Assembly (NCBI GenBank): GCA_016186395.1
Contig: JACPLU010000002.1
Location: forward strand, 11,470-75,469
Reading direction: 5' to 3'
Length of the DNA: 64,000 nucleotides
Origin: Parcubacteria group bacterium
GTDB lineage: Bacteria > Patescibacteriota > Minisyncoccia > 2-02-FULL-40-12
Shown here: positions 1 through 64,000 of the stretch, in pieces
How positions within the stretch are numbered: position 1 is the first letter of the stretch
How the letters are laid out: each line of letters opens with the position of its first letter
The notes under the pieces: generated by a model
What the model saw: the letters and a program-made list of their open reading frames with translations, nothing else
What the model was told of the DNA's origin: nothing
The model's database searches: none
Made by a program: the position numbers and the translations under genes

Positions 1-211
1 AACGGCGGACATGGTAAAAGACAAAACAATTGTAATTGATTTTGGATTCAATGAATCATTACATAACAACTCCACTACTATTTCTGGTGACGTTGAATTT
101 GAGTCAGTTTCTAAAAAAGCGTCTTGGATTACACCGGTTCCTGGAGGTGTTGGGCCAATTGTAATTGCCTCTGTTTTAAAAAATTTAGTGACATTGTCCA
201 ATATCCTCTGA
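1..211 (+). CDS. folD: C-terminal fragment of bifunctional methylene-THF dehydrogenase/cyclohydrolase (FolD), 5' truncated by window edge
   Basis: Translation ends ...ASWITPVPGGVGPIVIASVLKNLV, matching the conserved FolD C-terminal VTPVPGGVGPMT motif; ORF open to position 1. Confidence 0.5.
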   Translation, partial: TADMVKDKTIVIDFGFNESLHNNSTTISGDVEFESVSKKASWITPVPGGVGPIVIASVLKNLVTLSNIL

Positions 212-312
212 ACTAACAGATGGCACCGCATCCCATTCTATTTACATTGCCAAAAAAATGATTCGGAACTAGACTTAAACAAGAATCAAAAAGCTCTTTT
301 AAAAGGTGGCCC

Positions 313-1629
313 ATGAAAAAGTATTTTGCTGTATTTTTGTTTATTTTACTAATTCCAGTTTTTGCTCCTATCTCTGCTCAAGAAAAAAATGAGAAAGCAC
401 AAACCCCGGAACCAACTCAATCTAAATTAAAACTATCTAAAAACCCTCTTTCACTTCTAGAGGTTGACCCAACCAGAGACTTCATAAAAGAACTCGATGA
501 GTTAACTACTGCATGGATATTGCGAAAAAAAGAACTGGAAGATAAAAAACAAAACCAACAACTAAAAAACGAGCAAGAAATTTATAATTCCCAAAAGATT
601 TTGATTGAAAACGACAGAAACTGGACAAAAACAAAAAGGGAGTTAGAAAATAAATTAAAAGATCCAAATTTCAAATACATTGATCTTGATTCAATTGGTG
701 ACAAGAAAAAAGGTGTTTGGCTTGTCTCGCTTGAAAAAGAAGCCCGACTGGGTGCTGAAATTGATCAAATGTTAATACAAACACTAAAACCCGTTGAGAA
801 TCCAGTAATTAATACTTACATCCACACGTTGGTGGCAAACCTTGCCCAGAATTCTGATGCTAAAAAGTTATTTCCCGAAATCCATACGAAAGTCCTAGAA
901 TCACCTGAAGTAAATGCTCTTACAACCTTTGGTGGATACCTCTATGTAAATATAGGCTTAATACTGGAAGCAGAAAATGAAGCCCAGCTTGCAGGAGTGT
1001 TAGCACATGAAATAGCGCATATCGGCAAAAGGCATGCTGCCGGAAACTTATCAAAAGCTTACTTGGTTCAATTACCAATTAGAATAGCCGGGAGAGTTTT
1101 TGGAGGGATACTCGGAGGAATAGGCTCTGACATTTTGGCGGCAAAGATTGGCATAGACAAAGGAAAGGAAAGTGAAGCCGACAAATTAGGCATGTCGTAT
1201 GCGGCCAAAACTGGTTTTGATCCATTAGGATTTTTGCAGTTTTTTTCCAACCTTGCCGAAAAAAATAAAAAACGCCCAGGATGGCTAGCTGGATTTTTTG
1301 CAACCCATCCTTCGGCTGATGACCGATTTAACCAGAATCGCATAACCACGTTATATGTATTAAAAAAATTGGATAAGGAAGAATATGTTTTAAACTCTAC
1401 GGCATTTATGCAAATCCAAACCCTTACAAGACGCCTTTATGGAGCGACTACTACACAACAAATGAATAAACAGTCGCAAGAACGCGGACGTCCGACATTA
1501 AGACGCAAGGCACCCGACACCAATCCGCCAGACAAAACCGATCAAAATAAACCTGATCCTGATTCAGAAAAAGACAAAAAAGAACCGCCACCAACGTTAA
1601 AACGAAGACAGCCAGAAGAAAAACCATAA
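313..1629 (+). CDS. Secreted M48-family zinc metallopeptidase with Lys/Pro/Asp-rich low-complexity C-terminal tail
   Basis: N-terminal signal peptide; HEIAH zinc-binding motif (AHEIAHIGKRHA); C-terminus KPDPDSEKDKKEPPPTLKRRQPEEKP. Confidence 0.6.
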   Translation: MKKYFAVFLFILLIPVFAPISAQEKNEKAQTPEPTQSKLKLSKNPLSLLEVDPTRDFIKELDELTTAWILRKKELEDKKQNQQLKNEQEIYNSQKILIENDRNWTKTKRELENKLKDPNFKYIDLDSIGDKKKGVWLVSLEKEARLGAEIDQMLIQTLKPVENPVINTYIHTLVANLAQNSDAKKLFPEIHTKVLESPEVNALTTFGGYLYVNIGLILEAENEAQLAGVLAHEIAHIGKRHAAGNLSKAYLVQLPIRIAGRVFGGILGGIGSDILAAKIGIDKGKESEADKLGMSYAAKTGFDPLGFLQFFSNLAEKNKKRPGWLAGFFATHPSADDRFNQNRITTLYVLKKLDKEEYVLNSTAFMQIQTLTRRLYGATTTQQMNKQSQERGRPTLRRKAPDTNPPDKTDQNKPDPDSEKDKKEPPPTLKRRQPEEKP

Positions 1630-1635
1630 ATTAAA

Positions 1636-1665
1636 CCCCCGTCATAGTGGGGTTTTTACTTTTCT
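1636..1665 (+). terminator. Rho-independent terminator after M48 peptidase gene
   Basis: aaaccccc-gtcatagt-ggggttt hairpin followed by T-run ttttactttt directly after stop codon. Confidence 0.5.
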
Positions 1666-1955
1666 ACTTTTCCAGCTCTTGTATCTTCAAATGTCTCAAA
1701 TTGGATAAATATACTACAAAAATTATTGGGCTTGGTGAACAATGCCTTCTATCATCACTCGTTCGCTCAGCGAGCTCACTTCGTTCCAGCAAAATTGTGG
1801 ATTTTACTCGCAGTGTCTAAACATTATACTGCTCGCAAACCACGCAATCCACAATTTTGAAGTACTGGAAAACATTATTCACCAAGCTCTTAACAAGCTG
1901 TTGACTATTATTTTAATCTATTATATCCTCCTGGGGCTTTGTTAGAGATCGTAAA

Positions 1956-2050
1956 AAAACCGCCGTGGAGGGCATCTGATTTGCCAAGCAATGCTCTTTA
2001 GAGCAACACTTGGTTTGTTTCCTAACTAAGATGCCCTCCACGGCGGTTTT
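1956..2050. repeat. 95-nt nested perfect inverted repeat (22-bp outer stem, two inner stems)
   Basis: aaaaccgccgtggagggcatct ... agatgccctccacggcggtttt perfect 22-bp arms; inside ccaag..cttgg and gctct-tt-agagc. Confidence 0.5.
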
Positions 2051-2936
2051 ATAATTTAATTGATGATAATTCTAAACCCGCTCCTCTAATTATATTCTCT
2101 TGACCCCGCCCTTGAAAAGCACAAGCAACAGGAGTTGCTAATTATGAATAGGGTTTACTTTACTTAATAACGAAGGCATAAGTTTTATAAAATTTTCTGT
2201 TTTCAGTATAAAAGCCAATATTTTCCAAGAGCGGGGTTGACAAGATTTTCGCTACATATATACTTTTAGAAAAGCTTAAACATCTCGCAGGGAAACCGAG
2301 ATTCATAAGTAAAATAATGGCAAATTGTCCTTGTGAGATTTTATTTTGTTTTTGAGAACCGTTTTTATGTTGGACGGTTTTTTGTTGTTTTAAAAATTTA
2401 AAAAATATAGACAAAATAGGACGACTTGCTACGGTTTAACAATTCATAATCCATTCATCATCCTATACATACACTTAAATCCGGAAACTTTAAAAAGGTA
2501 AGTTATTGAGCCTAGACGCAATCAAAGAAGCTGTCCGGAAAGTTTCTTTCGCAGCGAAATCTTATAATTTTGAGTAAAGGCGAAGGTTCACGCAAAGGAA
2601 CCTCTGCGGGAATCGCCTCCGAGAGAAGCGAAGATTGAGGAAGAATAGTTTATACTATTCAGACGAGATATTCGCTTCTTGCAGCCAAAATTAGAAGATT
2701 GCAGCCGAATATGGACTTTTCGGATAGCTTCTAAAGGAAACAGGTCTGCGTTTGGGCTTTATTCCCTTATCCATTGGCTGCCTCCACCGAGTCAAACTCG
2801 GTTAATGGAGCGTAGTCATGGAGGTAACCAAAAATAAATGAATAAAGTCGGTCGATCAAAAAAGTGTTTATTTAATAATTTGTAAGTTAGGTGATTAAAA
2901 AAATAATTTAACTTATAAAAAAACAAAACAATAAAT

Positions 2937-3779
2937 ATGACTAAAAAAATACTATTAAGTTCAGTAGTAGTTGTGGCCGCCGCCGCTGTGGTAGTTGGCG
3001 CAACAACTGCTTTCTTTAGCGATACGGAAACCTCAACCGGTAATACGTTTACCGCGGGAGCGATTGACCTTCAAATTGACAATGATTCTTATTACAGTGC
3101 TTTGGATGGACTTGTAAGCTCTGGCACATCTTGGATTCAGAAAGACCTTGAAGATGGCGACTGGTTTTTCAACTTTTCTGACCTTAAACCAGGCGACTGG
3201 GGTGAGGATACGATTTCGCTTCACGTAAACAACAACGATGCGTATGCGTGTGTTGATGTTCGTCTTGATTCAAATGATGATGTTTCATCAACCGAACCAG
3301 AGCTTGAAGATGGTGACGTCCACGTCGATGATAATCCGGAAGGCGAATTGGCAAACCGTGTAAACTTCATCTGGTGGGTAGATGATGGCGATAATGTATG
3401 GGAAGATGACGAACAACTCTTGCCAGCAGGTCCTTTAGGTAATCTAAACGTTGGTCAAGTTGCGACGGTTGCTTTAGCAGAACCAAATAACGGAGGTATC
3501 TTTGGCGGAGCTTTGACTGGTAACCAAACTTACTACATCGGCAAGGCATGGTGCTTTGGTGGTTTTAATGAAGATTGGCTCGATGATCCACCGGCACAAG
3601 ATGACGGTGAAGATGCAGACAGGAGTCCGATTACTCATCCTGTCGTTTGTGACGGTTCTGGTGAGGACAATCAAACTCAAACCGACAGCTTATCTGCAAC
3701 CATCAGTTTTTATGCCGAGCAAGCCAGAAATAACGACGGTTTCGAGTGCTCTGCGCATCTCGGAAACCAACTGGACTAA
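2937..3779 (+). CDS. TasA/camelysin-like secreted protein with SipW-cognate signal peptide
   Basis: N-term MTKKILLSSVVVVAAAAVVVGATTAFFSDTETSTGNTFTAGAIDL (AFFxDxE...FTAGxIDL class); FNFSDLKPGDWGED resembles TasA core; adjacent to SipW-type peptidase. Confidence 0.6.
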   Translation: MTKKILLSSVVVVAAAAVVVGATTAFFSDTETSTGNTFTAGAIDLQIDNDSYYSALDGLVSSGTSWIQKDLEDGDWFFNFSDLKPGDWGEDTISLHVNNNDAYACVDVRLDSNDDVSSTEPELEDGDVHVDDNPEGELANRVNFIWWVDDGDNVWEDDEQLLPAGPLGNLNVGQVATVALAEPNNGGIFGGALTGNQTYYIGKAWCFGGFNEDWLDDPPAQDDGEDADRSPITHPVVCDGSGEDNQTQTDSLSATISFYAEQARNNDGFECSAHLGNQLD

Positions 3780-3967
3780 TTCTAGTTTATCCCACACACA
3801 AAATTTATGTGTGGGATATCAAAGGCGAAAAGAACTTACGATGTTAAAGATAATAAAAAATATGTCATCCGCCTACGCCATACCTACTTCGCTAAAGCTA
3901 CGAAGGTCGAGGTAGGCTTCGGCGAGATGCTCATATTTGCAGCTATTCGCTGCGCTTATAGGCAAAT

Positions 3968-4765
3968 ATGTCAAAAATAACTTTGAGTTTAAGTGTCATT
4001 GCCGCCGCCGCAGTTGTGGTGGTGGGGGCGACAACCGCCTTTTTCAATGACACAGAGACTTCAACTGGAAATGTCTTCACGGCCGGATCAATTGACCTTA
4101 CCGTAGATAGCTTTGGAGCAACTTATAACGGTGAGGATATCGAAACAGCTGGCACAACATGGACTGCTAGAGACTTAACTAATCAGAAGTTCTTTACTTT
4201 TGAGGACATTAAGCCCGGCGATTATGGCACTCGCCATATCAGTGTGCATGCGGATGATAATCCGGCATGGGCATGTCTTCTTGTGACAAACAAGGAAGAT
4301 GACGAAAATGGTCTTAATGAGGCTGAAGGAGATGCGGGTGATGTAACGGAAAACAATGGTGAGCTTTCAAAATATATCAGCGTTTTCGGATGGCAGGATG
4401 ATGACTCTAATGGGAAATATAATCCGGACGACGATGAGACGCCTCTGAAAATTCAAGGAGATCCAGATTTTGATCTGCTTTCCTTCTTCGATGTTTTCTA
4501 CGATCTTGACATCGCCGATTCGCAATCAGAAACAGATGCACTTTCGCCCACTGGCGGTGCATCAACGCGCAATATTGGAGTTGCATGGTGTGTTGGAACG
4601 CAGACAGTTAACCATGATACGGGAGTAATTTCGTGTGACGGCAGTGGCGTACAAGACGATGCTCAATCTGATTCATTCAGCGCGGATGTAGTTTTGTATG
4701 CAGAACAAGTTAGAAATAACCCTAACTTCAAATGTGCAGATGTTGAACTTCCAGAACGAGATTAA
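3968..4765 (+). CDS. TasA/camelysin-like secreted protein paralog with SipW-cognate signal peptide
   Basis: N-term ...VVVVGATTAFFNDTETSTGNVFTAGSIDL; shared C-terminal YAEQxRNN motif with preceding gene. Confidence 0.6.
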   Translation: MSKITLSLSVIAAAAVVVVGATTAFFNDTETSTGNVFTAGSIDLTVDSFGATYNGEDIETAGTTWTARDLTNQKFFTFEDIKPGDYGTRHISVHADDNPAWACLLVTNKEDDENGLNEAEGDAGDVTENNGELSKYISVFGWQDDDSNGKYNPDDDETPLKIQGDPDFDLLSFFDVFYDLDIADSQSETDALSPTGGASTRNIGVAWCVGTQTVNHDTGVISCDGSGVQDDAQSDSFSADVVLYAEQVRNNPNFKCADVELPERD

Positions 4766-4853
4766 TTTGAAGTCTTTTATCCAGCCTCTGCGTGTCAGGG
4801 GCTGGGGATAAAGACCTCAATATACCAACATCGTAAGACGAAGACGGCTTACG

Positions 4854-5399
4854 ATGTTAAGAGAAATGCAAAAATTTAAGAAAATAGCTTCTAGAATATT
4901 GACGGGATTACTAATCGCCTTGGCGGTGGTTTTGGTTGTGCCGATGCTACCGATTCCGGGCAATTTTCAGATAAGAGTGGTCCAGTCAGGGTCAATGGAA
5001 CCGGCGATTAAAACCGGAAGCGTGGTTTTGATTAAACCCTTAAGCAATTACAAAATAGGTGATGTAATCACTTTTGAAGGTAACTTTAAAGACGCAAAAG
5101 GAAAGAAAATTCCGACTACCCACCGAATCACCGATGCCAAAGTTGATGTCGGCACTATTTCTTATCAGACAAAGGGCGATGCTAATGACGATATTGACCG
5201 AAACTTGGTTTCTGCCAACAAAGTTATCGGAAAGGTTTTAGTTTCAGTCCCCTACGCCGGTTATCTGGTGGCGGGAGCCAAGACTGGCTATGGTTTGCTT
5301 GCGATTGTAGTAATTCCCGCCGCTCTTATTATTTTTGATCAGGTCGGCAAAATAGTAAAAGAAATTAAAAAGTCAAAAAATGCCCAGAAAATCGTCTAA
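4854..5399 (+). CDS. sipW: Signal peptidase I, archaeal/eukaryotic (SipW, S26B) type
   Basis: N-terminal TM then VVQSGSMEPAIKTGSVVLIKP (SGSMEP hallmark of SipW-type SPase); C-terminal TM anchor; sits between cognate-signal substrates. Confidence 0.75.
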   Translation: MLREMQKFKKIASRILTGLLIALAVVLVVPMLPIPGNFQIRVVQSGSMEPAIKTGSVVLIKPLSNYKIGDVITFEGNFKDAKGKKIPTTHRITDAKVDVGTISYQTKGDANDDIDRNLVSANKVIGKVLVSVPYAGYLVAGAKTGYGLLAIVVIPAALIIFDQVGKIVKEIKKSKNAQKIV

Positions 5400-5658
5400 A
5401 ATAAAAGGGGTTAAACCTCTTCGATATGCTCAAAGCAAGTCAAGAGTTTTAAACAAAAAAATTAAAGCGAGGAAGGCGCAAAGTTTTTGGCTTGCCCTAA
5501 TTCGTGACTTAATTCATGGAAAGTATAATCGAACCAGTATATTGAAAGGGTTTAACTTTGATACTTCTACTTGGTTCGACAAGCTCACCACAAGATGGTT
5601 TGACATAATTCACCATAAGTCGTTCAGTACAAGTTTTATTAAATCTTTAAAAAAAGTA

Positions 5659-7152
5659 ATGACCTCCCTCGCGATTTTCATGTTGGTTGTCGGAATGAAT
5701 TTTACCGGACTTTGGGCAGTGGGAACAACTGTCGCTTATTTCAATGACATAGAGACGGCGTCTAATAACGAACTCACTGCCGGATATCTTGATTTTTCCT
5801 TGAGTGAATACACATTTGAAAGTTCAATCGGGCTAGATGAGACGATTTCAAAAAACACGGTTTTAGTTAACGGCGGAGGAATGGACTTTCAGTATACTTT
5901 AGAAGCGGAGGAAATAGCTGACGTAGATGGTTTTTGCGGAGCGCTTAATCTGCAGACCAAACTTAACGGAGTAGCACAATATGACGGCAACTTAATGTCG
6001 TTGGCTACTCCGGCTTCGACTGTTTTGGGAACCTGGCAATTCAATATTGAATTACCGGTTGATGAAACTTCATTTATAAACGGCGAAGAATGCCAGTTTG
6101 ATGTTGTATTCAAGGGCTGGCAAACAAATGTCGCTTCTTACGACGATGGTGGGTTTAACGACGAGGAAAGAATGACTTTTACTATTACGGCCGGCAAAAT
6201 GGTGGTTCTAAACGAATTTTTACCAAATCCCGACGGCTTTGCTTATGGTTTTGATTTTGGAAATGACAGCGATGATATGCCCCAAGGTGAATGGGTTGAA
6301 CTGTACAATAATAGCACTGGAGCGATTGACTTGGCCGGCTGGTACTTAAGAGACGCCACAGAAGGCGAGGGCAACAAAACAAACATAACCGCTCTAAATA
6401 CGGCTCCGGCCACAACAACTATTGCCGGCAAAAGTTGGTTAGTAGTTTACATGAACAAAGCCATTTACAATAATACCGGCGATACAGTCAGATTATTTGA
6501 CGACTCAAATACTTTAGTTGACTCGCACACATATGATGTAAGCGATTTCTGTGAAATTGAACCAAGCCCCGGAGCATCAAATTCAGAAGATGCTTTCGAA
6601 GGTGACTGTCCCAATGTTCCACCGAATAAATCGTATGCCAGAATTCCCGATGGTATCGGCGATTGGGTTGACCCTATTCCGACCCCGGGCGGGGTTAATA
6701 TTCTTGAGAATGAAGCAGGCGAGTATATTTACAGCGAGAGCAGTATTAGTTTTGAAGAAATAATGGTTGAACAAGAAGAGGTGTTGATTAACGAGGAAAC
6801 AACAACACCCGGAGAAGAAAATGCTATTGCCGAAGAAGAAGTTATAACCGAGGGAGAGGAAGCGACAGTGACTGAAGAAGAGACTATTGTTGAAGAAGAA
6901 GCAACCAATGATGCCGAAGAAATTACAGTTGAAGAAGAAACTGTAGTGGAAGAAGAAACTATTATTGAGGAAAATGTTGTTGACGGATCACCGGCTGATG
7001 AAGAAGACGTTATAACAGGAGAAAATATTATTATTGAAGAAGACATTGCGGTTGAGGAAGAACCCCCTCAAATAGAAGAAGCCACCGCAGGGCAGGCAGC
7101 TCCAGAATCAGAACTAGAATCAACTGGTAACGAAAACAATGAAACTATTTAA
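5659..7152 (+). CDS. Secreted lamin-tail-domain (LTD) protein with SipW-cognate signal peptide and poly-acidic Glu-rich C-terminal repeats
   Basis: Internal Met start MTSLAIFMLVVGMNFTGLWAVGTTVAYFNDIETASNNELTAGYLDF; LTD signature LNEFLPNPDG...WVELYN...AIDLAGWYLRD; tail EEETIVEEEATNDAEEITVEEETVVEEE. The ORF is open from 5380 (overlapping sipW), so the start is uncertain. Confidence 0.5.
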   Translation: MTSLAIFMLVVGMNFTGLWAVGTTVAYFNDIETASNNELTAGYLDFSLSEYTFESSIGLDETISKNTVLVNGGGMDFQYTLEAEEIADVDGFCGALNLQTKLNGVAQYDGNLMSLATPASTVLGTWQFNIELPVDETSFINGEECQFDVVFKGWQTNVASYDDGGFNDEERMTFTITAGKMVVLNEFLPNPDGFAYGFDFGNDSDDMPQGEWVELYNNSTGAIDLAGWYLRDATEGEGNKTNITALNTAPATTTIAGKSWLVVYMNKAIYNNTGDTVRLFDDSNTLVDSHTYDVSDFCEIEPSPGASNSEDAFEGDCPNVPPNKSYARIPDGIGDWVDPIPTPGGVNILENEAGEYIYSESSISFEEIMVEQEEVLINEETTTPGEENAIAEEEVITEGEEATVTEEETIVEEEATNDAEEITVEEETVVEEETIIEENVVDGSPADEEDVITGENIIIEEDIAVEEEPPQIEEATAGQAAPESELESTGNENNETI

Positions 7153-8326
7153 TAAAACAAAATTTATAAAGTTTGTAACATTCTTCACTCTAGTGGGGAT
7201 GTTTATAGCTGGGCCTTCTTATGCCGCTCCAGATGACTTAGTTGTTAATTTTGAGAGCACACCATTGTTCAACGAAGCTAACTTTTTGCCCGGTAACATC
7301 GTTACCAGAACAGTAGAAGTTACCAATAACACTGACAGCTCCAAAGATATCATTGTTGAATCAATAAATGTTACTGACCCTGACAATTTTGCTAGTGCCT
7401 TAAATCTAGTTATTAGCAAAGGTGATGACGAGCTGTATAACGACACTTTGGCTAATTTCTTTGATGCCGGTGAGGTTAATCTTTCTTCGGTAACTGGTTC
7501 AGGTGGTTCAACTACTTACAGTTTTGCGGTTTCGTTTATTTCTGGTTCTGGCAACGACTATCAGGAAAACGAACTTGGTTTTGATATTGTAGTTGGTTTT
7601 GCGGGCGAGGGTGGAAACGAAGACGGAGAAAACGGCGGTAATGGTGGAGGCGGTGGTGGAAACGGAGGTGGCGGTATTGATGCTTTGACAATTCTTAATG
7701 AAACTGTCCGAGCTTTAGACATAGAAACAACAAGTGTTACTATTGTTTGGGACACAAGCTATCGTTCAACCAGCCGAGTAGTCTATGGCACCAGCCCAAA
7801 TTTATTTGATTTTAATAGCGCTCCAAATTATGGGTATCCGCTCTCTACTGCCGAACTGGACAGCCCCGCATCAACAAATGGAACATTTAATCATTCAGTC
7901 GCCATTACAGGTCTTGCATCGGGTACTACCTACTATTTTAGGGCTATATCTCACGCCTCACCCGATACACTAAGTTTCGAAAAAACCTTTGTTACTCTTG
8001 GTTTAAATAATCAAACGGTTAATGCTGGTGAAACAGGAGAAGTTATTGGGACACAGAATTCTAGCACGGGTAGAACAAACCCAAGCGGGCAATCTGATGT
8101 AGCTGGCGTAGCTGATATAATACAGAATAACTCAATTGACGGAGAAACTAATGGCTCTGGTCAGACCGACAATTCTACTAACAATGAAAAGAGTGCAACA
8201 GAAAACCTCACAGCTAATATCGGTGGAGTATTTAAATCAGTAAGCTGGTGGTGGCTGATTATACTGTTTGCTGTTGTTGTATTTTTAATCATTTACTTAA
8301 ACCGCAAAAAGAAATTAAATTCCTAA
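7139..8326 (+). CDS. Secreted TasA-core-like / FN3-domain protein with poly-Gly tract and C-terminal transmembrane anchor
   Basis: Signal peptide ending SYAAP; NFLPGNIVTRTVEVTNN resembles TasA core; FN3-like TTSVTIVWDT...GTTYYFRAIS; GGNGGGGGGNGGGG; C-term WWWLIILFAVVVFLIIYLNRKKK. Confidence 0.4.
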   Translation: MKLFNKTKFIKFVTFFTLVGMFIAGPSYAAPDDLVVNFESTPLFNEANFLPGNIVTRTVEVTNNTDSSKDIIVESINVTDPDNFASALNLVISKGDDELYNDTLANFFDAGEVNLSSVTGSGGSTTYSFAVSFISGSGNDYQENELGFDIVVGFAGEGGNEDGENGGNGGGGGGNGGGGIDALTILNETVRALDIETTSVTIVWDTSYRSTSRVVYGTSPNLFDFNSAPNYGYPLSTAELDSPASTNGTFNHSVAITGLASGTTYYFRAISHASPDTLSFEKTFVTLGLNNQTVNAGETGEVIGTQNSSTGRTNPSGQSDVAGVADIIQNNSIDGETNGSGQTDNSTNNEKSATENLTANIGGVFKSVSWWWLIILFAVVVFLIIYLNRKKKLNS

Positions 8327-8376
8327 AATTATATATATATAAACCTTTTACAAAAATCTAACCTTCACACCTTTTA

Positions 8377-8450
8377 TGTCCCCGGCAGGAGTTGAACCTG
8401 CAACCTTTTGGTTCGAAGCCAAACGCTCTATCCAATTGAGCTACGGGGAC
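8377..8450 (-). tRNA. tRNA-Arg (anticodon TCG)
   Basis: Reverse complement GTCCCCGTAGCTCAATTGGATAGAGCGTTTGGCTTCGAACCAAAAGGTTGCAGGTTCAACTCCTGCCGGGGACA folds as cloverleaf; anticodon loop CTTCGAA; A20 and A73. Confidence 0.85.
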
Positions 8451-8508
8451 AAATTTAGCTTTATTTAATCCTAAATCTTGCTTTTAAGCAAGATTTAGAG
8501 TTGCCAAA

Positions 8509-11500
8509 TCAAAAATTCTTTTTATCGATAGGAGGCATTTCGCATACCGGAAACTCTTCGGATGGTCTTTCTGGCGGAGGAGTTGCAAAAACACTAACCG
8601 AGGACGAACACCTTGTAGCTCCGTTATTACAGCTTAGTGAGTATACAGTGCTACGGTGGCTAGAGCTTGGAGTAATTGTTTTCTGGCAACTTTGTTTATC
8701 ACAAGTTACCAAACCGCTCCATTCACTGCCCGAAGGAAACCTAGAAGCCTGACAGTCAGAAACATTATTAAGTCTCCACTCTAATTCAGCAGATTCACCT
8801 TGAGGAATTCTGGACGGCACAATGTTTAAGATACAACTTTTTGTTCCCCTTTCTTCAACTATAAGATTAACCCGACAAATGGCCGAACTGTTTTGGACGT
8901 TAGCCGCTGTTGCCCTAATTTGAGCATTATAATTTCCCGCTCTAAGATTAGAAATATTTATTCCAATAACGCTTTTCACTATGCGATCTTGTTCAATATG
9001 ATTTGTGTTCCCAATAATGCTTGTTTTATTAATTACGCCCAGATTCAACCAACTGGCATTTTCAACTTTCTGAAAATTTAATTGATCATGTCTAGCCTCA
9101 TTTGATCCTCCAGTTATATCAAGGTATAAATCTTCTACTGTCGGCGGTGGATCTCCTATTTGATAGTTAAAATTAAGAACAGATGAACCTTCTTTAGAGG
9201 AGCACCCTAAGACGGCTTCATTGGGTTCCTTATCTTGGTCAACATTAATAACCGCATCACAGGTTGCCTGATTTTCATTTCCTCTCACTAGCATTGTATA
9301 TTTTGTTGTTTTATCAGGTGAAACAATTGTATTACCAGAAGAAACGTTATTAATTTTAATAATCCGACTATCAAGATTATTACTTATCTCCCCTTCTTCT
9401 GCTCCGGTAGATGCCCAAGCTAAAGTGGAAAACTGGCCATTGATAATATTTATTGGGTTAGCCGTTAGGTTACAAGAGATGCTCTTATAAACAAACACAG
9501 CTTTTACTTTATCGTTGTTACCTACATTAGAAACAAGCGATGGAATCTTGTCACTCTCTGTGAATAATTTATCTGTCCTGCCATTTGGATGCTCGATAAA
9601 GATCTCTATATGATTAAAGACTGCTTTTGAATTTCCGGGAAAGAAATCATCAGCTGGCCTTTGGATTGTCCAGCTACCGGTTGCATAACCATCTTGATAT
9701 CCGCTTTGAGGCCAAGGTACAATATTTTGACTTTCAGTTTTAGTTGGAGTTACAACATGCCATTGATTCTTAAATACCCCGGACTGATTTTCTGCTGAGT
9801 CTATCCTAGCCTCAACTCTAAGTGAAGCGGTTTTCGTTTTTCCAGCCTCGTCAACTTTTAAAATTACATTGCAAACAGCTTGACCCTGAATATTTCTAAC
9901 ATTAGTTGCTTTAACCAAAACTCTCGCATCATAAATTCCAGCTTTAAGACCAGTTATATTAACTTGGGCTGATTTTTTAACCAAATTATTTGTCTGATTG
10001 GTGTTACCGGTTATCTTTAAAGGCAGGGCTCCAACAAGACTAAGCCAATTGGCTTGATCCAATTTTTCCATAGAAAAACCTTCATGAGGTATGTATTGAG
10101 AGACAATCGGACCATCTTCAATTTTTAACAATAAATCTTGAACAGACGGATTAACTCCACCCGCAGTAGCTTGAAATTGAAGGTCAGTACAACTTAAAAT
10201 CGGCAAGTCTGGAACCGGAAACGGTAAAACATCTACTCCACAAAGGGCTTTTTGGTCACCGCTTGTAACTTCAGTCGGCAATTTAAACCCCGGCAAAAAG
10301 AATCTTGGTGAATAAACTTTACTGGTACTAAGCGGTGGAGTTGCACCTAAAGGACCTTTCCACTGATAAACCCCATTCCCTCCATTAGCAGTAAAATTAA
10401 CTTGTTCAAATTGAAGAATTCTTTGTTTATCTGAAGTACAGGTTAAAATTTGATTTTTGACAGTAATCCTTATGGTTACTTCGGTTTCACTTCGCCCATA
10501 ACCACTTCTGCTTAATTGATCGCCAGTATTGTATCTCACCCCCGTATCCTGTATGTTCGGAAACTCTAAATAGACCGGACCGGCAAACTTAACTTTGGCT
10601 TCGTAAACCCCCGGCGCTAAGTCCCTTACACTGTCACTTAATACAAACTTAACTAGTTGATCTTGAGTATAAACAGAAAATGGATGGCTGGGGTTGGCTG
10701 TACATTTATTACCAGCTGATCGCTCACAATTAGTTAATTTAGCTACTTGGGGAAACTCGACTGTCGAAATCCAACCACCTCCCTGCTTGTATTCAATTGA
10801 ACCTTCCTGTTTCCAACCGGCTATTACTTCCGGGTTAACTGATTGATCCAAAAATGGTTTGGCCAAATTTTTAATAGAAGTTTGTAAGTTAGGAAGCGTG
10901 GTTCCACTACCCTTAATAACCGTACCCTCAACCACCAAAGGTTGAGCGTTAAGATTGGTAACCCCGCAGTTTCCATAAACCCAGCCAATTAGTACATTAG
11001 TTAAGGGATCATTTATGCCCGGGGTCATGCCTTCATGCTTAACAGAACCTTTTAAATCAAAAATATTCCATCCATCGTGAAGTGCTGTATTAGTAATAAA
11101 ACTGGCTTCGGCTGATTTGTAATTTTGAGTGTCTAAAATATTGCTAATATTTCCAGCCAGACCTCGCGGTCGGTTAATGCTTTGCCCATCATACCTACCA
11201 TAACCCCACTGGGCCGGTAATTTTTCAAAACCTTGTTCATAAAATTTAAGAGGTAAAGATGTGTCAGTGGCTCGAAATAAAAAAGTGGCTTTTCGTGAAG
11301 ATAATTCGCAAGCAGACCAGCCAATATCTCTACCAAAATATAAATAATCTAAATTAAAAGTAAGGACTTTGCCATTTTCTAAAATTGCTTTATCTCCCCC
11401 ATTTCCTCCATTATCTGAATTTATTCGCCAGAGGGCATGAACATTTCCATTTGTATGGGTTTGAGCTTTTATAACCCAACTTCCAGCAGGCACATTGTTT

Positions 11501-12621
11501 AAAACTACTGGATTTTCATGACCGGAAATCTGGGAACTATAATATGGCTGTTTACTAACATCTCCATCCGGACCGTAAAGAGCAAAACTGACTCCAACTT
11601 GTTCTGGCCAAAGTTTATCTTCAATATTTGTAAAAACCTTAATCGTACTTACTCTACTTAGTACCGTCTTGTAAACAAGAACTATTTTAATTTTTTCGTC
11701 CTTATTCGTTTGTAAACTAAATTCCTGACCGCCGCCGCAGTTTAAAAAACACTGATCGTTTTTCCAAAATTCCATATATTCATACCTGGCTTCAGTACCT
11801 GGAAACTTTTCGTCGTTCGGAGGATGGGCTTGCCAAAGACCTATCTTATATCCAGATTTATAATTATCCGGATTAGAATCCGGCCAAGAAACACTTTTTT
11901 CCTGTTCCGTAATAGTCGGTGTTATAACACGCCATGAATCTATAAAATTCCCGGCCCGTGTTTGATTATCAACACTTGCTTCAACTCGCAACTTTGCAAA
12001 AAGTGTCGGAGGCTGAACAACAAATTCTAATTCTGGTATCGCACAAATGTCAGGATCGTCATATAGATCAGTATGAGCAATAGCACACAACGAAAGTGTG
12101 TGTCTACCAGGAGAAAGATTGGCAACAGAAATAGCACAATTAGCGGAAGGAACGGAACAATCAAATGAATAAAGATACTCCTTTTCAGTACCAGATCTAT
12201 CAGCGCAAGTTCTATCTTGTCCTATCTGAATTCTGGTAAGCGGGACAACCCCGCTTCCGTTTGTCCCGTTATCAATTTTATATTGAGCTCGGTCAGTCAA
12301 CCGAGAAATCCCACCAGTTTCATTGGGCACATCAGCAACTAAAATTGCCGCATCATAACGAAAAACGGCTGGTGCTGGACAAACCTGCCCCTGATTATAA
12401 ATCCCGCCATGGGCAGTACCGTCCATAAAAAGCTGTGAGCCGTCAGTAGACTGAACCAGTTTTTCAATCTCAATTCCGGCCTTTACCTTAATAGGCCCCG
12501 ACGGTTGACTTTGGGCTTCAACATTAGAAAAAACTAAAAGCAGACCAATTAATACAATTGAAATCCCAAATGGAAAGTATAGTTTTCTTAAACCCTTGAT
12601 CATCTTACAAACTGTAGACAA
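8509..12621 (-). CDS. Giant (1370 aa) secreted multi-domain surface protein with internal duplication; putative adhesin
   Basis: Signal peptide ...FSNVEAQS; two related ~150-aa segments (SVDNQTRAGNFIDSWRVITPTITEQEKSVSWP... vs RIDSAENQSGVFKNQWHVVTPTKTESQNIVPWP...); Cys pairs and beta-rich composition. Confidence 0.5.
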   Translation of the reverse strand: MSTVCKMIKGLRKLYFPFGISIVLIGLLLVFSNVEAQSQPSGPIKVKAGIEIEKLVQSTDGSQLFMDGTAHGGIYNQGQVCPAPAVFRYDAAILVADVPNETGGISRLTDRAQYKIDNGTNGSGVVPLTRIQIGQDRTCADRSGTEKEYLYSFDCSVPSANCAISVANLSPGRHTLSLCAIAHTDLYDDPDICAIPELEFVVQPPTLFAKLRVEASVDNQTRAGNFIDSWRVITPTITEQEKSVSWPDSNPDNYKSGYKIGLWQAHPPNDEKFPGTEARYEYMEFWKNDQCFLNCGGGQEFSLQTNKDEKIKIVLVYKTVLSRVSTIKVFTNIEDKLWPEQVGVSFALYGPDGDVSKQPYYSSQISGHENPVVLNNVPAGSWVIKAQTHTNGNVHALWRINSDNGGNGGDKAILENGKVLTFNLDYLYFGRDIGWSACELSSRKATFLFRATDTSLPLKFYEQGFEKLPAQWGYGRYDGQSINRPRGLAGNISNILDTQNYKSAEASFITNTALHDGWNIFDLKGSVKHEGMTPGINDPLTNVLIGWVYGNCGVTNLNAQPLVVEGTVIKGSGTTLPNLQTSIKNLAKPFLDQSVNPEVIAGWKQEGSIEYKQGGGWISTVEFPQVAKLTNCERSAGNKCTANPSHPFSVYTQDQLVKFVLSDSVRDLAPGVYEAKVKFAGPVYLEFPNIQDTGVRYNTGDQLSRSGYGRSETEVTIRITVKNQILTCTSDKQRILQFEQVNFTANGGNGVYQWKGPLGATPPLSTSKVYSPRFFLPGFKLPTEVTSGDQKALCGVDVLPFPVPDLPILSCTDLQFQATAGGVNPSVQDLLLKIEDGPIVSQYIPHEGFSMEKLDQANWLSLVGALPLKITGNTNQTNNLVKKSAQVNITGLKAGIYDARVLVKATNVRNIQGQAVCNVILKVDEAGKTKTASLRVEARIDSAENQSGVFKNQWHVVTPTKTESQNIVPWPQSGYQDGYATGSWTIQRPADDFFPGNSKAVFNHIEIFIEHPNGRTDKLFTESDKIPSLVSNVGNNDKVKAVFVYKSISCNLTANPINIINGQFSTLAWASTGAEEGEISNNLDSRIIKINNVSSGNTIVSPDKTTKYTMLVRGNENQATCDAVINVDQDKEPNEAVLGCSSKEGSSVLNFNYQIGDPPPTVEDLYLDITGGSNEARHDQLNFQKVENASWLNLGVINKTSIIGNTNHIEQDRIVKSVIGINISNLRAGNYNAQIRATAANVQNSSAICRVNLIVEERGTKSCILNIVPSRIPQGESAELEWRLNNVSDCQASRFPSGSEWSGLVTCDKQSCQKTITPSSSHRSTVYSLSCNNGATRCSSSVSVFATPPPERPSEEFPVCEMPPIDKKNF

Positions 12622-13132
12622 GATTTACCAAAACATTTTTTTGTAAATCCATACTCGCGCTAAAAACAAAAGTTTCATTCTTAGAACCCACACCGTATAA
12701 AGCTACAAAGTCCTTATCACTGGTTTTATTGGTAATTTGATAAGCAGATGTCTTTAGAAAGTTTTCATAGATTGCTAAATTCTCGTTCAGAGTTTTTTTG
12801 GAAACAAATTGTACAGAAACCAAATTTTTAGAAGAGTCAAGATATTTCTGTTTAGAAGAACCTAAAATCTGAACTCCGGCTTCAATCGGCACGTTAGATG
12901 GAAATTCTTTTTTAATAGTTTCTATATTTAGCGGCAAGGAAGAAACTAAAACTTGGCTAGGTGAGGATAGACTCGGCATAGGAGTAGGCTGTTTTTTGAA
13001 ACGAGACACAAAAACGCTTCTAAATACAAAGGCGGCCAAACCAATTAATACAATTATTAACAAGATTAAAAAAGTCTTTTTATTGGAATTCTGATTCTGA
13101 CTCACGTTGATTTGATTTTCAATTTCAGGCAT
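12605..13132 (-). CDS. Hypothetical membrane-anchored protein
   Basis: Single N-terminal TM (FLILLIIVLIGLAAFVF) then a soluble domain; 17-nt overlap with upstream giant gene. Confidence 0.3.
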   Translation of the reverse strand: MPEIENQINVSQNQNSNKKTFLILLIIVLIGLAAFVFRSVFVSRFKKQPTPMPSLSSPSQVLVSSLPLNIETIKKEFPSNVPIEAGVQILGSSKQKYLDSSKNLVSVQFVSKKTLNENLAIYENFLKTSAYQITNKTSDKDFVALYGVGSKNETFVFSASMDLQKNVLVNLVYSL

Positions 13133-13182
13133 CTGTATAATCCGGACTCAAGAACTATTTTTGATAGCCCCTAAATTCTGAT

Positions 13183-14634
13183 TTATTTAAAATAGGTGTC
13201 ATAACACCATTGAACGCGTGGCGCAAAAGATCTTATTTGAGCATACGTATTTTCTGAAAATGTTTCATTTGGCTTATCAACGTCACTACAAACGTTGTGA
13301 GGCGCTGGACCACTCCATAAACATTCCCAATTCTTAGTCGGTTCATTATTGTTCGGACAAATAGAACAGCTTTCACTGCCACTTTCAGTACAGGCTGAAC
13401 TTTTTTCACAAACTGATTTTCCGCCCAAGAACCCAGCGGCAATGTCTCTAACATCTTTTGGGCCCGAACCGCAAACGGCTATTAAGTTTTGACTATTAAT
13501 CCAGGCTCCGGCTAAATTGATAATTTTTTGAGTGTTATCTATATTTGTTAGCCAACTTTCACCAATACTTTCATTTATTCCCACCAACGATTTTAATTGG
13601 TTTGCCTTAGCAACCGTAAATTGAAAGATTCCGAAACGATTTTCGTTCTCTACAAGAGGATTACCGCCGGATAAACGGGCGGCTAAAGATTTTAATAAAC
13701 TCATTGATTCAACTTGAGTCAACCCATTAATTTGAGGAATTCTTAAATTTTCGAACAATTTATTAACCTGATTTGGACTGCATTCATCTTCGATAGAGCC
13801 GCATATCGGTAAATTTGAATCCGAACATTGAGCACCCAAACAAGTTCCACATTGAAGCGGATCTTGAACTTTTACAGTACAGACCGCTGTTTGATTTTCA
13901 TTCCCTCTTTTAACTTCAGCAGTAAATTTACCTTTAGGAAGACTGACTTTTAATGGGTTGCCGTTTCGAGAAACTTTTACTGTTCCGTCTGAATTTTGTA
14001 TACTCCAATGATATTCCCCCTCTTGACCACCTTCCGCCGTTAAATCCACTTCCACTTCCGTTTGATTTGAACTTTCCAAATATTTTGTTTGATCTTTCGG
14101 CTTACAAATTAGTTCGCCAGGAACACCGCCGTCTCCTTCACCGCAATAAATTGGGAACGTATACCATTTGGCCGGCACCTCTCCAAAGTCAGAAGAAAAA
14201 CCGACATATTTTGAAACTTGAGATAAAGCTGAATTTACAATTAACCACGAACCAAGAATCAAAGCTACGCCGATACCAGTCGTTCGCAAAAGTCCAATTC
14301 CCTTAGCCACCCAGATAGTACTTCCTGAACCGAACAAAATCATTGCACCCCCTGCAACAACAAAAACTATTGTAAGAGGCGGGGTGACATCTTTCAAAAT
14401 AAAATCAGAAATATTCTGACCAAGAACAAAAAAATGACAAGTACTACATTTTTCATTTGGTGTACCTTTCTGATCCTGCCGACCACAAGGTACTAACGGT
14501 GCAGCCCAAACAAATTGAACTACAAAAGAAAATAAAATCAGCGATACAAAAAGAATCGCAAAAAATGCAATCAAATAATGATTCCTAGAATAAAATTCCT
14601 GAATCATCTTTAAATTCATTATACAAAATGCCAC
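13183..14634 (-). CDS. Membrane protein with N-terminal multi-TM module and large Cys-rich extracellular domain
   Basis: Hydrophobic segments at N-terminus; many Cys (CSTCHFF, CGEGDGG, CGTCLGAQC, CSICPNN) in C-terminal 350 aa. Confidence 0.35.
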   Translation of the reverse strand: MAFCIMNLKMIQEFYSRNHYLIAFFAILFVSLILFSFVVQFVWAAPLVPCGRQDQKGTPNEKCSTCHFFVLGQNISDFILKDVTPPLTIVFVVAGGAMILFGSGSTIWVAKGIGLLRTTGIGVALILGSWLIVNSALSQVSKYVGFSSDFGEVPAKWYTFPIYCGEGDGGVPGELICKPKDQTKYLESSNQTEVEVDLTAEGGQEGEYHWSIQNSDGTVKVSRNGNPLKVSLPKGKFTAEVKRGNENQTAVCTVKVQDPLQCGTCLGAQCSDSNLPICGSIEDECSPNQVNKLFENLRIPQINGLTQVESMSLLKSLAARLSGGNPLVENENRFGIFQFTVAKANQLKSLVGINESIGESWLTNIDNTQKIINLAGAWINSQNLIAVCGSGPKDVRDIAAGFLGGKSVCEKSSACTESGSESCSICPNNNEPTKNWECLWSGPAPHNVCSDVDKPNETFSENTYAQIRSFAPRVQWCYDTYFK

Positions 14635-14658
14635 AAAAAAGAGTTATCCCCTCACACT

Positions 14659-14693
14659 AAAACCCCGCCCCTGAGTTCAGGGGCGGGGTTTGT
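14659..14693. terminator. Bidirectional Rho-independent terminator (perfect GC hairpin)
   Basis: aaaccccgcccctgagttcaggggcggggttt with U-rich flank on minus-strand transcript after 3D-domain gene stop. Confidence 0.5.
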
Positions 14694-14714
14694 AAATTCT
14701 CCTTATATCTTCTT

Positions 14715-15308
14715 TTATATCAATTCAATCACTATCTGTTTGACTCCAAATTGTTTAGCTTCATTACGACTGGGAAACCATATATCAACGCGGTTAGAAT
14801 ACCGCTTATGCATTCTATCCTCTACCACGAAAACTTTGTCACCATAGACTTCTGGAATTCTAATCAAAGTACCTATTGGCAAGAAGTTTGCCGCTACAAC
14901 CCCGTCCCTTACATGAGTTCCAGACGCAGTAATAAACGGTGTGCTATCGGTTTGATCAGGGGTTGAAGAATAAGCTGTTGCTACTACATTGTATTGTCTT
15001 TTTACAACTTCCTTAATCTGAATATTTTTCTGAACAGCCAAAGGAGACTGAATAGACAACAAACTATTTCCATAAATAAACTTACTAAAACTCTGTGGTT
15101 CGGGTTCAAGAATTTGATCACTACTATCTGCTGTACCTGAATATGAGTCGGCGCTAGTTGCTGAAAATAGACTGGCTAGCAAGGAGCCAGAATTACCAGT
15201 TATGGTTAAAAGCCCTGCTTGAGCCGAAACTGGGGATAATGAAAATAAACTAAATGCTATAATAAATGTGGCGATAAAACGCCTTAAAATATTCATTGAA
15301 TTGCGCAC
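14715..15308 (-). CDS. 3D-domain (RlpA/MltA-like double-psi beta-barrel) secreted protein
   Basis: Signal peptide; C-terminal VVEDRMHKRYSNRVDIWFPSRNEAKQFG fits the 3D (Asp-Asp-Asp) domain pattern. Confidence 0.45.
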   Translation of the reverse strand: MRNSMNILRRFIATFIIAFSLFSLSPVSAQAGLLTITGNSGSLLASLFSATSADSYSGTADSSDQILEPEPQSFSKFIYGNSLLSIQSPLAVQKNIQIKEVVKRQYNVVATAYSSTPDQTDSTPFITASGTHVRDGVVAANFLPIGTLIRIPEVYGDKVFVVEDRMHKRYSNRVDIWFPSRNEAKQFGVKQIVIELI

Positions 15309-15571
15309 GTTTTCTAAGCCCTTCTACCCTTGTCACTTTGTGACAAGGAAGCTAGAAAATATGCGTGGTTCTTGCAGAAATGGCCTAATTTAGGCCTTTT
15401 TTGCTTACCCTCACACCATTTTTGGGTGTGTTTGGGCAACTAAAAACCGCTTTTGGCGGTTCTAATACTTTATGATCTAATTATAGCAAATGGGTAGAAA
15501 AAGTCAACTCCGCCCTTTAAGCTCAAGGGTGGAGTCAAATTCTTATTTTTCCCTTGTTTTGGCCGACTAAT

Positions 15572-16627
15572 CTAGAAAATACGGGGGAAATAACTTCTAG
15601 TTGGAGTTGGTCTTGTGGTTACGGTCGGACAAATAAACTCACAGTTTGGACCAGTGCGACCCACATAACTACCGTCTGGACATCGTCTTAAATCTTGAGG
15701 GCAATAAGTTGTTTGCGTAGGCGTTGGGGATGTAGTTTGAGTAGAAGTAGGCGTTGGACTTGGACTAGTTTTTTTACCACAGTATAAAAGAATATTTTTT
15801 AACATTTGAGAATTACTTCCGTCGTCCAAACCTATCTGGTAATATCCGCCGTCCTCATCATCAATAAATGAATTTACATCAGAAAATAAAACCACAGGCC
15901 CGGACCCAGCACCCAAAAAATTCCTATCTATAATCGTTACCGAAGGAGCGTCTCTATATGGAGAACCTGGAACATAAGCATTACGTGCCAGTATTTTTGT
16001 ATACGAAGGCATAGAGGTATACCATCCGGGATAATTTTGGACAAAAGAACTAACTCCATTTAATAACGGATGGCCGATTGATGTAATAAGCCTGTTGTAA
16101 TCTGGTCCATCATCAGTACCAGTTACAGATACATTGAACGGACTAACAAAACTCCTATTAACTATGGAGGCACTTCCGTCAGTTTCATCCGTATAAGTAT
16201 CGTTATCAGTAAGAAGAACCGCACAACCGCCGCCCAACACAAAATTCTTTAACGCTGTTTGCTCAGATAAAGAAAGAGGATCAACTGCATGAGCATTATC
16301 TTTTGCAACCCCCACAAAAAGTATATCCAATGAATTCAACCCAAAAGATGTAAGAATTTCAAGCTCCGAATAAGTTGCAAAAGGGAAATTTTCAGATATG
16401 ACTTGCCTTGCTTTTTCCATTCCAGATCCTTGAGCTAATGCAAAACTTTCTCCTCTTGTTTCATCCCAGGTTCCAATTTTTAAATTCAAATTCGATAAAA
16501 CCGCTTTCCCAGTAGAAAGAGAAACATTAATTTGTTGGTTGCCAATAAGACCCTGCTGAAAAGCAACGCCTAAAACAATCGAACCGACGATAGCGATAGT
16601 GACTGTGAGCCCAATAGTTCTATCCAT
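15572..16627 (-). CDS. Secreted protein with Thr/Pro-rich linker and C-terminal Cys-containing module
   Basis: N-terminal TM/signal; PSPTPTSTQTTSPTPTQTT linker; C-term CPQDLRRCPDGSYVGRTGPNCEFIC. Confidence 0.35.
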   Translation of the reverse strand: MDRTIGLTVTIAIVGSIVLGVAFQQGLIGNQQINVSLSTGKAVLSNLNLKIGTWDETRGESFALAQGSGMEKARQVISENFPFATYSELEILTSFGLNSLDILFVGVAKDNAHAVDPLSLSEQTALKNFVLGGGCAVLLTDNDTYTDETDGSASIVNRSFVSPFNVSVTGTDDGPDYNRLITSIGHPLLNGVSSFVQNYPGWYTSMPSYTKILARNAYVPGSPYRDAPSVTIIDRNFLGAGSGPVVLFSDVNSFIDDEDGGYYQIGLDDGSNSQMLKNILLYCGKKTSPSPTPTSTQTTSPTPTQTTYCPQDLRRCPDGSYVGRTGPNCEFICPTVTTRPTPTRSYFPRIF

Positions 16628-16926
16628 CTCGTTAGAGGTAGCCCGCCCAAGGTCCTTCGGATCGCGCGTAGCGCGCAGCAGACGAGCCCCGTTAGAGATA
16701 AGAAATTTAGATTTCTAGCTGATTCGAGATTGTGAATCGGATCTCAAACGGGGCGAGACCTCCAACGGGATCCATATATCTATTTTAGAGACAATGGTAA
16801 AACTTGCAATAAACATTATCCACCTCAAACTCAAGAGTCCTTTACAGCAGGGCCAATAGAGAACATTGGAAAACTTTGTTCAATGAAATCTATGGGTATT
16901 TTATTAGAAATCCAGACTTTTAACTT

Positions 16927-17748
16927 TTAATGCTCTCTAGAAATATCTTCGTAATAAAACGGGTCAATCCAGACATAACTTCCATCATCTTTTTTAATAA
17001 AATTGTCTGTTTTTATTGCCATTTTTAATCTGTTCGCTAAATCAATCCTTATATTCTTCCATAGTTCATCTTTCTCGATCTGTTTCTTCTTTATGTATCC
17101 CACCAATAATTCGACGAGTTTTGATGCCTTTGCTAGTACTTCTTCTTGCGAAGGTTCCGTTCCGTTTTCAAATTTAATACAAGAAACCTGTCCTGATGCA
17201 AATAAAAATGTTGGCATTTTTATGCCTAGTTTATTTAATTCTTCCCTTAAATCAGCTTCAATAGACTGTGCCTGAAGCATCTCATTAATATAGGGCTGAG
17301 AAACATCACCGAAATGTCTCATTTTGGGAACTTCCGTTTTTAAGATATACTTTTCTTCTCCTATCTCTAAGACATAAACCTTAGATTGTCCACCTCTTGT
17401 TAAAGCCTTTAGTTTGGCACCGCTGGACAAGTCAACCCATTCTTTAGGTTTCATGGTACCTTCTTGAAAAGTATTCTCTATTTCGATAAGACCCCTTTCG
17501 ATCTCTTTCAATAATCCTGGGTAAGATTTAATTAGCCTCTCACCAAATGGAGAAAGCAACAACGATGCTTTTATCGCATCGTAATCTCTATCAAAATAAG
17601 ATAAGTCAGGAGACCTAAAAAGACGATTACCAAATCTGTCTCTGCCGTTTTTCTCTTCTTTAAAATGTTTTACGGTTGCCGTTTTGTCTTCTCTTAATTT
17701 TTGTTCCGCATACCTTTCTGGCAGCGGCGTTTCAAATCTTGGTGGCAT
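16927..17748 (-). CDS. Hypothetical protein with protein-kinase-like ATP-binding signature
   Basis: RGGQSKVYVLEIGEEKYILKTE resembles glycine-loop plus VAIK lysine; later DLANRLKMAIKTDNF...WIDPF resembles catalytic/DFG-like segments; weak. Confidence 0.25.
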   Translation of the reverse strand: MPPRFETPLPERYAEQKLREDKTATVKHFKEEKNGRDRFGNRLFRSPDLSYFDRDYDAIKASLLLSPFGERLIKSYPGLLKEIERGLIEIENTFQEGTMKPKEWVDLSSGAKLKALTRGGQSKVYVLEIGEEKYILKTEVPKMRHFGDVSQPYINEMLQAQSIEADLREELNKLGIKMPTFLFASGQVSCIKFENGTEPSQEEVLAKASKLVELLVGYIKKKQIEKDELWKNIRIDLANRLKMAIKTDNFIKKDDGSYVWIDPFYYEDISREH

Positions 17749-18164
17749 ATGGTTAATTTAAAAAAATGGCAGGGGTTAAGGGATGCGTTCAGAACTATAA
17801 ATTGGGCTATTATTAAGCGTGATTTACAGCCAATCGCATCCTTTGGGTTTAATTAACCAAGTATAACAAATTCAGAAGGCCTATCCAGATTGGCTTTCTG
17901 AATAGGCCATTGTGGCCACTAGGTCGTGACCAGCTCTTGAAGGCCACAGTGCGAACAATCCATCTCCTCTCTTGTGCCCCGAATGGGCTTATATCTCGCC
18001 CCTTGATGGTTGCACTTCGCCTGAAGAACACCCAGAAGCCTCGAACCTTCAGCTTCGTTTAGTATCCCAGAGGCAACCATAGACCCGATGGCTCTCCTGA
18101 TCGAGCGTATCTCGCTTCTACTGAGTTGTTTCATCCTAAAGACCTCGGAGTAGATATAGCATAC

Positions 18165-18950
18165 TTACTGGCCTTCTACCAAATTCCTGAGATGACTAAT
18201 GTCTTGCTGGCAAATCTTGCAATCACAGCCTGTTTTCTCTATATCTATTCGTCCGCCTAGCTTATTCAATATATGGTCAATCATTTTCGTCCAATGGGTA
18301 AATTTGTCATCCATATTTTTGGCCGACAGAATTTTGGTCAAAATATCCCTGAGCTTAGGATCCCACTTCTTTAAGTCTGACAGCGTCTTCTTGTTACTGG
18401 TGTGCCAGCGACCGACTATCTCATAATACATATCAAGAATATCTCGCAGTCCCGTATGCATCACGTGATTAGCAGCAACAGGATCAGTATGTAAATGCCT
18501 TTTCACCTTTAAATCTTCATTTAGAATAACAAACCTGACCCAGTCGTGTTTGGATTTAGAATATTTTTTAGGAAGCCTTCTCTTTTTTGCGTCGGCAATA
18601 AGGTCTTTTAGTTTTCCATCTTTATCAAACAAGACTATGGACTCGGAAACAATAGGTATTCTCTTTGCTCGCTCGAGTTCCTTTTCAGTATCTTCTCTTA
18701 ATCTTTCTATAGAGTTAAAGCTTATATCAAGTTTGATCCCGTCAATTCTTATATGGTTAAGCTCAGAATGGTCTTTTCCACCAACAACAACCTTTACGTC
18801 TATGTCACTACCCTTAACAAACTCTCCTCTCACGGATGAACCAAAAATAAGGCAAGCTCTATACCTTTCGTCATCTTTAAGCTTTTTTAGAATACTAAAA
18901 ACTTTAGCAACACGACGATTAAGTTCTTTGTTGTTGGAGTATATGGACAT
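18165..18950 (-). CDS. Nucleotidyltransferase (Pol-beta superfamily, MNT-like) domain protein
   Basis: LIFGSSVRGEFVKGSDIDVKVVV = GSxxRGE...SDIDV NTase motif; last gene of a 6-gene minus-strand block. Confidence 0.55.
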   Translation of the reverse strand: MSIYSNNKELNRRVAKVFSILKKLKDDERYRACLIFGSSVRGEFVKGSDIDVKVVVGGKDHSELNHIRIDGIKLDISFNSIERLREDTEKELERAKRIPIVSESIVLFDKDGKLKDLIADAKKRRLPKKYSKSKHDWVRFVILNEDLKVKRHLHTDPVAANHVMHTGLRDILDMYYEIVGRWHTSNKKTLSDLKKWDPKLRDILTKILSAKNMDDKFTHWTKMIDHILNKLGGRIDIEKTGCDCKICQQDISHLRNLVEGQ

Positions 18951-18966
18951 AAAAGAGTTTTGACAC

Positions 18967-19482
18967 TCATTGCTTATTAAGTAAGTCGCTATAGGACTTT
19001 GATATTAAATCAGATTGAGAGACATTGAAAAGTTTCAGATATTGATTGCACTGTTCTAATAACTTTTCTTTGCCGATTTTACCCGTTTTATCTATTGCCT
19101 CAATTTCAATAAAACTTCCCAAGCCCCTGACTTGATCTATATGAAACTTAACATTTTTTATAAAGTAAATTTCTCTCTTCTTGTCTACTATCTTGAAGAC
19201 CCCAAGAGCCTTAATTAGGATGTTCTCCAAAAGACTTTTTGAAGTTGTTTTATATAGAATAACATCGGATTGCTTAGGACCTTTTTTATCCTGTCTCTGA
19301 TAGTAAATCAGATAGTTTTCTATATTGCCTTTCCTCAATTTTAGTCTACCATTAGCCACCTTGAAATAAGTATCTATTTGATGATCTGTGCCAATAAAGC
19401 GAGATCCTTTTTCTTTAAGGATTTTCCTTATTTTGTTCGGATCCTTTGATCTTGCCTTTATCTCAATATTAATATGGCTCAT
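18967..19482 (-). CDS. CYTH-domain protein (class IV adenylyl cyclase / triphosphate-tunnel metalloenzyme family)
   Basis: N-terminal NIEIKARSKD (EIEIK/ExExK CYTH signature); 171 aa, typical CYTH size. Confidence 0.5.
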   Translation of the reverse strand: MSHINIEIKARSKDPNKIRKILKEKGSRFIGTDHQIDTYFKVANGRLKLRKGNIENYLIYYQRQDKKGPKQSDVILYKTTSKSLLENILIKALGVFKIVDKKREIYFIKNVKFHIDQVRGLGSFIEIEAIDKTGKIGKEKLLEQCNQYLKLFNVSQSDLISKSYSDLLNKQ

Positions 19483-20178
19483 TTAATTTAAGACCTTATA
19501 CTCAAGCAATAAGTAGGAATTTTCTAATGGCTTAGCTTGGACCAATTCCAAAGCTTTAACCTTAAATAAATCCTCGGGGCTGTGAAGCGACTCGCCATCC
19601 ATTAAAGAGGCTGTATCCTTGCCCCCTACCATTGCAGGAGCAACAACGAGAAGCAATCTATCAATGAGACCCTCTCTGACCCAAGAGGCGTTCATTGTGC
19701 CACCCGTCTGGATAGTAATCCGATCTACGCCATAATCCTCTTTGAACCTTCTTAATACATCAGCCAAATCAATCTTGTCGTCGTATTTGAGTATCTCAAT
19801 GTTTGGAAACTCTTTCTTGAGTTCAAAAGCTGGATGTTCAGAGTTGGTAGTAATTATATAAAGCGTCTTACTCTTTTTAGCCATATAGGCCGTACCGTTT
19901 TTGTTGAGATGGGGCTTACTGTCAATGATGATAAAATTGACTGGAGTTTTTGTTGGTTCATCAGTCTTCTCATTAATGCCGATCTTCTCAAAAACTCGGC
20001 CAGAGTTTAGAGAGTGTAAATCCGTTTGTTGTTCAAGATCGTAGTATTGCTTATTGCCTTCCTTAACTCCATCAATCTTTTTGTAATCGGTATCCGTATC
20101 CATAATATCTGTATCGCCAGTAGAAATCTTGCCGTCAACGGATATTAAGAGGAAAAGTGTTGTATATGGTCTATTCAT
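19483..20178 (-). CDS. RibD C-terminal-domain / dihydrofolate-reductase-like reductase family protein
   Basis: N-term LFLLISVDGKIST and C-term LIDRLLLVVAPAMVGGKDTASL match the RibD_C pattern (SLDGKIA ... hhhPhhhGgG). Confidence 0.45.
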   Translation of the reverse strand: MNRPYTTLFLLISVDGKISTGDTDIMDTDTDYKKIDGVKEGNKQYYDLEQQTDLHSLNSGRVFEKIGINEKTDEPTKTPVNFIIIDSKPHLNKNGTAYMAKKSKTLYIITTNSEHPAFELKKEFPNIEILKYDDKIDLADVLRRFKEDYGVDRITIQTGGTMNASWVREGLIDRLLLVVAPAMVGGKDTASLMDGESLHSPEDLFKVKALELVQAKPLENSYLLLEYKVLN

Positions 20179-21256
20179 ATAAAGATTTAGTCTTTTTACA
20201 AAGTTTCGGATCTTCTAGCACGTCAGAACTGTCAATAAACTGGTCTACTGAACCTATGTTTGGTAACTTTTTAAGTTCCTCCTCGGTAATGGTTTTTCTG
20301 ATAGCATCAGCAAACCCGTCGGCGTGAATAACTAGATAAGGTCGCTCGTGGTATGAAGAAACTTCAGTAGTCATTGGTTTGGTTATGCCAAGCTCATTGT
20401 GGGCTTGAGCAATTATCTTATAGGCTTCGGCCAGATATTTCTCTCGTTCTTTCCAAGAAGAAGCAAGTAGGGTTTTGGATAAGCTAGGTTCCAGCTTAGA
20501 AGCAATGTTTAGCTTGCTAAAAGCAGTTCCAAACCATTTAGTGTAGGGATAATACTTCTGGTCCATCAGAAAGCATAGTTTCATTAATTCACGCACTATC
20601 CGAGAAGCGACTACCTGAGACCCGAGTTCATCGCCTACGTCGCCTGTGCGGCCTACAAAGGCCTCTTCTTGCGATATTCTGGTCCACTGGGCAGCTAGCA
20701 GGTAAAGCCATACTTCTTTCGGGTAGAAATTGAATTTATTCCTAATCGTTTCTAGCTCGCTGAGACCATCGTGATAGACAGCACCACTCGTTAAGGCCAG
20801 TAATCTTTGCTGAGGGAAAGTAAGCCAATCAAGATTAGTTATTTCTTGATATGGATCGAACTTAATTCGCATCTGCCATAAGGATTTTATCGTAAATATA
20901 TCAACCATATGATCTACTGGTCCCGAAGTTATGGTCTTGGATATTCTCACTCCATTTTCTTGAGACTTAGAGAAATTAGTTGAGTAGCCCATAAATTCAT
21001 ACGGGAGTTTCTCGGATAAAGTTTTGCTGATCTTTTCTTTGAGTTCAGGAAAGTCAGCTTCGGACAAGAAAATCAAAACACGAGGACCCCAATGATGATC
21101 CCGAGATATTTCAGTGTCATATCCAAGGACTTCCGAGCCCCAACCTATAAGGGCAGCCGAGTATTTTAAGTTAGGAAACTCACTATCTAGAATAGGTTTA
21201 ACAACTTCTTGATAATAGCTCCTGCTTAGTTCAATTCCTGATAAAAATTCAGCCAT
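20171..21256 (-). CDS. Hypothetical protein (possible nucleotidyltransferase-fold N-terminus)
   Basis: AALIGWGSEVLGYDTEISRDHHWGPRVLIF loosely resembles hG[GS]x9-13D NTase core; 8-nt overlap with downstream RibD_C-like gene. Confidence 0.25.
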   Translation of the reverse strand: MAEFLSGIELSRSYYQEVVKPILDSEFPNLKYSAALIGWGSEVLGYDTEISRDHHWGPRVLIFLSEADFPELKEKISKTLSEKLPYEFMGYSTNFSKSQENGVRISKTITSGPVDHMVDIFTIKSLWQMRIKFDPYQEITNLDWLTFPQQRLLALTSGAVYHDGLSELETIRNKFNFYPKEVWLYLLAAQWTRISQEEAFVGRTGDVGDELGSQVVASRIVRELMKLCFLMDQKYYPYTKWFGTAFSKLNIASKLEPSLSKTLLASSWKEREKYLAEAYKIIAQAHNELGITKPMTTEVSSYHERPYLVIHADGFADAIRKTITEEELKKLPNIGSVDQFIDSSDVLEDPKLCKKTKSLYE

Positions 21257-21286
21257 TTCTCTAGTTTATCATATTAGTAATGTATC

Positions 21287-21931
21287 CTATAGTTCTTTGA
21301 TAAATTTTATTGGGATAGCACTAAAACCAATCACATCCCTAGAACTTCTCTCATCACTGGCCCCTCGTGCGATTACCCCGACGGCTTCATCCTTGCTATT
21401 TAATAAGACTCCGCCGCTCATACCAACATAAAGTGGTCGGTCTATGACGATATGAGGCCTAAGACCAATGTCGGTATACGAGGAAACATTACCATAATAC
21501 TGCTGAGGCTCATCGCTAGGAAAGTACTGGGTAAACCCAACTGCAAGAACTTTTTCCCGAACTAAAATATCTTGTCTTGCCATTTTAATAGTAGGAAAAT
21601 ATTTATCGTCCGTCCCTTCAAGCTTCAATATCGCAAGATCTAACAAACTGATTTTCGACACTACGATAGCATTATATTTTTCAGAGCTTCCCGTCATTTT
21701 GTAGGCCACTATTTTCTCATTTAAATCAAAGACGTGAGCACAGGTAACCAGACCTATACCATCTAACATAAAAGCGGTGCCGTTAGATATACCATTGCTT
21801 TCTATCATCCAAATCGACTCGTTTATTATCTTATAATCATCGAGGGGTAGAAACGGATAGCCATTTCTGCTCAACTGATTAAACTTATTTATCAAATTTC
21901 TATATACTCTGCTTTTCTGTCCCTTAACCAT
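21287..21931 (-). CDS. Trypsin-like (S1/chymotrypsin fold) serine protease; candidate retron effector
   Basis: Triad candidates TCAHV (His), LLDLAILKL (Asp), GMSGGVLL (GxSGG Ser); overlaps the RT stop by 8 nt. Confidence 0.6.
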   Translation of the reverse strand: MVKGQKSRVYRNLINKFNQLSRNGYPFLPLDDYKIINESIWMIESNGISNGTAFMLDGIGLVTCAHVFDLNEKIVAYKMTGSSEKYNAIVVSKISLLDLAILKLEGTDDKYFPTIKMARQDILVREKVLAVGFTQYFPSDEPQQYYGNVSSYTDIGLRPHIVIDRPLYVGMSGGVLLNSKDEAVGVIARGASDERSSRDVIGFSAIPIKFIKEL

Positions 21932-22892
21932 CCTTTACAAAGTTTATTTTCCCTTCGATTATTTTAGAAAATTCAACAGATTTAATATGAGGGGCTCTTT
22001 CTTTTAATCTATTTTTAAAATAAGCCTCCTCCGCGACCCTTAAATCATATTTACGCCATTTATCTAATAGAACTCTTATTTCTCTTATGTACTCTCTTTT
22101 TATATTTGGCGTTCTATTGGTTACCAACCCCGTCACCTCCTGTCTCCTTCCAGTTCTTAATATTCGAGTTTTAGCATCATTAATAATAAATCCATTAGAG
22201 GCGATGATAGACAATATGCCTTTCCCGCATAATGGAGCACTGCCAGACTCAACTATTTCCTTATGGAAAAATGCCTGTCTTGTGGAGATAGTAATATCAT
22301 CCGCATAGCGTGTATAAACGGCATTGTACTTTTTGACTAATGCTTGAAATGCTCCGTCCATTCTAGAACATATTAGGTTTGAAATAATCGGTGAAGTGGG
22401 AGCTCCTTGAGGTAGTTGGTTATTATGGCAGCATAAGTTGGCCAGTGCTGTAGCAACTGGAGCAGGCAGGCTAAACGGTGGTTTCAAAAATAAGCCTCTA
22501 ACTCTTCCAAAATTAATTGATGGAAAGAAATCTTTTAGATCAAGGTTGAATACTATCTTTTTGCCTGAGTGGGCCGAAGCGTTAGATACAATGTTTCTAT
22601 TATTTACAAATCCTTGAACCGATGGTCTGGGCTCATAACAAATAGAGAGAATGTAATTCAACTTTCTCTGCAAAATCTTTAAAGTTGAAGTTGGAGCTAG
22701 GATGCGTCGTTCGCCTCCTGATTTTTTCTTAATAACAAACTCTTTGTAGTTTGTAGGCTTATTTTTCCTATAAACCAAATAAATAAGTGTTTTGCAATCT
22801 ATCTCTAAAATATCAGCCACATCGATAAGTGTTTTTAGATTGCGAAACTTTTCTTTAAGGACTTCGGGAGAATTTAATAAGTCTGGTCGCAT
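21924..22892 (-). CDS. Retron-type reverse transcriptase
   Basis: NASAH (NAxxH), LNLDLKDFFPSI (nearly identical to the Ec86 RT motif), YADDITIS (YADD), EVTGLVTN (retron VTG motif); 322 aa. Confidence 0.85.
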   Translation of the reverse strand: MRPDLLNSPEVLKEKFRNLKTLIDVADILEIDCKTLIYLVYRKNKPTNYKEFVIKKKSGGERRILAPTSTLKILQRKLNYILSICYEPRPSVQGFVNNRNIVSNASAHSGKKIVFNLDLKDFFPSINFGRVRGLFLKPPFSLPAPVATALANLCCHNNQLPQGAPTSPIISNLICSRMDGAFQALVKKYNAVYTRYADDITISTRQAFFHKEIVESGSAPLCGKGILSIIASNGFIINDAKTRILRTGRRQEVTGLVTNRTPNIKREYIREIRVLLDKWRKYDLRVAEEAYFKNRLKERAPHIKSVEFSKIIEGKINFVKDG

Positions 22893-22904
22893 TTCTATGC
22901 AATT

Positions 22905-23048
22905 AAAAAAGGGTGCGATTTAAATTCTCTTTCTGCAAGCACGGTAATGTCTATATCCATAACATTACGCACATAAAGCAAGTAAAAGGAACCGTTTCTC
23001 ATCCGTCGCGAAACACAACGGCAATCAATTGTTATCACACCCTTTTTT
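22905..23048 (-). ncRNA. Candidate retron msr/msd non-coding RNA flanked by a1/a2 inverted repeats
   Basis: aaaaaagggtg (22905-22915) and caccctttttt (23038-23048) are an 11-bp inverted pair bracketing ~140 nt with internal hairpins (gtaatgt...acattac; ccgttg...cgacgg), immediately upstream of the RT ATG at 22892. Confidence 0.45.
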
Positions 23049-23139
23049 AAAAGAATAACGATCTTCTGGATCGTTGTTAGCCCAGTTGAATTATAGTGAA
23101 ATGTAAAGTATTGTAAAGCGTGTAACCCTAAATAGTTTT

Positions 23140-24420
23140 ATGTTTGATATTACAGAATTACCAGACAAATACACATTTAATCAAGAAAGTTTGTCCGAAG
23201 AGAAGTACATTGATGACAACTCCCTGTTTGTTTATTTTTGTATATCACGTGGACTTTTTAATAATCCCAAAGACTCCCAGATAAGCTTTATTTATTTTAA
23301 TCCCTTTGAGTGGACTAGTGTTGATTTTATAGCTTTTCTGCTCTCAGTTTGTAGTGACTACGGTTTGAATATTACGAACATAAAAACAATGGTTCCTGCC
23401 ATAGAAGATGAGTATGAGGTATCTCACAAGCCGAGGCGTTATAAGGGTGCATATAAATGGATCCTAGACTTAAGAAGAAATGAGCCCGAAAGAGAAGAAG
23501 TTAAACTTTTTGATAAGCTCTCTAGCGACACGGCTTCTATAGCCGACTTAGAACGAGCATTGATATACGCAAGTAGAATAGCCCCATTATACAAAGATGA
23601 GAAAAGCCAATTATATCTTTCTAAAGATTTGTTTAGGAACTTACTTTCTTATACAAGTTTCTGTATTGAGCCAAGTTCCACATCTAAAAATAAATTAAAG
23701 GCAAACCTAGATACCTATCTAGAAGAGTTCATGCAGGAAAAGCTTACCAGAGATAGCAAATCAAAAACGATTGGCAATACCTCCGTATCTCAATCTAAAA
23801 ACATCTTTACCTTCAAAAAACATCGTCAATTATTTGGAGAGTACCTACAGAGAATGCAAAATGATTTTGGAAACACAATGACCATTGAAAATATATTTGA
23901 AGAAAGATTTCCAAACCTTAGATACCCCGACTCAGAGACAATTAGAAAAAGATACTCTGAAAGAAACTTTTATTTTATACACATTCTACTTACGTTTCAC
24001 AAACAAGGTTTATTAAAGATTTTATCTCTTGGTAGTAATTGGGACTATCACGAAGATGAAATGTATACGTATCAGGCAAAGATCGAAATCCTACCAGCTT
24101 TTCTTAATGAAAATGTCTCAAATAAACTGCACTTTGATCTAGATAAATCTAGGCTATATGTGCAAGGGAAAGAGTTTAAGTTACTAAAGTTTAAAGACGA
24201 ATACCACACTCTTAGAGTTATGTTTGAGGATGTTAACGAGCTAGGCAAGGAATGGTTTTTTTCTGAAATTGCAGAAAGAATTGATGAGAACAGATTAGAC
24301 GATAAAAAGTACTATAACGCTATTTATCAGATAAGATTAAAGCTTGAGAAGCAAGGAATAAACGACTTCTTTATTACGACCAAACAGTCGGTCAAAATAA
24401 ACAAAAAATACCTGTCTTAG
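23140..24420 (+). CDS. Hypothetical protein (island cargo)
   Basis: 426-aa ORF with AT-rich codon usage; no recognisable motif. Confidence 0.3.
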   Translation: MFDITELPDKYTFNQESLSEEKYIDDNSLFVYFCISRGLFNNPKDSQISFIYFNPFEWTSVDFIAFLLSVCSDYGLNITNIKTMVPAIEDEYEVSHKPRRYKGAYKWILDLRRNEPEREEVKLFDKLSSDTASIADLERALIYASRIAPLYKDEKSQLYLSKDLFRNLLSYTSFCIEPSSTSKNKLKANLDTYLEEFMQEKLTRDSKSKTIGNTSVSQSKNIFTFKKHRQLFGEYLQRMQNDFGNTMTIENIFEERFPNLRYPDSETIRKRYSERNFYFIHILLTFHKQGLLKILSLGSNWDYHEDEMYTYQAKIEILPAFLNENVSNKLHFDLDKSRLYVQGKEFKLLKFKDEYHTLRVMFEDVNELGKEWFFSEIAERIDENRLDDKKYYNAIYQIRLKLEKQGINDFFITTKQSVKINKKYLS

Positions 24421-24616
24421 ATTTGTCTTAAGTTAACTCAAGACGACATAACGATAACCTGAACCCATCAGGCTATTTTTATGTCCAAGCAGAAAAAGAA
24501 ACAACCCGAGCAACCGATTACGCTTCAAGAGACTGAGGCAGAATTTGATGACCAAAACCTGCTGGCCTTCTTTAGGTTGCTTCTGCAAGTAGATAAACGA
24601 CTCAACCCTAAAACTT

Positions 24617-25732
24617 ATGAGGTTAGAACTAATGATTGACACCATCATCCTCAAATTTCCGCTTGGTAAATTCTATATCGAACAGATAGAAAAATTCGGT
24701 ACCACAAAGTCTGAAGTCGCTTATGGAAAAGATTTTTATAAGAAATTCTATAACAATCCAGACGATAGCTCTTTAATGGAAAAGGGATACCAACCTCGCC
24801 TCACCCTTTATAGGCGAGGCAGAACCATAGAACTGAAAGTTGAGTTCTCAGCTCCTAAAATGCTCTTTAGTAATAACCTAAACGAGCTTGAGGAGAGTGA
24901 CCTTAACCTGCTTGTGGGCAAGCTTAAACAGCAGATAGAAGCACGAGGCGTTCGGATAAGCATCGATGACATTCTGAACGCCGAAGTATCAGCTTTCCAC
25001 GCTTCTAAAAACATCAGGCTCACTAAGGGATATACCTCAATCGCAGTTATCCGAGAGCTTTCAAAGATAAACCTCACACAGAAATTGGATATGGATCACA
25101 AGGACTTTCGTAATGGCGGTCACTCGCTCCAATATTACGCCAAGTCGCACGCATTGGTTTTATACGATAAGATCCGAGACCTCAAGAAGCCAGACAAACG
25201 AGCGATCGATAAAGAAAACAAAATTAACCAGCTCAGCCTCTTTGAGTATCTGGCAAACAAAAGTATGCCCGAGATTATCAGAATTGAAGTCCGACTATCT
25301 CAAAAGCAAAAGATGAACTCGGTCCTTAAGAAATTAGGTATCCCCGAGCATCCCAAGCTCAAAGATATTTTCAAAAAAGATGTATGCCAAAAAATTGTAA
25401 CTCATTATTGGGAAGAAATGATTTTGAGCGGCAACACTTTCCTGTTCCAGCCGCTTAATAACCCGCAAAGGATAATCCAACGCATCATTAAAAACAATAA
25501 AAAGATTAAGCCGAAAGAAGTTGTCTATCTGGCTGGGCTATATCTGATTGTTAAAGACTTAGGAATTAGAGAGCTCAGAACCATTCTGTCCCAGTTATCG
25601 TCTCAACGGTCTTGGTATCGGATTGCTGACGACTTTAAGAAGTTAAAGCTAGCTCGTTATCAATACGAATGGGTCAAAGAGATCAAGGACGCAATAAAAA
25701 AGTTTGAGTCAATTAGGATAAATGGTCCTTGA
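24617..25732 (+). CDS. Hypothetical protein, possibly a Rep_trans-like replication initiator of the integrated element
   Basis: Internal start MIDTIILKFPLG resembles the N-terminus of phage/plasmid replication initiation factors; weak. A 52-aa ORF (24481-24639) overlaps upstream. Confidence 0.25.
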   Translation: MRLELMIDTIILKFPLGKFYIEQIEKFGTTKSEVAYGKDFYKKFYNNPDDSSLMEKGYQPRLTLYRRGRTIELKVEFSAPKMLFSNNLNELEESDLNLLVGKLKQQIEARGVRISIDDILNAEVSAFHASKNIRLTKGYTSIAVIRELSKINLTQKLDMDHKDFRNGGHSLQYYAKSHALVLYDKIRDLKKPDKRAIDKENKINQLSLFEYLANKSMPEIIRIEVRLSQKQKMNSVLKKLGIPEHPKLKDIFKKDVCQKIVTHYWEEMILSGNTFLFQPLNNPQRIIQRIIKNNKKIKPKEVVYLAGLYLIVKDLGIRELRTILSQLSSQRSWYRIADDFKKLKLARYQYEWVKEIKDAIKKFESIRINGP

Positions 25733-25771
25733 GTCTAGCCATTAGGGCTTTATTAATTATTAATTAAACTT

Positions 25772-26035
25772 ATGGAAAACATCATTATAAACTTACAAAT
25801 TGGCGAAGAAGAGATACAATCATTTGCGGAAGCAAACTTTGGCCGTGAGCTCACTGAAATTGAGCTATATCGCTTAAAAGAATATTGGTATGAATGCGAG
25901 GATGCAGATTGGTCAAAGACAGAATTTATGGCTAACTGTATTGAGGATGCGATGAATAACGAGGATAAAAGCTGGGAACACGTTGATAAAGAATTTCGGG
26001 AAAAACATAGTCAAGACCAGAAGTTACCCACTTGA
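25772..26035 (+). CDS. Small acidic hypothetical protein
   Basis: 87-aa ORF, Glu/Asp-rich. Confidence 0.25.
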   Translation: MENIIINLQIGEEEIQSFAEANFGRELTEIELYRLKEYWYECEDADWSKTEFMANCIEDAMNNEDKSWEHVDKEFREKHSQDQKLPT

Positions 26036-26077
26036 ACACTTGGAATTATGTGTAAACCATTGTAAACTATAATCATT

Positions 26078-26251
26078 ATGAACAAAGACTACTATACGCC
26101 ACAAGAATTAGCCGATAAGCTCCGAGTAAATGTTATGACTATCTATCGCTATATTAAAGCTCGCAAATTAACTGCCCATAAAATCGGCAAGGAATTTCGT
26201 ATTCCAAAATCCGAGTTCAACCGTTTTCTGGACAAAACAAAAACAAAGTAA
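26078..26251 (+). CDS. Excisionase-family helix-turn-helix DNA-binding protein (57 aa, below ORF-track cutoff)
   Basis: Manual translation MNKDYYTPQELADKLRVNVMTIYRYIKARKLTAHKIGKEFRIPKSEFNRFLDKTKTK matches the excisionase/MerR-type HTH (TIGR01764-like); its stop overlaps the next ATG (TAATG). Confidence 0.6.
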   Translation: MNKDYYTPQELADKLRVNVMTIYRYIKARKLTAHKIGKEFRIPKSEFNRFLDKTKTK

Positions 26252-26745
26252 TGCATACAATCTCTGAACTCAATAATAAATGGTGGTATAGGTTAATAAA
26301 AGTCGGCTACCTACTTTTGATTATGGCGGCTTGTGTAATATCTATTGCAGTTGCCTTCGAAGACGTGGGCACTTATCAGACAGATTATTTAGTAGTATGC
26401 AACTATGGGAATAAGAGTACTTTTATTGCTAATAAGGACAAGGATATTTGGAATATCCCACAGTATTATGACTATAGCGAAAGCTTGGCCAAACTTCCTG
26501 ACTCAACCAAAATACAATTGCAATCAGCTTGTGGCATATCCCAAGCAGAAATGAATGCCAAGTTTGAAAATCCTAATGATAATAAAAAGCTATTCGATTT
26601 AACCGAAACAAAAGTAAATACCACGAGCTATTGGAGTGCAATACTATGGTCTATTCTGTCCATAATTATTACCTTCGCAATCGCAGAGATAATTAGAAGG
26701 ATTTTTTACTACATTGTTTTAGGTAAAGTTAAACCTGTGAAATGA
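26251..26745 (+). CDS. Small membrane protein (2 TM), island cargo
   Basis: TM segments near both ends; translationally coupled between the excisionase-like gene and the recombinase. Confidence 0.3.
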   Translation: MHTISELNNKWWYRLIKVGYLLLIMAACVISIAVAFEDVGTYQTDYLVVCNYGNKSTFIANKDKDIWNIPQYYDYSESLAKLPDSTKIQLQSACGISQAEMNAKFENPNDNKKLFDLTETKVNTTSYWSAILWSILSIIITFAIAEIIRRIFYYIVLGKVKPVK

Positions 26746-28298
26746 AAGCAATAATTCTAGCCAGAGTTTCTAAGGAAGATCAGCTTGAAGGGCAATCAAT
26801 ACCTGCCCAGCTTGCTCGTTCTCGACAATGGTGTAAAGACAAGAAACTCGTTATCAAAAGCGAATACCAGTTTGACGAGTCCTCAACCAAAGATCAGAGA
26901 AAAAAGTTTGAGAAAGTGATTGACGAGATCCGACAATCTAAAGAACCTATTGCTCTCGTAGTAGAAACGATTGACCGACTTCAAAGAAGTTTTAAGGAGT
27001 CCGTTATGTTGGACGAGTTTAGGAAAAGCGGAAAGCTGGAAATCCATTTCCTGCGAGAAGGTCTTGTCGTTAGCGATAAATCAAATAGCTCAGAGCTATT
27101 GCGTTGGGATATGGGTGTGATGTTCGCAAGGAGCTATGTTTTACAGCTCAGTGATAATGTTAAGCGAAGCATTGAGGGCAGACTACGAAACGGCCAATGG
27201 ATTGGTCGGCCACGTATGGGTTACATCAACATAACCAAAGAGGACGGAACTCGGGATATTGTTCAAGACCCCGAGCGAGCTCATTTCATACGCAAAATCT
27301 TTGAGTATTACATCGCAGGAACTTCTTTGAACTTGCTATCCAAGAGAATGAAAAAGGAAGGGTTCAGGAGTCCTCAAAATAAGACTGTGACCGCAGGCGG
27401 TATCCATCGAATACTAATGGACTCATTCTATTACGGAATAATGGTTGTTAAGGGCAAAGAGTATCCGCACCGCTACACGCCGATTATCTCTCGTGATACT
27501 TTTCTTAAGGCTCAAGAAATCAGAACAGGCTGGAAGAAAACGCCATACAAACACAAAAGTAAACCCTACGCTCTAAAAGGGATTATTAAATGTGCTATTT
27601 GCGGTTGCACGGTTACGCCAGAGTTTAAGAAAGGCAAATACATTCTTTACGCCTGCACAAATTACAAGAAGGTCCACGAGAAGAAAACCTATATCCCCGA
27701 AGCAGACCTGCTTAAAGCCGTTTATAAGGCCTTGAAGCCGCTTGAGTTGCCTCAGAACAAGATAGACAAGCTCGTAGAGGACCTGCGGACATACAGCGAA
27801 GCTAAGACCATCTATCACGATGAGGCTATTCGGACACTAGATCGTAAGTATGCCGAGAGCCAAATCAGAATTGATAAACTTTTGGACTTACTGCTAGCCA
27901 GTAGTATTACTCAAGAGATGTATGACACGAAGTTTAAGAAAGAAAAAGAATTGCAGACTGATATTCTCATCCAAAAAGAAGATCACACCAACGCCGATAA
28001 AGAGTTTCACATCACTGCTTCTACTGTATTAAACCTAGCAAAACGAGCAACCGAGATAATTAAGAGTTCGGAACCAGAAGAAAAAAGGCAATTTATGAGC
28101 TATCTACTTCAGAACTGCCAATTAAATGGCAGAAACCTAGAGTTTACCTTACGAAATCCCTTCAACTTGATAGCTAAATACTCTAGCTATCCCACATTGC
28201 AGCCCCGACGGGATTTGAACCCGTGTTGCAGGAATGAAAATCCTGTGTCCTGGACCAGGCTAGACGACAGGGCCATAACTTTAAAAATTTTACCCTAA
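26742..28298 (+). CDS. Large serine recombinase (resolvase/invertase catalytic domain + recombinase domain + zinc ribbon)
   Basis: N-term MKAIILARVSKEDQLEGQSIPAQ (catalytic Ser in RVS); C-terminal CAICGC...YACTNYKK zinc ribbon; 518 aa; ORF reads through the opposite-strand tRNA-Glu. Confidence 0.8.
   Translation: MKAIILARVSKEDQLEGQSIPAQLARSRQWCKDKKLVIKSEYQFDESSTKDQRKKFEKVIDEIRQSKEPIALVVETIDRLQRSFKESVMLDEFRKSGKLEIHFLREGLVVSDKSNSSELLRWDMGVMFARSYVLQLSDNVKRSIEGRLRNGQWIGRPRMGYINITKEDGTRDIVQDPERAHFIRKIFEYYIAGTSLNLLSKRMKKEGFRSPQNKTVTAGGIHRILMDSFYYGIMVVKGKEYPHRYTPIISRDTFLKAQEIRTGWKKTPYKHKSKPYALKGIIKCAICGCTVTPEFKKGKYILYACTNYKKVHEKKTYIPEADLLKAVYKALKPLELPQNKIDKLVEDLRTYSEAKTIYHDEAIRTLDRKYAESQIRIDKLLDLLLASSITQEMYDTKFKKEKELQTDILIQKEDHTNADKEFHITASTVLNLAKRATEIIKSSEPEEKRQFMSYLLQNCQLNGRNLEFTLRNPFNLIAKYSSYPTLQPRRDLNPCCRNENPVSWTRLDDRAITLKILP
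28200..28274 (-). tRNA. tRNA-Glu (anticodon TTC)
   Basis: Reverse complement GGCCCTGTCGTCTAGCCTGGTCCAGGACACAGGATTTTCATTCCTGCAACACGGGTTCAAATCCCGTCGGGGCT closely parallels bacterial tRNA-Glu; anticodon loop TTTTCAT. Confidence 0.8.
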
Positions 28299-28345
28299 AA
28301 ATTGAAAAAAAACAATCCTTCGACAGGTTCAGGATTGTCCTGAAC

Positions 28346-29602
28346 TTGTTGAAGGACAATAAAAATGGTACTTTAATATCCGTGAAAATTTTAGGCATTG
28401 AAACCTCTTGTGACGAGACCTCAATTGCATTACTAGAGATTCACGGCACAACCTGCCGTGTAATTTCAAATATCGTTTCTTCTCAAGTGGAAATCCACTC
28501 CCCTTTTGGTGGAGTTGTGCCTCATCTTGCAAATAGAGAACATCAAAAAAACCTTGTCCCGGTTCTTCTAAAAACACTTGGAGAAGAAAGATTAATAAAT
28601 TCAAAAATTCAATTCAAAATTCAAAAATTAAACAAAATACTAGAACGCGAGCCAGAACTACTAAAACAATTCAAAAAATACATTCTTCCACTTGAGACGC
28701 CAAAAATCGACCTGATCGCAATAACGTCTGGGCCAGGACTTGAACCAGCATTATGGGTTGGCATAAATTTCGCCAAAGCCCTGGCTCATTTATGGAACAA
28801 GCCTCTCATTGGCATAAATCATATGAAAGGCCATATTTATTCCAATTGGCTAAAACCAGTTGGAATAAAGTTTGAATTAAAAAATCCTAATATCAAATTC
28901 CCAGTTTTAAATCTTATCGTCTCCGGTGGCCATACTATGCTCGTATTAATGAGAGGACATAATAAATACAAAGTTTTAGGCGAAACTCTCGACGATGCGG
29001 CCGGAGAGGCTTTTGACAAGGTGGCTAAAATGTTAAACCTTGGATACCCAGGTGGACCCATAATTTCAAAGCTGGCTGAAAAAGGTAATGAAAAAACTTT
29101 TGACTTACCGAGGCCAATGTTAAAAACTAAGGACTATAACTTTAGTTTTTCCGGCCTTAAAACAGCAGTTCTGTACACACTAAAAGACCTTAAACTTAAA
29201 ACTTACAATTTAAAACTTAAAAGTGACATTGCCGCATCTTTTCAACAGGCTGCAGTAGACGTATTGGTTCAAAAGACTTTAAGGGCCGCAGAAAAATATA
29301 GAATAAAAACAATTTTATTATCTGGTGGGGTCTCTGCAAACAAAAAGTTACGCTACGAACTTGAAACTAATATAAAAAAACGGTATCCAAAAATAAACTA
29401 TAACCAACCGTTACTGGAATATACAGGAGACAACGCGGCAATGATTGCTTTAGCCGGGTATTTTTCCTTCCCGGACGGATCCGTTTTGAACGGAAGCTAC
29501 CAAAAAAATAAATCCCGCACCTTTTCTACACAAAAGGTGCGGGATAAAAAATCGGCTCAACCTCCAGTTATTAGAGCCGATGCAAGAATGAAATTTGTTT
29601 GA
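28346..29602 (+). CDS. tsaD: tRNA N6-adenosine threonylcarbamoyltransferase TsaD (Kae1/TsaD family) with C-terminal extension
   Basis: ILGIETSCDETSIALL N-terminal signature; 418 aa with a basic C-terminal tail. Confidence 0.8.
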   Translation: MLKDNKNGTLISVKILGIETSCDETSIALLEIHGTTCRVISNIVSSQVEIHSPFGGVVPHLANREHQKNLVPVLLKTLGEERLINSKIQFKIQKLNKILEREPELLKQFKKYILPLETPKIDLIAITSGPGLEPALWVGINFAKALAHLWNKPLIGINHMKGHIYSNWLKPVGIKFELKNPNIKFPVLNLIVSGGHTMLVLMRGHNKYKVLGETLDDAAGEAFDKVAKMLNLGYPGGPIISKLAEKGNEKTFDLPRPMLKTKDYNFSFSGLKTAVLYTLKDLKLKTYNLKLKSDIAASFQQAAVDVLVQKTLRAAEKYRIKTILLSGGVSANKKLRYELETNIKKRYPKINYNQPLLEYTGDNAAMIALAGYFSFPDGSVLNGSYQKNKSRTFSTQKVRDKKSAQPPVIRADARMKFV

Positions 29603-29611
29603 GTTCTACGG

Positions 29612-29956
29612 CTAAATATACACCCTGCAATCAGTACAGATTAGCGCCCACATCTTTTTATCCCACTGTCCCACTAAAAATTTGTGGCATTTCCAGCATC
29701 GAAAAAGGTAGAACCGATTTAAACTTTCAGAACCAACTGGTTTATACTTTCCTAGATAAACCTTTTTTCTTAGTCCCATCCTAAGAAGCCAAAAATGATA
29801 CGCATGCGCTTTCTCATAAAATAAATAGTCTTCAAAATTACTAATACTTCTTTCCGATATAGTATCAATTATTATTGGAAAACCATGTTTATCATCAGCA
29901 ATATATTTATACCTTTCATTAATCTCTAATTCTCGAATTTCTTCTTCAACATTCAT
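29612..29956 (-). CDS. Hypothetical zinc-ribbon protein
   Basis: CWKCHKF...CTDCRVYI Cys4 arrangement near the C-terminus. Confidence 0.3.
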   Translation of the reverse strand: MNVEEEIRELEINERYKYIADDKHGFPIIIDTISERSISNFEDYLFYEKAHAYHFWLLRMGLRKKVYLGKYKPVGSESLNRFYLFRCWKCHKFLVGQWDKKMWALICTDCRVYI

Positions 29957-30029
29957 TTGGGCATCCTCATTCCATTTTTGTTAAGATATCTGATATTATA
30001 AGCTTAATAAAAACAACATAAAAATCAAT

Positions 30030-32339
30030 ATGGAGCTAGAAAAAACTTATAACCACAAAAGTGTAGAGGATCGAATTTACAAGCTCTGGGAAGAAAGCGG
30101 TTTTTTTACGCCCGAAAACTTGCCTCCACGACAAAATCAGAATGAACAAAAACCTGCCTCCGCCGAGGCTATGGCAAGGCAAAGAAAATTCGTAACCTGT
30201 ATTGCTCCCCCAAATATAACTGGCGAGCTTCATTTAGGTCATACACTCCAATTAACCTTGCAAGACATTATTGTCCGCATGAAACGTATGCAAGGATATA
30301 TAACACTTTGGGTTCCGGGCATTGATCATGCAGGTATCGGCGCTCAAAACATAGTTGAAAAACAGCTTGCTAAAGAAGGTATTAAACGCCAAGATTTAGG
30401 CCGAGAAAAGTTTTTAGAGCGCATGTGGCAATGGAAAGAAAAATACGGAAATGCCATTATGGATCAATTTAAAAAACTAGGTATTTCAGCTGACTGGACA
30501 CGTTTAAGATTTACTATGGACGATCAATACCAGGAAGCAGTAAAAAAAGCGTTCCAACATTTTTATGAAAAAGATTGGATTTATAAAGGAGAGCGAGTAG
30601 TCAATTGGTGTCCGCGATGCGCTTCTTCAATTTCCGACCTTGAAGTAAATTATGTTCCCGAAGCCGGAAAACTATATTTCATAAAATACGGACCGTTTAT
30701 TGTTGCTACTACCAGACCAGAAACAAGACTTGGTGATACTGGATTGGCTGTTCATCCTGAAGATGCGCGCTACAAGAATTATGTGAATAAAGAAATTGAA
30801 GTTGAAACGATTGACAATGAAATACCAGCTGACCAACCACCGAAAATAAAAAAAATAAAACTGCCAATGATAACTGACTCTAGTGTTGACAAAGAATTCG
30901 GCACCGGAATTGTTAAAGTGACTCCGGCTCATGATCTAACTGACTTTGAGATCGGCCAGCGCAACAACCTTCTCTCAATAATAGTTATAGACGAGCACAC
31001 ACGGATGAATGAAAACTCCGGACTTCGCTATAGGGGTCTTAAAACAAAAGAAGCTCGGGAACAAATAGTAAAAGATTTGGAAACCCTTGGCCTAATTGAA
31101 AAAATCGAAAACTATAACCACAATATTGGGCGATGTGACCGATGCAACAGCGTGATTGAACCACTTCTATCCAAACAGTGGTTTTTCAAAATGGAAACAC
31201 CAAAACAGCTGGCGCTTGAAGCCATTGATACAGGTCAGATAAAATTTCACCCGGCGCGTTGGGCAACCCCCTATCGAGATTGGCTTAAAAATCTTCGAGA
31301 TTGGAATATCTCACGACAACTTTGGTGGGGACACCAACTGCCAGTTTATTTTTGCAAAAATAAACTGGCAGAAGTAAAAAATCAAAAATCAAAAGTCAAA
31401 AATAATAATGAAGAATTCTTTATAATTTCGGAAAACAAACCAAAACAATGCCCTATTTGTAAAGATTGTGAAATGCGTCAATCCGAGGATGTATTAGATA
31501 CCTGGTTTTCTTCTGCTCTTTGGCCATTTGCAACGCTAGGCTGGCCCACCTCCGCTCCTCCTTCGTCAGCGACTTCGGACGGACACAGTAAAGCTACGGT
31601 GGGTAAACCAAACAAAAAAACAAAAAGTGATTTTGAAGAATACTACCCGACAGATTTGATAGTCAGTGCAAGAGACATTCTTTATCTTTGGATCGTAAGA
31701 ATGATCTTTTCTGGAATGGAACTTACAAAAAAAGTTCCGTTCAAAGATATCCTAATACATGCAACCGTTCTTACTAAAGACGGGAAACGTATGTCAAAAT
31801 CTCTTGGAACAGGAATTAATCCGCTTGAGTTGACTGAAAAATACGGAACTGACGCTTTAAGATTCGGACTTGCTTCACAAGCTTCTGAATTACAAGATAT
31901 ACGCTTTGGAGAAGATACATTAATTATGGGAAAAAAGTTTGCTAACAAACTGTGGAATATATCCCGATACGTTATAACAAAAATGAAACATGAAACATGG
32001 AATATGGAACATCAGCTTCCAAACTCTAAACATCCGATTTTACAAAGAATGAACAGTGTCACGGCCGAAGTGACCGAACAGATTGAAAATTATAACTTTG
32101 CTGAAGCGGCTAATACTTTATACCGTTTCATTTGGCACGAATTTGCAGACAAGTATATTGAAGAAAGTAAAAACAAAGACGATCAAGAAACCAAAGACAC
32201 CCTTGCTTACCTTCTTTTAACCTCACTTAAACTTCTTCACCCTTTTATGCCATTTTTAACCGAAGAGATCTACGGTATAATTCAAGGAGGAGCAAACCCG
32301 AAGAATATGCTTCTGGTCCAATCCTGGCCAACTAGTTAA
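30030..32339 (+). CDS. valS: Valine--tRNA ligase (class I), short form lacking the C-terminal coiled-coil
   Basis: PPNITGELHLGHTLQLTLQDIIVRMKRMQGYITLWVPGIDHAGI aligns with the ValRS HIGH region; KMSKS as RMSKSLG; 769 aa. Confidence 0.8.
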   Translation: MELEKTYNHKSVEDRIYKLWEESGFFTPENLPPRQNQNEQKPASAEAMARQRKFVTCIAPPNITGELHLGHTLQLTLQDIIVRMKRMQGYITLWVPGIDHAGIGAQNIVEKQLAKEGIKRQDLGREKFLERMWQWKEKYGNAIMDQFKKLGISADWTRLRFTMDDQYQEAVKKAFQHFYEKDWIYKGERVVNWCPRCASSISDLEVNYVPEAGKLYFIKYGPFIVATTRPETRLGDTGLAVHPEDARYKNYVNKEIEVETIDNEIPADQPPKIKKIKLPMITDSSVDKEFGTGIVKVTPAHDLTDFEIGQRNNLLSIIVIDEHTRMNENSGLRYRGLKTKEAREQIVKDLETLGLIEKIENYNHNIGRCDRCNSVIEPLLSKQWFFKMETPKQLALEAIDTGQIKFHPARWATPYRDWLKNLRDWNISRQLWWGHQLPVYFCKNKLAEVKNQKSKVKNNNEEFFIISENKPKQCPICKDCEMRQSEDVLDTWFSSALWPFATLGWPTSAPPSSATSDGHSKATVGKPNKKTKSDFEEYYPTDLIVSARDILYLWIVRMIFSGMELTKKVPFKDILIHATVLTKDGKRMSKSLGTGINPLELTEKYGTDALRFGLASQASELQDIRFGEDTLIMGKKFANKLWNISRYVITKMKHETWNMEHQLPNSKHPILQRMNSVTAEVTEQIENYNFAEAANTLYRFIWHEFADKYIEESKNKDDQETKDTLAYLLLTSLKLLHPFMPFLTEEIYGIIQGGANPKNMLLVQSWPTS

Positions 32340-32356
32340 ATTTTAGACCACTCGCT

Positions 32357-33107
32357 GTGGCCTTAGAAAAAAATTCCCAACTCTCCCCTACAAATAGGCG
32401 TTTTAATAGCACTAGGGTTTATACCAAGCTTAATTTGGCTTCTTTTATTTATAAGGGAAGACTCCAAACATCCCGAACCAAAATACTTAATCAGCAGAAC
32501 TTTTCTTTTCGGAATTATAGTAGCTCCGTTAGTAGTATTTTTCCAATGGCTTGGTTGTAACTTATTAAGTAGCATAGCTCATGTAAACGGTTGCAACGAA
32601 CTTTCTCAAAACCTAACATTTATTTTTCTGGGGTTTGCCGCGTTTATTGAAGAATATTTTAAATATTGGGTGGTTAAAGTCACGGTTCTTAACAGGTCAG
32701 ACTTTGATGAACCGATTGACGCAATGATTTATATGATTACTGCCGCCGTCGGATTTGCTGCAATAGAGAACATACTGGTTTTATTTAACGTTATTCCTAA
32801 TGGCATAGAACAAACCCTAAGCACCTGGATTTTAAGATTCACCGGCGCAACTTTGCTTCATGTTTTAGCTTCAGCCATCATTGGATACTTTCTTGCCATT
32901 TCATGGTTCTGGCACAATCACCGCAAAAAGTTGCTTACATTAGGAATTGTCGTAGCAACTCTAATCCATCTTGGATTTAATTTCTCAATTTTAAGCGGTA
33001 ATTATCTTGGAGGGAATCTTTTAGGTCTTATGATTATAGGTATTTTTGTTCTTGTATTTTTCCACAAGCTAAAAGTACTTGTCCCCCATCAGACATCAGA
33101 GGGTTAA
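32357..33107 (+). CDS. PrsW-family intramembrane metalloprotease; reading frame interrupted at an A7 homopolymer
   Basis: Downstream frame gives IALGFIPSLIWLLLF...EEYFKYW...AAVGFAAIENIL (PrsW EExxK and FxxxEN motifs); the ATG at 32357 is in another frame and joins if the A-run 32367-32373 is one base shorter. Confidence 0.45.
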
Positions 33108-33153
33108 GATATCCCCATCCCCTACTGTCCATATATTGGTATAATAAATTTAT

Positions 33154-33579
33154 ATGAACACAGACGAAATTATTCCAGAACTCGAACAAGTTTCCGAACC
33201 TATTGCCCAACTTTCGGTACAGAAAACTAAACCCAAAAAGGAAAAGACAATTGAAGGTACTTTAACAGTTGATGTATATCAAACTGATTCAGACGTTGTT
33301 ATTCAATCTACAATAGCCGGTACCAAAGGAGAAAATTTAGATATATCAATCACTAACGACATGGTTACGATTAAAGGCGTTCGTGAATCAGATAACCAAA
33401 TAGATCCAAACCAATATTATTATCAAGAACTTTTTTGGGGGCCATTTTCCAGATCAATTATACTTCCAGAAGAAATTGATGCCGACAAAGCAACAGCTGT
33501 TTACAAAAACGGCATACTAAATATTACCTTGCCTAAGTTATCAAAAACCCGAGAAAAAAAGTTAAGGGTTTCTAGTTGA
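33154..33579 (+). CDS. Hsp20/alpha-crystallin family small heat-shock protein
   Basis: C-terminal AVYKNGILNITLPK alpha-crystallin signature; 141 aa. Confidence 0.75.
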   Translation: MNTDEIIPELEQVSEPIAQLSVQKTKPKKEKTIEGTLTVDVYQTDSDVVIQSTIAGTKGENLDISITNDMVTIKGVRESDNQIDPNQYYYQELFWGPFSRSIILPEEIDADKATAVYKNGILNITLPKLSKTREKKLRVSS

Positions 33580-33632
33580 TTAATTTATAAATTAAGAGTT
33601 GCCTACTAATACTAAGTGTATTTAGGTATAAC

Positions 33633-33875
33633 TTACTCGTTATAAAAATAAGGCATTAGTTCTGATTCAGAAATGTATTTTGATGCTTGATTAAAAATCG
33701 CCCGAAGAGTTCCTTTGTCTAACTCTTTGTGATTCGGAATTGTTAAAGTTTGATTAATTTTGTTTATAATTCTTCGAAGTTTAACATGACTACCCCTTTC
33801 AGAAATTACGGCAAAATTAAAAGACTCAAGAATCTTTACCACGTCTTCACCTGATAAGACTTTGAGTCTAGGCAT
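33633..33875 (-). CDS. hicA: HicA-family toxin (mRNA interferase) of a type II TA pair
   Basis: GSHVKLRR...LTIPNHKELDKGTLRAIFNQA matches the HicA pattern; start taken at MPRLKV (8-nt overlap with hicB). Confidence 0.65.
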   Translation of the reverse strand: MPRLKVLSGEDVVKILESFNFAVISERGSHVKLRRIINKINQTLTIPNHKELDKGTLRAIFNQASKYISESELMPYFYNE

Positions 33876-34092
33876 TAATCTGAGGAAGTTCAAAATTCAT
33901 TAAAACAGATGGATTGGGAGCAATATCAAAATCGGCAGGATTCTCACCTTCTAAATGTAGTTCTACAGCTTCTCTTATATTTTCAGCTAATTCATCAAGG
34001 GTTTTACCCTGGGTAACTATAGGCAAATCAGCTCCTTCAGCGATATAGTATTTATCACCTTTAGAAATGTGAAATTGGATTATTTTCTTCAT
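33868..34092 (-). CDS. hicB: HicB-family antitoxin
   Basis: MKKIIQFHISKGDKYYIAEGADLPIVTQGKTLDELAENIREAVELHLEG matches the HicB/UPF0150 N-terminal domain; the upstream part of the tracked ORF overlaps tRNA-Leu, so the internal Met at 34092 is used. Confidence 0.65.
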   Translation of the reverse strand: MKKIIQFHISKGDKYYIAEGADLPIVTQGKTLDELAENIREAVELHLEGENPADFDIAPNPSVLMNFELPQINA

Positions 34093-34221
34093 AATAAGTC
34101 TATTATACCCGTTCAAACCCGAATTTACAATATTTAGTTCGGATCCACTAAAAATCCTGATTTTGCTTAGAAAAATGTTACGGCTTACAACATATGACTT
34201 TTTAACTTGCAATTTCCTCAA

Positions 34222-34305
34222 TGCCTTGGGAGAGACTCGAACTCTCACTCCCTTACGGGAACTAGGTCCTAAACCTAGCGCGTCTTCCGATTCCGCCACC
34301 AAGGC
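34222..34305 (-). tRNA. tRNA-Leu (anticodon TAG), type II with long variable arm
   Basis: Reverse complement GCCTTGGTGGCGGAATCGGAAGACGCGCTAGGTTTAGGACCTAGTTCCCGTAAGGGAGTGAGAGTTCGAGTCTCTCCCAAGGCA; anticodon loop TTTAGGA. Confidence 0.8.
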
Positions 34306-34397
34306 ATTCACTAACATGGCGATAAATTTGCCAACCTGCCCCTCACCAGACAAGTTCAACTTGTCTGGTGAGGGGTTTCGCCACCCCAGCGAATTAA

Positions 34398-34970
34398 CTA
34401 TAAAGTATCATAAAGCTCCTTTTTATAAAAATAAGTGGTCACATTGAAAATTCTTTCTTTTTTTATCAATTTTAACGAGGGAGCTAAATTGGTATCTAAT
34501 GGATAGCTACAACTTATAATTACAGCCCCTGGTTTTAGTTGGGTTTCAATTTTAACCATCAACTTTTGTACAATTTCCGGAAAAAGATAAATGAAAACCA
34601 CATCGGCTTTGGTTAAGTCTGCACTCAAAAGATTTTTTCTCAAAACTTGCGCTTTATACTTTAAACCGGCAAGACGATTAAAAAACCGCGATTCCCAAAA
34701 ATACCAAGGCGAAAGTTCATAACCAATTGCTTGATTAAAACCTGATCTTACTGCTTCTCTCAAAACCCGCCCGTCTCCGCTTCCAAGATCAATTAAAATT
34801 CTTTTAGTTACTGATGTTGAATTTAAAATATCCTTTAAAACCTTTTTTGGAATAGGCACAAAACCCGATCCAATAAAACTAGAAAACGTCATTGATAAAA
34901 ACCAGATAAGAATAACAGCCAAAATAATAAACCCCAATAAATAAACTCCAAAAAAGACAAGCAAACTCAT
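34398..34970 (-). CDS. Membrane-anchored class I SAM-dependent methyltransferase
   Basis: N-terminal TM; motif I LIDLGSGDGRV. Confidence 0.45.
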   Translation of the reverse strand: MSLLVFFGVYLLGFIILAVILIWFLSMTFSSFIGSGFVPIPKKVLKDILNSTSVTKRILIDLGSGDGRVLREAVRSGFNQAIGYELSPWYFWESRFFNRLAGLKYKAQVLRKNLLSADLTKADVVFIYLFPEIVQKLMVKIETQLKPGAVIISCSYPLDTNLAPSLKLIKKERIFNVTTYFYKKELYDTL

Positions 34971-35043
34971 TAAATATATATTATAACTAACTCCTCTATA
35001 ACAAAAACGCCGTTAAAGACGTTTTTGTTTTTTAGGATGAATC

Positions 35044-35445
35044 CTAAATCCTTCCAGTCGTTAGAATACTGGCAATTGTTCGTAATATTACCCCCACCCC
35101 CAGTACAATGACTGCGCCAATAATGCCGTTTTTGATTCTGGTTTTGGCAGAAGTCAGTTTTGTACTATCCGAGCCGGCGTTCATATACATAATCCCGCCC
35201 CAAATAATAAAGGTTATTGTAATTAAAACAGAAAGACTAATAAGGTATCTACCAATTGTTTCAATAATTATACTTACATCGTTAAGGGTAAATGCCCTGC
35301 CTTCGGGAATGGGAATTGTGTCAAAACAACCAATACCCAAAGGACAAAAGGCAGACGCCGAACCAGAAAACAAAAACAGCCATCCTAAACTAATTAGTAT
35401 TAATACTAATAAATAGTTCTGTTTTTTTATTTTAGCCAAAAACAT
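35044..35445 (-). CDS. TrbC/VirB2-like pilin family protein (paralog 1 of 5)
   Basis: Signal peptide, Cys after cleavage region, C-terminal two hydrophobic helices separated by GSDSTKLTSAKTRIKNG. Confidence 0.45.
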   Translation of the reverse strand: MFLAKIKKQNYLLVLILISLGWLFLFSGSASAFCPLGIGCFDTIPIPEGRAFTLNDVSIIIETIGRYLISLSVLITITFIIWGGIMYMNAGSDSTKLTSAKTRIKNGIIGAVIVLGVGVILRTIASILTTGRI

Positions 35446-35485
35446 AACCTTGAGTTTAACAAATTAATACTAAATTATATCGTAA

Positions 35486-35935
35486 TTATATCGTACCTGT
35501 AGTAAGGAAAGCCGCAATGGTTCTAAGAAGAACCCCCACTCCCAAAACAATGACTGCGCCGATAATACCGTTTTTGATTCTGGTTTTGGCACCGCCTTGC
35601 TTTTTTTCATCAGAACCAGATGCCATATACATAATCCCGCCCCAAATAATATAAACTATGGCTATGGTTACAGATAAAACAATGGCATACTGTCCAATCC
35701 TCTGAATCAAATCTACTAAAAATGTTAACTTAAAAGTTCCACCCGTAGCACCTTCTGCTCCCTGACAAGTCAAAAGACATTCAGTACGAGCGGTGCCAAC
35801 CATGTCATTACAACTAGTACAAGGCACGACGGCTCGGACACTTAAAGCCAGGCCGAAAAACAATACAAACATCAGTACGGCAACAGCTGAATAACGAACT
35901 TTAAAACGATTAATATTTTTTAATAATTTTTGCAT
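35486..35935 (-). CDS. TrbC/VirB2-like pilin family protein (paralog 2)
   Basis: Same architecture; IIWGGIMYMASGSDEKKQGGAKTRIKNGIIGAVIVLGVGVLLRTIA nearly identical to the C-terminus of paralog 1. Confidence 0.45.
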   Translation of the reverse strand: MQKLLKNINRFKVRYSAVAVLMFVLFFGLALSVRAVVPCTSCNDMVGTARTECLLTCQGAEGATGGTFKLTFLVDLIQRIGQYAIVLSVTIAIVYIIWGGIMYMASGSDEKKQGGAKTRIKNGIIGAVIVLGVGVLLRTIAAFLTTGTI

Positions 35936-36044
35936 AATAATTTTATTTATGTACTTTATTTTTTTAACACTCGACCCATCCCCTTTTGAATCAGGAGAAA
36001 TTTAAATTTTAAAACGAACTTGATCTAAATTCTAAAATTAATTT

Positions 36045-36479
36045 TTAAAAACCAAAAAACTCTCTTGTAATTACTGCCTGGGCGGTGTTTAATATCACCC
36101 CCACCCCTAAAATTATAAACGCGCCGATCACTCCTTGTTTTAATCTTCCTCTTGCTTCTTCGGATTTTTTAGGTTCTCCGCCGGCTCGCATCCACATAAT
36201 TCCGGCCCAGATTAAAAATATAACCATTATAAACCCGCTGGCATAAAGCATAAAGTTTGCCACATCTTGAATTAAATCAGCAATCTCACATAAAGTTATT
36301 GGACATCCTCCTGGTAAGGGCGCACCCGTTACAGGATCAATATCACAACTTCTTGGTGGAGTGGCAGGGCAGGTAAAAGCTAAGGCCACCCCTTTAGGTA
36401 AAGTATAAAGAATACCCGAAATAACTAAAAACCAGCTTTTCCACAAATTCTTATTTTTGTTTAAAACTCTATATCTCAT
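36045..36479 (-). CDS. TrbC/VirB2-like pilin family protein (paralog 3); tracked ORF N-terminus is read-through of an intergenic repeat
   Basis: C-terminal IWAGIMWMRAGGEPKKSEEARGRLKQGVIGAFIILGVGVIL; first 40 codons of ORF 36045..36599 lie inside repeat copy A1, so the start is taken at MRYRV. Confidence 0.4.
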   Translation of the reverse strand: MRYRVLNKNKNLWKSWFLVISGILYTLPKGVALAFTCPATPPRSCDIDPVTGAPLPGGCPITLCEIADLIQDVANFMLYASGFIMVIFLIWAGIMWMRAGGEPKKSEEARGRLKQGVIGAFIILGVGVILNTAQAVITREFFGF

Positions 36480-36499
36480 ATCAATCTTTAGTGATGGGT

Positions 36500-36645
36500 C
36501 TAGTGAATAATACTCTTTCTCTTTCTTCGCAAATCCCAGCGTGATTTGCTCAGGGGTTGAGCTCTTCGCTCTTCTTTCGCTTTCAGCGAAAGAAACCATG
36601 CCCGCGAAGGGCTCAAAACCCGTTCAAAAGCATTATTCACTAGAC
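36500..36645 (+). repeat. Intergenic modular repeat family A, copy 1
   Basis: 5' gtgaataatactctttctctttcttcgcaaatcccag ... ccatgcccgcgaagggctcaaaacccgttcaaaagcattattcac 3'; termini are inverted repeats. Confidence 0.7.
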
Positions 36646-36656
36646 TCGGTATTGAA

Positions 36657-37040
36657 TTACTGGCATCTTGTTCCAAATACTCTACCTAATGAAAAATCAT
36701 CATAACCAATAAAGGCGGCGACTGTTTCCACCAGAATAAAGGCTCCAAAAATTACTATTGCTCCCACAAAAGCCCATAAAAGTTTTTGTTTGGTTTTAGC
36801 CAGCGCATCCGCTTCTCGGCTAGTCATTGTTTGCCAGCCGTATAGTAATAATACAATAACCATAAAAAACATGGCAACACGTATTCCCCAACAGCTTAAT
36901 CTGGCAATTATATTTAATAGGTTATCAAATTCTAAATTTATTGGGGGTAGCTCTTCGTGACTACTGCCCCATGCCAAAATTGGCGCTAGAAGTGCCACAT
37001 TGATTAAGGAACCATAAATTAATCTTTTAATCCTTAACAT
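36657..37040 (-). CDS. Small membrane protein, VirB2-like paralog 4 (more divergent)
   Basis: Signal/TM at N-terminus, two C-terminal hydrophobic helices separated by TSREADALAKTKQK. Confidence 0.35.
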   Translation of the reverse strand: MLRIKRLIYGSLINVALLAPILAWGSSHEELPPINLEFDNLLNIIARLSCWGIRVAMFFMVIVLLLYGWQTMTSREADALAKTKQKLLWAFVGAIVIFGAFILVETVAAFIGYDDFSLGRVFGTRCQ

Positions 37041-37062
37041 ACAAATTTGTGTCCTCTACCAT

Positions 37063-37986
37063 CTACGACCCAAGATCCAAAATACTTCTTATAAGCGCGA
37101 TAAATCCTTTACCGATAAATACCACTGCCAAACCTATTAAAGCGTAAGTTAAAGCTTTTTTAGCTTCAGTAACTTTAGCCGGCTCGCCTTTGGCAAGCAT
37201 AAACTTAATTCCAGCGTAAATAATGATAATCGGAGCAACCACTAAAACTATATTAAAAATTGCATTAGCAATACCATTGGCCAAATCTTCGATTGATTCT
37301 GCATCAATTGGATTTGATATTCCAAAAGGGATATCTTGACCTGTTCCTCTGCCAGAAGTTTCACAGCCACTTTGGCTACAAAGAGCTGCATCGGGAAAAG
37401 AATTTGGCGCGTTGGAATCATTTGTCGTAACACACTGATTATTTTGACAAATCCATTTTTGACCTGCCTGGGCTTTAATCTGTCGCACTGCAAGTAGCTG
37501 CCACTCCGTATCACAATCACCATTACAATCCCAACCATAACTTTTCCCCTTCAATTCAGTACCCGTATCAGGCTGAATCCCTATCGCTTTTATATAGTAG
37601 TCCCTACGCGCCCCAGCTCTTTGGATAGCACAGGCATACGATGGGCATTCTTCACCAGCACTCAATTCAATTTCTACTCTTTGAGTGTCTTTTTCAATTG
37701 TAAGAGTATGGCCCAAAACTGGAATATCTTGTAATGATCCATCTGCTGTCACCAATAATTCCAATCTTTCCCCCTCGCATTCTCTATAATTAACAAGTCT
37801 TACCAACACATTAAAATGAAATGGTGCGCTATCACGAAATTGTTGATTCTGTGTGGTAGGACTCCAGTCTAGTGTTGCTGTACAAATTGCGGCATAAACA
37901 TATTCAACCAACAAAAATGAACTTAAAATAAAAAAGGCCACGATAACGAAAAATATAAACCTAAACTTCCAAATCATTTTAGACAT
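37063..37986 (-). CDS. Cys-rich extracellular-domain protein with C-terminal VirB2-like two-helix module (paralog 5, 307 aa)
   Basis: N-terminal TM, ~200-aa Cys-rich ectodomain, C-terminal IYAGIKFMLAKGEPAKVTEAKKALTYALIGLAVVFIG. Confidence 0.4.
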   Translation of the reverse strand: MSKMIWKFRFIFFVIVAFFILSSFLLVEYVYAAICTATLDWSPTTQNQQFRDSAPFHFNVLVRLVNYRECEGERLELLVTADGSLQDIPVLGHTLTIEKDTQRVEIELSAGEECPSYACAIQRAGARRDYYIKAIGIQPDTGTELKGKSYGWDCNGDCDTEWQLLAVRQIKAQAGQKWICQNNQCVTTNDSNAPNSFPDAALCSQSGCETSGRGTGQDIPFGISNPIDAESIEDLANGIANAIFNIVLVVAPIIIIYAGIKFMLAKGEPAKVTEAKKALTYALIGLAVVFIGKGFIALIRSILDLGS

Positions 37987-38105
37987 AATAAATAAAGTCT
38001 CATATCAAACGTATTAGTTAAAATTATAGCAAAAATAAGAAGAGGTTATTATACACACCCCCCTTTCGGTGAGAAGCTTGAAAAACTATCTAAGTATAGA
38101 CAATT

Positions 38106-38369
38106 TTATCTATAAATATCTTTTCGATGGGCAACATCTATCAACTGGATGATTTCGGGGTCTAGAAATTTAAAAATTACTCGCCAGTCGCGAGTAATTC
38201 TAAACGAGAAAAAACCGGTTAATCCTCCTGTAAGACTTTTGGTGTGAAGATGTGAATTAAATGGATTCCTTTGAAGAATTGCAATACATTCTGCTAATTT
38301 TTGCTTTAACTCGTTATCTAGTTTTTTCGCCGATCTAAGAAATCGACTGCCATATACAATCCTAATCAT
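38106..38369 (-). CDS. RelE/ParE-family type II toxin
   Basis: LTGGLTGFFSFRITRDWRVIFKFLDPEIIQLIDVAHRKDIYR matches the RelE/ParE C-terminal pattern. Confidence 0.65.
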   Translation of the reverse strand: MIRIVYGSRFLRSAKKLDNELKQKLAECIAILQRNPFNSHLHTKSLTGGLTGFFSFRITRDWRVIFKFLDPEIIQLIDVAHRKDIYR

Positions 38370-38586
38370 GGTCTGTCAACTGAAGTAAAAAAGAATCTTT
38401 ATCACTAAAAGTGTTTTTTACTTTCTCTTGGCTAGATTGTAATATTTTTTTTATAAAACTGGGTTTATATTGCCCTTCTTTGTCTTTACCAGCCATTCCA
38501 ATAACAAGAGAACGAAGATTTTGTATTTCTTTTTGAAGATTTTGTATTTGATTATTTAACCTAGGAATTGTTATCATTTGAGGCAT
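38362..38586 (-). CDS. Putative antitoxin partner of the RelE/ParE toxin
   Basis: 74-aa ORF overlapping the toxin start by 8 nt. Confidence 0.4.
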   Translation of the reverse strand: MPQMITIPRLNNQIQNLQKEIQNLRSLVIGMAGKDKEGQYKPSFIKKILQSSQEKVKNTFSDKDSFLLQLTDHD

Positions 38587-38856
38587 TGTTTAGAACTATA
38601 GCATATTACACTATTAAATCAACCATTACCCACGCATTAAAATCCCACGCTTTAACATATAGACTAGAGCAAAACTAAATAAAGGCATCATAAACCTCTG
38701 TTACTATGGCTAAATTTAAACAACTACTATCGACACCCGATGTTGATAGTAGTTGTAAAGGAATAACGAAAATTTGAAGAATGCCCCCAAAGCTGATAAA
38801 TTACTATTGGAAGCGTGCCAGAGAGGTTGAACGGGCCGCACTCGTCCCGAATAAGG

Positions 38857-38941
38857 CGGAGGGGTGGCCGAGTGGTTTAAGGCAACGGTTTCGAAAACCG
38901 TGTCCCTCTGGGGACTCGTGAGTTCGAATCTCACCCCCTCC
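38857..38941 (+). tRNA. tRNA-Ser (anticodon CGA), type II
   Basis: GGAGGGGTGGCCGAGTGGTTTAAGGCAACGGTTTCGAAAACCGTGTCCCTCTGGGGACTCGTGAGTTCGAATCTCACCCCCTCCG; anticodon loop TTCGAAA; long variable arm. Confidence 0.8.
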
Positions 38942-38957
38942 GCCTTGAACGGGATTA

Positions 38958-38999
38958 CGATTTGTAGCCGAAATTGTTATTTTAATTTCGGCTACAAAT
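38958..38999. repeat. Perfect 17-bp-stem hairpin immediately 3' of tRNA-Ser
   Basis: gatttgtagccgaaatt-gttatttt-aatttcggctacaaatc; no U-tract on either strand. Confidence 0.5.
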
Positions 39000-39007
39000 C
39001 TAAAAAA

Positions 39008-39053
39008 CCAGCGGGCGCAAGCCCTTGAAGGTTCAAGTCCTTCACCCACCGCC
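39008..39053 (+). other. Orphan tRNA 3'-end-like fragment (T-arm + acceptor 3' strand + encoded CCA) with no matching 5' half
   Basis: GAAGGTTCAAGTCCTTC ACCCACC G CCA; no GGTGGGT partner found upstream. Confidence 0.35.
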
Positions 39054-39110
39054 AGTTAAGAGTTGTTTCACTAAAATAATTACACCAAAATATAAAATCC
39101 GAGTTATTCA

Positions 39111-39440
39111 CTATCTGCGAATGGCAAGAGCAAAATGATCAAAATACCGTTCCAAATCAGAAAGAGAACTGCCATATTCTTTTCCACCATAAACAGCGTC
39201 GCAAAACACTTCCCGCGCTCGCCCGATTTCTTTTAAACGGCCACGCCAACGCAAGTCGGATAAGGTTAGATCAAAAAGTTCAAGCGCCCGGTCAATTGCA
39301 TTCTGGAAACGCTGTTCATCCTTACTTTGCGCCCGACGAGCACGACTTACTTCGCTCCCAATATTCCCAAGCTGTTCAAAAAGCGTGAATGTATACCACC
39401 GGCCTGCGGCAAGTTCTTTATGTAAAAATAGTCCATTCAT
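39111..39440 (-). CDS. Hypothetical protein
   Basis: 109-aa ORF with 4-nt overlap (ATGA) to the upstream gene; possible all-alpha NTP-pyrophosphohydrolase-like fold, not supportable from sequence alone. Confidence 0.25.
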   Translation of the reverse strand: MNGLFLHKELAAGRWYTFTLFEQLGNIGSEVSRARRAQSKDEQRFQNAIDRALELFDLTLSDLRWRGRLKEIGRAREVFCDAVYGGKEYGSSLSDLERYFDHFALAIRR

Positions 39441-39790
39441 ATCACAAGCTTTTTGATTATGGTTATCACTTTTTCGCGAATCTTTGAATCGTCAATCCCT
39501 CGAGAACGATTTCCAAAAGCTGGTTTGAGATTAACCATAGAGTCAAATTCAATAAAATCATCACCGGAATTATCGGGATAAATATTAACACCCCACACAT
39601 TTTCTTGCTTTGACCCTTCCTGCTCTATAAGCAAGACTTCTTCATCGACATGAAGTTCGCCACCTACGGCTATAATTTCTTGGTCAATATCCACTGCTGC
39701 CTTCACTAAATCGCCAAAACGTTCTTCGGCAATACTTTTCAGTTCGGATTTTAATATCGGTTTTTTAATAATTCGCATTTCCATATTCAT
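39437..39790 (-). CDS. Hypothetical protein
   Basis: 117-aa ORF translationally coupled to the downstream gene. Confidence 0.25.
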   Translation of the reverse strand: MNMEMRIIKKPILKSELKSIAEERFGDLVKAAVDIDQEIIAVGGELHVDEEVLLIEQEGSKQENVWGVNIYPDNSGDDFIEFDSMVNLKPAFGNRSRGIDDSKIREKVITIIKKLVI

Positions 39791-39914
39791 TATCTTACCA
39801 TGTAAAATTAAGATTACCAGTTATACACTGGCAATCTTAATTCGTAGTTAATACTCTAAACTTCTCCAAAGAATAGACTCCCATACTAATAGAGTATATA
39901 ATGGAATTAATCTA

Positions 39915-40514
39915 ATGAATTTTGCAGAAAATCAAAATCAAGAAAGAGAAACTTACTTTAACGAACTTGAGAATGCAACAAAGAATCAAGTGGATTTAGT
40001 TTCCGACGAACTTCAAATTGAAACAGCTGAAACAAGAAACGAACACCTCGACTCGCTTTTCGTTGAATGGTTGGCACCATCAATTCACCACCATCACGTT
40101 GACCATAGATGGCGAGCCACGGTAATTATAATATTGCTTGGCATGGCCGGTTTATCTATATTTTGGCAACAAAGTTTTTTGGGTGCAATTATGTTTATAG
40201 GCATTGCGTTAGTTGCCTCAATGCATTTTCACCAAGAGCCTGAACACATGAATGTCGGCATTCATCCGGCTGGGGTTAGCATAAACGACCATACTTTCTC
40301 TTATCAAAACATTGAATCTTTCTGGGTTCGATACGAGCCCGGACATATCAAAGAACTTAGTTTAAGATGTAAAAATCTTCTGCATCAGCATGTTAAAATA
40401 CCCTTAGGAGACGAGGACCCTAACAAAATTAGGGCTCAACTTGCAAAATACATACCTGAAGAAATCCATGAAGAAACATTTTCAGATTTTTTAGGAAGGA
40501 AATTAGGCCTATAG
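39915..40514 (+). CDS. Hypothetical membrane protein
   Basis: Two central hydrophobic helices (VIIILLGMAGLSIFW; AIMFIGIALVASM). Confidence 0.3.
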   Translation: MNFAENQNQERETYFNELENATKNQVDLVSDELQIETAETRNEHLDSLFVEWLAPSIHHHHVDHRWRATVIIILLGMAGLSIFWQQSFLGAIMFIGIALVASMHFHQEPEHMNVGIHPAGVSINDHTFSYQNIESFWVRYEPGHIKELSLRCKNLLHQHVKIPLGDEDPNKIRAQLAKYIPEEIHEETFSDFLGRKLGL

Positions 40515-40520
40515 AAGTCT

Positions 40521-40675
40521 GGTGAATAATACTCTTTCTCTTTCTTCACAAACCCCAGCGTGGTTTGCTCAGAGATTGAACCCTTCGCTCTTCCTCTATA
40601 TGATTTAAAATCAGATAAAGGAAACCATGCCCGCTTCGGGTTCAAAACCCGTTCAAGAGCACTATTCACTAGACT
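40521..40675 (+). repeat. Intergenic modular repeat family A, copy 2
   Basis: ggtgaataatactctttctctttcttcacaaaccccagcgtggtttgctcag ... ccatgcccgcttcgggttcaaaacccgttcaagagcactattcac. Confidence 0.7.
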
Positions 40676-40739
40676 TTAAGGGTTTAACTTCTTAAATAAT
40701 GATTTTTGTGATAAGCAATTCTTAAAAGAGTTGTTTTTT

Positions 40740-40813
40740 GTCCCCGTAGCTCAGTTGGATAGAGCGTGGGTTTGCGGAACCCAAGGCCGCGTGTTCGAAT
40801 CACGCCGGGGACA
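40740..40813 (+). tRNA. tRNA-Arg (anticodon GCG as read from loop TTGCGGA)
   Basis: GTCCCCGTAGCTCAGTTGGATAGAGCGTGGGTTTGCGGAACCCAAGGCCGCGTGTTCGAATCACGCCGGGGACA; acceptor and D-arm nearly identical to the tRNA-Arg at 8377-8450. Confidence 0.7.
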
Positions 40814-40883
40814 CTAATCAAAATCCTGCCAAATGGCGGGGTTTTGATTGCTGAAATTAAATTTCTAGGATACTCTTGAATTC

Positions 40884-43097
40884 ATGTGGAACCCAGAGAC
40901 TCAAATTACAGAGCTTAAATATATTGGAACCGCATACGTAAAAAAATTAAATAGACTCGGCATTGAAACCGTAAAAGATTTGCTATGGCATTTCCCAATG
41001 CGTTATGAGGACTTTAGTGAATACTCCCCTATCGCAGAGATTAAACAAGGACAAAAAGTTTCGATTTTAGGAAAAATAGTCAGCATAAAAAATCAAAGAA
41101 CATGGAAACATAGATTAATTTTAACTAACGCAGAAATTGAAGATGAAACTGGGGTTATAAAGACTATTTGGTACAACCAACCGTTTTTGATTAAAACCCT
41201 TAAAGAAGGTTTGAATATCAGTTTATCGGGTAACGTAAAGTTGGATAAATATGGACTTTACCTACAAAATCCAAGCTATGAAATAATCTCCCAAATATCT
41301 CAAGATTCAAGCTTCCCCAGGCCGTACGCCAACGGCGGGGCAGACAAGATCCAAGTTTCAAGACTAAAACATACCGGGCGGCTAGTGCCAATTTATCCTG
41401 AAACAGAAAGACTTTCATCCCGCTACTTGAGATTTCTTATCAAACCACTGCTTAATAAAATTGGTCCGATTCCTGAATGGTTACCGAGTTTGATTTTAAA
41501 AAAACACAATCTGCCGGCTATTAGAAAAGCTTTAGTGCAAATACATTTTCCAAACTCGGAAGAAGAAACTAAATCTGCTAAAAAAAGGTTTGCTTTTGAA
41601 GAACTGTTCTTATTCCAACTAAAAGCATTACAAGAAAGAAAAAGATTAAAAACTTCTTCTGCATCTATAATATCTTTTAACAAACAACTGATAAAAGAGT
41701 TTGTTGGATCTTTGCCGTATAAATTAACCAACGCTCAAAGAATAGCTTTATGGGAAATCATCCAAGACCTAAATAAACCACATCCAATGAACCGCTTGTT
41801 AAACGGAGATGTAGGCTCTGGTAAAACTATTGTAGCAGCGGCGGCGGCATTGGAAGTGGCAAAAACAAATTATCAAGTTGCCTATCTGGCACCGACAGAA
41901 ATCTTAAGTCACCAACACTTTATTACCTTTAAAAACGTCTTAAAGAATTTTAACTTGACTTTGGCCGTAGTGACTGGTTCTGGAGCCAAAGTCTTTGAAG
42001 ATGGGTTAGAGTATGAAATCAAAAAACCAAGACTAATAGAAAGACTGGCAAAAGGGGAAATTCATATTGTTATAGGAACACATGCCTTAATTCAAAAAAG
42101 TATAAACTTCAAAGACCTGGCCTTGGTTATAATAGATGAACAACATCGATTCGGCGTCAAACAACGCGCCGAACTCTTAAAAAAGGGGTACGAAAATCGT
42201 ATCCCCCATCTTCTATCCATGACAGCTACACCTATCCCAAGAACCTTGGCTTTGGCTTTGTATGGCGACCTGGACTTATCCGTCCTAAATGAAATGCCAA
42301 AAGGCAGACAAAAAATAAAGACAGAGCTTGTAGGAATCAATCAACGAGAAAAAGCCTATGAATTTATCAGAAACCATATAAAAATAGGAAGACAAGTGTT
42401 TGTAATATGCCCCAGAATCGATGTAAAACGCATCGATTCTAACAATCAACAACCGACTATCAACTATCAATCCAAACCCCTAAGACAGCTTTCGTTAAAA
42501 GAATCGGAGACTTTAGAAAAAAAGGCGGTGGTAACAGAATATGAAAAGCTTTCCAAAAATATATTTCCGGACTTAAAAGTTGCCATGCTTCATGGAAAAA
42601 TGCGACCCAAGGAAAAAGGAACGATTATGCAACAATTCAAAAATAAAGAATTTGATATTTTAGTTGCAACATCCGTCATTGAAGTTGGCATAGATATTCC
42701 TAATGCTACAGTTATGGCGATTGAGGGGGCAGAGTATTTTGGCTTAGCCCAATTACATCAATTTAGAGGCCGAGTTGGCCGAGGTGAATACCAATCACAC
42801 TGCCTACTTTTTATTGAATCGCCAATGGTTGCTACAACAAGACGGCTATCCGCACTTTTAAAATATGATGACGGCTTTAGATTGGCGGAGATGGACTTAA
42901 AAATCCGTGGCCCCGGAGAATTCTTAGGTTCGGAACAATCAGGAATACCAGATTTAGTTATGAGTTCGTTAACTGATCTTGAGTTAATTAAAAAAACCCG
43001 CAATGAAGCTAAGTTAATATTAGAGAGTGGAATAGAAAAGTACCCCAGAATTGAACAAAAATTAACAGAATTCTCTCAAACAATACATTTAGAATGA
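40884..43097 (+). CDS. recG: ATP-dependent DNA helicase RecG
   Basis: Walker A LLNGDVGSGKT, DEQHRFGV (DEQH box), N-terminal OB/wedge region, TRG-like C-terminus. Confidence 0.8.
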   Translation: MWNPETQITELKYIGTAYVKKLNRLGIETVKDLLWHFPMRYEDFSEYSPIAEIKQGQKVSILGKIVSIKNQRTWKHRLILTNAEIEDETGVIKTIWYNQPFLIKTLKEGLNISLSGNVKLDKYGLYLQNPSYEIISQISQDSSFPRPYANGGADKIQVSRLKHTGRLVPIYPETERLSSRYLRFLIKPLLNKIGPIPEWLPSLILKKHNLPAIRKALVQIHFPNSEEETKSAKKRFAFEELFLFQLKALQERKRLKTSSASIISFNKQLIKEFVGSLPYKLTNAQRIALWEIIQDLNKPHPMNRLLNGDVGSGKTIVAAAAALEVAKTNYQVAYLAPTEILSHQHFITFKNVLKNFNLTLAVVTGSGAKVFEDGLEYEIKKPRLIERLAKGEIHIVIGTHALIQKSINFKDLALVIIDEQHRFGVKQRAELLKKGYENRIPHLLSMTATPIPRTLALALYGDLDLSVLNEMPKGRQKIKTELVGINQREKAYEFIRNHIKIGRQVFVICPRIDVKRIDSNNQQPTINYQSKPLRQLSLKESETLEKKAVVTEYEKLSKNIFPDLKVAMLHGKMRPKEKGTIMQQFKNKEFDILVATSVIEVGIDIPNATVMAIEGAEYFGLAQLHQFRGRVGRGEYQSHCLLFIESPMVATTRRLSALLKYDDGFRLAEMDLKIRGPGEFLGSEQSGIPDLVMSSLTDLELIKKTRNEAKLILESGIEKYPRIEQKLTEFSQTIHLE

Positions 43098-43110
43098 TGA
43101 AAACGAGTTT

Positions 43111-43326
43111 GGCGAATAACACTCTTTCTCTTCCTTCGCAAACCCCAGGACTTCGACTGAGCTCAGTCGAATGCCCGTGGTTTGCTCAGGGGTTGAGCCC
43201 TTGCGCCACCGCTGAAGCTAAGGCGGCACGCGGTCGCTCTTACCCCCACCTGATTTAACGATCAGATGGGGGTAAACCATGCCCGCTATGGGCTCAAAAC
43301 CCGTTCAAGAGTATTATTCGCCAAGC
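43111..43326 (+). repeat. Intergenic modular repeat family A, copy 3 (with extra internal hairpin module)
   Basis: ggcgaataacactctttctcttccttcgcaaaccccagg-acttcgactgagctcagtcg... ccatgcccgctatgggctcaaaacccgttcaagagtattattcgcc. Confidence 0.7.
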
Positions 43327-43359
43327 TCAAAACACGACTTCAAATTATTTCCTCCTTTC

Positions 43360-44934
43360 TTAGCTGGTTTTTGAATTACTTCTAATTTTCGGCGTCACCC
43401 AGAAACCCATATATTTTCCAAACATTAAACGGGTCTGGGCATCAAAACCCGGAAGAGCACCTAATAAAATCATGGTTACAGGCATTAAAATCCACTGTAA
43501 AACCATTATTAAATATCTAAACCTTCCATATTGTGGAGGACGAGGCGGTAAGATAATTATTGATAAAACAGCCGACGATATAACCCCAACCATTGCCGCA
43601 GTCATGATATACCTGGTAATCAACGGGAGATTTAAAGAAAGAACCGTTTGATTAAAAATAGGTCCGCCAACAACCACTGGGAGCCATCCTAATATAAATA
43701 CTATCAAGGCATTGGTAGACCAAGACCAAAATCCCTCAACCATAAAAAATCCGTGTTCCAATTTTTTTCCAAAAGGTATTTTTTTATTTTTTATAAACCC
43801 ATAAAAAAGGTAGGGTATATTTTCTACTCCCCAACCCCAGCGACGCTGTTGCTTATAAACATTGACCATGGTCCCCCAAAAAGAATGGGCCACATTTGCG
43901 TCCATAGAAACCGGGTAGTTTAAAGGAACCACCCTATAATTTCCGTCGTATCTTAGAAAACATTGAAAGAAAATTCTTGAATCTTCAGAAACCATATTTC
44001 TTTGCCAGAAATTAACGTCAACTAAAGCTTGAAAGGGCATAGAGTGGCTTGAAAAAGTCCGCAACCTTTCTTCTCTAGCCTGTTGAATTGTATGCCAAAA
44101 AGTTGCTGAAAAAGCCACCACTCTGGCAGGAGAAGGTGCTTCCCAAATATTATTTGTATAAAAAGGCACTGGTTGATAAGAAGCTCTTAAAGGATCCGAT
44201 GCAGTCAAAAAAACATAAGTGAGTCTGGCAAAATATTGAGAGGAAACTATTGTATCGATATCCAAGGCCGAAACAAGTATATTTCTATAATCAATACTGC
44301 TGGCGTCAATCAATTCTTTTGCCTTTTGTCCGGCCCATGCAATATTAGAACCCTTGCCTGCGATTTCCTTTTCCAACCCTACCGGATGAACGGTTAACAG
44401 AAAACGAAAGAACCTATCTTTATAGTCCCGCTCAATTTGTCGACCGATTTTTATTGCTTCAGGACCAGCTTTTTCTTCTGCGGCAAGAACTAATATAATT
44501 TTTTCTTTCGGATATTCTGATTTCAATAAACTCTCAACTGTGTTTTGAACAACAAAGTAATCTTCTTTATAAAAAGGTAAAAAAATTAAATGATATATAT
44601 CTTGCCAGTTCTTAGTCAATCCGTTTGTTATAATAAAATGAGGGCCCTGAATTTTTTCCAACCAGTTAATTTTAAGATTCCTCTGCATCTGATTAAAAGC
44701 TACTCTCAAATGAAGTGATAAATATATGGTTTTAATAAACCAGTAAACATCAAAGGCGATAATAAAAAAGGCCATGAAAACAGGCCACAGAAATGACCCT
44801 AGGATAATAAAAATAATAGTTCCCCAAGCCAAAACACCCGGCATGATCTCTAAAATTCTATAGAGATACTTGCCCTCTTGTGGCTTAACTTCTTTAGCAT
44901 TACCAATATGAATGTAGTAAGGTAGATTTTCCAT
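43360..44934 (-). CDS. Processive family-2 glycosyltransferase (cellulose/chitin-synthase-like), multi-TM
   Basis: QQRRWGWG (QxxRW), ALDIDT Asp-containing motif, several TM helices at both ends. Confidence 0.55.
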   Translation of the reverse strand: MENLPYYIHIGNAKEVKPQEGKYLYRILEIMPGVLAWGTIIFIILGSFLWPVFMAFFIIAFDVYWFIKTIYLSLHLRVAFNQMQRNLKINWLEKIQGPHFIITNGLTKNWQDIYHLIFLPFYKEDYFVVQNTVESLLKSEYPKEKIILVLAAEEKAGPEAIKIGRQIERDYKDRFFRFLLTVHPVGLEKEIAGKGSNIAWAGQKAKELIDASSIDYRNILVSALDIDTIVSSQYFARLTYVFLTASDPLRASYQPVPFYTNNIWEAPSPARVVAFSATFWHTIQQAREERLRTFSSHSMPFQALVDVNFWQRNMVSEDSRIFFQCFLRYDGNYRVVPLNYPVSMDANVAHSFWGTMVNVYKQQRRWGWGVENIPYLFYGFIKNKKIPFGKKLEHGFFMVEGFWSWSTNALIVFILGWLPVVVGGPIFNQTVLSLNLPLITRYIMTAAMVGVISSAVLSIIILPPRPPQYGRFRYLIMVLQWILMPVTMILLGALPGFDAQTRLMFGKYMGFWVTPKIRSNSKTS

Positions 44935-44952
44935 GTTTTACTATTTTAACTT

Positions 44953-45015
44953 TGTAAATAATACTCTTTCTCTTTCTTCGCAAACCCCAGCGTTCAAGAG
45001 TATTATTCGCCAAAC
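44953..45015 (+). repeat. Intergenic modular repeat family A, copy 4 (minimal: the two termini joined)
   Basis: tgtaaataatactctttctctttcttcgcaaaccccagcg|ttcaagagtattattcgcc. Confidence 0.65.
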
Positions 45016-45066
45016 TCCTGTTTTATCATACATTAAGCCGCAAAAAAAGCCCGTATGTATGGGCCA

Positions 45067-45354
45067 TTATTTAATTGTGTGTTCATGCTTTAGATCAAAC
45101 TTATCGCGAAGTGCTGGAAAATCTTCAGGTTTTATTCCAATCTTTGCTCCATTAAAACTTGCCAACCTGTCTGGATTATCTAAAAGTTTTTTATCATTAG
45201 GAAAATGATCCCCCTTTGATTTTCCTGGCCTCAAATTTTTAGCACGGTCTGAAAAAATTTCAGCAAGACCCTTTTTAACAACCTGCCTTTGATCCCAACG
45301 AGAAATTAGTCTTCCGTTATTATGCAAAACTACCCTAACTTTTTGCTGTTCCAT
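45067..45354 (-). CDS. Small hypothetical protein (paralog pair member)
   Basis: N-terminal KVRVVLHNNGRLISRWDQRQVVKKGL parallels the neighbour's KIRVGFRNSNGDLIFRSKDQRGVEKGL. Confidence 0.3.
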   Translation of the reverse strand: MEQQKVRVVLHNNGRLISRWDQRQVVKKGLAEIFSDRAKNLRPGKSKGDHFPNDKKLLDNPDRLASFNGAKIGIKPEDFPALRDKFDLKHEHTIK

Positions 45355-45364
45355 TCTCTCCTCC

Positions 45365-45664
45365 CTATAATTCTACGACATCAAATATTTTATATAAATC
45401 GCCGATCTTTTTTGAAGGTATCTTTAACCCGCCATCACCATTGCCACCCTTAAACTTAGAAAATTGTTCTTTATCTGATCCGCCGAGTACATTTCTATAG
45501 ACTTTTCTTTCGGATTTATCGGATATTGGCACCGAAGGAATGTCTATTGGCCCACCTACTATATGATCCAAACCTTTTTCTACTCCTCTTTGGTCCTTAG
45601 AACGAAAAATAAGATCGCCATTGCTATTACGAAAACCTACCCTTATTTTGTCGTTAGTGGACAT
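45365..45664 (-). CDS. Small hypothetical protein (paralog pair member)
   Basis: See preceding; the two are tandem and separated by 10 nt. Confidence 0.3.
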   Translation of the reverse strand: MSTNDKIRVGFRNSNGDLIFRSKDQRGVEKGLDHIVGGPIDIPSVPISDKSERKVYRNVLGGSDKEQFSKFKGGNGDGGLKIPSKKIGDLYKIFDVVEL

Positions 45665-45690
45665 TTTATTCTCCTTAAATTTTAAATATA

Positions 45691-46659
45691 CTATGTAGAA
45701 CGTTTGTTTAGCATAACCAATAATAATGCCTCGGTCAAATTAACTCCTCCTTTAATTTGTTGCTCTAATTTCGGCAACGAATTCAAAAAGTAACTAGCTT
45801 TATCAACTATTTCTCTATCGGAATAGTTACCTAACTTTCTTACCACAAAAGGATGAAGACCGGTTTTTTTAACTATTTCATTGGGTCTAACCTTATTCCT
45901 CAAACACTCCTGAACCATTAATAGTGCTTTTAACTGATAAGACAAAAGTCCAAGGAAACGTACAGGATCACCGTTTTCTTTAATATATTGATCCAATTTA
46001 AGTAATCCGCCGGCTAGTCGTCCAAACACAAAATCTTCAACCATAGCAAAATCATTAGAAGGATTCGCTTTCTCAATCAAGGTTTCCAGACCTGCCAAGT
46101 CAAGTTTATGCCGTAAACCCAATTGATAAAATTTTAATTTTAATATTTCGTTTGTTAATCTTTCCAAATCCGGACCGATCTGAAATAAATAATCTGCTAA
46201 ACGAGAATCAAAATTAATACCCGCTTCTGTTAATTGACTTTTAATCCATTTTTTTAAAGCCTGGTTGGTTAAAATATTGAACTCTTTGGTAGATTTAGAG
46301 TTAGATTCTAAATATTGGAAAAGGTTTTTGTTAACTTTCTTCAGCTCTTCGCCAGAAACATACTCATTTATGACAACAACTCTAGATGAATCACTCAAAA
46401 TGTCACCATTCTTAAAAAGAGATAAAAAGCTTTCTGCTAAAATCTTCTTGGAAAAACTGCCGTTAAGAATAACTAATTTATGATCGTCAAAAAGCGAAAT
46501 TGAATTAATTAAATTTACAAAATCATCAAATTCTCTATCTTCAGCGTCAAATCTAGTAACATCTAAACGATTCGGGTATTTGTTAGAATAAATATCCAAA
46601 AGATTAGAAGTATATTTTCTTACCCTATATCTATCCTGACCGTAAATAAAGATAATCAA
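45691..46659 (-). CDS. holA: DNA polymerase III delta subunit
   Basis: N-terminal MIIFIYGQDRYRVRK... typical of HolA; 322 aa. Confidence 0.6.
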   Translation of the reverse strand: MIIFIYGQDRYRVRKYTSNLLDIYSNKYPNRLDVTRFDAEDREFDDFVNLINSISLFDDHKLVILNGSFSKKILAESFLSLFKNGDILSDSSRVVVINEYVSGEELKKVNKNLFQYLESNSKSTKEFNILTNQALKKWIKSQLTEAGINFDSRLADYLFQIGPDLERLTNEILKLKFYQLGLRHKLDLAGLETLIEKANPSNDFAMVEDFVFGRLAGGLLKLDQYIKENGDPVRFLGLLSYQLKALLMVQECLRNKVRPNEIVKKTGLHPFVVRKLGNYSDREIVDKASYFLNSLPKLEQQIKGGVNLTEALLLVMLNKRST

Positions 46660-46759
46660 GGTTATAACTAAGACTCCTCCCGTTATAGGTCTGATTCACA
46701 GACTTGAATCAGCTAGAAATCAACAGATTTTTTACCTCTAACGGGACGAATCTTAAAAA

Positions 46760-47803
46760 TTAAAATATAATTTCAATCCATATTTTACCGGGGTTAAATT
46801 CGAATGGAATGTTATCCAGCGTTAAAAGTTCTAATGGACTTTTAATATCTCCGGCTTTTTTAACCCATTTTCCAGGAAAACTTTGACCATTCTTATAAAA
46901 AGTAGCAACCCCCTCCCCTGTAATATTAACATCAATATAGTCTATATTTATTGGTGACCAGGTCGTTTTCATTACAACAATATTATCAAATTCAACTTGT
47001 TTATTATTGTTTTTATCAATCTCGGGGGTACTGCCCCGAAATCTTCTATAAACTCTTGTTGCTGAATCATAGGACCAAAAAACTTTAAATGGCCCAGCAT
47101 AATCTATGTTAATATTGGAACTAAAATCATTTGACACAGTTGGAGAAATAAATGGCTCAACCTTTTCACGAAAAAAGCTACTGGCCGTATCGTCTAACGA
47201 AATTTGGTTATCATACTTCAACCCATCAATTGCTTGAGCTAATAATTTAGGATTCGTAAAGCCATTGTGAGGTTTTGGGATATCTGATTTTCTGAAAAAA
47301 TAACTTTCTTCATATTTCAAAGCATCAATGTTGTCTAAAACTCCTTTATTTAACTGCTCTAACGCACCACCTTCTCCCCCCCAATGAACATAAATTGAAT
47401 CTATCGCGCCGACCAAGTCAATAAATGCCTTTCTAGCTGAACGAACTGAACCGATTTCATCTGGAATAACACACCTAAAAACGGCCATTATTCTAGTGAC
47501 TCCATCCTGATTTACTGGCATTTCAAAGACTAAATCCGCTTGACTTAATCCTGACAAAGGCCTGGCGACCGGATCCGATGCCAACATGACAGCAACAGGT
47601 CTTTGAGAAGCACTGCATGAATACTGGGTAACCAAATTTTTCTTAACTCCATAAATCTCAAAGACGCGTGAATTGAATTTAAAAGTCAATAAAATTATAA
47701 TCAAAATTAAAGTACCAAAAAAATATTGTTTACCCCATTTCTTTCTCCAAACATCCTGTAAAAAGATATAAAATTTGTTTAATATTTTAAATGTAGTTTT
47801 CAT
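46760..47803 (-). CDS. DUF3048-family (YerB-like) secreted/lipoprotein
   Basis: RPVAVMLASDPVARPLSGLSQADLVFEMPV matches the DUF3048 N-terminal signature; N-terminal TM. Confidence 0.5.
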   Translation of the reverse strand: MKTTFKILNKFYIFLQDVWRKKWGKQYFFGTLILIIILLTFKFNSRVFEIYGVKKNLVTQYSCSASQRPVAVMLASDPVARPLSGLSQADLVFEMPVNQDGVTRIMAVFRCVIPDEIGSVRSARKAFIDLVGAIDSIYVHWGGEGGALEQLNKGVLDNIDALKYEESYFFRKSDIPKPHNGFTNPKLLAQAIDGLKYDNQISLDDTASSFFREKVEPFISPTVSNDFSSNINIDYAGPFKVFWSYDSATRVYRRFRGSTPEIDKNNNKQVEFDNIVVMKTTWSPINIDYIDVNITGEGVATFYKNGQSFPGKWVKKAGDIKSPLELLTLDNIPFEFNPGKIWIEIIF

Positions 47804-47966
47804 AGAAATCCACGGGCTTACCTTGCTTCGCCGAGGCTACGCAAGGTGAGCGCCCGTGGTACTCGGACGAGTACAATTTCAGCAAAAATACATTGATGAT
47901 TTTTGCTGAAATTGGATTTATATATTTACCCTTCGTTCGTCGAGTCAAACTCGACTCACTTCAAGG

Positions 47967-48008
47967 CTTGCATTCATCCGCGGCCTTACGGCCGCGGATG
48001 AATGCAAG
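47967..48008. repeat. Perfect 19-bp GC-rich hairpin
   Basis: cttgcattcatccgcggcc-ttac-ggccgcggatgaatgcaag; further hairpins 47818-47870 (cacgggc...gcccgtg). Confidence 0.5.
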
Positions 48009-48011
48009 TAA

Positions 48012-48893
48012 TTATAAAAGTTTTTGATGAACTGAACAAAAATGAGCCGAACGTTGATTAAGTTTTAACCTTTGAATAATGCCACCGTCTTTTTTTAAAC
48101 ACTTTTTGCCAGTTTGCTGATAAGCTTTTTGTATTGTTTGATACCTACCCTTAAGCCCGGATGGTAATCTATAATCATCCATACTGTCACCCTGATATTT
48201 TATCGCTTTTAACAAAACTTTTTTAGTCGAACTATAAATCTTTTTTAGGTCTAAATTTTTAAGCCCCTCGACTCGTGAAAAAGGATGATAGCCGGCATCC
48301 CATAAAATCTCATCGCCATAAATATTACCTATACCGGCAATGAATTTGGGGTCCATTAAAACCTGCTTAAGTCTGCCTTTCTTAAAAGTAAATAGCTGTC
48401 TGAACTGATTAAACGTCAAATCCAGTGGCTCTGGTCCCAATTTACTCATTTCTTTCAAATCTTTAACCTTATTATCGTCAACAAGAATCAGCTTAGCAAA
48501 ACGCCTTAGATCAGAAAGTCCCAATTGAAAATTGTTATTTAAAAACATGACCAAACGAATATATCCATTTCTGGAATCATCTCTCAAAGGACCTGACTCC
48601 GCCTCCCACTTCTTTTTAATTAATTCCCAACGGCCATACAATAAGTGACCAGAAATTTTCTGGTGAATAAAAATTGTTTTTGGGCCTTCTAAGTCTAAAA
48701 CTATGTATTTGGCCCTCCGTCTTATACCTACAATTTTTTTACCAATCACATATTTCTTTATTTGAGACCAGCCTGCCCCATGACCAGTTTTAACTGGCCG
48801 TTCGGGATCAACCCAAATGTCGGTTATTCTTAAACCTATAATTTTTTTACGGAGTTCTCGAACAATTGTCTCTACTTCAGGTAACTCTGGCAT
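48012..48893 (-). CDS. mutM: Formamidopyrimidine-DNA glycosylase / endonuclease VIII family (Fpg/Nei)
   Basis: Internal start MPELPEVETIVREL (catalytic Pro2, Glu3); C-terminal Cys-containing zinc-finger remnant; start overlaps the polA stop (TAATG). Confidence 0.7.
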   Translation of the reverse strand: MPELPEVETIVRELRKKIIGLRITDIWVDPERPVKTGHGAGWSQIKKYVIGKKIVGIRRRAKYIVLDLEGPKTIFIHQKISGHLLYGRWELIKKKWEAESGPLRDDSRNGYIRLVMFLNNNFQLGLSDLRRFAKLILVDDNKVKDLKEMSKLGPEPLDLTFNQFRQLFTFKKGRLKQVLMDPKFIAGIGNIYGDEILWDAGYHPFSRVEGLKNLDLKKIYSSTKKVLLKAIKYQGDSMDDYRLPSGLKGRYQTIQKAYQQTGKKCLKKDGGIIQRLKLNQRSAHFCSVHQKLL

Positions 48894-51508
48894 TATAAGA
48901 TTTCCATCTGACCCCAATTTTTGCCTACTTTAGCATCAACCACTAAGGGTACTTTTAATTTATAGACTCCTTCCATTATCTTTTTTAGCTCTAGAGCCAA
49001 TTTAGAAGTTAACTCTTCCTTAATTTCAAACAATATTTCATCATGAACCTGCAAAAGCATACGAGCCTGATTTAAATCCAAGTTCTTATAAACATATTTA
49101 CGGACTTCTATCATGGCGAGCTTCATAATATCAGCAGCTGTTCCTTGAATCGGCATATTAACAGCCATACGCTCAGCCTGTCGAGCCACCTCTATCATAG
49201 AAGAGTAAAGTTCTAACAACTGGCGACGCCTGCCTAAAAGGGTTTTAACATACCCATTCTCATGAGCCTCCTGTTTAGTCGAACTAATAAAATCAGCCAC
49301 TCCCTTAAATTCGCTAAAATAATTCTGCATGAATTCTTTTGCTTTTTCCTGACTTAAACCGGTATTTTGAACAAACGCCCTTATACCCATACCGTATATT
49401 ATTCCAAAATTTAATATTTTTGCTTCTCGACGCATATTAGCGCTAACTTGTTCAGGCTTAACATTAAAAACTTCTGAAGCGGTTCGAATGTGTATATCCT
49501 CCCCTCTCTTAAAAGCAGTTATCATTTTTTCATCGTCAGATAGATGAGCAACAACTCTAAGCTCAATCTGAGAGTAGTCTAAAGAAAGAAAGTTGTATCC
49601 TTTTTCAGCTACAAAAGCTCGACGGAATTCTTGACCTAACTTTGTTCGAACGGGAATATTTTGTAAATTTGGATCTTGGGATGAAAGACGACCAGTTACT
49701 GTACCAGTCTGAATATAAGTCGTATGAATACGATTATCCGCCGGATTAATAAGATTGGGGAAAGGATCAATATAGGTAGTCTTAAGCTTCTGAAGCTCTC
49801 TATAATCCAAAACTAACGGGATTAAGGGATGAGTATCGCGTAACTTCTCTAATTCTGGTGCAGCGGTAGAAAGAGCGCCCCCAGGAGTTTTTCTAATTCT
49901 ACCTTTTAACTTGAGCCGCTCAAATAAAATTTCACTTAGTTGTTGGGGGGAATTAATATTAAATTCCACTCCTGCATACTCATAAATTTGTTTTTCTAAT
50001 TTTTCTAAAGAACTATTAGCTTCTCCTTTTAATTTACCCAGAGCAGATTGATCAATTCTTATTCCCCTTTGTTCCATCTCAATCAATATAGGAATTAATG
50101 GCATTTCTATGTTTTCCAAAATCTTTATAAGACCGAGATTCTCTAACTTTTCTCTTTGAGACTTGTACAACCTAAGAATCGCGATTGGATAAAATCTTTC
50201 ATCAGTCGGCAGACTTGATCCGAATTCATTAAAGTAAAGATTCTCTAACTTAGGTTCTCTAAGGTCAGAATTCAGAAGCCAACCAGCCAAGGCAGTATCA
50301 AATAAACCCTTACCTTGGAAGATTTTATCATCTAAATCTGACAACGAGGTAAACCCCGCTCTTAAGCTTAAGGGCGGGGTAAATTTATATAAAAAATCTT
50401 TTAAATTGTGACTTATTTTAAGAGCCCCTCCTCCAAAAAGATCTGTTTTGGTCTTTTGACTAACCATCAAAGCCATTGGCACAACATACAAATGGCTATC
50501 ATTGAAAGCCAAAAATATTTGACCCCTATCCGAGCTCATCCAAAAAGACACTTCTTTCTCTTTACTCAAAATCTTTAAAAACTCCGAAAATCTGTCTTGA
50601 TTTTCAATCTCTTCAGTTACTGTACCGGCAAATTCAGAATCTTGAAAAAATAATTCCTGATTTGTTTTTTGATCAAAATTAAATTCAGACAGTCTTTTTA
50701 AAAGGCTATTAAACGAATGGTTTTTTAAAAAATCACTTACTTTTTTAATATCAAAATGTGTTTTCCAGTCAGCGTCTTCCAACGATAACTCAATAGTGAG
50801 GTCCTTAATAATCACGGCTAATTGCTTTGAAAAAAACGCTTGGTCCTCAAATTCTAAAAGCTTTTTCTTCAAATTTTCACTTAATACTTTAACTTCTTTT
50901 TTAACTTTAGGTTTTTTCAAAAAAGAATAAAGCTCTTCCAAAGTTCCAAACTCTTTTAATAACTCTATGGCAGTCTTCTCCCCTATTCCGGGTACGCCTG
51001 GAATATTGTCAGAAGGGTCACCCTTAAGGCCCCGATAGTCGGCTAGTTGATTGGGGCTTAATCCAAAACGTTCTTTGACACTATTTTCGTTATAAATAAC
51101 AGTGTCGCTTAAACCCTTTTTAAGGGTATAAACAACAGCCTTATTATTATCAACCAGTTGAAGCGTGTCTAAATCCCCAGATAATATAATTACTTGAATA
51201 TCTTTTTCCCTCTTAAATCTTTGTGTTAAAGAACCGATTAAATCGTCTGCTTCATAACCAGGTTGTTCCAAAAAGGGTATACCAAACACCCTTAACATTT
51301 CCTTTGTTAAGGGTATTTGATCATAAAGTTCTTGAGGAGCTTTAGCACGATGAATTTTATAATCTTCAAACGCTTCATGTCTAAATGTTGGGCCCGGTAA
51401 GTCAAAAGTAGCAATCACATAATCAGGAGCTATTTCCTTAAGCATTTTGATCAAAAGCAATCCAAAACCATAAAGAGCGTTAACCATCTTTCCGCTTGGA
51501 TCATTCAT
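48893..51508 (-). CDS. polA: DNA polymerase I
   Basis: 5'-3' exonuclease N-terminus, RREAKILNFGIIYGMG (motif B), QVHDEILFE (motif C); 871 aa. Confidence 0.85.
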   Translation of the reverse strand: MNDPSGKMVNALYGFGLLLIKMLKEIAPDYVIATFDLPGPTFRHEAFEDYKIHRAKAPQELYDQIPLTKEMLRVFGIPFLEQPGYEADDLIGSLTQRFKREKDIQVIILSGDLDTLQLVDNNKAVVYTLKKGLSDTVIYNENSVKERFGLSPNQLADYRGLKGDPSDNIPGVPGIGEKTAIELLKEFGTLEELYSFLKKPKVKKEVKVLSENLKKKLLEFEDQAFFSKQLAVIIKDLTIELSLEDADWKTHFDIKKVSDFLKNHSFNSLLKRLSEFNFDQKTNQELFFQDSEFAGTVTEEIENQDRFSEFLKILSKEKEVSFWMSSDRGQIFLAFNDSHLYVVPMALMVSQKTKTDLFGGGALKISHNLKDFLYKFTPPLSLRAGFTSLSDLDDKIFQGKGLFDTALAGWLLNSDLREPKLENLYFNEFGSSLPTDERFYPIAILRLYKSQREKLENLGLIKILENIEMPLIPILIEMEQRGIRIDQSALGKLKGEANSSLEKLEKQIYEYAGVEFNINSPQQLSEILFERLKLKGRIRKTPGGALSTAAPELEKLRDTHPLIPLVLDYRELQKLKTTYIDPFPNLINPADNRIHTTYIQTGTVTGRLSSQDPNLQNIPVRTKLGQEFRRAFVAEKGYNFLSLDYSQIELRVVAHLSDDEKMITAFKRGEDIHIRTASEVFNVKPEQVSANMRREAKILNFGIIYGMGIRAFVQNTGLSQEKAKEFMQNYFSEFKGVADFISSTKQEAHENGYVKTLLGRRRQLLELYSSMIEVARQAERMAVNMPIQGTAADIMKLAMIEVRKYVYKNLDLNQARMLLQVHDEILFEIKEELTSKLALELKKIMEGVYKLKVPLVVDAKVGKNWGQMEIL

Positions 51509-51587
51509 AGGCGGTAAAGCATGAAATGCCCGATGGACTAGAGCATTTGAATCTATAAGAACAAGTTTTTTTATTAAAATTTAAACT

Positions 51588-52088
51588 TTAGAACTTAAAG
51601 TTTAGAATTTTGCGTTCTAAATCATAAGCCCCAAACTCTACAACGAACTTTCTTGCATTTTTATTAACATGATCAATATGAATATTAATTCTTTTTTTAG
51701 GTAAAATCCTTTTTACCCTTTCTGACCACTCAATTAGTATTAAATTAAGAGGATTTTCTAAAATCTTACCAAACTTAAGAGGTTTTAGATCTTTTTCATT
51801 GCTTAACCTATAAACATCAAGGTGATAAAAGGTTTTAAAAAAACTATTTGATACTCGATATGGATGCATAAGAATAAAAGTCGGACTTTTAATTATTTCC
51901 TTTAAACCTATTCCTCTTGCAAAACCCTTTGCAAAAACAGTCTTACCAGCACCAAGCTCACCCTCAATAGCTACAACTAAAGCAGTCTTTAAAGGATATT
52001 TATGAGATAGAATAAACTTCCCTATTCTTTGGCCTAACTTCTGGGTAATATGCGGACTTTTTGAAATAATTGTTTTAAGCTTTACCAT
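51588..52088 (-). CDS. tsaE: tRNA threonylcarbamoyladenosine biosynthesis ATPase TsaE
   Basis: AIEGELGAGKTVFAKGFARGIG P-loop, typical TsaE/YjeE; 166 aa. Confidence 0.65.
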   Translation of the reverse strand: MVKLKTIISKSPHITQKLGQRIGKFILSHKYPLKTALVVAIEGELGAGKTVFAKGFARGIGLKEIIKSPTFILMHPYRVSNSFFKTFYHLDVYRLSNEKDLKPLKFGKILENPLNLILIEWSERVKRILPKKRINIHIDHVNKNARKFVVEFGAYDLERKILNFKF

Positions 52089-52115
52089 AATTTTACAATA
52101 ACGATCGGCTAAACC

Positions 52116-52490
52116 CTAATCAAAATTTATCTTTTTAAAATATTTGATTAGGGCTGTCTTTCCCTCTAAATCAAAAGACAAAGCTAAAATATCAATTTGC
52201 CATTCTTGACCAACTAATTTCTTCTCGAAAAGAAAACTTTCGGCAGTTCGTACAATATGTCTAAGTTTTTCTTTATCAACTCGTAACTCCGGATTAAAAC
52301 CAGGAGAAAAATTCTTAGAATTAGCCTTTACCTCAACAAAATGTATTGTTCCCTCTTTTTTTACTACAATATCCACCTCCCCCCAAGGTTTTTTATAATT
52401 TGTCGTTAAAACCTCAAAACCTCGCTCTATTAGATACTTTTGGGCTAGTTGCTCCGCAAAAATCCCTATTTTTTCTCTTTGAGTTTGCAT
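52116..52490 (-). CDS. yraN: YraN-family (UPF0102) endonuclease-like protein
   Basis: GFEVLTTNYKKPWGEVDIVVKKEGTIHFVEVKA matches the YraN core. Confidence 0.6.
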   Translation of the reverse strand: MQTQREKIGIFAEQLAQKYLIERGFEVLTTNYKKPWGEVDIVVKKEGTIHFVEVKANSKNFSPGFNPELRVDKEKLRHIVRTAESFLFEKKLVGQEWQIDILALSFDLEGKTALIKYFKKINFD

Positions 52491-52601
52491 TCTAAAAATC
52501 TAACAGAAAACTACTCAAAACGCCATAAATACACCCACATAATATTGTACGACCCAATGATAAATACCAAAACCACAACTTAAAATTGTTTTAGTGTAAA
52601 G

Positions 52602-53804
52602 TTGACTAAGTTTAACCGGGTGATAGACTTAAAAAACTCTGTTTCTCCTTATCTGGAGAAATTTTATTGCTCAATTAAGACCTACCTCAAAACTAAATTT
52701 TCCAGGCTCAGGGTCGTTATCTCTAGATTCCAGCTCGGGAAATATATAGAAACCAACCGATTAAAATACGCAAACAAAAGCGTGGCTATTTTCATCTCTC
52801 TCATAACATTTATCACGATCTTAAGTATCAAAAACAGTGCCGGAGAAGGCCAAAAATCCATTTTCTCTCAGCTTTTCGAACATTATATTGAAGAAACTGC
52901 TTTAGCGGCAACTCTTCCAGAAACCAAAAATCAGTTAGCTGATATTAATAGCCTTAGCGGTTTTCAATCTAACTTAAATAGTGAGTCAGAAAAAGAATTT
53001 CAAGCTAATACTCTACAAGAAAACTCTGTCCTTTCATTATCTGCAGTATTAGAGAATCCAAACTTTGGTGGCCAAAGAAATGTCGTTATTCATTACACAG
53101 TTCAACCGGGAGATGTACTTTCCTTTATTGCCAGTGACTTTGGGATTAGTGCTGATTCAATTATATGGGCCAACCAACTAAAAGACTCGGACAGTTTAAA
53201 ACCAGGACAAGATCTTAAAATTCCACCCATAAGTGGTCTACTGCACGAAATCAAAAAAAACGATACTTTAGACTCCATATCAAAGAAATACGGCGGTGAC
53301 ATCAACAAGATAATTGCTTTCAATGGACTACCACAAGACGGCTCGCTCCAGATAGGTCAAGAACTGATCATTCCAGACGTAAAAATACCGACAAACGTTC
53401 AAACTTCTACTCTTGCCTCAAATATTCCTAGGTTTTCTAGATTACCAGATCTCGGCAGTTTTTTTCTTATTCCGACCACAGGACGAAATTGGGGTCTCAT
53501 ACACGGAAGGAATGGAGTCGATATTGCAAATCGTTGCGGAGAACCGATTTATGCGGCTGCCTCGGGCAACATAGTAGGCACAAAATCAAGCGGTTGGAAT
53601 GGTGGAGCTGGGAAATATATCAAAATAAACCACTCGAACAATACAGAGACCTTTTACGCTCATCTTAGTAAGATTTTAGTAGAAATTGGTGAAAACGTCA
53701 GCAGGGGACAACTAATAGGATTAATGGGGGCTACTGGAAAATCTACCGGCTGCCATCTCCATTTTGAGGTTCATGGAGCTAAAAATCCGTTAGCTCGTAT
53801 TTAA
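52602..53804 (+). CDS. LysM-domain M23-family metallopeptidase (peptidoglycan hydrolase)
   Basis: Two LysM-like segments (YTVQPGDVLSFIA; HEIKKNDTLDSISKKYG); M23 motifs HxxxD and GCHLHFEVH. Confidence 0.7.
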   Translation: MTKFNRVIDLKNSVSPYLEKFYCSIKTYLKTKFSRLRVVISRFQLGKYIETNRLKYANKSVAIFISLITFITILSIKNSAGEGQKSIFSQLFEHYIEETALAATLPETKNQLADINSLSGFQSNLNSESEKEFQANTLQENSVLSLSAVLENPNFGGQRNVVIHYTVQPGDVLSFIASDFGISADSIIWANQLKDSDSLKPGQDLKIPPISGLLHEIKKNDTLDSISKKYGGDINKIIAFNGLPQDGSLQIGQELIIPDVKIPTNVQTSTLASNIPRFSRLPDLGSFFLIPTTGRNWGLIHGRNGVDIANRCGEPIYAAASGNIVGTKSSGWNGGAGKYIKINHSNNTETFYAHLSKILVEIGENVSRGQLIGLMGATGKSTGCHLHFEVHGAKNPLARI

Positions 53805-53888
53805 CTAAAAGTCTCTAACTGTGAACAGAAATGCTCTTATTTTTAGGCATTTTTAAATACTTATACTTAGAATTACAATTCAAACCCA

Positions 53889-55451
53889 TTAAACAGAGTT
53901 TATATCTTCATCAATTTTGAAATTTGTTGCTTCCGCAAGATGTTCTTTCAAAATTTTTGGGCTTTGTGCTAAATCGGCAACAGTTCTTGCTAACTTCAAA
54001 ATTCTATAATAACTTCTCATTGATAATTTCTTAATAGTAACGAAGTTTTCAAGAAATCCTTGAGTTTCAGAGTCAAGACCACAAAAAGTTTTTATTAGCT
54101 TGTTGGACATTTCTGAATTTGTAAAAATACCGGCATTAATAAATCTATCCCGCTGTGTCTTTCTTGCTAACTCTATTTTGTCCTTTATTTTACTTGACTC
54201 AAGGCCATCTTGAGATTGCTTAATCTTATTCAAACTTTCACGTGAAACCTTTATTTGTAAGTCTATACGGTCAAGAAACGGACCTGATAGTCTTTTCTGA
54301 TACTTGAGTACCGCTGAAGGTGAACAAATACAAGCTTTTTCACTATCTCCAAAATTTCCGCATGGACAAGGATTCATTGCCGCTACCAACTGAAAACGAG
54401 CAGGATAAGTAATTGAACCTGATGCCCGAGAAACAGTTATCTTTCCGTCTTCAAGAGGTTGTCTTAGACTTTCTATAACATATCTCCCAAATTCAGGAAA
54501 TTCATCAAGAAAAAGTACGCCTCTATGAGCAAGGCTTATTTCACCAGGTCTTGGATAAGTTCCGCCACCAATCATAGCAATAGCAGAAATGGTGTGATGA
54601 GGATTCCGAAATGGACGCTTTTTAACAATATATTGCTTAGAATCTAGTAAACCTGCTACGGAATAGATCTTAGTCACGTCTAATGCTTCCTCCAGCGGTA
54701 TTTCGGGCAAAATTGAAGCCAAAGCTCTTGCTAGCATAGTTTTTCCACTCCCGGGCTGTCCCATCATCAAAATGTTATGCCCCCCAGCAGCTGCAATTTC
54801 TAACCCTCTCTTAGCAAAAATCTGACCCCTTATTTGAGACATATTAACCTCTGATTCATCAGGCTGATAGCTAGTATCCACTTCCAAATCTGCAAGTGGA
54901 GCTGTTATTTTACCCTGCAAAAAAGCAATTAATTCTGACAAATTATTAAACCCAATGATTCCCAAGTTCCTGGAATTTCTAACTTTGTTTACCACCAGAG
55001 CTTCTGGCACATTTTCACGTGAAATAATTAGAGTATCAATATTACTTTCTCTTGCCATCATGGCTATGGGTAAAATCCCTTTTGTACTTCTTAAACTTCC
55101 GTCTAGAGCCAGTTCTCCTATAAAAAGCTTATCTTGAGAGGCAAATTTTACCTGTCCAGTTGCAAGTAAATAGCCCATGGCAATAGGTAAGTCATACCAT
55201 GGGCCCTCCTTTTTAACATCAGCAGGAGCTAAATTGACTATTAACTTTACGTTTTGAGATTTTGGCGATTTAAAACCAGAATTCCTAATTGCTGACTCTA
55301 TCCTGTCTCTTGATTCTTCAACAGCCTTATCCGGAAGACCTACAATATGAAAAAAGTGGAGACCTGGAGAGGTATCCACTTCAACTTCAATTGGCCTTGC
55401 CTCAAGCCCCATGACAGCCGCTGACCAAACTTTAGCTAATTTATGCGACAT
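53889..55451 (-). CDS. yifB: YifB/ComM-family Mg-chelatase-like AAA+ ATPase
   Basis: GQPGSGKTMLA Walker A, LFLDEFPEF Walker B, N-terminal Lon-like domain; 520 aa. Confidence 0.75.
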   Translation of the reverse strand: MSHKLAKVWSAAVMGLEARPIEVEVDTSPGLHFFHIVGLPDKAVEESRDRIESAIRNSGFKSPKSQNVKLIVNLAPADVKKEGPWYDLPIAMGYLLATGQVKFASQDKLFIGELALDGSLRSTKGILPIAMMARESNIDTLIISRENVPEALVVNKVRNSRNLGIIGFNNLSELIAFLQGKITAPLADLEVDTSYQPDESEVNMSQIRGQIFAKRGLEIAAAGGHNILMMGQPGSGKTMLARALASILPEIPLEEALDVTKIYSVAGLLDSKQYIVKKRPFRNPHHTISAIAMIGGGTYPRPGEISLAHRGVLFLDEFPEFGRYVIESLRQPLEDGKITVSRASGSITYPARFQLVAAMNPCPCGNFGDSEKACICSPSAVLKYQKRLSGPFLDRIDLQIKVSRESLNKIKQSQDGLESSKIKDKIELARKTQRDRFINAGIFTNSEMSNKLIKTFCGLDSETQGFLENFVTIKKLSMRSYYRILKLARTVADLAQSPKILKEHLAEATNFKIDEDINSV

Positions 55452-55454
55452 TAA

Positions 55455-55811
55455 CTAAGAAGCTACTGCTTTTGCGCAATTAATACAAGTCAATGCGGTT
55501 GGAAAGGCATTAAGTCTTGGAGGCTCAATCGGTTTTTGACAATTTTGACACAAACCATAATCCCCCTTTTGAATGCTCTCAAGAGTCTTAACAATTTGAG
55601 ATAATTCAATTTCTAAAGCTGACTCGGTTGCTTTCAGTCTTTCCCAGTCAGCAACTTCCATAGCATTTTCATCTGAAGTGCTTCCATATTCAGGAAAGGG
55701 AATATCAAATTCACCACCTTTTCGATGGCCAATTTCAGCTAAACTCTTTTCAATATGTTCTTTTCGCTCTGTTAATATTTCCCCAAGTTTTTTGAGTTCT
55801 TTTTCAATCAT
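55455..55811 (-). CDS. DksA/TraR-family C4 zinc-finger protein
   Basis: C-terminal CQNCQKPIEPPRLNAFPTALTCINCA (CxxC...CxxC). Confidence 0.55.
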   Translation of the reverse strand: MIEKELKKLGEILTERKEHIEKSLAEIGHRKGGEFDIPFPEYGSTSDENAMEVADWERLKATESALEIELSQIVKTLESIQKGDYGLCQNCQKPIEPPRLNAFPTALTCINCAKAVAS

Positions 55812-55844
55812 ATTAGAAGAATATTAGCATTCAATTTTAAAAAT

Positions 55845-55954
55845 ATCAACCCCACCTAACTTTTATTTTAATAGACAGAATTACTAAATATTAATTAAGA
55901 CAATTATGTAGTTAAACTAATCAAATTTACACAAAAGTTAGGTGGGGGTTAATC
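55845..55954. repeat. Long-range inverted-repeat family B, copy 1 (leader of the DksA/TraR-like gene)
   Basis: aaccccacctaactttt ...68 nt... aaaagttaggtgggggtt. Confidence 0.55.
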
Positions 55955-56102
55955 CCAATCTTAATTCTTAAAACTCAAAGGCCGCACGAAATGAAAAGCT
56001 ATACTCGGTTGGTGACACCTTTTCGTGCGGCCTTGAATATATGGCTGCTAACCAGAGATACCTTTTTGGTCTTTGTTATCCCCAGTTAAATCTTACTCTA
56101 TA

Positions 56103-56131
56103 AATATATTTCTTTGACACACTATTGTCAA
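56103..56131 (-). promoter_or_regulatory. Sigma70-like promoter (TTGACA-17-TATATT) on the minus strand, -35 embedded in a 6-6-6 palindrome
   Basis: Minus strand reads gggTTGACAatagtgtgtcaaagaaaTATATTt; on plus ttgacacactattgtcaa. Confidence 0.45.
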
Positions 56132-56165
56132 CCCTATTTTGTGGATAAAGCTGTGTATAATTTTT

Positions 56166-56258
56166 GACATATCTTTGACATGTCAAAATATGTCAAAGAT
56201 ATGTCAAAAATGTTTCTCTTATTGTCAAAACACACCCGTTATGGGCATGTTTTGACTC
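56166..56258. promoter_or_regulatory. Array of TGACA/TGTCA palindromic operator-like repeats
   Basis: gacatatctttgacat-gtcaaaat-atgtcaaagatatgtc (16-bp inverted repeat); tttgacatgtcaaa; gtcaaaaca...tgttttgac. Confidence 0.4.
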
Positions 56259-56261
56259 GTA

Positions 56262-56296
56262 TAAAAATAAGCGGTCATATGACCGCTTATTTTTAT
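56262..56296. terminator. Bidirectional Rho-independent terminator
   Basis: aaaaataagcggtcatatgaccgcttattttta: perfect hairpin flanked by A- and T-runs at the 3' end of the minus-strand gene 56293..57759. Confidence 0.55.
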
Positions 56297-57759
56297 ATTC
56301 CCAAACTATTAAAATCTCCGATTTGGTCTATTAAAGAAAACATACTTTCTCTAGAGTTGGTTATTACAAAGTATTTCCCTCTATTTTTTGCTTTAATTAT
56401 AGCGTAATCAATTGTTTTATCCGGATAGGGGAAATTAATATAACGAACAACTGAATCCCCATAGAACGTCTCGAGAAATTGACCAGTTGCCGCATTATTT
56501 TTGTTATTAGTTAAAAATTCATTGATATCGGACACCAAAGTAGATTCCCAGATATTTAAAGCACTCCTTAATGCTACTTCATCTTTAACCTGGACTATTA
56601 AACCAATTTTTGACAACGGAGTGCTTGAATCTTTTTGAACTCCTTTGTCAAAATATTCTTTTTGGCCATACACCAAAACACTCCAGTCGTTTGTGTCAAT
56701 ATTATTTAGCAAATCGGAAGGGTGAATAATGTTAAAAAAACTTAAGAATTCCTCAAAAGTAAGGTTAGTTATTTGTTCAGGTTGATCTTCTCTAGTTGCT
56801 TTTGCGGTTAACCGAACAGATATAAATTGATTAAAGTCAAGATTTGAAGCCGTCAACTGCAATAAGGACCCCTCTTTAGTTATGGCTCGTTCTTTAAAAA
56901 AGTTATCGTCCACAGTCTCAACATCTGGAAATAGTTGACCCAAAAGAGGCAAAGGAGCCGGTGTTTCAGTAAGTATAGTCTCGGTAGGTGTAGGCGTAAA
57001 AGCTATTTCCGGTTCACGCATCAAATAAAGATAGGCCCCTCCGCCGATAATCAAAACTCCGATAACTATAAAAATAAGCTTTTTGCTTAAACCGGGTTTA
57101 GGGGTTGGAATTCCAATTGGGGGAGTAGTTTTTGGCAAAGAAGGTGCTAGGATTTTCGGCTGAAGTTGGGGTTGTTGTGGTTTAATTGGCTCGGGCACAA
57201 CTAATCCTTTGGTTTTCTCTGTTCCACCCATAGAGGCTTGAAAAGAAGGAGGACTAAACTTTGGAACTTCAACTTTGGGTTGCGATGGAGGCGGTAATTG
57301 CGATTTTTCTGGTTTTAGTTCTACCGGAGAACCAATTGGAGTCTTTCCTTTTTCTAAAGCCGAGAGATCATCCCTCATAGTTCTTACTTCACCTTTAATA
57401 ACCGTCTGATTCGAGGACAGGGGAGTGTTTGATAAGGGTGAAGTTGCCAATCCTCCTGTTCGTGGAGGAAAAGAAGATGGAGAACTTTGAGAAGGAGTCT
57501 GCATTGTAACAGGAGGCCTTTGAATAAAAGTCTGAACTTGGTTTGACGATGGTAAACTTGGCGTAGTTGACCCTATTCTTGGACTCAAAGGCGAGGTCAG
57601 AGGTGCTTGAGGATTTACAATCTTTGGAGGTAAATCTTTTAATATTTCCTCCAGCCCAATAACTGCCGATGAAGGTTTACTAGTAGAGTCGTTTGGCCTG
57701 GGTGGGGAAGTTTGAGTTGGTAAGTTTGTGTTTTCATCAGCCATAATTAAATAGTCCAA
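56293..57759 (-). CDS. Hypothetical membrane protein with long Pro/Ser/Thr-rich disordered N-terminal half
   Basis: Single TM LIFIVIGVLIIGGGAYLYLM in the middle; N-terminal PTQTSPPRPNDSTSKPSS...; globular C-terminal domain. Confidence 0.35.
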   Translation of the reverse strand: MDYLIMADENTNLPTQTSPPRPNDSTSKPSSAVIGLEEILKDLPPKIVNPQAPLTSPLSPRIGSTTPSLPSSNQVQTFIQRPPVTMQTPSQSSPSSFPPRTGGLATSPLSNTPLSSNQTVIKGEVRTMRDDLSALEKGKTPIGSPVELKPEKSQLPPPSQPKVEVPKFSPPSFQASMGGTEKTKGLVVPEPIKPQQPQLQPKILAPSLPKTTPPIGIPTPKPGLSKKLIFIVIGVLIIGGGAYLYLMREPEIAFTPTPTETILTETPAPLPLLGQLFPDVETVDDNFFKERAITKEGSLLQLTASNLDFNQFISVRLTAKATREDQPEQITNLTFEEFLSFFNIIHPSDLLNNIDTNDWSVLVYGQKEYFDKGVQKDSSTPLSKIGLIVQVKDEVALRSALNIWESTLVSDINEFLTNNKNNAATGQFLETFYGDSVVRYINFPYPDKTIDYAIIKAKNRGKYFVITNSRESMFSLIDQIGDFNSLGI

Positions 57760-57883
57760 ACAGTAAAAATCAACTTGAGATTAGTTTACTTATTAATACT
57801 AAAATTTAGTATCTATTTACTGTTAGATTTAAATTTAAATACTATTAAACTAATTGTAGAACAAGCAGTGATTTTTACTATCC

Positions 57884-57994
57884 ACACCCCCACCTAATTT
57901 TCGGTTTCGTTTATAAACATTTATGTTTAGAGGCCGTCTCTTTCAAAAAGACGATAACCAGTTCTTGACACAAAAATTAGATGGGGGCTAAAAT
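57884..57994. repeat. Long-range inverted-repeat family B, copy 2 (between the pnp stop and the downstream gene start)
   Basis: cacacccccacctaattttcgg ...~70 nt... aaaaattagatgggggctaaaat. Confidence 0.55.
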
Positions 57995-60081
57995 TTCATT
58001 GTTAAATTAATTCTTCCCAGTTCATCTATATTTTTAACCTTAACCTTAACTACATCGCCTAATTTGAGAGCATCTGAAACCCTTTCCACTCTTTTGGTAC
58101 TTATTTCCGATATGTGAACTAAACCCTCATGTCCTGGCATGATCTCAATAAAAGCTCCGAAGTCAAGAATTCTTTTTACTTTTCCCTCGAAAACTTCCCC
58201 TGGTTTAATCTCTCGAGTCAAACTCTTAATCCAAGCTATTGCTTTATCTGCCGCCTGACTTGTTTCAGCAGTTATAAAAATATTCCCATCATCCTCAATA
58301 TCTATATCCGCTCCGGTTTCACTTATAATTTCGTTTATAACCTTACCTTGTGGTCCTATAACTTTTCCGATCTTTTCCGGATTAATCTGCAACATATAAA
58401 TATGGGGTGCAAAAGGAGATAAGTCCTGTCTTGGATCTTTAATTACCTTCGCCATTGCCTCCAAAATTTCCTTTCTTGCCTTTTTTGATTGTTCAAATGC
58501 AGATTCCAAAATTTCTATAGTAACACCCTGAATTTTAACATCCATCTGAATTGCAGTTACACCATTTTCTGTTCCGGCTATCTTTAAATCCATGTCCCCG
58601 TGGTGATCCTCGGGACCTTGAATATCGGTAATAATCTTAAACTTCTTACCGTCATCTGAAAGCATCAAACCAGTCGAAATACCAGCCACTGGAGCAGATA
58701 TTGGCACTCCTCCATCCATTAAAGCCAGCGTAGAACCGCAAACCGAAGCCATTGAAGTTGAACCGTTAGACGACAAACTTTCAGAAACAATTCTCATTGT
58801 ATAAGGGAACTTGTCTTTGTCGGGAATCACTGCCATTAAGGCCCTTTCTGCCAAAGCCCCGTGTCCTATCTCACGCCTCCCCGTAAAACCCATTCTTCCC
58901 ACTTCTCCAGAAGAATAAGGGGGGAAATTATAGTGGTGCATGTAATGTTTTTTAATCTCCATCTCTGGAGTTTCAATCCATTGTTCAGCACTTGGAGCAG
59001 CTAGAGTAAGAATTGATAAAATCTGGGTTTGTCCCCTTGAAAAAAGACCCGTACCATGAGTTCTTGGTAAAATTCCGACGTCAATACTCAAAGGCCGTAT
59101 TTCATCAAGTTTTCTACCGTCAGGTCTTTTATTATTTTCCAATACTCCTTCGTGAACAACCCGGTCAATTTCCGATTCAAAGATTTCATCAGAATATTGC
59201 AACATCTTGCCAAGACCGGGATTATCCTTATGGTGTTCTTTGAGCCAGTCCTGCATTTCAGATTTTAGTTGATTTAACTCCTCATACATTGCCTGTTTAC
59301 TGCCCAAATAAATTGCTTTTTCTAAACGACTCCCCAAAAAGTTTCTTATTTCCGAAACCAAATCTTCTTGAGGTTCAAAAAAATCTATTTTTTGCTTTAC
59401 AGGTTTAAATTCCGCAATAATTTCTTTCTGAAATTCAATCATCTTCTGATACTGTTTTAATCCAAATTCAATGCCCCCAAGCACGACTTTATCATCCACA
59501 ATTTGTGCGCCAGCTTCGAGCATATTAATTCTCTCTTTTGGGCCGGAAACTACAACATCAAAATCGCTTTTACCAAGATCCGAAGAAATTGGATTTAAAA
59601 CATAATTCCCGTCTATCCTGCCGACCCGTGCGGCCGAAACAACACCATCAAAAGGAATATCAGATATCCCTAATGCCAGAGAAGCCCCAATAACCGAGGG
59701 AATGTCAGGATCGTTTAAACCATCATACGATAAAACCGTTGCTACGATTTGAATCTCATTTCGTATCCGACTATCAAAAAGCGGTCTTAATGTCCTATCT
59801 ATTAAACGGGCTGAAAGAATCGCCCCGTCTGAAGGTCGAGTTTCTCGTTTAACCCAACGGCTTCCCTTAATTTTACCGGCAGCATAAAAACGCTCTTCGT
59901 AATCGATAACTAAGGGCATATAATTTGCGTCTTTAGGCTTTTTATTCATTGTGGCCGTGACCAATACTGAAGTATCGGCATAGCGCACAAAAACGGCTCC
60001 ATTTGCCTGCCCAGCTAAACGGCCGATTTCTACGGAAAATTTACGACCGCCGTAGTCGGTCTCAAAGGTTTTTACAGACAC
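57988..60081 (-). CDS. pnp: Polyribonucleotide nucleotidyltransferase (PNPase)
   Basis: Two RNase PH-like domains, KH (GPQGKVINEIISETGADIDIEDDG) and S1 (GEVFEGKVKRILDFGAFIEIMPGHEGLVHISEIS) domains; 697 aa. Confidence 0.9.
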   Translation of the reverse strand: MSVKTFETDYGGRKFSVEIGRLAGQANGAVFVRYADTSVLVTATMNKKPKDANYMPLVIDYEERFYAAGKIKGSRWVKRETRPSDGAILSARLIDRTLRPLFDSRIRNEIQIVATVLSYDGLNDPDIPSVIGASLALGISDIPFDGVVSAARVGRIDGNYVLNPISSDLGKSDFDVVVSGPKERINMLEAGAQIVDDKVVLGGIEFGLKQYQKMIEFQKEIIAEFKPVKQKIDFFEPQEDLVSEIRNFLGSRLEKAIYLGSKQAMYEELNQLKSEMQDWLKEHHKDNPGLGKMLQYSDEIFESEIDRVVHEGVLENNKRPDGRKLDEIRPLSIDVGILPRTHGTGLFSRGQTQILSILTLAAPSAEQWIETPEMEIKKHYMHHYNFPPYSSGEVGRMGFTGRREIGHGALAERALMAVIPDKDKFPYTMRIVSESLSSNGSTSMASVCGSTLALMDGGVPISAPVAGISTGLMLSDDGKKFKIITDIQGPEDHHGDMDLKIAGTENGVTAIQMDVKIQGVTIEILESAFEQSKKARKEILEAMAKVIKDPRQDLSPFAPHIYMLQINPEKIGKVIGPQGKVINEIISETGADIDIEDDGNIFITAETSQAADKAIAWIKSLTREIKPGEVFEGKVKRILDFGAFIEIMPGHEGLVHISEISTKRVERVSDALKLGDVVKVKVKNIDELGRINLTMKF

Positions 60082-60115
60082 CTTTTTAAAGAAGGGTAGA
60101 GAAATTATGAATCAG

Positions 60116-60220
60116 CAACCCCCCACCTAATTTCTATATCAAAGACTTGCGACCATCTTTTTGATAAAGACAGCGCCCAGACACAAATATCTATAAATGA
60201 AATTGAAAATTAGATGGGGG
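60116..60220. repeat. Long-range inverted-repeat family B, copy 3 (pnp 5' leader)
   Basis: caaccccccacctaatttc ...~70 nt... gaaaattagatggggg. Confidence 0.55.
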
Positions 60221-60326
60221 AAAGACTCGGTACCAACACATAATCCGATATGAACTAAAGCTATAAATTCGTATACACTATTTGCAGGTGTATGTTTTGA
60301 TATCGAGCCTCTCCTTTTTAAAAAAT

Positions 60327-60854
60327 CTAATTCTTAAGTCTTCTACTCTCCTTGGTTAATAAGAATTTTTTAGGATCATCCTCTAAGTCAAAGAATCTCT
60401 CTGCGGCAGTTATTAACTTTGAAGAAGCACTTCTGCCAAAAGCGACTACCTCAACTGTCACTCCATGGTTTTTTAGATATTCAACCAATGGTATGGCATC
60501 ACCATCTCCACCAACTAAAACAATTACATCAACTTTGTCAATAAGACTGATTGCATCCACCGCCATACCCACATCCCAGTCTCCTTTTTTCATACCTCCA
60601 GCGAAAACCTGAAGATCTTTCATTTTTAAATAAAACCCTGCTCGCTCGAGTGCTTGAAAAAAAGATGCTTCTTCGGGCACATCACTTTTTATAACATAAA
60701 CAATAGCTTTTAAAAGATTCCTTCCATCAACTGCGGCCTTCAAAATCTCCCTAAAATTAACCTTCGCATGATAAAGATTCTTTGCTGAATGATACATATT
60801 TTGGGCATCAACCAGAACTGCCACTTTTTGAATATTTGTTGACTTTGGAGACAT
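60327..60854 (-). CDS. NYN-domain (LabA-like, PIN-related) protein
   Basis: VAVLVDAQNMYHSAKNL... and VVLVGGDGDAIPLVEYLKNHG match the NYN/LabA pattern; stop abuts the rpsO start. Confidence 0.55.
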   Translation of the reverse strand: MSPKSTNIQKVAVLVDAQNMYHSAKNLYHAKVNFREILKAAVDGRNLLKAIVYVIKSDVPEEASFFQALERAGFYLKMKDLQVFAGGMKKGDWDVGMAVDAISLIDKVDVIVLVGGDGDAIPLVEYLKNHGVTVEVVAFGRSASSKLITAAERFFDLEDDPKKFLLTKESRRLKN

Positions 60855-61123
60855 TATTTCTTAAGTTCGAGTTTCTTAATTAAACTAGCATACCTTTTAT
60901 GATCCTCCTTTTTAAGAAAGTCCAATAATCTTTTTCTTTTTGAGACCATTTTTAAAATCCCTCTTCGAGAAGAATTGTCTTTTTTGTGTTTTTCCAGATG
61001 TTTAGCTAATCGCTTAATTTCTTCGCTAAATAAAGCAACCTGGACCTCGGCTGATCCTGTATCTTTTTCATGCACTGCGTGCTTTTTTATAAGTTTTGTT
61101 TTTTCAGTACCAGTTAAAGCCAT
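60854..61123 (-). CDS. rpsO: 30S ribosomal protein S15
   Basis: TGSAEVQVALFSEEIKRLAKHLEKHKKDNSSRRGILKMVSKRKRLLDFLKKED matches bS15; internal Met gives 89 aa. Confidence 0.85.
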   Translation of the reverse strand: MALTGTEKTKLIKKHAVHEKDTGSAEVQVALFSEEIKRLAKHLEKHKKDNSSRRGILKMVSKRKRLLDFLKKEDHKRYASLIKKLELKK

Positions 61124-61182
61124 GCTAGTTAGAAAGCATATCATAACCTCACCTTTTTGGCAAATTAACTAAAAAAAGCTTG

Positions 61183-61502
61183 GTGAATAATACTCTTTCT
61201 CTTTCCTCGCAAACCCCAGGACTTCGGCTGAGCTCAGTCGAATGCCCGTGGTTTACTTAGGGGTTGAGCCCTTGCGCCACCGCTGAAGCTAAGGCGGCAC
61301 GCGGTCGCTCTTATCCCGCACCAATCAAGCACTGCAACGCAATACTGTTTTGGGTTTGAGTATGCCCTCCAGATACTGACTATCCTTTATATAAAAGAGT
61401 TACACTACTACAGCGTTATCCCAGAAAACTAGTGCTTGATTTGGTGACGGGGCCATGCCCGCTACGGGCTCAAAACCCGTTCAAGAGCATTGTCCACCAA
61501 GC
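61183..61502 (+). repeat. Intergenic modular repeat family A, copy 5 (longest, ~320 nt)
   Basis: ggtgaataatactctttctctttcctcgcaaaccccaggacttcggctgagctcagtcg ... ccatgcccgctacgggctcaaaacccgttcaagagcattgtccacc. Confidence 0.7.
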
Positions 61503-61558
61503 TCATATGATGCCCCATACTAAAATTTAATGTATACTGAAATTGTACGACCCCATCT

Positions 61559-62470
61559 ATGAACATCGCTGACTTGAAAAATCAATTCCTTGAATACATG
61601 GAAATTGAGAAGAACCGTTCTCAAAAAACGATTATTAATTATGATCATTATATTTCGCGCTTAATTACACTTGAAAACCTAAAATCTCTAGACGGTTTAT
61701 CTGAAGAGATAATTAGAAAATTTAGAATTAAATTGGCAAGACTAACTGATGAAAAAACAAACCAGCCACTTAAAAAGGTAACCCAGAACTATCATGTTAT
61801 TGCGGTCCGGGCTTTTTTGAAATATCTGGCTAAACGAGGAATACGAACTGTTCCGGCTGAAAAAATAGAGCTCGGCAAACAAGAAGAGAGGCAAATTTTA
61901 ATTCCTGAAAAAAAAGAGTTAGAACAACTGCTTGCTGCCCCTGATATAAACTCGCTTAAAGGACTTCGCGATAAAGCAATCCTTGAAACGCTTTTCAGCA
62001 CCGGTCTTAGAGTTTCTGAACTTTGTAACTTAAGCCGAGATGACATTGACTTTGGAAAGGGAGAATTCTCTGTAATGGGGAAGGGGAGAAAAATAAGATT
62101 AGTCTTTTTGTCCGATCAAGCTAAAAATACCCTAAAAAATTACTTCTCAAAAAGATCAGACGCTGACTTGGCTGCATTTATACGCATACCTAAAGACGGC
62201 CGATTTGATAAATATGAAAATTTAAGGTTGACCCCAAGAAGCATCCAAAGAATTATTCAAAAAAATGCCGTAAAGGCGGGAATATCTAAAACCAAAATTA
62301 CGCCTCACAGCTTAAGACACCTTTTCGCTACCGACCTTTTACGCAACGGCGCTGATATTCGTTCGGTACAATCGCTTTTGGGTCACGCCAGCGTTACCAC
62401 GACTCAAATTTATACCCATGTAACCGACGAACGTTTACGCGAAGTCCACAAAAAATATCATTCACACTAA
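61559..62470 (+). CDS. xerC: Tyrosine recombinase XerC/XerD family
   Basis: HSLRHLFATDLLRNGADIRSVQSLLGHASVTTTQIYTHV (R...HxxR...Y catalytic tetrad region); 303 aa. Confidence 0.75.
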   Translation: MNIADLKNQFLEYMEIEKNRSQKTIINYDHYISRLITLENLKSLDGLSEEIIRKFRIKLARLTDEKTNQPLKKVTQNYHVIAVRAFLKYLAKRGIRTVPAEKIELGKQEERQILIPEKKELEQLLAAPDINSLKGLRDKAILETLFSTGLRVSELCNLSRDDIDFGKGEFSVMGKGRKIRLVFLSDQAKNTLKNYFSKRSDADLAAFIRIPKDGRFDKYENLRLTPRSIQRIIQKNAVKAGISKTKITPHSLRHLFATDLLRNGADIRSVQSLLGHASVTTTQIYTHVTDERLREVHKKYHSH

Positions 62471-62471
62471 A

Positions 62472-62619
62472 CATGCCCCGTAGTAGAATTTCCAATAGTT
62501 TTAGTATGTCGCTTTAATTACCTACTGGGTTTAAAATAAAAATAAGTATCAACAAATAATTTCCAATCTATACCTTTTTAAAACCTAAGACATTGTTGGA
62601 AATTTCACTACGGGGCATG
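62472..62619. repeat. 148-bp element bounded by 24-bp terminal inverted repeats immediately after xerC/D
   Basis: catgccccgtagtagaatttccaa (62472-62496) vs ttggaaatttcactacggggcatg (62596-62619). Confidence 0.5.
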
Positions 62620-63387
62620 CCAAATAACTTTCAATCATACAATCAAGATAAAAATTCAAAACCAGCTCAAGATTTTGAATCTGACAACCAAAACGCGTTT
62701 AGCACAGAAACGGAAAGTAAAACAGAAATTACACAGAACGAATATTCTCAACTTCACGAACTTAATCAAACTCGGATGGGAATTACCCCGAGTCTTCGCC
62801 GAAATCTGACCAGCTATCGAAAACTACAAACCGAACTTAGCCCACCCTCTCAATCACTTTACTCAATGATGTACCTTGGAACAGTTATTGGCGATCTCGC
62901 CGACATACTTGATTTATTTGGTATAACCATTCTTATTTCTGCGGCAATTGATATCGCGGTCGGTTTGGGATTATGGAGTGCGGGCACAAAAATTAAAAAG
63001 GAAATAGAAGAATTAGCCGAATTAACTGAACAGCTTGACGTATCATTTGATTCTCTACGACTAAATCTTCAACGCCACACCCAACAACTTACCTCTATCA
63101 GTAATCCTACAAATGGGGACATGCCACTTACAACTCAACTACGGGCAACAAAAATGGGAGGAGGCATTCGACGACAAAAAACGCAGATCATCACAAAAAG
63201 TCCACTAGGACGTCTTTTGGGTGCGACGCTTATTGATATCGTTGGCTGGATAGCAGCATTGGTACCGTGGAGGACTTTCGCAGTACGCTCAACTCAAAAA
63301 CAACACCGAGAAGCCTACCAAACTACAACTTCTCTCCTTGAAGAAATTATTCATTTACACGAATCTGCACTTCGTGAGTTTAGTTGA
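62593..63387 (+). CDS. Hypothetical membrane protein
   Basis: 264-aa ORF with a central hydrophobic pair (ITILISAAIDIAVGLGLWSAG; LGATLIDIVGWIAALVPW); its first codons lie in the right arm of the TIR element, so the start is uncertain. Confidence 0.3.
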   Translation: MLEISLRGMPNNFQSYNQDKNSKPAQDFESDNQNAFSTETESKTEITQNEYSQLHELNQTRMGITPSLRRNLTSYRKLQTELSPPSQSLYSMMYLGTVIGDLADILDLFGITILISAAIDIAVGLGLWSAGTKIKKEIEELAELTEQLDVSFDSLRLNLQRHTQQLTSISNPTNGDMPLTTQLRATKMGGGIRRQKTQIITKSPLGRLLGATLIDIVGWIAALVPWRTFAVRSTQKQHREAYQTTTSLLEEIIHLHESALREFS

Positions 63388-63466
63388 TAAAACTTGCAAA
63401 AAAGATTAAATAATGTTTTACTCATATAATTAGTATGCTGTACATTACAATTTTTAGGAGAAAAGT

Positions 63467-64000
63467 ATGAAAAAGATGAGAAAATTGGCATTTTTTCTAA
63501 TTGCATTCTCAATAACATCATATACTCCTACTCCGTCAAGGTTGATTATGGCACAAGAAAACTTGGAGTCAAAAGGAATTATTGTGAAGTTTACTTCCCA
63601 AGATTCTGTTCAGAAAATAACTAATATAAAAACGCTCGCATACGTGTCAACATACGACCCTCGGCTTGCGATAATTAAGTCCAAACAATTAGAAGAGGAC
63701 TTAAAAGATCTTCGGGCACGGCCTGACGTTGAATGGGCCGAAATCGATACACCACTTGACCCGTTGCCGTCACGCACCGGCCCGATGAAAGTCCACGAAA
63801 CGAATCAATTTGCAACAACATCTCTTTTACCCGAAAACCAAGTTCCAGGTCCCGAGTGGGACAGACAATGGGGATTTTTCAACCCAGGAACACTATTGGA
63901 TTACGTTAACAATTCCTGCAGTGAATTCGTACTGTTTGGTTGTTACGATGGACTCGCCAGACCCCGTGTAGACGCGAAAATTTGGGAACTGAAGGATTAT
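63467..64000 (+). CDS. Secreted protein, likely subtilisin-like (S8) protease with I9-type propeptide; 3' truncated at window end
   Basis: AGGAG RBS 7 nt upstream of ATG; signal peptide MKKMRKLAFFLIAFSIT; GIIVKFTSQ...RPDVEWAEID resembles the subtilase propeptide; no stop before 64000. Confidence 0.4.
   Translation, partial: MKKMRKLAFFLIAFSITSYTPTPSRLIMAQENLESKGIIVKFTSQDSVQKITNIKTLAYVSTYDPRLAIIKSKQLEEDLKDLRARPDVEWAEIDTPLDPLPSRTGPMKVHETNQFATTSLLPENQVPGPEWDRQWGFFNPGTLLDYVNNSCSEFVLFGCYDGLARPRVDAKIWELKDY

Follow-up and report, generated by a model that had tools for sequence, protein, structure and literature searches.

Gene content of the locus

The window analysed here is a 64-kb (64,000-nucleotide) stretch of DNA, and positions 2937–8326 in it are a single conserved five-gene cassette of CPR bacteria (Table 1). 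A check of the open reading frames in 2937–8326 found all five present as earlier described. P1 has a 100% identical counterpart in a Parcubacteria group MAG, in agreement with the initial annotation, which had called the genome CPR-like.

Table 1. Features of the cassette and their positions in the window
Feature	Position	Strand	Details
P1, TasA-superfamily subunit, likely major shaft subunit	2937..3779	+	280 aa
P1 signal peptide	2937-3011	+	residues 1-25; predicted SipW cleavage A25↓F26
P1 donor-strand-like segment	3012-3071	+	residues 26-45; FFSDTETSTGNTFTAGAIDL
Hairpin	3788..3818	+	perfect, 11 bp; directly 3' of P1 stop codon; no T-run
P2, second TasA-superfamily subunit	3968..4765	+	265 aa; predicted cleavage A24↓F25
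SipW-class (S26B, archaeal/ER-type) signal peptidase I	4854..5399	+	181 aa; SGSMEP residues 45-50
Peptidase catalytic candidate Ser47	4992-4994	+	
Peptidase catalytic candidate His90	5121-5123	+	
Peptidase catalytic candidate Asp109	5178-5180	+	
P4, candidate tip/nucleator subunit	5380..7152	+	590 aa
P4 basic N-extension	5380-5658	+	residues 1-93; possibly untranslated
P4 signal h-region	5659-5736	+	predicted cleavage A119↓Y120
P4 donor-strand-like segment	5737-5799	+	YFNDIETASNNELTAGYLDF
P4 compact P5-like core	5827-6108	+	about residues 150-243
P4 lamin-tail domain	6190-6534	+	residues 271-385; PF00932
P4 acidic Glu-rich tail	6730-7152	+	
P5, candidate membrane-anchored acceptor/base	7139..8326	+	395 aa
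P5 ordinary signal peptide		+	residues 1-29; SYA↓AP
P5 compact TasA-like core without donor strand	7235-7600	+	residues 33-154
P5 FN3-like domain	7688-7999	+	residues 184-287; PF16656, 33.9 bits
P5 C-terminal TM helix	8240-8299	+	residues 368-387; basic tail after

The RNA fold of 3775–3970, the segment that includes the hairpin, had a z of −4.09, and none of 200 shuffles folded equally well. We infer that the hairpin may serve as an mRNA-stabilising element or a partial terminator favouring P1 over the downstream genes. A promoter scan gave 14 hits compared with 15.7 expected from shuffles, which is no better than chance.

Conservation of the cassette among CPR bacteria

Synteny was sampled in 78 loci, each from a distinct CPR species. 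One to four TasA-like genes followed directly by SipW were found in 73 of them, comprising all loci that a contig end does not interrupt; in the remaining five, the contig ends no more than ~3.2 kb past the last TasA-like gene. The gene order is conserved across CPR, a comparison that the initial annotation had proposed as a check. Behind SipW, a separate P4-like gene is present in 31 of the 78 loci, and SipW is fused in frame to a P4-like sequence in 31. Since P5-like genes were found in only 20–22 loci (about a quarter), a P5-type anchor is not universal among CPR loci. The closest relative (L079) possesses the same five genes with different flanks. Across species-representative genomes the cassette occurs in hundreds of CPR species, with 483 confirmed stretches.

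Within the 64-kb window, the SipW-cognate motif is confined to P1, P2, and P4, and the S-G-S-M-x-P box to the peptidase; this is no chance pattern. The three proteins matching TIGR04088 are encoded at most 3 kb from the peptidase gene, and there are none elsewhere in the window.

The 1370-aa open reading frame described as an adhesin-like neighbour is indeed adjacent to the cassette, in convergent orientation on the opposite strand and beyond a tRNA-Arg. The protein had no Pfam, NCBIfam, or PDB match and no adhesin domain hit, and a functional link to the cassette is not supported: none of the 78 related loci contains a homologue, and in L079 there is none beside the cassette. This absence and the position on the opposite strand beyond the tRNA led us to reject the link, and the protein is not part of the module. 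In the 1.3-kb non-coding region upstream, Rfam hairpin hits were all below threshold and no phage match was obtained; the region has no second copy in the window and is unconserved in L079 or the other loci.

P1 and P2 as members of the TasA superfamily

The three SipW-cognate N-termini quoted in the initial annotation were found exactly in P1, P2, and P4, and all three proteins exceeded the TIGR04088 cutoff of 19 bits (29.9, 30.1, and 21.6 bits, respectively), with no match for P5. PF12389 (cutoff 22.5 bits) matched P1 and P2 at 33.3 and 25.7 bits, the match being confined to residues 3–50, while P4 fell under the cutoff (16.5 bits) and P5 gave no match. The score for NF046066, the B. subtilis TasA equivalog model, was 13.6 bits against a cutoff of 450. 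Cleavage sites were placed by alignment with mature TasA (PDB 8AUR, starting at A28, AFNDIKS). Cleavage had been anticipated after the AFFxD motif; it is instead predicted inside it, at A25↓FFSD in P1, A24↓FFND in P2, and, in the corresponding motif of P4, A119↓YFND.

Beyond the donor-strand-like segment, P1 has a jelly-roll core with four invariant cysteines. P2 is 41% identical to P1, aligns with the P1 family, and has the same four cysteines. The two LKPGD cores noted at the outset are present as DLKPGD in P1 and DIKPGD in P2. Sequence and profile searches of the PDB sequences gave no match to P1 or to the P1-family profile, and a fold search and profile–profile comparison were needed for the TasA link. 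Structure prediction, which the initial annotation had suggested, gave a P1 model whose best PDB match by two methods was the TasA fibre. The P1-family profile matched 110 Bacillales TasA/CalY sequences at 96.9% (E 1.8e-10) and the TasA sequence alone at 89.8% over 212 columns, the last strand included. P1 has the TasA-like jelly-roll core that marks the TasA/CalY/camelysin superfamily, and the predicted fold together with the profile comparisons shows P1 and P2 to be members of the TasA superfamily.

The mature N-terminus is the best-conserved region of the P1 family, with 9 of 34 invariant columns, and is disordered in the monomer model; the combination of disorder and conservation is as expected for a donor strand. 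In the profile alignment the N-terminal segment is homologous to TasA 28–46, and TasA residues 28–38 are the donor strand (PMC9674648; PMC10151520). This alignment with an experimentally defined donor strand, and the fact that the strongest conservation lies there and not in a binding pocket, argue against the reading that P1 and P2, once processed by SipW, stay non-polymeric as secreted or surface proteins, such as carbohydrate-binding jelly-roll adhesins or a camelysin-type protease, with the cassette as a dedicated secretion set. We regard that reading as improbable. A camelysin-type protease function was rejected because neither HExxH nor another metal-site motif is conserved in the P1 family, in which His96 is the sole highly conserved histidine (at least 90%); the protease label of CalY is itself a probable misidentification (PMC11580942). 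The best explanation, which we hold with fair confidence, is that the cassette most likely builds a TasA-type extracellular fibre via donor-strand exchange; we infer fibre formation from homology.

Such a fibre could be covalently locked like that of Clostridium perfringens BsaA, where an exchange-and-lock mechanism uses N35/E56/K74 (PMC11580942). After donor-strand exchange, an isopeptide bond would join Asn36 of the donor strand to Lys84 of LKPGD in the acceptor, with a nearby acid, e.g. Asp48, catalysing the reaction. Asn36 and Lys84 are invariant in the CPR family, Asp48 is at least 90% conserved, and both the Asn and Lys motifs are kept in 111 of 120 homologues. However, these motifs are also found in 64 of 120 Bacillales TasA/CalY proteins, and because TasA itself is not cross-linked, the residues alone predict no bond. 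In addition, no conserved Glu at the BsaA position was identified in the CPR family, and the N-E-K triad is largely found in Clostridia according to a published survey (PMC11580942). A covalent lock seems very doubtful for the CPR fibre.

The peptidase belongs to the SipW class

The initial annotation had assigned the protein bearing SGSMEP to the SipW/S26B class. The score for TIGR02228 (97.7 bits; cutoff 51.85) agrees with this assignment, and that for NF046067, the Bacillus SipW equivalog model, was 105.7 bits, below the cutoff of 190. By these scores the enzyme is of the same class as Bacillus SipW and is not its equivalog. Hydrophobic segments lie at its N- and C-terminal ends. In place of a Ser-Lys dyad, it carries a candidate Ser-His(-Asp) set in the SGSMxP, THR, and GDxN..D boxes; in 75 CPR homologues, the first three of the residues S47, H90, D109, N111, and D115 are invariant and all five are at least nearly so. 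Tjalsma et al. are said to have reported, in 2000, the roles of Ser47, His87, and Asp106 in B. subtilis SipW, and we take the Ser, His, and Asp boxes of the present peptidase to have the corresponding catalytic roles. The motifs show the protein to be an archaeal/ER-type signal peptidase I with a Ser-His-Asp set and predicted catalysis. The proposal that a CPR genome combines a SipW-class peptidase with a TasA/camelysin-like set of SipW-cognate substrates is supported.

P4 and P5 share a compact TasA-like domain

P4 adjoins SipW or is fused with it. The open frame of its N-extension has a probability of 0.004 by chance, and the extension is absent from the L079 orthologue. The lamin-tail domain expected in the third substrate was recovered with PF00932 at 60.2 bits (cutoff 34.3), or 63.4 bits on the isolated segment, and the HMM searches put forward in the initial annotation (TIGR04088, S26B, LTD, and PF12389) were thus all positive, PF12389 only through the N-terminal residues of P1 and P2 given above. 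P4 aligned with the TasA family (hhalign 89.4%) over TasA 23–81 and with the P1 family (95.5%) over the donor strand only. The TapA N-terminus resembles the TasA donor strand (PMC9674648; PMC10151520), and P4 likewise has a SipW-type N-terminus mimicking that strand, on an otherwise different protein encoded in the same operon. When P4 was scanned against NCBIfam and Pfam, no TapA/YqxM model matched, the only hits being TIGR04088, LTD, and the sub-cutoff PF12389. From these sequence features, P4 is to be viewed as a TapA analogue and not as a TapA/YqxM member.

In P5, a Gly-rich linker connects the core to the FN3-like domain, which exceeds the PF16656 (Pur_ac_phosph_N) cutoff and has the FN3 fold, and a disordered linker precedes the TM helix. 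In the AF2 model, blocks over residues ~51–130 had mean pLDDT values of 89–98, and a helix was located at 370–393. The fold search of this model was dominated by FN3 matches, which do not bear on the N-domain. There is moderate support for the TasA-like core claimed for the fourth protein: P5 aligned with the TasA family at 64.9% (hhalign, E 6e-5) over TasA 45–226, which excludes the donor strand. The Bacillales TasA profile was the only source of a usable TasA-core signal, and comparison with the CPR P1 family yielded essentially nothing (11.7% over 22 columns; 0.1%). The claim is strengthened by homology to the P4 N-domain (hhalign 89.2%), P4 proteins being the next matches of the P5 HMM after the P5 orthologues. 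No meaningful family emerged when the P4 and P5 N-domains were scanned separately against Pfam with E values up to 10. These comparisons show that P4 and P5 share a second, compact domain of predicted TasA-like type.

The mature N-terminus of P5 begins exactly where the TasA core starts past the donor strand, and among 120 homologues the SipW-type motif is found in none, the C-terminal TM helix in 116, and the arrangement of core, spacer, FN3, linker, and TM in 116. The conserved order, the precise start, and the homology of the core to that of P4, which does bear a donor strand, speak for P5 as the base of the fibre. Alternatively, P5 could do no more than share the operon, either as a surface protein independent of the fibre, with an FN3 domain and a membrane anchor, or as a platform for assembly; the fibre, if anchored at all, would then be held by the wall or by signal peptides left uncleaved. 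For BsaA, retention of the oligomers has been proposed to depend on the signal peptide of the newest subunit, which stays uncleaved (PMC11580942). The limited occurrence of P5-like genes and the weak link of P5 to the TasA core favour this alternative, to which we give a minor though real chance. The cassette probably also supplies a tip and a membrane anchor of its own.

Proposed assembly of the fibre

After Sec export, the peptidase would cut at A↓FF(S/N)D. The residues at P1' and P2' would then be aromatic, and sites of this kind would suit ordinary LepB-type enzymes poorly; Phe at P2' blocks LepB and makes SipW necessary (PMC10269814). The cut would expose the conserved N-terminal strand, which would enter the beta-sandwich of the following subunit and thereby let P1 polymerise, with P2 as a minor or alternative subunit. 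P4 would act in a TapA-like manner by filling the groove of the first subunit and nucleating the fibre; having a donor strand and a lamin-tail domain and no anchor, it would take the distal tip position, where it might be an adhesin. P5, with its groove-type core lacking a donor strand, its FN3 spacer, and its C-terminal membrane helix, would capture the free donor strand at the opposite end and tether the fibre to the cell.

CPR bacteria (Patescibacteria) are mostly uncultured epibionts whose attachment to hosts is poorly understood, and their surface filaments are commonly ascribed to type IV pili. We tentatively suggest that the cassette specifies a self-contained, chaperone-free donor-strand-exchange pilus, with P4 as a tip and nucleator bearing a variable adhesion domain, P1 and P2 as disulfide-bearing shaft subunits, and P5 as a dedicated acceptor-only, membrane-anchored base. 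If so, the SipW–P4 fusion of many lineages would be one polypeptide that cleaves itself to start the fibre, and CPR bacteria would have, in addition to type IV pili, a second class of surface filament that is a candidate means of attaching to hosts. The cassette would offer a concrete small gene set for such a second, energy-independent fibre.

TasA homologues were already recognised in Patescibacteria, both in a published Pfam survey (PMC9245690) and in NCBI annotation. The analysis adds the operon architecture, namely the P4 tip candidate, the anchored, donor-strand-less P5, and the SipW::P4 fusions, and not a new kind of system.

Comparison with known systems

In the Bacillus subtilis tapA-sipW-tasA operon (TasA fibre, PDB 8AUR), a dedicated ER/archaeal-type peptidase is likewise encoded with its substrates. 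The substrates of the two systems have in common the N-terminus A↓xF(N/S)D...F.AG.LDL, the jelly-roll core, the LKPGD strand, and the last strand YQ/TQ...F.F..Q, and TapA and P4 are both minor proteins in which a TasA-like donor N-terminus is joined to a different body. In contrast, the CPR subunits are only about 16% identical to TasA in structural alignment and have four invariant cysteines and a WWxDDGDNV motif, whereas the median number of cysteines in Bacillales TasA is 0. The CPR order of subunits, peptidase, and accessory proteins also differs from tapA-sipW-tasA; P4 bears a lamin-tail domain and is no TapA homologue, the membrane-anchored P5 without a donor strand has no described Bacillus counterpart, and the SipW–P4 fusion of many CPR species is unlike the Bacillus operon. 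The C. perfringens sipW-bsaA-bsaB-bsaC genes also group SipW with a pair of TasA-like paralogues and a larger accessory protein, whose adhesion-type domain is VWA, as in some CPR paralogues, while that of P4 is LTD. Donor-strand exchange at the cell surface has been proposed for BsaA, as it is here for the CPR cassette; BsaA has the N-E-K isopeptide lock and uses type IV pilus proteins for export.

The archaeal bundling pili (AbpA/AbpB, PDB 7UEG) and Sulfolobus threads (7PNB) are far more remote in sequence than bacterial TasA, and the abp operon has no dedicated peptidase gene adjoining it (PMC9245690). The chaperone-usher pili (Fim/Pap) offer an analogy only: acceptor-only, donor-plus-acceptor, and terminal subunits set the tip, shaft, and base, but their sequences are unrelated, and these pili, which occur in diderm cells, depend on a periplasmic chaperone together with an outer-membrane usher.

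Gene organization

Five co-directional ORFs occupy positions 2937–8326, as the initial annotation had observed, and the family-model tests that it proposed came out positive. A 'Parcubacteria group bacterium' MAG encodes a protein 100% identical to P1, so the proposed assignment to a CPR-like genome is right.

Coordinates of the cassette genes and the adjacent tRNA gene
Feature	Position	Strand	Description
P1	2937–3779	+	ORF, 280 aa
P2	3968–4765	+	ORF, 265 aa
Peptidase	4854–5399	+	ORF, 181 aa
P4	5380–7152	+	ORF, 590 aa; overlaps peptidase stop by 20 nt
P5	7139–8326	+	ORF, 395 aa; overlaps P4 by 14 nt
tRNA-Arg	8376–8451	minus	3' of P5, before convergent 1370-aa ORF

Kinship of P1 and P2 with TasA

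Neither the P1 sequence nor the P1-family profile reached the PDB by sequence alone. The profile aligned with the TasA sequence (identical to residues 28–261 of 8AUR) over 212 columns (89.8%, E 1.8e-6), including NLSNLKPGD/NFSDLKPGD and the last strand (NKYQGNSIKLQFSFEATQ vs NQTQTDSLSATISFYAEQ), and with a profile built from 110 TasA/CalY proteins of Bacillales (96.9%, E 1.8e-10). In the AlphaFold2 model of P1 (38 homologues, mean pLDDT 78.3), the signal helix is followed by disordered residues 21–40 and a nine-strand sandwich. The profile matches and the model bear out, for P1 and P2, the TasA-like cores noted at first. PF12389 was passed by both proteins solely across residues 3–50, and the TasA equivalog NF046066 gave 13.6 bits versus a cutoff of 450. 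We conclude that both proteins belong to the TasA superfamily without being orthologues of TasA itself.

The CPR TasA-like family possesses four invariant cysteines (C105, C206, C238, and C271 in P1), whereas the median in the Bacillales TasA/CalY proteins is zero. Also specific to the CPR family are a WWxDDGDNV motif, which may bind calcium, and the invariant N36 and K84. The latter two residues raise the possibility of an isopeptide lock in the putative CPR fibre, in the manner of BsaA (PMC11580942). The same motifs, however, recur in 64 of 120 Bacillales proteins, and we therefore consider the probability of such a lock to be low. In other CPR genomes, C-terminal VWA or SpaA-like (PF19403) domains are added to many paralogues.

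Signal peptidase and predicted cleavage sites

The peptidase scored 97.7 bits with TIGR02228 (archaeal-type signal peptidase I, cutoff 51.85) and carries SGSMEP at S47, in agreement with its earlier placement in the S26B/SipW class; its score with the Bacillus SipW equivalog model, 105.7 bits, is under the cutoff of 190. Alignment of 75 CPR homologues showed that S47, H90 (THR), D109 and N111 (GDAN), and D115 are invariant or nearly so, which is the Ser-His-Asp pattern known from enzymes of the ER/archaeal type. The roles of S47, H90, and D109 are presumed from the mutagenesis literature on B. subtilis SipW. The S-G-S-M-x-P box occurs once in the whole 64-kb window, in which no LepB-type box, sortase motif, or LPxTG was found.

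Three SipW-cognate N-termini had been proposed, and P1, P2, and P4 indeed pass TIGR04088 (29.9, 30.1, and 21.6 bits, respectively; cutoff 19); the SipW-cognate motif is confined to these three proteins in the window. Mature TasA starts at A28 (AFNDIKS...), and residues 28–38 are the donor strand completing the next subunit (PMC9674648; 8AUR). By alignment, the predicted cuts are A25↓FFSD (P1), A24↓FFND (P2), and A119↓YFND (P4), and therefore the conserved motif straddles the site and lies mostly in the mature protein. The initial annotation, which had cleavage after AFFxD and took a motif outside the signal region as contrary evidence, is thus corrected as to the position of the cut; the motif spans the site, which does not speak against SipW processing. 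The reason why TasA needs SipW and not a LepB-type enzyme, as given in PMC10269814, fits the aromatic P1' and P2' positions of the CPR proteins. Of the 34 columns that are invariant in the P1-family alignment, nine fall within mature positions +1 to +20, which argues for a structural role; such a role of the conserved mature N-terminus has been noted for Bacillus camelysins (PMC10151520).

P4, P5, and their shared core

The lamin-tail domain ascribed to the third substrate was found in P4 (60.2 bits, above the Pfam cutoff). The match of P4 to the P1 family is limited to the donor-strand region (35 columns, 95.5%), and that to the TasA family covers TasA 23–81 (89.4%).

The signal peptide of P5 is of the ordinary type (SYA↓AP). 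A SipW-type motif is present in none of 120 P5 homologues, 116 of which possess a C-terminal TM; this TM is found in 0 of 120 P1 homologues. P5 had been described as a TasA-core-like FN3 protein. The FN3 part stands, with an FN3-like Pur_ac_phosph_N domain at 33.9 bits (above cutoff), and the homology to TasA is moderate (64.9%, E 6e-5). The mature N-terminus lies three residues before the aligned domain, which corresponds to TasA 45–226, the core without the donor strand. In a search of 3778 ORFs of the related loci with the P5 N-domain HMM, P5 orthologues ranked first, and to a full-sequence E of ~0.1 all matches but one were P4-class proteins, matched just C-terminal to their donor-strand motif (best E 1.5e-4). 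When the P4 and P5 N-domains were compared profile to profile, they aligned over 94 columns (89.2%, E 2.2e-6). The P5 model has blocks over residues ~51–130 at a mean pLDDT of 89–98. Beyond the core come a Gly-rich linker, the FN3 domain, a disordered linker of 70 residues, and a helix at the C-terminus (370–393). A fold search with the full model was swamped by FN3 matches and uninformative on the N-domain.

Conservation across CPR genomes

Scanning one genome per species for the pattern yielded 483 confirmed stretches; 78 loci were retrieved, all of them CPR by record title (Paceibacteria/Parcubacteria subgroups, Woese-, Levy-, Gottesman-, and Chisholmbacteria, CPR3, and others). Synteny across related genomes was borne out: the SipW gene lies 3' of one to four TasA-like paralogues on the same strand in 73 loci, and the remaining five break off no more than ~3.2 kb past their last TasA-like gene. 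The paralogues number one in 5 loci, two in 30, three in 33, and four in 10. Downstream of SipW, 31 of the 78 loci have a separate P4-like gene, and P5-like genes were detected in 20 by BLAST and 22 by HMM. In the closest relative, L079 (P1 75% identical), the same five genes are flanked by a glycosyltransferase gene and rpsL/rpsG. The cassette is thus a discrete module that is vertically widespread in CPR; the neighbouring 1370-aa protein is incidental.

The link to that adhesin-like protein made in the initial annotation was accordingly abandoned; its gene is convergent, and no homologue occurs in any of the 78 loci. Five consecutive minus-strand ORFs (8509–16627; 1370, 175, 483, 197, and 351 aa) encode N-terminal hydrophobic segments and gave no significant Pfam match (best for the 1370-aa ORF, Y_Y_Y, E 0.013, below cutoff); the 1370-aa ORF also had no NCBIfam match above cutoff and no PDB sequence match. 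It contains an internal duplication, with segments starting RVEASVDNQ... and RVEARIDSAENQ.... These ORFs, which in other genomes are not linked to the TasA cassette, may form a block of lineage-specific surface proteins.

The SipW ORF is at least 340 aa long in 31 of the 78 loci (among them L006, L007, L024, L033, L041–L045, L052, L058, L067, and L074). In 20 of these 31, those with a recognisable motif, SipW, a TM, a basic linker, a second TM, (S/A)YFND, and a P4-like domain follow in one frame (for example L006:12448–14016). Such a fusion would be a signal peptidase joined to its own substrate, and its topology would bring active site and cleavage site together on the outer face. P4 itself carries a very basic 93-residue extension before the signal h-region (5380–5658), whose ATG overlaps the SipW stop in another frame and whose frame is open beyond chance (P ~0.004). 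The extension resembles the linker of the fusions and looks like its remnant or precursor. Since the L079 orthologue (L079:7153–8631) is without the extension and begins with a normal short signal, P4 translation may begin at M94.

Proposed assembly and known relatives

The family memberships, domain architectures, and gene linkage are shown by the comparisons above; a mechanism inferred from Bacillus, Clostridium, and archaeal systems is plausible. After Sec export, the peptidase would bare the donor strand. P1 would polymerise by donor-strand exchange, and P2 would serve as a minor or an alternative subunit. P4 would be TapA-like and, because it would give the first strand, would lie at the distal end, where its lamin-tail domain and acidic tail would be displayed. 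P5, presumably able to accept but not to donate a strand, would cap the free-donor-strand end and tie the fibre to the membrane via its FN3-plus-linker stalk. By this analogy, the tip/shaft/base arrangement appears to be the sole one using donor-only-type and acceptor-only-type proteins consistently. A perfect 11-bp hairpin without a T-run (3788–3818; UCCCACACACA...UGUGUGUGGGA) directly follows the P1 stop codon, in a 196-nt P1–P2 spacer with a whole-spacer folding z of -4.1; the hairpin would be consistent with stronger expression of the shaft subunit.

The systems closest to the cassette are B. subtilis tapA-sipW-tasA, the sipW operons of B. cereus and C. perfringens, and archaeal bundling pili. 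An earlier genome survey reported that Patescibacteria have TasA (PF12389) homologues (PMC9245690), and close relatives are named 'TasA family protein' or 'CalY family protein' at NCBI. A BsaA/TasA family survey described operons that contain several paralogues and whose neighbours include signal peptidase, fibronectin, and SpaA-domain proteins (PMC11580942). A full-text literature search found no report on the CPR cassette itself. As far as we found, the P4/P5 pair with one shared compact core, with and without the donor strand, the membrane-anchored P5, the cysteine-bearing subunits, and the frequent SipW::P4 fusion are undescribed. The original interpretation, a SipW-type peptidase with TasA-like substrates, is supported by family models, profiles, and synteny.

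Other features of the window

Upstream of P1 lie an M48 peptidase gene and ~1.3 kb (1630–2936) with no ORF of at least 90 aa, which is unusual in a compact CPR genome. This region matched no Rfam family, has no second copy within the window, and is not conserved in L079 or the other loci. It holds nested inverted repeats (for example 1956–1991/2015–2050 and 2624–2649/2654–2679), and the folding of 2265–2936 far exceeds that of shuffles (z = -7.65). A near-consensus promoter-like site (2237–2264) is followed by a terminator-like hairpin (2354–2382). Elsewhere, a minus-strand tRNA-Glu gene (28199–28274) lies within the 3' end of the plus-strand ORF 26742–28298.

What the first reader, a model, noticed from the sequence alone, without database searches (positions are those of the whole stretch)
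17800..28298. tRNA-Glu-adjacent integrated element; serine-recombinase ORF reads through the tRNA gene
A large serine recombinase, coupled to an excisionase-type HTH and a small membrane protein, lies directly against the 3' end of tRNA-Glu (28200-28274, minus strand). Its reading frame runs through the tRNA on the opposite strand, and its last ~30 codons are antisense to the tRNA. The cargo includes the retron block and a Rep-like gene. At the presumed left edge (17880-18135) a ~250-bp GC-rich segment with different codon composition interrupts the AT-rich background. The pattern fits a tRNA-targeting integrative element that carries defense genes.
Basis: partly seen in the sequence, partly recalled or inferred. 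Interest (0 to 1): 0.6.

Follow-up and report, generated by a model that had tools for sequence, protein, structure and literature searches.

The report
Serine-integrase mobile element at tRNA-Glu
A 10.4-kb mobile element carrying a retron defence system sits at the 3' end of tRNA-Glu, and its serine integrase gene reads into the tRNA because the element's recombination site lies inside that gene, so integration swaps the enzyme's last 27 amino acids.

Summary
A 518-aa large serine recombinase (LSR, 26742-28298) reads antisense through tRNA-Glu (28200-28274).

The interpretation also holds: this is an integrated element. Its edges are two 4-bp GCAG cores (17769-17772 and 28199-28202). Three close relatives, in other flanks and partly with other cargo, lose homology exactly at these cores. 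There is no tRNA-fragment repeat, as expected for an LSR.

The read-through has a cause. LSR homology ends at codon 487, on the core. In the circular form the frame would continue into the element's left end for 27 codons (GLRDAFRTINWAII...). The same tail motif (D-x-FRT-x-N/D-W) recurs across the family:
- on LSR genes of two circular 9-10-kb relatives;
- as an orphan fragment 5-11 kb upstream of integrated LSR genes.

In 48 of 80 related loci (CPR bacteria and Chlamydiae) a tRNA 3' end abuts the LSR gene.

The backbone is a G2P-like replication protein, an HTH_17 protein and the LSR. The cargo is a type XI retron plus four other genes.

No empty site or circle was found for this copy. Contig breaks at both junctions in two of four samples hint at heterogeneity.

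The tail's function is unknown. The closest analogues are Mx8 IntP/IntX and the phiRSM serine recombinase.

The parts
17769..17772 (.). attL crossover core GCAG (left junction, B-O-P')
   Evidence: In the window, L089 and L009, homology starts exactly here while the flanks to the left differ. A fourth attL, L099, shows the same. Logan contig L007 ends at 17772.
17773..17856 (+). P' arm and orphan 3' end of the LSR gene: 27 codons (GLRDAFRTINWAIIKRDLQPIASFGFN) plus a stop, in frame with LSR codon 487 once the element is circular
   Evidence: 90-94% identical in L089, L009, L098 and L099, although the adjoining cargo differs. Tail HMM score 35.4 bits. Reconstructed circular-form ORF is 514 aa.
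17870..17903 (.). 12-bp-stem hairpin between the orphan LSR tail and the cargo operon; possible bidirectional terminator (inferred)
   Evidence: Predicted in both strand folds. Not called by the terminator scan, because the loop is longer than 8 nt.
17919..18134 (-). 71-aa ORF in the GC-rich segment; cargo, and its status as a gene is uncertain
   Evidence: ORF list. No family hit. Not called as a gene on the Logan contigs. No significant RNA structure.
18165..18950 (-). Cargo: nucleotidyltransferase (Polbeta/NTP_transf_2)
   Evidence: weak PADLOC PDC-S09 hits.
18967..19482 (-). Cargo: CYTH-domain protein
19483..20178 (-). Cargo: RibD_C-domain protein
20171..21256 (-). Cargo: DUF4037 protein
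21287..21931 (-). Cargo: retron type XI effector, trypsin-like protease (a separate ORF here)
   Evidence: Pfam Trypsin_2. PADLOC RT-Protease_XI, profile positions 299-496, E 6e-39.
21924..22892 (-). Cargo: retron reverse transcriptase
   Evidence: RVT_1. PADLOC RT-Protease_XI, profile positions 2-301, E 2e-119. An 80%-identical copy is present in L009.
22893..23139 (-). Candidate retron ncRNA (msr-msd) upstream of the RT, closed by a long inverted repeat
   Evidence: Inverted repeat I1, 22896-22926 / 23027-23057. Fold z-score -2.84.
23140..24420 (+). Backbone: 426-aa protein of unknown function (no Walker A motif)
   Evidence: No family hit. Homologues in 9 related loci, and 422 aa in L089.
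24481..24639 (+). Backbone: 52-aa ORF just upstream of Rep
   Evidence: Called on the Logan contigs. tblastn hits in 19 related loci and in circle L100.
24617..25732 (+). Backbone: G2P-like putative rolling-circle replication initiator, 371 aa
   Evidence: No direct Pfam hit. 5 of 36 family members hit PF05144. AF2 pLDDT 86, pTM 0.88. BFVD matches at E 2e-10 to 2e-5, one of them named inovirus G2P. Present in 35 of 80 LSR loci and in both circles.
25772..26035 (+). Backbone: 87-aa protein of unknown function
26078..26251 (+). Backbone: HTH_17 (MerR/excisionase-type) protein, candidate directionality factor or regulator
   Evidence: PF12728, E 1e-14. PHROG 66 excisionase. Present in 35 of 80 loci and in both circles.
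26251..26745 (+). 164-aa two-TM protein, overlapping the start of the LSR gene; not conserved in the family
   Evidence: No hits in 80 loci. L089 has a 128-aa gene at this position.
26742..28298 (+). Large serine recombinase as encoded in the integrated state: 487 element-encoded codons plus 31 host-derived codons (28203-28295)
   Evidence: Pfam. Homologue coverage stops at about residue 487. AF2 model of relative P0027 matches the SPbeta, Bxb1, LI and phiC31 integrases.
28199..28202 (.). attR crossover core GCAG (P-O-B'), equal to tRNA-Glu nucleotides 71-74 on the other strand and to LSR codon 487 (CAG)
   Evidence: Alignment A3. Logan contigs L003 and L004 both start at 28199, and L107 ends at 28228, an exact 30-nt overlap with L003.
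28200..28274 (-). tRNA-Glu(ttc), the chromosomal target; its 3' half forms the B' arm of attB

Best explanation
Window 17773-28202 is an integrated, plasmid-like mobile element of about 10.43 kb.

Shown:
- It is bounded by two GCAG cores.
- It carries a conserved backbone (426-aa protein, small ORF, G2P-like Rep, HTH_17 protein, large serine recombinase) and exchangeable cargo (type XI retron, DUF4037, RibD_C, CYTH, nucleotidyltransferase).
- It lies at the last nucleotides (71-74) of tRNA-Glu, with the recombinase gene pointing outwards into the tRNA.
- The recombinase gene spans attP. The P arm is its last conserved codons. The crossover core is codon 487. The P' arm, at the far left end of the integrated element, encodes a further 27 conserved codons.

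Inferred:
- The circular element expresses a 514-aa integrase. This enzyme pairs attP with an attB made of the tRNA-Glu acceptor/T-arm plus a poorly conserved downstream half-site, and exchanges strands at a dinucleotide inside GCAG, probably AG, which is the symmetry centre of attP.
- Integration leaves the tRNA intact through its discriminator base.
- Integration also cuts the integrase gene, so the resident copy makes a protein whose tail is antisense-tRNA sequence.
- Excision would be carried out by this tail-less enzyme, probably with the HTH_17 protein as directionality factor.
- The G2P-like Rep would then replicate the circle.

The conserved tail probably matters only for the episomal, integrating form of the enzyme. 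What it does is not known.
For: Boundaries. blastn and alignments of the window against L089 (Yanofskybacteria) and L009 show homology beginning exactly at GCAG on the left and ending at GCAG plus tRNA-Glu on the right. The flanks differ, and in L089 the cargo differs too. A fourth attL is L099.

Gene spans attP.
- Homologues align only to about residue 487.
- Joining 28202 to 17773 gives a 514-aa ORF.
- JGI contig L098 holds a contiguous P-O-P' junction of a 90%-identical relative, with the frame open through the tail.
- In the close set (window, L089, L090, L009, L098, L099) most tail substitutions are synonymous: 9 of 14 by my reading of the printed sequences.

Family level.
- 48 of 80 genome loci have an opposite-strand tRNA (Asn, His, Gln, Tyr, Asp, Trp, Glu) within 50 nt of the position aligned to residue 487; 41 of them lie within 6 nt.
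- 40 of 120 database homologues carry antisense-T-arm tails such as DSNP or GSNLRP.
- A 19-aa tail HMM finds same-strand fragments of 16-38 bits upstream of the LSR gene. In loci that also have a tRNA these lie 5-11 kb upstream and are preceded by a core shared with the tRNA junction.
- The conserved codons D, F, T and N/D vary almost only at the third position, and conserved I and L residues lie 40-55 nt from the core.

Circular relatives. L101 has a 141-bp terminal overlap (a 9,734-bp circle), and the same sequence was assembled independently as L102. Joining the ends of L100 closes a 710-aa ORF. Both carry Rep, HTH_17 and an LSR with the full tail, and no tRNA.

Enzyme. Pfam domains. The catalytic R8-V9-S10 motif is conserved. 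The fold of relative P0027 matches solved serine integrases.

This copy. Contigs from two samples run through both junctions. In two other samples the contigs break at 17772/17774 and at 28199, with a k-1 overlap at the tRNA end.
Against: - No empty attB and no circular junction of this particular element was found. The metagenome scan for the predicted attB returned nothing. The viral-contig scan for the left-end sequence also returned nothing.
- The distant homologues of the left-flank gene that were checked show no shared synteny.
- The contig breaks could come from another strain's tRNA-Glu context, and L008 ends at 17774, not at the 17772 expected for an empty site.
- The only P-O-P' junction close to this element (L098) belongs to a 5'-truncated remnant.
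- The tail fragments were found with a protein HMM, which biases frame-0 conservation.
- The invariant DNA motif TTYAGAAC shows that part of the tail's conservation is at the DNA level, as an integrase-binding site.
- The crossover dinucleotide, the RDF role of the HTH_17 protein and the Rep activity are all inferred.
Confidence: 0.85

Rival explanations
1. The enzyme functionally ends at about residue 487. The sequence past the core is conserved only because it is the P' binding site of attP, and the open frame across it, like the frame through the tRNA, has no protein-level meaning.
For: The first 12 tail codons are nearly invariant at the DNA level among close relatives. The Arg codon of FRT is always AGA or CGA, and TTYAGAAC is invariant. 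This block lies 15-35 nt from the core, where the zinc-ribbon domain of solved LSRs contacts attP (established knowledge for the LI integrase; that family is matched). Integrated copies lacking the tail remain intact. The tail in the AF2 model has only moderate confidence, pLDDT 60-74.
Against: Third-position wobble occurs inside otherwise invariant codons (GAY, TTY, ACN, RAY). Conserved I and L residues lie 40-55 nt from the core, beyond a usual half-site. Synonymous changes outnumber non-synonymous ones among close relatives. The frame stays open for 27-41 codons in every attP-intact member seen, including AT-rich ones. The tail peptide is recognisable from CPR bacteria to Chlamydiae.
Confidence: 0.2
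2. The element is a fixed island that no longer moves: a fossil of a past integration whose recombinase is kept for another reason or has simply not yet decayed.
For: No empty site or circle was found for this copy. Two samples assemble straight through both junctions. Remnants and tandem relics are common in the family: L098, the 790-bp segment of L089, and multiple P' copies in L016, L034, L047, L054, L065 and L079.
Against: All backbone genes, both att arms and the orphan tail are intact, and the close relatives share them at 76-94% identity. Contigs break at both junctions in the same two samples. Circular relatives exist. The same backbone occurs in different flanks, in L089 with different cargo.
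Confidence: 0.2
3. It is an integrated filamentous (inovirus-like) prophage of the phiRSM kind, not a plasmid-like element.
For: It has a G2P-like Rep fold, small membrane proteins and a size of 9-10 kb. It combines a serine recombinase with the tRNA 3' end in reverse orientation, as in phiRSM (PMC3816273).
Against: No pI/Zot morphogenesis ATPase or any virion protein hit appears in Pfam, PHROGs or NCBIfam. The 426-aa protein has no Walker A motif (read directly from the sequence). Most of the element is defence or metabolic cargo on the opposite strand. The viral-contig scan found nothing.
Confidence: 0.07
4. The recombinase-tRNA juxtaposition is an assembly chimera.
For: The window probably derives from a metagenome-assembled genome (an identical protein is named from an NCBI Parcubacteria MAG), and tRNA genes are typical points of misjoining.
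Against: Independent Logan assemblies of two samples reproduce both junctions base for base. The same arrangement recurs in 48 of 80 loci from unrelated assemblies.
Confidence: 0.02

Closest known systems
Myxococcus phage Mx8 integrase IntP/IntX
   Same: attP lies inside the 3' end of the integrase gene. Integration therefore creates a recombinant gene with a new C-terminus, and the altered enzyme stays active with changed properties (PMC6070905; cited in PMC4383910). From my own knowledge, not read here: its attB sites are at tRNA-Asp genes.
   Different: Mx8 Int is a tyrosine recombinase of a tailed phage, with a long core shared with the target. Here the enzyme is a large serine recombinase with a 4-12-bp core, on a small non-viral element.
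phiRSM1/phiRSM3 Int/attP unit (Ralstonia filamentous phages)
   Same: A serine recombinase integrates a small element that replicates as a circle into the 3' end of a tRNA gene in reverse orientation. The core starts with TGG (antisense CCA) plus acceptor-stem bases, and attP lies right after the recombinase gene (PMC3816273). Cores in this family look alike, for example TGGCTCC and TGGGGTG.
   Different: phiRSM uses a small resolvase/invertase-type recombinase, attP lies between genes, and the element is a true inovirus. Here the recombinase is large (Recombinase domain, zinc ribbon, coiled coil), attP is inside the gene, and no virion genes were found.
SSV1-type archaeal integrases ('suicidal' integrases)
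   Same: The recombination site lies within the integrase ORF, so integration splits the gene (PMC7253208 abstract; PMC4383910).
   Different: They are tyrosine recombinases and the split removes a large part of the enzyme. Here only the last 27 of 514 codons are detached, and all known domains stay together.
Model phage large serine integrases (Bxb1, phiC31, LI/A118, SPbeta)
   Same: The domain set and fold are the same. The crossover core is short, and attP has imperfect inverted symmetry around it (read from the sequence).
   Different: As far as I know, these have attP outside the integrase gene and target protein-coding or intergenic sites. No C-terminal exchange on integration has been described for them; that rests on my own knowledge and on searches that found none.
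Mycobacteriophage integration-dependent immunity; phiRSS0 ORF13
   Same: attP lies inside a gene, so integration changes that protein's C-terminus and thereby its behaviour. phiRSS0 ORF13 loses 26 aa (PMC3816273). The mycobacteriophage case is from my own knowledge.
   Different: The gene that is cut is a repressor or regulator, not the recombinase itself.
Tycheposons with large serine recombinases (Prochlorococcus)
   Same: Small cargo-carrying integrative elements with replication genes. A minority, 27 of 937, encode a large serine recombinase (bioRxiv 10.1101/2020.12.28.424599).
   Different: Relatedness was not tested, and the text I read says nothing about attP lying inside the recombinase gene.

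Membership tests
Large serine recombinase (serine integrase) | N-terminal resolvase catalytic domain with the nucleophilic serine | tested here: met
   PF00239 at residues 3-153. R8-V9-S10 is invariant or nearly so in 34- and 53-sequence alignments.
Large serine recombinase (serine integrase) | Recombinase domain followed by a zinc-ribbon domain with an inserted coiled coil | tested here: met
   PF07508 at 177-262 and PF13408 at 278-332. In the AF2 model of relative P0027, long helices span 338-442. Foldseek matches the SPbeta, Bxb1, LI and phiC31 integrases at E 1e-18 to 1e-12.
Large serine recombinase (serine integrase) | Short crossover core with attP/attB hybrids at the element ends and no long direct repeat | tested here: met
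   A 4-bp GCAG sits at both junctions, and no longer repeat exists. Family cores are 4-12 bp.
Large serine recombinase (serine integrase) | Catalyses attP x attB integration | not testable with these tools
   Needs an in vivo or in vitro recombination assay.
Classical tDNA genomic island (Islander definition) | Tyrosine integrase, with the island flanked by the tDNA and a displaced tDNA fragment | tested here: not met
   The integrase is of the serine family. No displaced tRNA fragment was found with up to 3 mismatches. The definition is from PMC4383910.
Integrases whose gene extends across attP (Mx8/SSV type) | The ORF is continuous across attP in the free form and split by integration | tested here: met
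   Reconstructed 514-aa ORF. Contiguous junction in L098. Circles L100 and L101 carry full-tail LSRs. Orphan tail fragments lie upstream of integrated copies.
Retron type XI (RT-protease) | Retron-clade RT with a trypsin-like protease, normally fused into one gene | tested here: met
   Both halves match the RT-Protease_XI profile, positions 2-301 and 299-496. Here they are two ORFs overlapping by 8 nt.
Retron type XI (RT-protease) | Structured ncRNA (msr-msd) next to the RT | tested here: inconclusive
   An inverted repeat closes 22896-23057 and the fold z-score is -2.84. There was no covariation test, and no Rfam hit at gathering threshold.
G2P / Rep_trans rolling-circle replication initiators | Sequence or fold membership | tested here: inconclusive
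   The window protein has no Pfam hit. 5 of 36 relatives hit PF05144 (best E 2e-6) and 1 hits Rep_trans. BFVD matches reach TM about 0.5, one of them a named inovirus G2P. Nothing was found in the PDB. Catalytic residues and the origin of replication were not identified.
Inovirus (filamentous prophage) | pI/Zot-like morphogenesis ATPase (the marker used in PMC6813254) | tested here: not met
   No such hit in Pfam, PHROGs or NCBIfam for any element ORF.
Excisionase / recombination directionality factor | Small DNA-binding protein encoded next to the integrase that switches it to excision | not testable with these tools
   The HTH_17 domain and a PHROG excisionase hit are present, and the protein is linked to the LSR in 35 of 80 loci. 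The function itself is unproven.

The most novel reading that the evidence does not exclude
This is a widespread and, as far as I could find, undescribed clade of large serine integrases in CPR bacteria and Chlamydiae. It is specialised for the 3' ends of tRNA genes, and its members' own genes are cut by integration. The conserved about-27-aa C-terminal tail (D-x-FRT-x-N/D-W-x-x-I) would be made only from the circular element. It would act as a built-in state sensor: it is needed for, or regulates, attP x attB integration or the stability of the enzyme, while the tail-less resident enzyme is confined to excision or kept inactive. That would be a directionality control for serine integrases that does not rely on the RDF alone.
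Probability: 0.35. Interest if true: 0.8.

Novelty: new variant of a known kind. Interest (0 to 1): 0.62.

Why it matters
Serine integrases are important genome-engineering tools, and their one-way behaviour is thought to rest on the coiled coil and a separate directionality factor. A natural family in which integration rewrites the enzyme's own C-terminus offers a simple, testable extra layer of control.

The family also provides integrases whose targets are tRNA 3' ends, which are nearly universal and highly conserved sequences. A 2015 reference on genomic islands stated that serine integrases were not known to target tRNA genes (PMC4383910), although phiRSM is an earlier exception with a small serine recombinase (PMC3816273).

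For CPR/Patescibacteria biology, the result defines a common class of 5-11-kb integrative, probably rolling-circle-replicating elements. These shuttle defence systems (a retron here, a methyltransferase plus helicase-nuclease pair in the circular relatives) between genomes that otherwise have few known mobile elements.

For annotation, it explains a recurrent artefact: recombinase ORFs with DSNP- or GSNLRP-type tails that overlap tRNA genes.

Tried and rejected
- A direct repeat of the tRNA-Glu 3' segment (25-mer, up to 3 mismatches) and a general repeat search over 10-32 kb found nothing relevant. I set this aside as a criterion because serine integrases need no long repeat.
- An exact scan of JGI metagenome contigs for the predicted empty attB gave 0 hits. 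A viral-contig scan for the left end also gave 0 hits.
- I looked for an empty site through synteny. Homologues of the left-flank 273-aa gene are at most 50% identical, and in the two neighbourhoods checked they are not next to tRNA-Glu/TsaD.
- The GC-rich segment 17855-18165 was tested as a structured RNA. There was no Rfam hit at E<=1 and the z-scores were -0.7 and -1.7, so this idea was rejected.
- Rep identity: sequence searches against Pfam, PHROGs, NCBIfam, PADLOC and PDB sequences, and Foldseek against the PDB, gave nothing for the window protein. Only family-level Pfam hits and BFVD fold matches support it.
- The predicted empty site would give tRNA-Glu an encoded CCA. The other four tRNAs of the window encode no CCA, so I do not count this as evidence.
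- The comparison of conservation across reading frames is biased, because the tails were selected with a protein HMM. I used it only as a weak indication.
- Literature searches for a serine integrase spanning attP, or for this family in Patescibacteria, found nothing specific.

Full report
OBSERVATION. ARAGORN and Rfam both place tRNA-Glu(ttc) on the minus strand at 28199/28200-28274. The ORF 26742-28298 on the plus strand encodes a 518-aa protein with Resolvase, Recombinase and Zn_ribbon_recom domains. It runs through the whole tRNA on the opposite strand and stops 24 nt beyond it. An HTH_17 ORF (26078-26251) and a two-TM 164-aa ORF (26251-26745) are coupled to it. Further left lie a 371-aa gene, a 426-aa gene and, on the other strand, a retron RT, a trypsin-like protease, DUF4037, RibD_C, CYTH and a nucleotidyltransferase. 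PADLOC assigns the RT and protease to retron type XI, which is normally a single fused gene. The GC-rich stretch at about 17.8-18.2 kb is real.

BOUNDARIES. No repeat of the tRNA 3' segment exists anywhere in the window. The ends were fixed by comparison instead.
- The closest recombinase relatives are P0003 (91% identity, Yanofskybacteria GCA_001794335.1, loci L089/L090) and the one in L009 (90%).
- Both sit in elements with the same backbone order. L089 has entirely different cargo: DUF3800, a phosphatase, a nitrilase-family protein and an acetyltransferase.
- blastn shows only three shared blocks: the backbone, the recombinase, and a 91-bp piece matching window 17762-17852 at 90-93%.
- On the left, similarity begins exactly at GCAG (window 17769-17772), with three unrelated flanks. 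On the right, it runs through the recombinase gene to GCAG (28199-28202) and then into each genome's own tRNA-Glu.
- A fourth left junction with yet another flank is L099.

The element is therefore 17773-28202 (10,430 bp, counting one core). On the tRNA strand the core is CTGC, that is nucleotides 71-74: the last two acceptor-stem bases, the discriminator and the next base. The GC-rich segment lies about 100 bp inside the element. It contains an unconfirmed 71-aa ORF preceded by a strong hairpin, and it shows no sign of being a structured RNA.

WHY THE ORF READS INTO THE tRNA. Of the 120 listed database homologues, nearly all align to the query only as far as about residue 487, yet their lengths range from 473 to 529 aa. 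Codon 487 (CAG) is the last three bases of the core. Joining 28202 to 17773, as in the excised circle, continues the frame for 27 codons (GLRDAFRTINWAIIKRDLQPIASFGFN, then a stop), which gives a 514-aa protein. The 84-bp left end is more conserved between the three elements (90-93%) than the recombinase gene itself (82%). In the wider close set (window, L089, L090, L009, L098, L099), 9 of the 14 substitutions I count in this segment are synonymous (sequences). A JGI contig, L098, contains exactly this junction in one piece. There the last 400 nt of a 90%-identical recombinase gene run straight into the left-end sequence with the frame open, although that copy is a 5'-truncated remnant.

THE SAME ARCHITECTURE ACROSS A LARGE FAMILY.
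- A scan of one genome per species returned 80 loci, mostly CPR/Patescibacteria and Chlamydiae.
- In 48 of them a tRNA gene on the opposite strand has its 3' end within 50 nt of the position aligned to residue 487, and in 41 it lies within 6 nt. The tRNAs are Asn (18 loci), His (10), Gln (8), Tyr (7), Asp (2), Trp (2) and Glu (1).
- Forty of the 120 database homologues end in DSNP, DSNQRP or GSNLRP. These are the translation of an antisense T-arm, often preceded by W, which is the antisense of CCA. Most of the others stop within the acceptor stem.
- A minority carry instead a long tail with the motif (L/R)-D-x-F-R-T-x-(N/D)-W-x-x-I, which is the motif of the window's reconstructed tail.
- An HMM of this 19-aa tail, searched against six-frame translations, finds a fragment of 16-38 bits on the same strand as the recombinase gene in about 40 loci. 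The window scores 35.4 bits at 17773-17829.
- Where a tRNA is also present, the fragment lies upstream of the recombinase gene and is preceded by a 4-12-bp core identical to the tRNA junction, for example CTTGGCTCC, TTGGGGTG or GAATGGGGGCGG. The implied element sizes are 5.0-11.1 kb.
- Over 45 distinct tail DNAs, the conserved codons D (GAY), F (TTY), T (ACN) and N/D (RAY) vary almost only at the third position. Conserved I and L residues lie 40-55 nt from the core, beyond a normal attP half-site. The block TTYAGAAC, however, is invariant as DNA.

I read this as two overlapping constraints: an integrase-binding P' arm and a coding tail. One caveat applies. The fragments were found with a protein HMM, so the frame comparison is biased in favour of frame 0.

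FREE CIRCULAR RELATIVES.
- Contig L101 (9,875 bp) has identical 141-bp ends, which is the signature of a circle of 9,734 bp. The same sequence was assembled independently by JGI as a 9,741-bp contig, L102.
- Joining the ends of L100 (9,052 bp) closes a 710-aa ORF.
- Both carry homologues of the window's Rep (37-43% identity), HTH_17 protein (62-71%) and recombinase (51-53%). Both recombinases have the full tail. Neither contig has a tRNA. Both carry an N6/N4 methyltransferase plus a ResIII-like helicase as cargo.
- The attP of L100 contains ACTTGGCTCC, the core seen at the tRNA-Asn junctions of L023.

Taken together, the family supplies attP, attL and attR. An attB has not been seen.

WHAT KIND OF ELEMENT.
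- The 371-aa protein has no direct family hit, but 5 of 36 relatives reach PF05144 (G2P N-terminal domain; best E 2e-6).
- Its confident model (pLDDT 86, pTM 0.88) matches viral predicted structures at E 2e-10 to 2e-5, one of them named inovirus G2P. It matches nothing in the PDB.
- Rep and the HTH_17 protein accompany the recombinase in 35 of the 80 loci, all in the block of loci (L009-L073) that precedes the Chlamydiae-labelled ones. The membrane protein does not recur.
- No virion or pI/Zot gene was detected.

I therefore call it an integrative, probably rolling-circle-replicating, plasmid-like element with exchangeable defence cargo. The recombinase model matches the SPbeta, Bxb1, LI and phiC31 integrases. 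Its tail is predicted as two short helices of moderate confidence.

IS THIS COPY STILL MOBILE? This is not shown. Four Logan samples contain this strain.
- In SRR12113420 and -24, contigs run through both junctions.
- In SRR12113422 and -30, the flank contigs stop at 17772 and 17774 and start at exactly 28199.
- In -30, an element-internal contig ends at 28228, an exact 30-nt (k-1) overlap with the flank contig.

That pattern is what a second sequence entering the tRNA 3' end would produce in a de Bruijn graph. An end at 17772 is what an empty-site allele predicts. The end at 17774, and the possibility of another strain's tRNA-Glu context, leave this open. Searches for the predicted attB and for synteny-based empty sites failed.

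MECHANISM.
- Shown: the anatomy of attL, attR and attP; the split gene; the intact tRNA.
- Inferred: the circle expresses the 514-aa integrase. attP has imperfect inverted symmetry (ATCCC...GGGAT) centred on the AG of GCAG. The conserved tRNA acceptor/T-arm provides one attB half-site. The other half-site is variable, since the three related elements have unrelated left flanks. Strand exchange within GCAG inserts the element and leaves the tRNA intact through the discriminator. The resident gene then encodes 487 native residues plus 31 host-derived ones. The tail-less enzyme, probably with the HTH_17 protein, would excise the element, and Rep would replicate the circle.
- Speculative (probability about 0.35): the tail is needed for integration or for stability, so that the state of the element sets the activity of its own integrase.

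COMPARISON WITH KNOWN SYSTEMS.
- Integrase genes that extend across attP are known for tyrosine recombinases. In Mx8, integration gives int a new 3' end and alters its properties. In SSV-type integrases the gene is split (PMC6070905, PMC4383910, PMC7253208).
- A serine recombinase acting at a tRNA 3' end in reverse orientation is known from the Ralstonia inovirus phiRSM. That enzyme is a small resolvase-type recombinase, and its attP lies between genes (PMC3816273).
- The Islander paper stated that serine integrases were not known to target tRNA genes.
- Some tycheposons carry large serine recombinases.
- I found no description of a large serine integrase whose gene spans attP, nor of this CPR/Chlamydiae clade. 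The library is incomplete, so this absence is weak evidence.

VERDICT. The finding is correct, and it is more interesting than a routine island. It is best filed as a new variant of a known kind: a large-serine-integrase element that targets tRNA 3' ends and whose integrase gene is re-tailed by integration.

Noticed in passing
window 21287-22892 (minus) and 22893-23139: The type XI retron, normally a single RT-protease fusion gene, is here two ORFs overlapping by 8 nt. A candidate ncRNA closed by a 31-nt inverted repeat lies just upstream (z -2.84). L009 carries an 80%-identical RT.
   Followed up: partly
L089 11461-12249 (also L090): In the Yanofskybacteria relative, a 790-bp segment separates the recombinase gene from tRNA-Glu. 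It holds a 230-aa ORF with no Pfam hit. It is flanked by two GCAG cores, and the first core is followed by a degenerate P'-like stretch. It looks like the remnant of a second, tandem element.
   Followed up: partly
L016, L034, L047, L054, L065, L079: Several loci contain two or three tail-coding (P') fragments, some of them downstream of the recombinase gene. This suggests tandem arrays or relics of repeated integration at the same tRNA.
   Followed up: no
L061, L066, L070, L072, L074 and other Chlamydiae loci: The recombinase tails translate T-arm-like antisense sequence (LDLNQRP, RELNSRP), yet ARAGORN reports no tRNA there. These may be tRNA fragments, tmRNA ends or unusual tRNAs.
   Followed up: no
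80 genome loci L009-L088: The target tRNAs are restricted to Asn, His, Gln, Tyr, Asp, Trp and Glu. Four of these (Asn, His, Asp, Tyr) are the GUN-anticodon tRNAs. No explanation was found.
   Followed up: no
window 16847-16915 and 16688-16752: A 66-bp sequence recurs twice in the Yanofskybacteria contig L097 (92% and 84% identity), and three Logan contigs end within it (16851-16867). Window 16688-16752, part of a GC-rich stretch, has an inverted 80% copy at 46679-46745. Neither has an Rfam hit.
   Followed up: partly
window 17740-17772 joined to 28203-28290 (predicted empty site): The predicted attB would give tRNA-Glu an encoded CCA followed by a run of seven T. The integrated copy has CAA instead. 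The other four tRNAs of the window encode no CCA.
   Followed up: yes
L098 330-470: Directly after the remnant recombinase tail comes an antisense fragment of another tRNA's T-arm and acceptor stem (GCCCTCGACAGGAATTGAACCTGTG). ARAGORN does not call it.
   Followed up: no
window 19369-19390: Logan contigs from two samples start at 19369 (L001, L107), and another contig ends at 19390 (L006), inside the CYTH gene. This may be a further assembly branch point within the cargo.
   Followed up: no
L100 and L101/L102: The circular relatives carry an N6/N4 DNA methyltransferase plus a 704-aa ResIII-like helicase as cargo, and L102 also has a PemK toxin. Defence or addiction cargo therefore seems typical for this element family.
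   Followed up: partly

What the first reader, a model, noticed from the sequence alone, without database searches (positions are those of the whole stretch)
21287..23048. Complete retron: a1/a2-flanked ncRNA, RT with canonical retron motifs, trypsin-like protease effector
Retron defense systems are little documented in CPR-like genomes, and the protease-only effector architecture is uncommon. The RT has NASAH, LNLDLKDFFPSI (almost identical to the Ec86 RT motif), YADD and the retron-specific VTG. A 144-nt region just upstream of its ATG is bracketed by an 11-bp inverted repeat (aaaaaagggtg / caccctttttt), as for retron a1/a2, and contains internal hairpins. The next gene overlaps the RT by 8 nt and carries a His/Asp/Ser (GMSGG) trypsin-fold triad. 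Whether serine-protease partners have been reported for retrons I cannot confirm from memory.
Basis: partly seen in the sequence, partly recalled or inferred. Interest (0 to 1): 0.8.

Follow-up and report, generated by a model that had tools for sequence, protein, structure and literature searches.

The report
Split RT/protease retron in a CPR bacterium
This is a real retron of the known "type XI" kind (reverse transcriptase plus trypsin-like protease) in a Parcubacteria genome; its one unusual feature is a single extra base that splits the normally fused gene into two overlapping genes.

Summary
On the minus strand lie a conserved promoter, a 148-nt structured ncRNA closed by a 17-bp a1/a2 inverted repeat, a 322-aa RT and a 214-aa trypsin-like protease overlapping it by 8 nt. 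The interpretation as a retron also holds. The RT matches retron models best (PADLOC RT-Protease_XI, 1.8e-119; nearest solved structure retron Eco2), with group II intron RTs far behind. Serine-protease retrons are already known as type XI (Mestre 2020), where RT and protease form one polypeptide. The window's two ORFs match the two halves of that single-gene profile end to end. The closest relatives, about 90% and 80% identical, are fused. The window differs by one inserted G just before a conserved Met codon, and two independent sequencing runs are 100% identical to it. Both halves show dN/dS of about 0.05, so there is no sign of decay. The ncRNA architecture recurs upstream of most RT-protease genes with unrelated arm sequences, and covariation supports it. 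The host is a Parcubacteria chromosome. The retron adjoins a serine-recombinase element inserted at tRNA-Glu. Verdict: a known kind in a minimally new split variant and an unusual host. Whether the split protease is made is untested.

The parts
23090..23117 (-). Sigma-70-like promoter for the ncRNA-RT-protease transcript (TTTACA, 16-nt spacer, TATAAT).
   Evidence: It matches 11 of 12 consensus positions. A 37-nt block containing it is identical or nearly identical in the three alleles (window, L166, L001), while the sequence further upstream is unrelated.
23057..23075 (-). Leader hairpin between the promoter and a1, followed by a U-rich run. Its role is unclear and it is probably not essential.
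   Evidence: The terminator-like scan found it. L001 has a different hairpin here and L166 has no clear one.
22903..23050 (-). Retron ncRNA (msr-msd), 148 nt from a1 to a2. It ends 11 nt before the RT start codon.
   Evidence: Fold z = -5.8. RNAalifold gives a consensus structure for the three alleles. A covariance model built from those alleles finds the equivalent element upstream of the RT in L086, L093, L036, L115 and L087. On the 8 forward-strand rows, 95% of cells are paired against 42-51% in slid controls, and 31 of 48 pairs show changes on both sides.
23034..23050 (-). a1, the 5' arm of the closing inverted repeat (UUAAAAAAGGGUGUGAU).
   Evidence: It forms 17 bp with a2. One position reads U.G in the window, C-G in L166 and U-A in L001; another reads G-C, G-C and G.U.
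22903..22919 (-). a2, the 3' arm of the closing inverted repeat (AUCGCACCCUUUUUUAA).
   Evidence: Same evidence as for a1. Across 23 other RT-protease loci the arms are 9-24 bp, span 107-172 nt, and are unrelated in sequence.
23026..23026 (-). Candidate priming (branching) G, in CAAUUG. G23022 (GAUUG) is the alternative. This is inferred, not shown.
   Evidence: An inner 4-bp helix (AAUU 23030-23027 with AAUU 22926-22923) extends a1/a2 across a 3x3 internal loop, and this G follows it directly. An 'AUUG' right after or at the end of a1 recurs in about half of the 24 aligned loci.
23003..23021 (-). msr hairpin H1 (CCGUUGUG, loop UUU, CGCGACGG).
   Evidence: It is identical in the three alleles. 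Its 3'-arm 'GC' is invariant in all 24 loci. Anchored on that GC, 18 of 24 loci have a contiguous 6-11-bp stem whose lower pairs change compensatorily between C-G, G-C, U-A and A-U.
22927..22988 (-). msd stem-loop, the predicted reverse-transcribed template. It has a conserved lower stem (CCUUUUACUUGC / GCAGAAAGAG) and a variable upper hairpin.
   Evidence: It appears in the RNAalifold consensus. The upper hairpin has a different sequence in L001 but still folds as a hairpin. The flanking AAGGUU and AAGAGAA motifs are conserved across the family.
21924..22892 (-). Retron reverse transcriptase, 322 aa, of the clade 8 / type XI lineage.
   Evidence: PADLOC RT-Protease_XI 1.8e-119, covering profile positions 2-301 of 510. 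Pfam RVT_1 1.3e-20. Against solved structures, Ec67/Eco2 scores 7.5e-60 and Ec86 2.9e-37, while group II intron RTs score about 4e-5.
21932..21933 (-). The GG dinucleotide that contains the single inserted G responsible for the split (AAG-G-ATG).
   Evidence: The window reads GTAAAGGATGG, L166 reads GTGAA-AATGG and L001 reads GTGAA-GATGG. Logan contigs from runs SRR12113430 and SRR12113420 are 100% identical to the window over 6.5 and 4.5 kb.
21287..21931 (-). Trypsin-like (HtrA/DegS-fold) serine protease, 214 aa. It is the effector module of the retron and starts at the conserved junction Met.
   Evidence: PADLOC RT-Protease_XI 5.9e-39, covering profile positions 299-496 of 506. Pfam Trypsin_2 1.8e-16. 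The His/Asp/Ser columns are invariant in 39 fused homologues. The protease part of the AlphaFold model of fused homologue P0002 matches the DegS and HtrA protease domains.
26742..28298 (+). Context: a large serine recombinase of the adjoining integrative element. Its last 30 codons read through the antisense strand of tRNA-Glu (28199-28274).
   Evidence: PHROG integrase 1.3e-74. The tRNA was found by ARAGORN and Rfam. Homologues are 488 aa and stop at the tRNA edge. The same gene block adjoins the retron in L001 and L166.

Best explanation
The locus is a retron anti-phage system of the type XI lineage (clade 8 RT with a trypsin-like serine protease effector) in the chromosome of a Parcubacteria (CPR) bacterium. 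It lies next to a small serine-recombinase element inserted at tRNA-Glu.

Shown here:
- A conserved promoter precedes a 148-nt ncRNA, which is followed by the RT and protease genes.
- The ncRNA has the retron layout. A long a1/a2 duplex is extended by an inner AAUU/AAUU helix. A conserved msr hairpin follows, then a long msd stem-loop with a variable tip.
- The RT and the protease are homologous, end to end, to the two halves of the single-gene RT-protease of type XI retrons.
- One inserted G, placed just 5' of a conserved Met codon at the module boundary, converts the fusion into two ORFs with an ATGGTTAA start/stop overlap.

Inferred, by analogy with characterised retrons and especially Eco2, the closest solved relative:
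- The RT primes from the 2'-OH of a G next to the a1/a2 duplex (candidate G23026).
- It copies the msd stem-loop into an msDNA of roughly 60-75 nt.
- The RT-msDNA complex holds the protease inactive.
- Phage-induced damage to the msDNA or the complex releases the protease, which cleaves cellular or phage proteins and aborts the infection.
- In this lineage the protease would be made as a separate polypeptide by termination-reinitiation and would dock on the RT non-covalently, perhaps through the helix pair that spans the split site.
For: Identity of the proteins. The RT scores best against PADLOC RT-Protease_XI (1.8e-119, profile 2-301 of 510). The protease matches the same profiles at positions 299-496 (5.9e-39). 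By sequence and fold the nearest solved relative is retron Eco2, followed by Ec86, Ec78, Ec83 and Eco8. The protease triad columns are invariant in 39 homologues.

The split. The relatives at 87-92% identity (L166) and about 80% identity (L001) are fused. A single G insertion explains the difference. The other RT-protease loci found by tblastn all have both parts in one frame. An HMM scan of 167 sequences classed 45 as fused. Contigs from two independent runs are 100% identical to the window. Between window and L166, dN/dS is 0.055 for the RT and 0.046 for the protease. Changes specific to the window lineage in the protease are 19 synonymous to 1 nonsynonymous. No residue is lost; the RT only gains 'DG'.

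The ncRNA. Fold z = -5.8. Across the three alleles the msr is conserved, the msd tip varies and a1/a2 changes are compensated. Upstream inverted repeats are a family-wide feature. Hairpin H1 covaries. The covariance model finds the element in distant loci, and 95% of cells are paired against 42-51% in slid controls.

Host and literature. The neighbouring valine--tRNA ligase (ValS) and the source's own protein names place the contig in Parcubacteria/Patescibacteria. Type XI is defined in PMC7736814. RT-DNA production from type XI ncRNAs is reported in PMC10849725. The Eco2 caging and release mechanism is described in PMC12916289 and PMC12405507.
Against: Nothing functional has been measured: no msDNA, no protease activity, no defence phenotype.

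The protease ORF has no usable Shine-Dalgarno sequence. AAGGA abuts the ATG, so expression depends on reinitiation and may be low or absent.

Every other confirmed close relative is fused, so the split could be a recent loss-of-function mutation that has not yet decayed. The dN/dS values cannot date the insertion.

The priming G is not identified. The family motif before the candidate is AUUG, not the 'TTA' consensus reported before the priming G in PMC10849725.

No published mechanism or target for a type XI protease was found.

The covariation counts rest on an alignment fitted to the model's structure, which biases them toward that structure.
Confidence: 0.8

Rival explanations
1. The retron is recently broken. 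The inserted G is a loss-of-function frameshift, the protease is no longer translated, and the locus is an RT-plus-ncRNA remnant on its way to decay or to recruiting another effector.
For: All close relatives and 45 other loci are fused. There is no Shine-Dalgarno sequence at a workable distance from the protease ATG. Three apparent stand-alone 213-215-aa homologues were checked, and all three proved to be fused genes truncated at a contig edge. Type XI-like lineages that have lost the protease do exist (bioRxiv 10.64898/2026.05.14.725207).
Against: The insertion sits at the one position that preserves every residue of both modules and places a conserved ATG 5 nt before the RT stop, which is the arrangement expected for translational coupling. 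The 214-codon ORF has no further lesions. The window lineage shows 19 synonymous to 1 nonsynonymous change in the protease, the same as the fused L166 lineage. One other locus, L088, encodes the protease as a separate gene, so action in trans is plausible in this family.
Confidence: 0.22
2. The split is a sequencing or assembly artefact, and the real gene is a canonical fused type XI RT-protease.
For: The difference is a one-base length change in a short G run (G to GG). All relatives are fused.
Against: The NCBI MAG protein and Logan assemblies of two different runs (SRR12113430, SRR12113420) give the identical sequence: 100% identity over 6,524 and 4,476 nt with no gaps. A GG run is too short to be a typical homopolymer-error site.
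Confidence: 0.06
3. It is not a retron. The RT belongs to a group II intron, a DGR or another defence RT, and the upstream inverted repeat is coincidental.
For: Pfam sees only the generic RVT_1 domain. Rfam has no matching msr family. [quoted passage not shown]
Against: Retron models score about 330-400 bits. The group II intron maturase model scores 57.6 bits against a cut-off of 300, and Drt2 and Drt3a score 38 and 29 bits. The top 18 fold matches are all retron RTs. The retron-specific NAxxH and VTG motifs are present. No group II intron RNA was found. The inverted-repeat architecture recurs across the family and covaries.
Confidence: 0.01
4. The protease is an unrelated housekeeping HtrA/DegS-type protease that merely lies next to the RT.
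For: Its fold and its weak NCBIfam hits are to DegS, DegP and HtrA.
Against: Those NCBIfam hits score 20-32 bits against cut-offs above 400, and no PDZ domain was detected. The best match is the C-terminal half of the RT-Protease_XI profile, continuous with where the RT match ends. At 78-92% identity the same sequence forms the C-terminal domain of fused RT-proteases.
Confidence: 0.01

Closest known systems
Type XI retrons (Mestre et al. 2020, NAR, PMC7736814; PADLOC model 'RT-Protease_XI', annotated 'single gene')
   Same: Both have a clade 8 retron RT with NAxxH, YADD and VTG motifs and a C-terminal-type trypsin-like serine protease module with a His/Asp/Ser triad. The junction motif GK(I/L)NFx(R/K)|M(V/I)(K/R)G is shared. 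The ncRNA lies directly upstream of the RT. The best HMM hits for both window ORFs are to this family.
   Different: The family is defined by a single fused ORF. Here one inserted G yields two ORFs that overlap by 8 nt. The host phylum also differs: type XI was surveyed mainly in Bacteroidota, Bacillota and others, and the 2026 SPIRE survey does not mention Patescibacteria.
Retron Eco2 / Ec67 (type I-C, RT-TOPRIM fusion; PDB 9lm3, 9i2f, 9s1f; PMC12916289, PMC12405507)
   Same: It is the closest solved relative of the RT (phmmer 7.5e-60; Foldseek 1.3e-28; 36% identity). It belongs to the same RT clade and has an effector module attached at the same C-terminal boundary. It offers the most plausible mechanistic template. 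In Eco2 the msDNA scaffold cages the effector, and the phage nuclease DenB degrades the msDNA to release it.
   Different: The Eco2 effector is a TOPRIM RNase that cuts tRNAs, not a protease. The Eco2 effector is covalently fused. Neither trimer formation nor a DenB-type trigger has been tested for type XI.
Type XII retrons (RT-TIR fusion; NCBIfam NF042941 Retron_TIR_antiphage)
   Same: The RT module is nearly as similar as in type XI (PADLOC 3.3e-117; NCBIfam 5.4e-99 over RT residues 23-320). Homology ends exactly where the window's RT ORF ends.
   Different: The effector is a TIR domain rather than a protease. The window RT scores 332 bits against this model's cut-off of 600, because it has no TIR part.
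Retron types with the same effector either fused or separate (type VII-A1, DUF3800 fused to the RT, versus VII-A2, DUF3800 as a separate gene; type I-B versus I-C for TOPRIM) (PMC7736814)
   Same: These are precedents for one effector module working either as an RT fusion or as a neighbouring gene. That is the relationship between canonical type XI and the window.
   Different: Those pairs are established, widespread subtypes. The split form here is seen in a single strain, plus one differently arranged locus (L088, with the protease gene upstream of the RT).

Membership tests
Retron (general) | The RT belongs to the retron clade and carries the retron-specific regions X (NAxxH) and Y (VTG) plus the YADD catalytic motif. 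| tested here: met
   NASAH, YADD and VTG are present. Retron HMMs and retron structures are the best hits by a wide margin.
Retron (general) | A structured ncRNA lies next to the RT, closed by an a1/a2 inverted repeat and containing msr hairpin(s) and an msd stem-loop. | tested here: met
   There is a 17-bp a1/a2 duplex, hairpin H1 and a long msd stem; fold z = -5.8. The architecture recurs across the family and covaries.
Retron (general) | A conserved priming G next to the a1/a2 duplex, joined to the msDNA by a 2'-5' branch. | tested here: inconclusive
   Candidate G23026 follows an inner AAUU/AAUU helix, and an AUUG motif recurs in about half of the aligned loci. The motif is not universal, and the branch itself cannot be seen in sequence.
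Retron (general) | Production of msDNA (RT-DNA). | not testable with these tools
   This needs expression and urea-PAGE or sequencing. PMC10849725 reports validated ncRNAs for clade 8 / type XI retrons, but not for this one.
Type XI retron (Mestre 2020) | The RT is closest to the clade 8 / type XI RTs. | tested here: met
   The best PADLOC model is RT-Protease_XI at 398 bits, ahead of XII at 390 and I-C at 351. The nearest homologues, at 50-92% identity, are RT-protease fusions.
Type XI retron (Mestre 2020) | A trypsin-like serine protease effector module with a catalytic triad. | tested here: met
   Pfam Trypsin_2 1.8e-16. PADLOC profile positions 299-496 are covered. The His, Asp and Ser columns are invariant in 39 homologues. 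The protease part of the AlphaFold model of fused homologue P0002 matches the DegS fold.
Type XI retron (Mestre 2020) | RT and protease are fused in a single ORF. | tested here: not met
   There are two ORFs in different frames that overlap by 8 nt. They result from a one-base insertion relative to the fused alleles L166 and L001 and are reproduced in two runs.
Group II intron RT / DGR RT | The RT scores above the family cut-off and an intron RNA or a TR/VR repeat pair is present. | tested here: not met
   The group II RT-maturase model scores 57.6 bits against a cut-off of 300. Rfam finds no intron RNA in the window. A TR/VR pair was not searched for specifically.
HtrA/DegP/DegS housekeeping proteases | A protease domain plus PDZ domain(s), scoring above the family cut-offs. 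| tested here: not met
   Scores are 20-32 bits against cut-offs of 350-720, and no PDZ domain was detected in the 214-aa protein.

The most novel reading that the evidence does not exclude
The split is functional and selected. In this Parcubacteria lineage the type XI protease works as a separate, translationally coupled subunit that the RT-msDNA complex binds and restrains non-covalently. This would be a natural experiment showing that the type XI effector is separable. It would define a two-gene subtype of type XI, carried by a tRNA-targeting serine-recombinase element in a CPR genome, where retrons are rare.
Probability: 0.45. Interest if true: 0.45.

Novelty: new variant of a known kind. 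Interest (0 to 1): 0.35.

Why it matters
Retrons with a protease effector have been catalogued as type XI since 2020, but I found no published target or activation mechanism for the protease. A naturally split version gives a ready-made construct in which RT-ncRNA and protease can be expressed, titrated and mutated separately. That would make it simple to test whether the RT-msDNA complex inhibits the protease in trans.

The family-level ncRNA layout assembled here fills in a picture for the canonical, protease-bearing type XI retrons. Mestre 2020 found no recognisable ncRNA module for them. The layout has these parts:
- a long a1/a2 duplex
- an inner helix followed by a G
- a hairpin with a conserved GUUGU...GCGAC apex
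- an AAGGUU motif
- an msd stem
- a purine-rich AAGAGAA motif before a2

The locus also documents a complete retron in a Parcubacteria chromosome, where DGRs make up most RTs, and suggests how it may have arrived: on or beside a small serine-recombinase element. None of this changes the understanding of what retrons are.

Tried and rejected
1. Rfam, permissive scan of the locus and gathering-threshold scan of the whole window: no msr or other family matched the ncRNA. Only chance-level hits and five tRNAs appeared.

2. nhmmer and blastn with the ncRNA against 165 related loci: only the same strain and L001-L003 matched. Primary sequence is not conserved beyond close alleles.

3. MAFFT alignment of 24 elements: it aligned the conserved motifs but not the stems, so it could not be used directly for pair counting. 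I used anchor-based counting and a covariance-model alignment instead. The tool's own count on alignment A9 included reverse-strand rows and overstates a1/a2 covariation. I recounted on forward-strand rows only.

4. Search for independent stand-alone proteases. The word-indexed search returned only the query itself and is clearly insensitive. The exhaustive search listed seven proteins of 212-223 aa that start at the same Met. All three that I checked are fused genes cut by a contig edge, with RT residues in frame upstream. They are not real splits.

5. Programmed frameshifting or transcriptional slippage as a way to restore the fusion: rejected by inspection. GUA AAG GAU GGU UAA has no slippery run and no known +1 signal.

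6. The divergent 426-aa neighbour and the downstream DUF4037 gene as retron accessories: rejected. The 426-aa protein has no match in L166 and is only 36% identical to the L001 copy. DUF4037 is absent from L166 and L001. Neither gene occurs in any other RT-protease locus.

7. Inverted-repeat search in the L088 intergenic region: no clear a1/a2 pair was found, and I did not pursue it.

8. Literature on retrons in CPR/Patescibacteria and on the type XI protease mechanism: nothing specific was found.
Full report
**What is there.**
On the minus strand between 23117 and 21287 lie four elements:
- a strong sigma-70-like promoter at 23117-23090 (TTTACA, 16-nt spacer, TATAAT; 11 of 12 consensus positions)
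- a 148-nt structured region at 23050-22903, closed by a 17-bp inverted repeat
- a 322-aa ORF at 22892-21924
- a 214-aa ORF at 21931-21287, overlapping the first by 8 nt (ATGGTTAA)

The only slip is that the RT motif reads FNLDLKDFFPSI rather than LNLDLKDFFPSI. The RNA folds at -48.8 kcal/mol, z = -5.8, and none of 200 dinucleotide shuffles folds as well.

**The proteins.**
The RT's best match among defence-system models is PADLOC 'RT-Protease_XI' (1.8e-119), and it covers only positions 2-301 of a 510-position profile. The protease ORF matches the same profiles at positions 299-496 (5.9e-39). The two ORFs are therefore the two halves of what that model describes as a single gene.

Other evidence agrees:
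- Pfam gives RVT_1 for the RT and Trypsin_2 for the protease.
- NCBIfam places the RT next to the retron-TIR and retron-Ec67 fusion families. The group II intron maturase model scores 57.6 bits against a cut-off of 300.
- Against solved structures, the RT is closest to retron Ec67/Eco2 (7.5e-60), then Ec86 (2.9e-37), with group II intron RTs near 4e-5.
- An AlphaFold model of the fused homologue P0002 (pLDDT 89) matches Eco2 first (1.3e-28) and then seventeen other retron RT chains. Its C-terminal part matches the DegS and HtrA protease domains.
- The His, Asp and Ser columns are invariant in 39 fused homologues.

It is a retron RT.

**What is known.**
Mestre et al. [quoted passage not shown] Khan et al. 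2024 (PMC10849725) state that their experimentally validated ncRNAs include clade 8, type XI. A 2026 preprint (10.64898/2026.05.14.725207) describes canonical type XI as a single ORF and predicts ncRNAs only for protease-less type XI-like lineages. The protease effector is therefore known.

**The split.**
The three nearest relatives are all fused:
- P0123 on L166 is 534 aa, with the RT 87% and the protease 92% identical to the window.
- P0002 on L001-L003 is 539 aa and about 80% identical.
- More distant homologues at 50-56% identity are also fused.

At the junction L166 reads GTGAA-AATGG, L001 reads GTGAA-GATGG and the window reads GTAAAGGATGG. One extra G sits directly 5' of the ATG. That Met is present in 34 of 39 fused homologues, within the conserved motif GK(I/L)NFx(R/K)M(V/I)(K/R)G. 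The result is GKINFVKDG-stop for the RT and MVKGQK... for the protease. No ancestral residue is lost.

The insertion is not a one-off assembly error. Logan assemblies of two different runs are 100% identical to the window over 6,524 and 4,476 nt.

In the other RT-protease loci recovered from genome and metagenome scans, both parts are in one frame. An HMM scan of 167 sequences gave 45 fused, 116 RT-only and 6 with separate ORFs. Three of those six are the window strain. The others are L161, which has several frameshifts; L105, a weak hit; and L088, where a 248-aa trypsin-like protease gene lies upstream of a type XI-like RT.

An exhaustive protein search listed several proteins of about 214 aa that start at the same Met. 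The three I examined are fused genes cut off by a contig edge.

Selection analysis shows no decay. Between window and L166, dN/dS is 0.055 for the RT and 0.046 for the protease. Changes specific to the window lineage in the protease are 19 synonymous to 1 nonsynonymous, identical to the fused sister lineage. This cannot date the insertion. It is compatible with a very recent event or with a functional two-gene system.

In the model, the split falls in the last turn of helix 308-323, and helix 328-341 follows. The two polypeptides may still pack through this helix pair, but that is an inference.

**The ncRNA.**
Across the three alleles the pattern is the classical retron one:
- The promoter and the msr part are identical.
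- The tip of the msd hairpin is replaced but still forms a hairpin.
- Changes in a1/a2 keep the pairing. One position reads U.G, C-G and U-A. Another reads G-C, G-C and G.U.

Beyond these alleles the primary sequence is unrecognisable, but the architecture persists. In 23 RT-protease loci a 9-24-bp inverted repeat spans 107-172 nt and ends within about 30 nt of the RT start (one locus, L093, at about 60 nt). The arm sequences are unrelated between loci. In 20 of 32 loci no dinucleotide shuffle out of 100 reaches the observed repeat, and in 23 of 32 at most 5 do.

Inside the element, MAFFT aligns four conserved motifs: AAUUG, (C/U)UGCGAC, AA-GGUU and AAGAGAA. Anchored on the invariant GC, 18 of 24 loci have a contiguous 6-11-bp hairpin whose lower pairs switch among C-G, G-C, U-A and A-U.

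A covariance model built from the three alleles alone finds the element just upstream of the RT in L086 (2.9e-7), L093, L036, L115 and L087. On the eight forward-strand rows, 95% of cells pair, against 42-51% when partners are slid by one to three columns. In addition, 31 of 48 pairs show changes on both sides. The caveat is that this alignment was fitted to the model's structure.

An inner AAUU/AAUU helix extends a1/a2 and is followed by G23026, my candidate priming G; G23022 is the alternative. This is a proposal. The motif is not universal, and it differs from the 'TTA' consensus reported before the priming G in PMC10849725.

**Host and context.**
The source's own names for the window proteins say Parcubacteria group bacterium. 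All named best hits of the valine--tRNA ligase (ValS) encoded 7 kb away are Patescibacteria: Yanofskybacteria, Paceibacterota and Microgenomates. The contig also carries the tRNA-modification gene tsaD and five tRNAs. The CPR assignment is therefore sound. A review notes that DGRs make up about 80% of CPR RTs (PMC8632793). I found no paper describing a retron in CPR.

Divergently transcribed from the retron is a seven-gene block: proteins of 426, 52, 371, 87 and 164 aa of unknown function, an HTH_17 excisionase-like protein of 57 aa, and a large serine recombinase. The recombinase ORF runs 30 codons into the antisense strand of tRNA-Glu (28199-28274). Most of the block adjoins the retron in L001 and L166, and the block occurs in no other RT-protease locus.

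Homology with L001 stops exactly at the protease stop codon. In L166 the same element end (…CCCACATTGCAG) abuts the 3' end of a different tRNA. The retron thus travels with, or next to, a tRNA-targeting integrative element. Whether it is cargo could not be settled, because downstream genes (RibD_C, CYTH, a nucleotidyltransferase) are also shared with L166.

**Mechanism.**
Shown by sequence: the parts list and their homology.

Inferred from retron biology and from Eco2, where the msDNA scaffold cages the fused effector and the phage nuclease DenB degrades the msDNA to release it (PMC12916289, PMC12405507):
- The RT primes at a G beside a1/a2.
- It copies the msd stem-loop (about 22988-22927) into msDNA.
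- The RT-msDNA complex restrains the protease.
- Infection releases the protease, and proteolysis aborts the infection.

The protease ATG lies 5 nt upstream of the RT stop and has no properly spaced Shine-Dalgarno sequence. Its synthesis would therefore depend on termination-reinitiation.

**Verdict.**
The finding is real and correctly interpreted, but it is a member of a catalogued class. Three features are slightly new: a clean, reproducible single-base split of the fusion at the module boundary; the Parcubacteria host; and a family-wide ncRNA layout for canonical type XI.

The main uncertainty is whether the split protease is still produced. I put about 0.45 on a functional two-gene system, about 0.22 on recent inactivation and about 0.06 on artefact. 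These figures do not sum to 1; the remainder is undecided. Interest is modest at 0.35.

Noticed in passing
window 28190-28300; L166 1-60: The serine-recombinase element ends at the same bases (…CCCACATTGCAG) in the window and in L166. In the window it abuts the 3' end of tRNA-Glu, and in L166 it abuts the 3' end of a different tRNA. The recombinase ORF of the window (518 aa) reads 30 codons into the antisense strand of the tRNA, whereas homologues are 488 aa and stop at that edge.
   Followed up: partly
window 23140-24420 (+): The 426-aa protein of unknown function, transcribed divergently from the retron promoter, is hypervariable between alleles. It is 36% identical to the L001 counterpart and has no detectable match to the 405-aa protein of L166. 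Its neighbours (the recombinase and the 371-aa protein) are 88-96% identical. It has no Pfam, PHROG, NCBIfam or PADLOC hit.
   Followed up: partly
L001 6610-7413: In the 80%-identical fused allele, a DUF3800 gene (Pfam 2.3e-6; PADLOC PDC-M04A 2.3e-7) overlaps the 3' end of the RT-protease gene by 11 nt. DUF3800 is the effector of type VII retrons. The gene is absent from the window and from L166.
   Followed up: partly
L088 879-1625 and 1941-3068: A metagenomic locus (Ga0126311_10006000) encodes a separate 248-aa trypsin-like protease upstream of a type XI-like RT (best PADLOC model RT-Protease_XI, 4.3e-137). This is an independent two-gene arrangement with a different gene order. No clear a1/a2 pair was found in its intergenic region.
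   Followed up: partly
window 18165-21256 (-): Downstream of the retron, on the same strand, lie a DUF4037 protein with a nucleotidyltransferase-like N-terminus, a RibD_C protein, a CYTH protein and a Pol-beta-type nucleotidyltransferase (weak PADLOC PDC-S09 hits). RibD_C, CYTH and the nucleotidyltransferase are shared with L166, which has DinB, Fic and GrpB genes interspersed. This looks like a variable accessory island.
   Followed up: partly
window 23057-23075 (-): A terminator-like hairpin followed by a U-rich run sits between the retron promoter and a1. L001 has a different hairpin at this place and L166 has none that is obvious. Its role, whether as leader or attenuator, is unknown.
   Followed up: no
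L006-L008, L013, L020, L021 and other cyanobacterial loci: Many RTs 45-51% identical to the window RT, from Nostoc, Microcoleus, Nodosilinea and others, are only 350-375 aa long and have no protease, TIR or TOPRIM domain. Their small downstream ORFs are unannotated. Their effector, if any, was not identified.
   Followed up: no
L161 158-1822: An RT-protease 52% identical to the window RT is broken into at least three ORFs by frameshifts. It is either a decaying copy or a low-quality contig.
   Followed up: no
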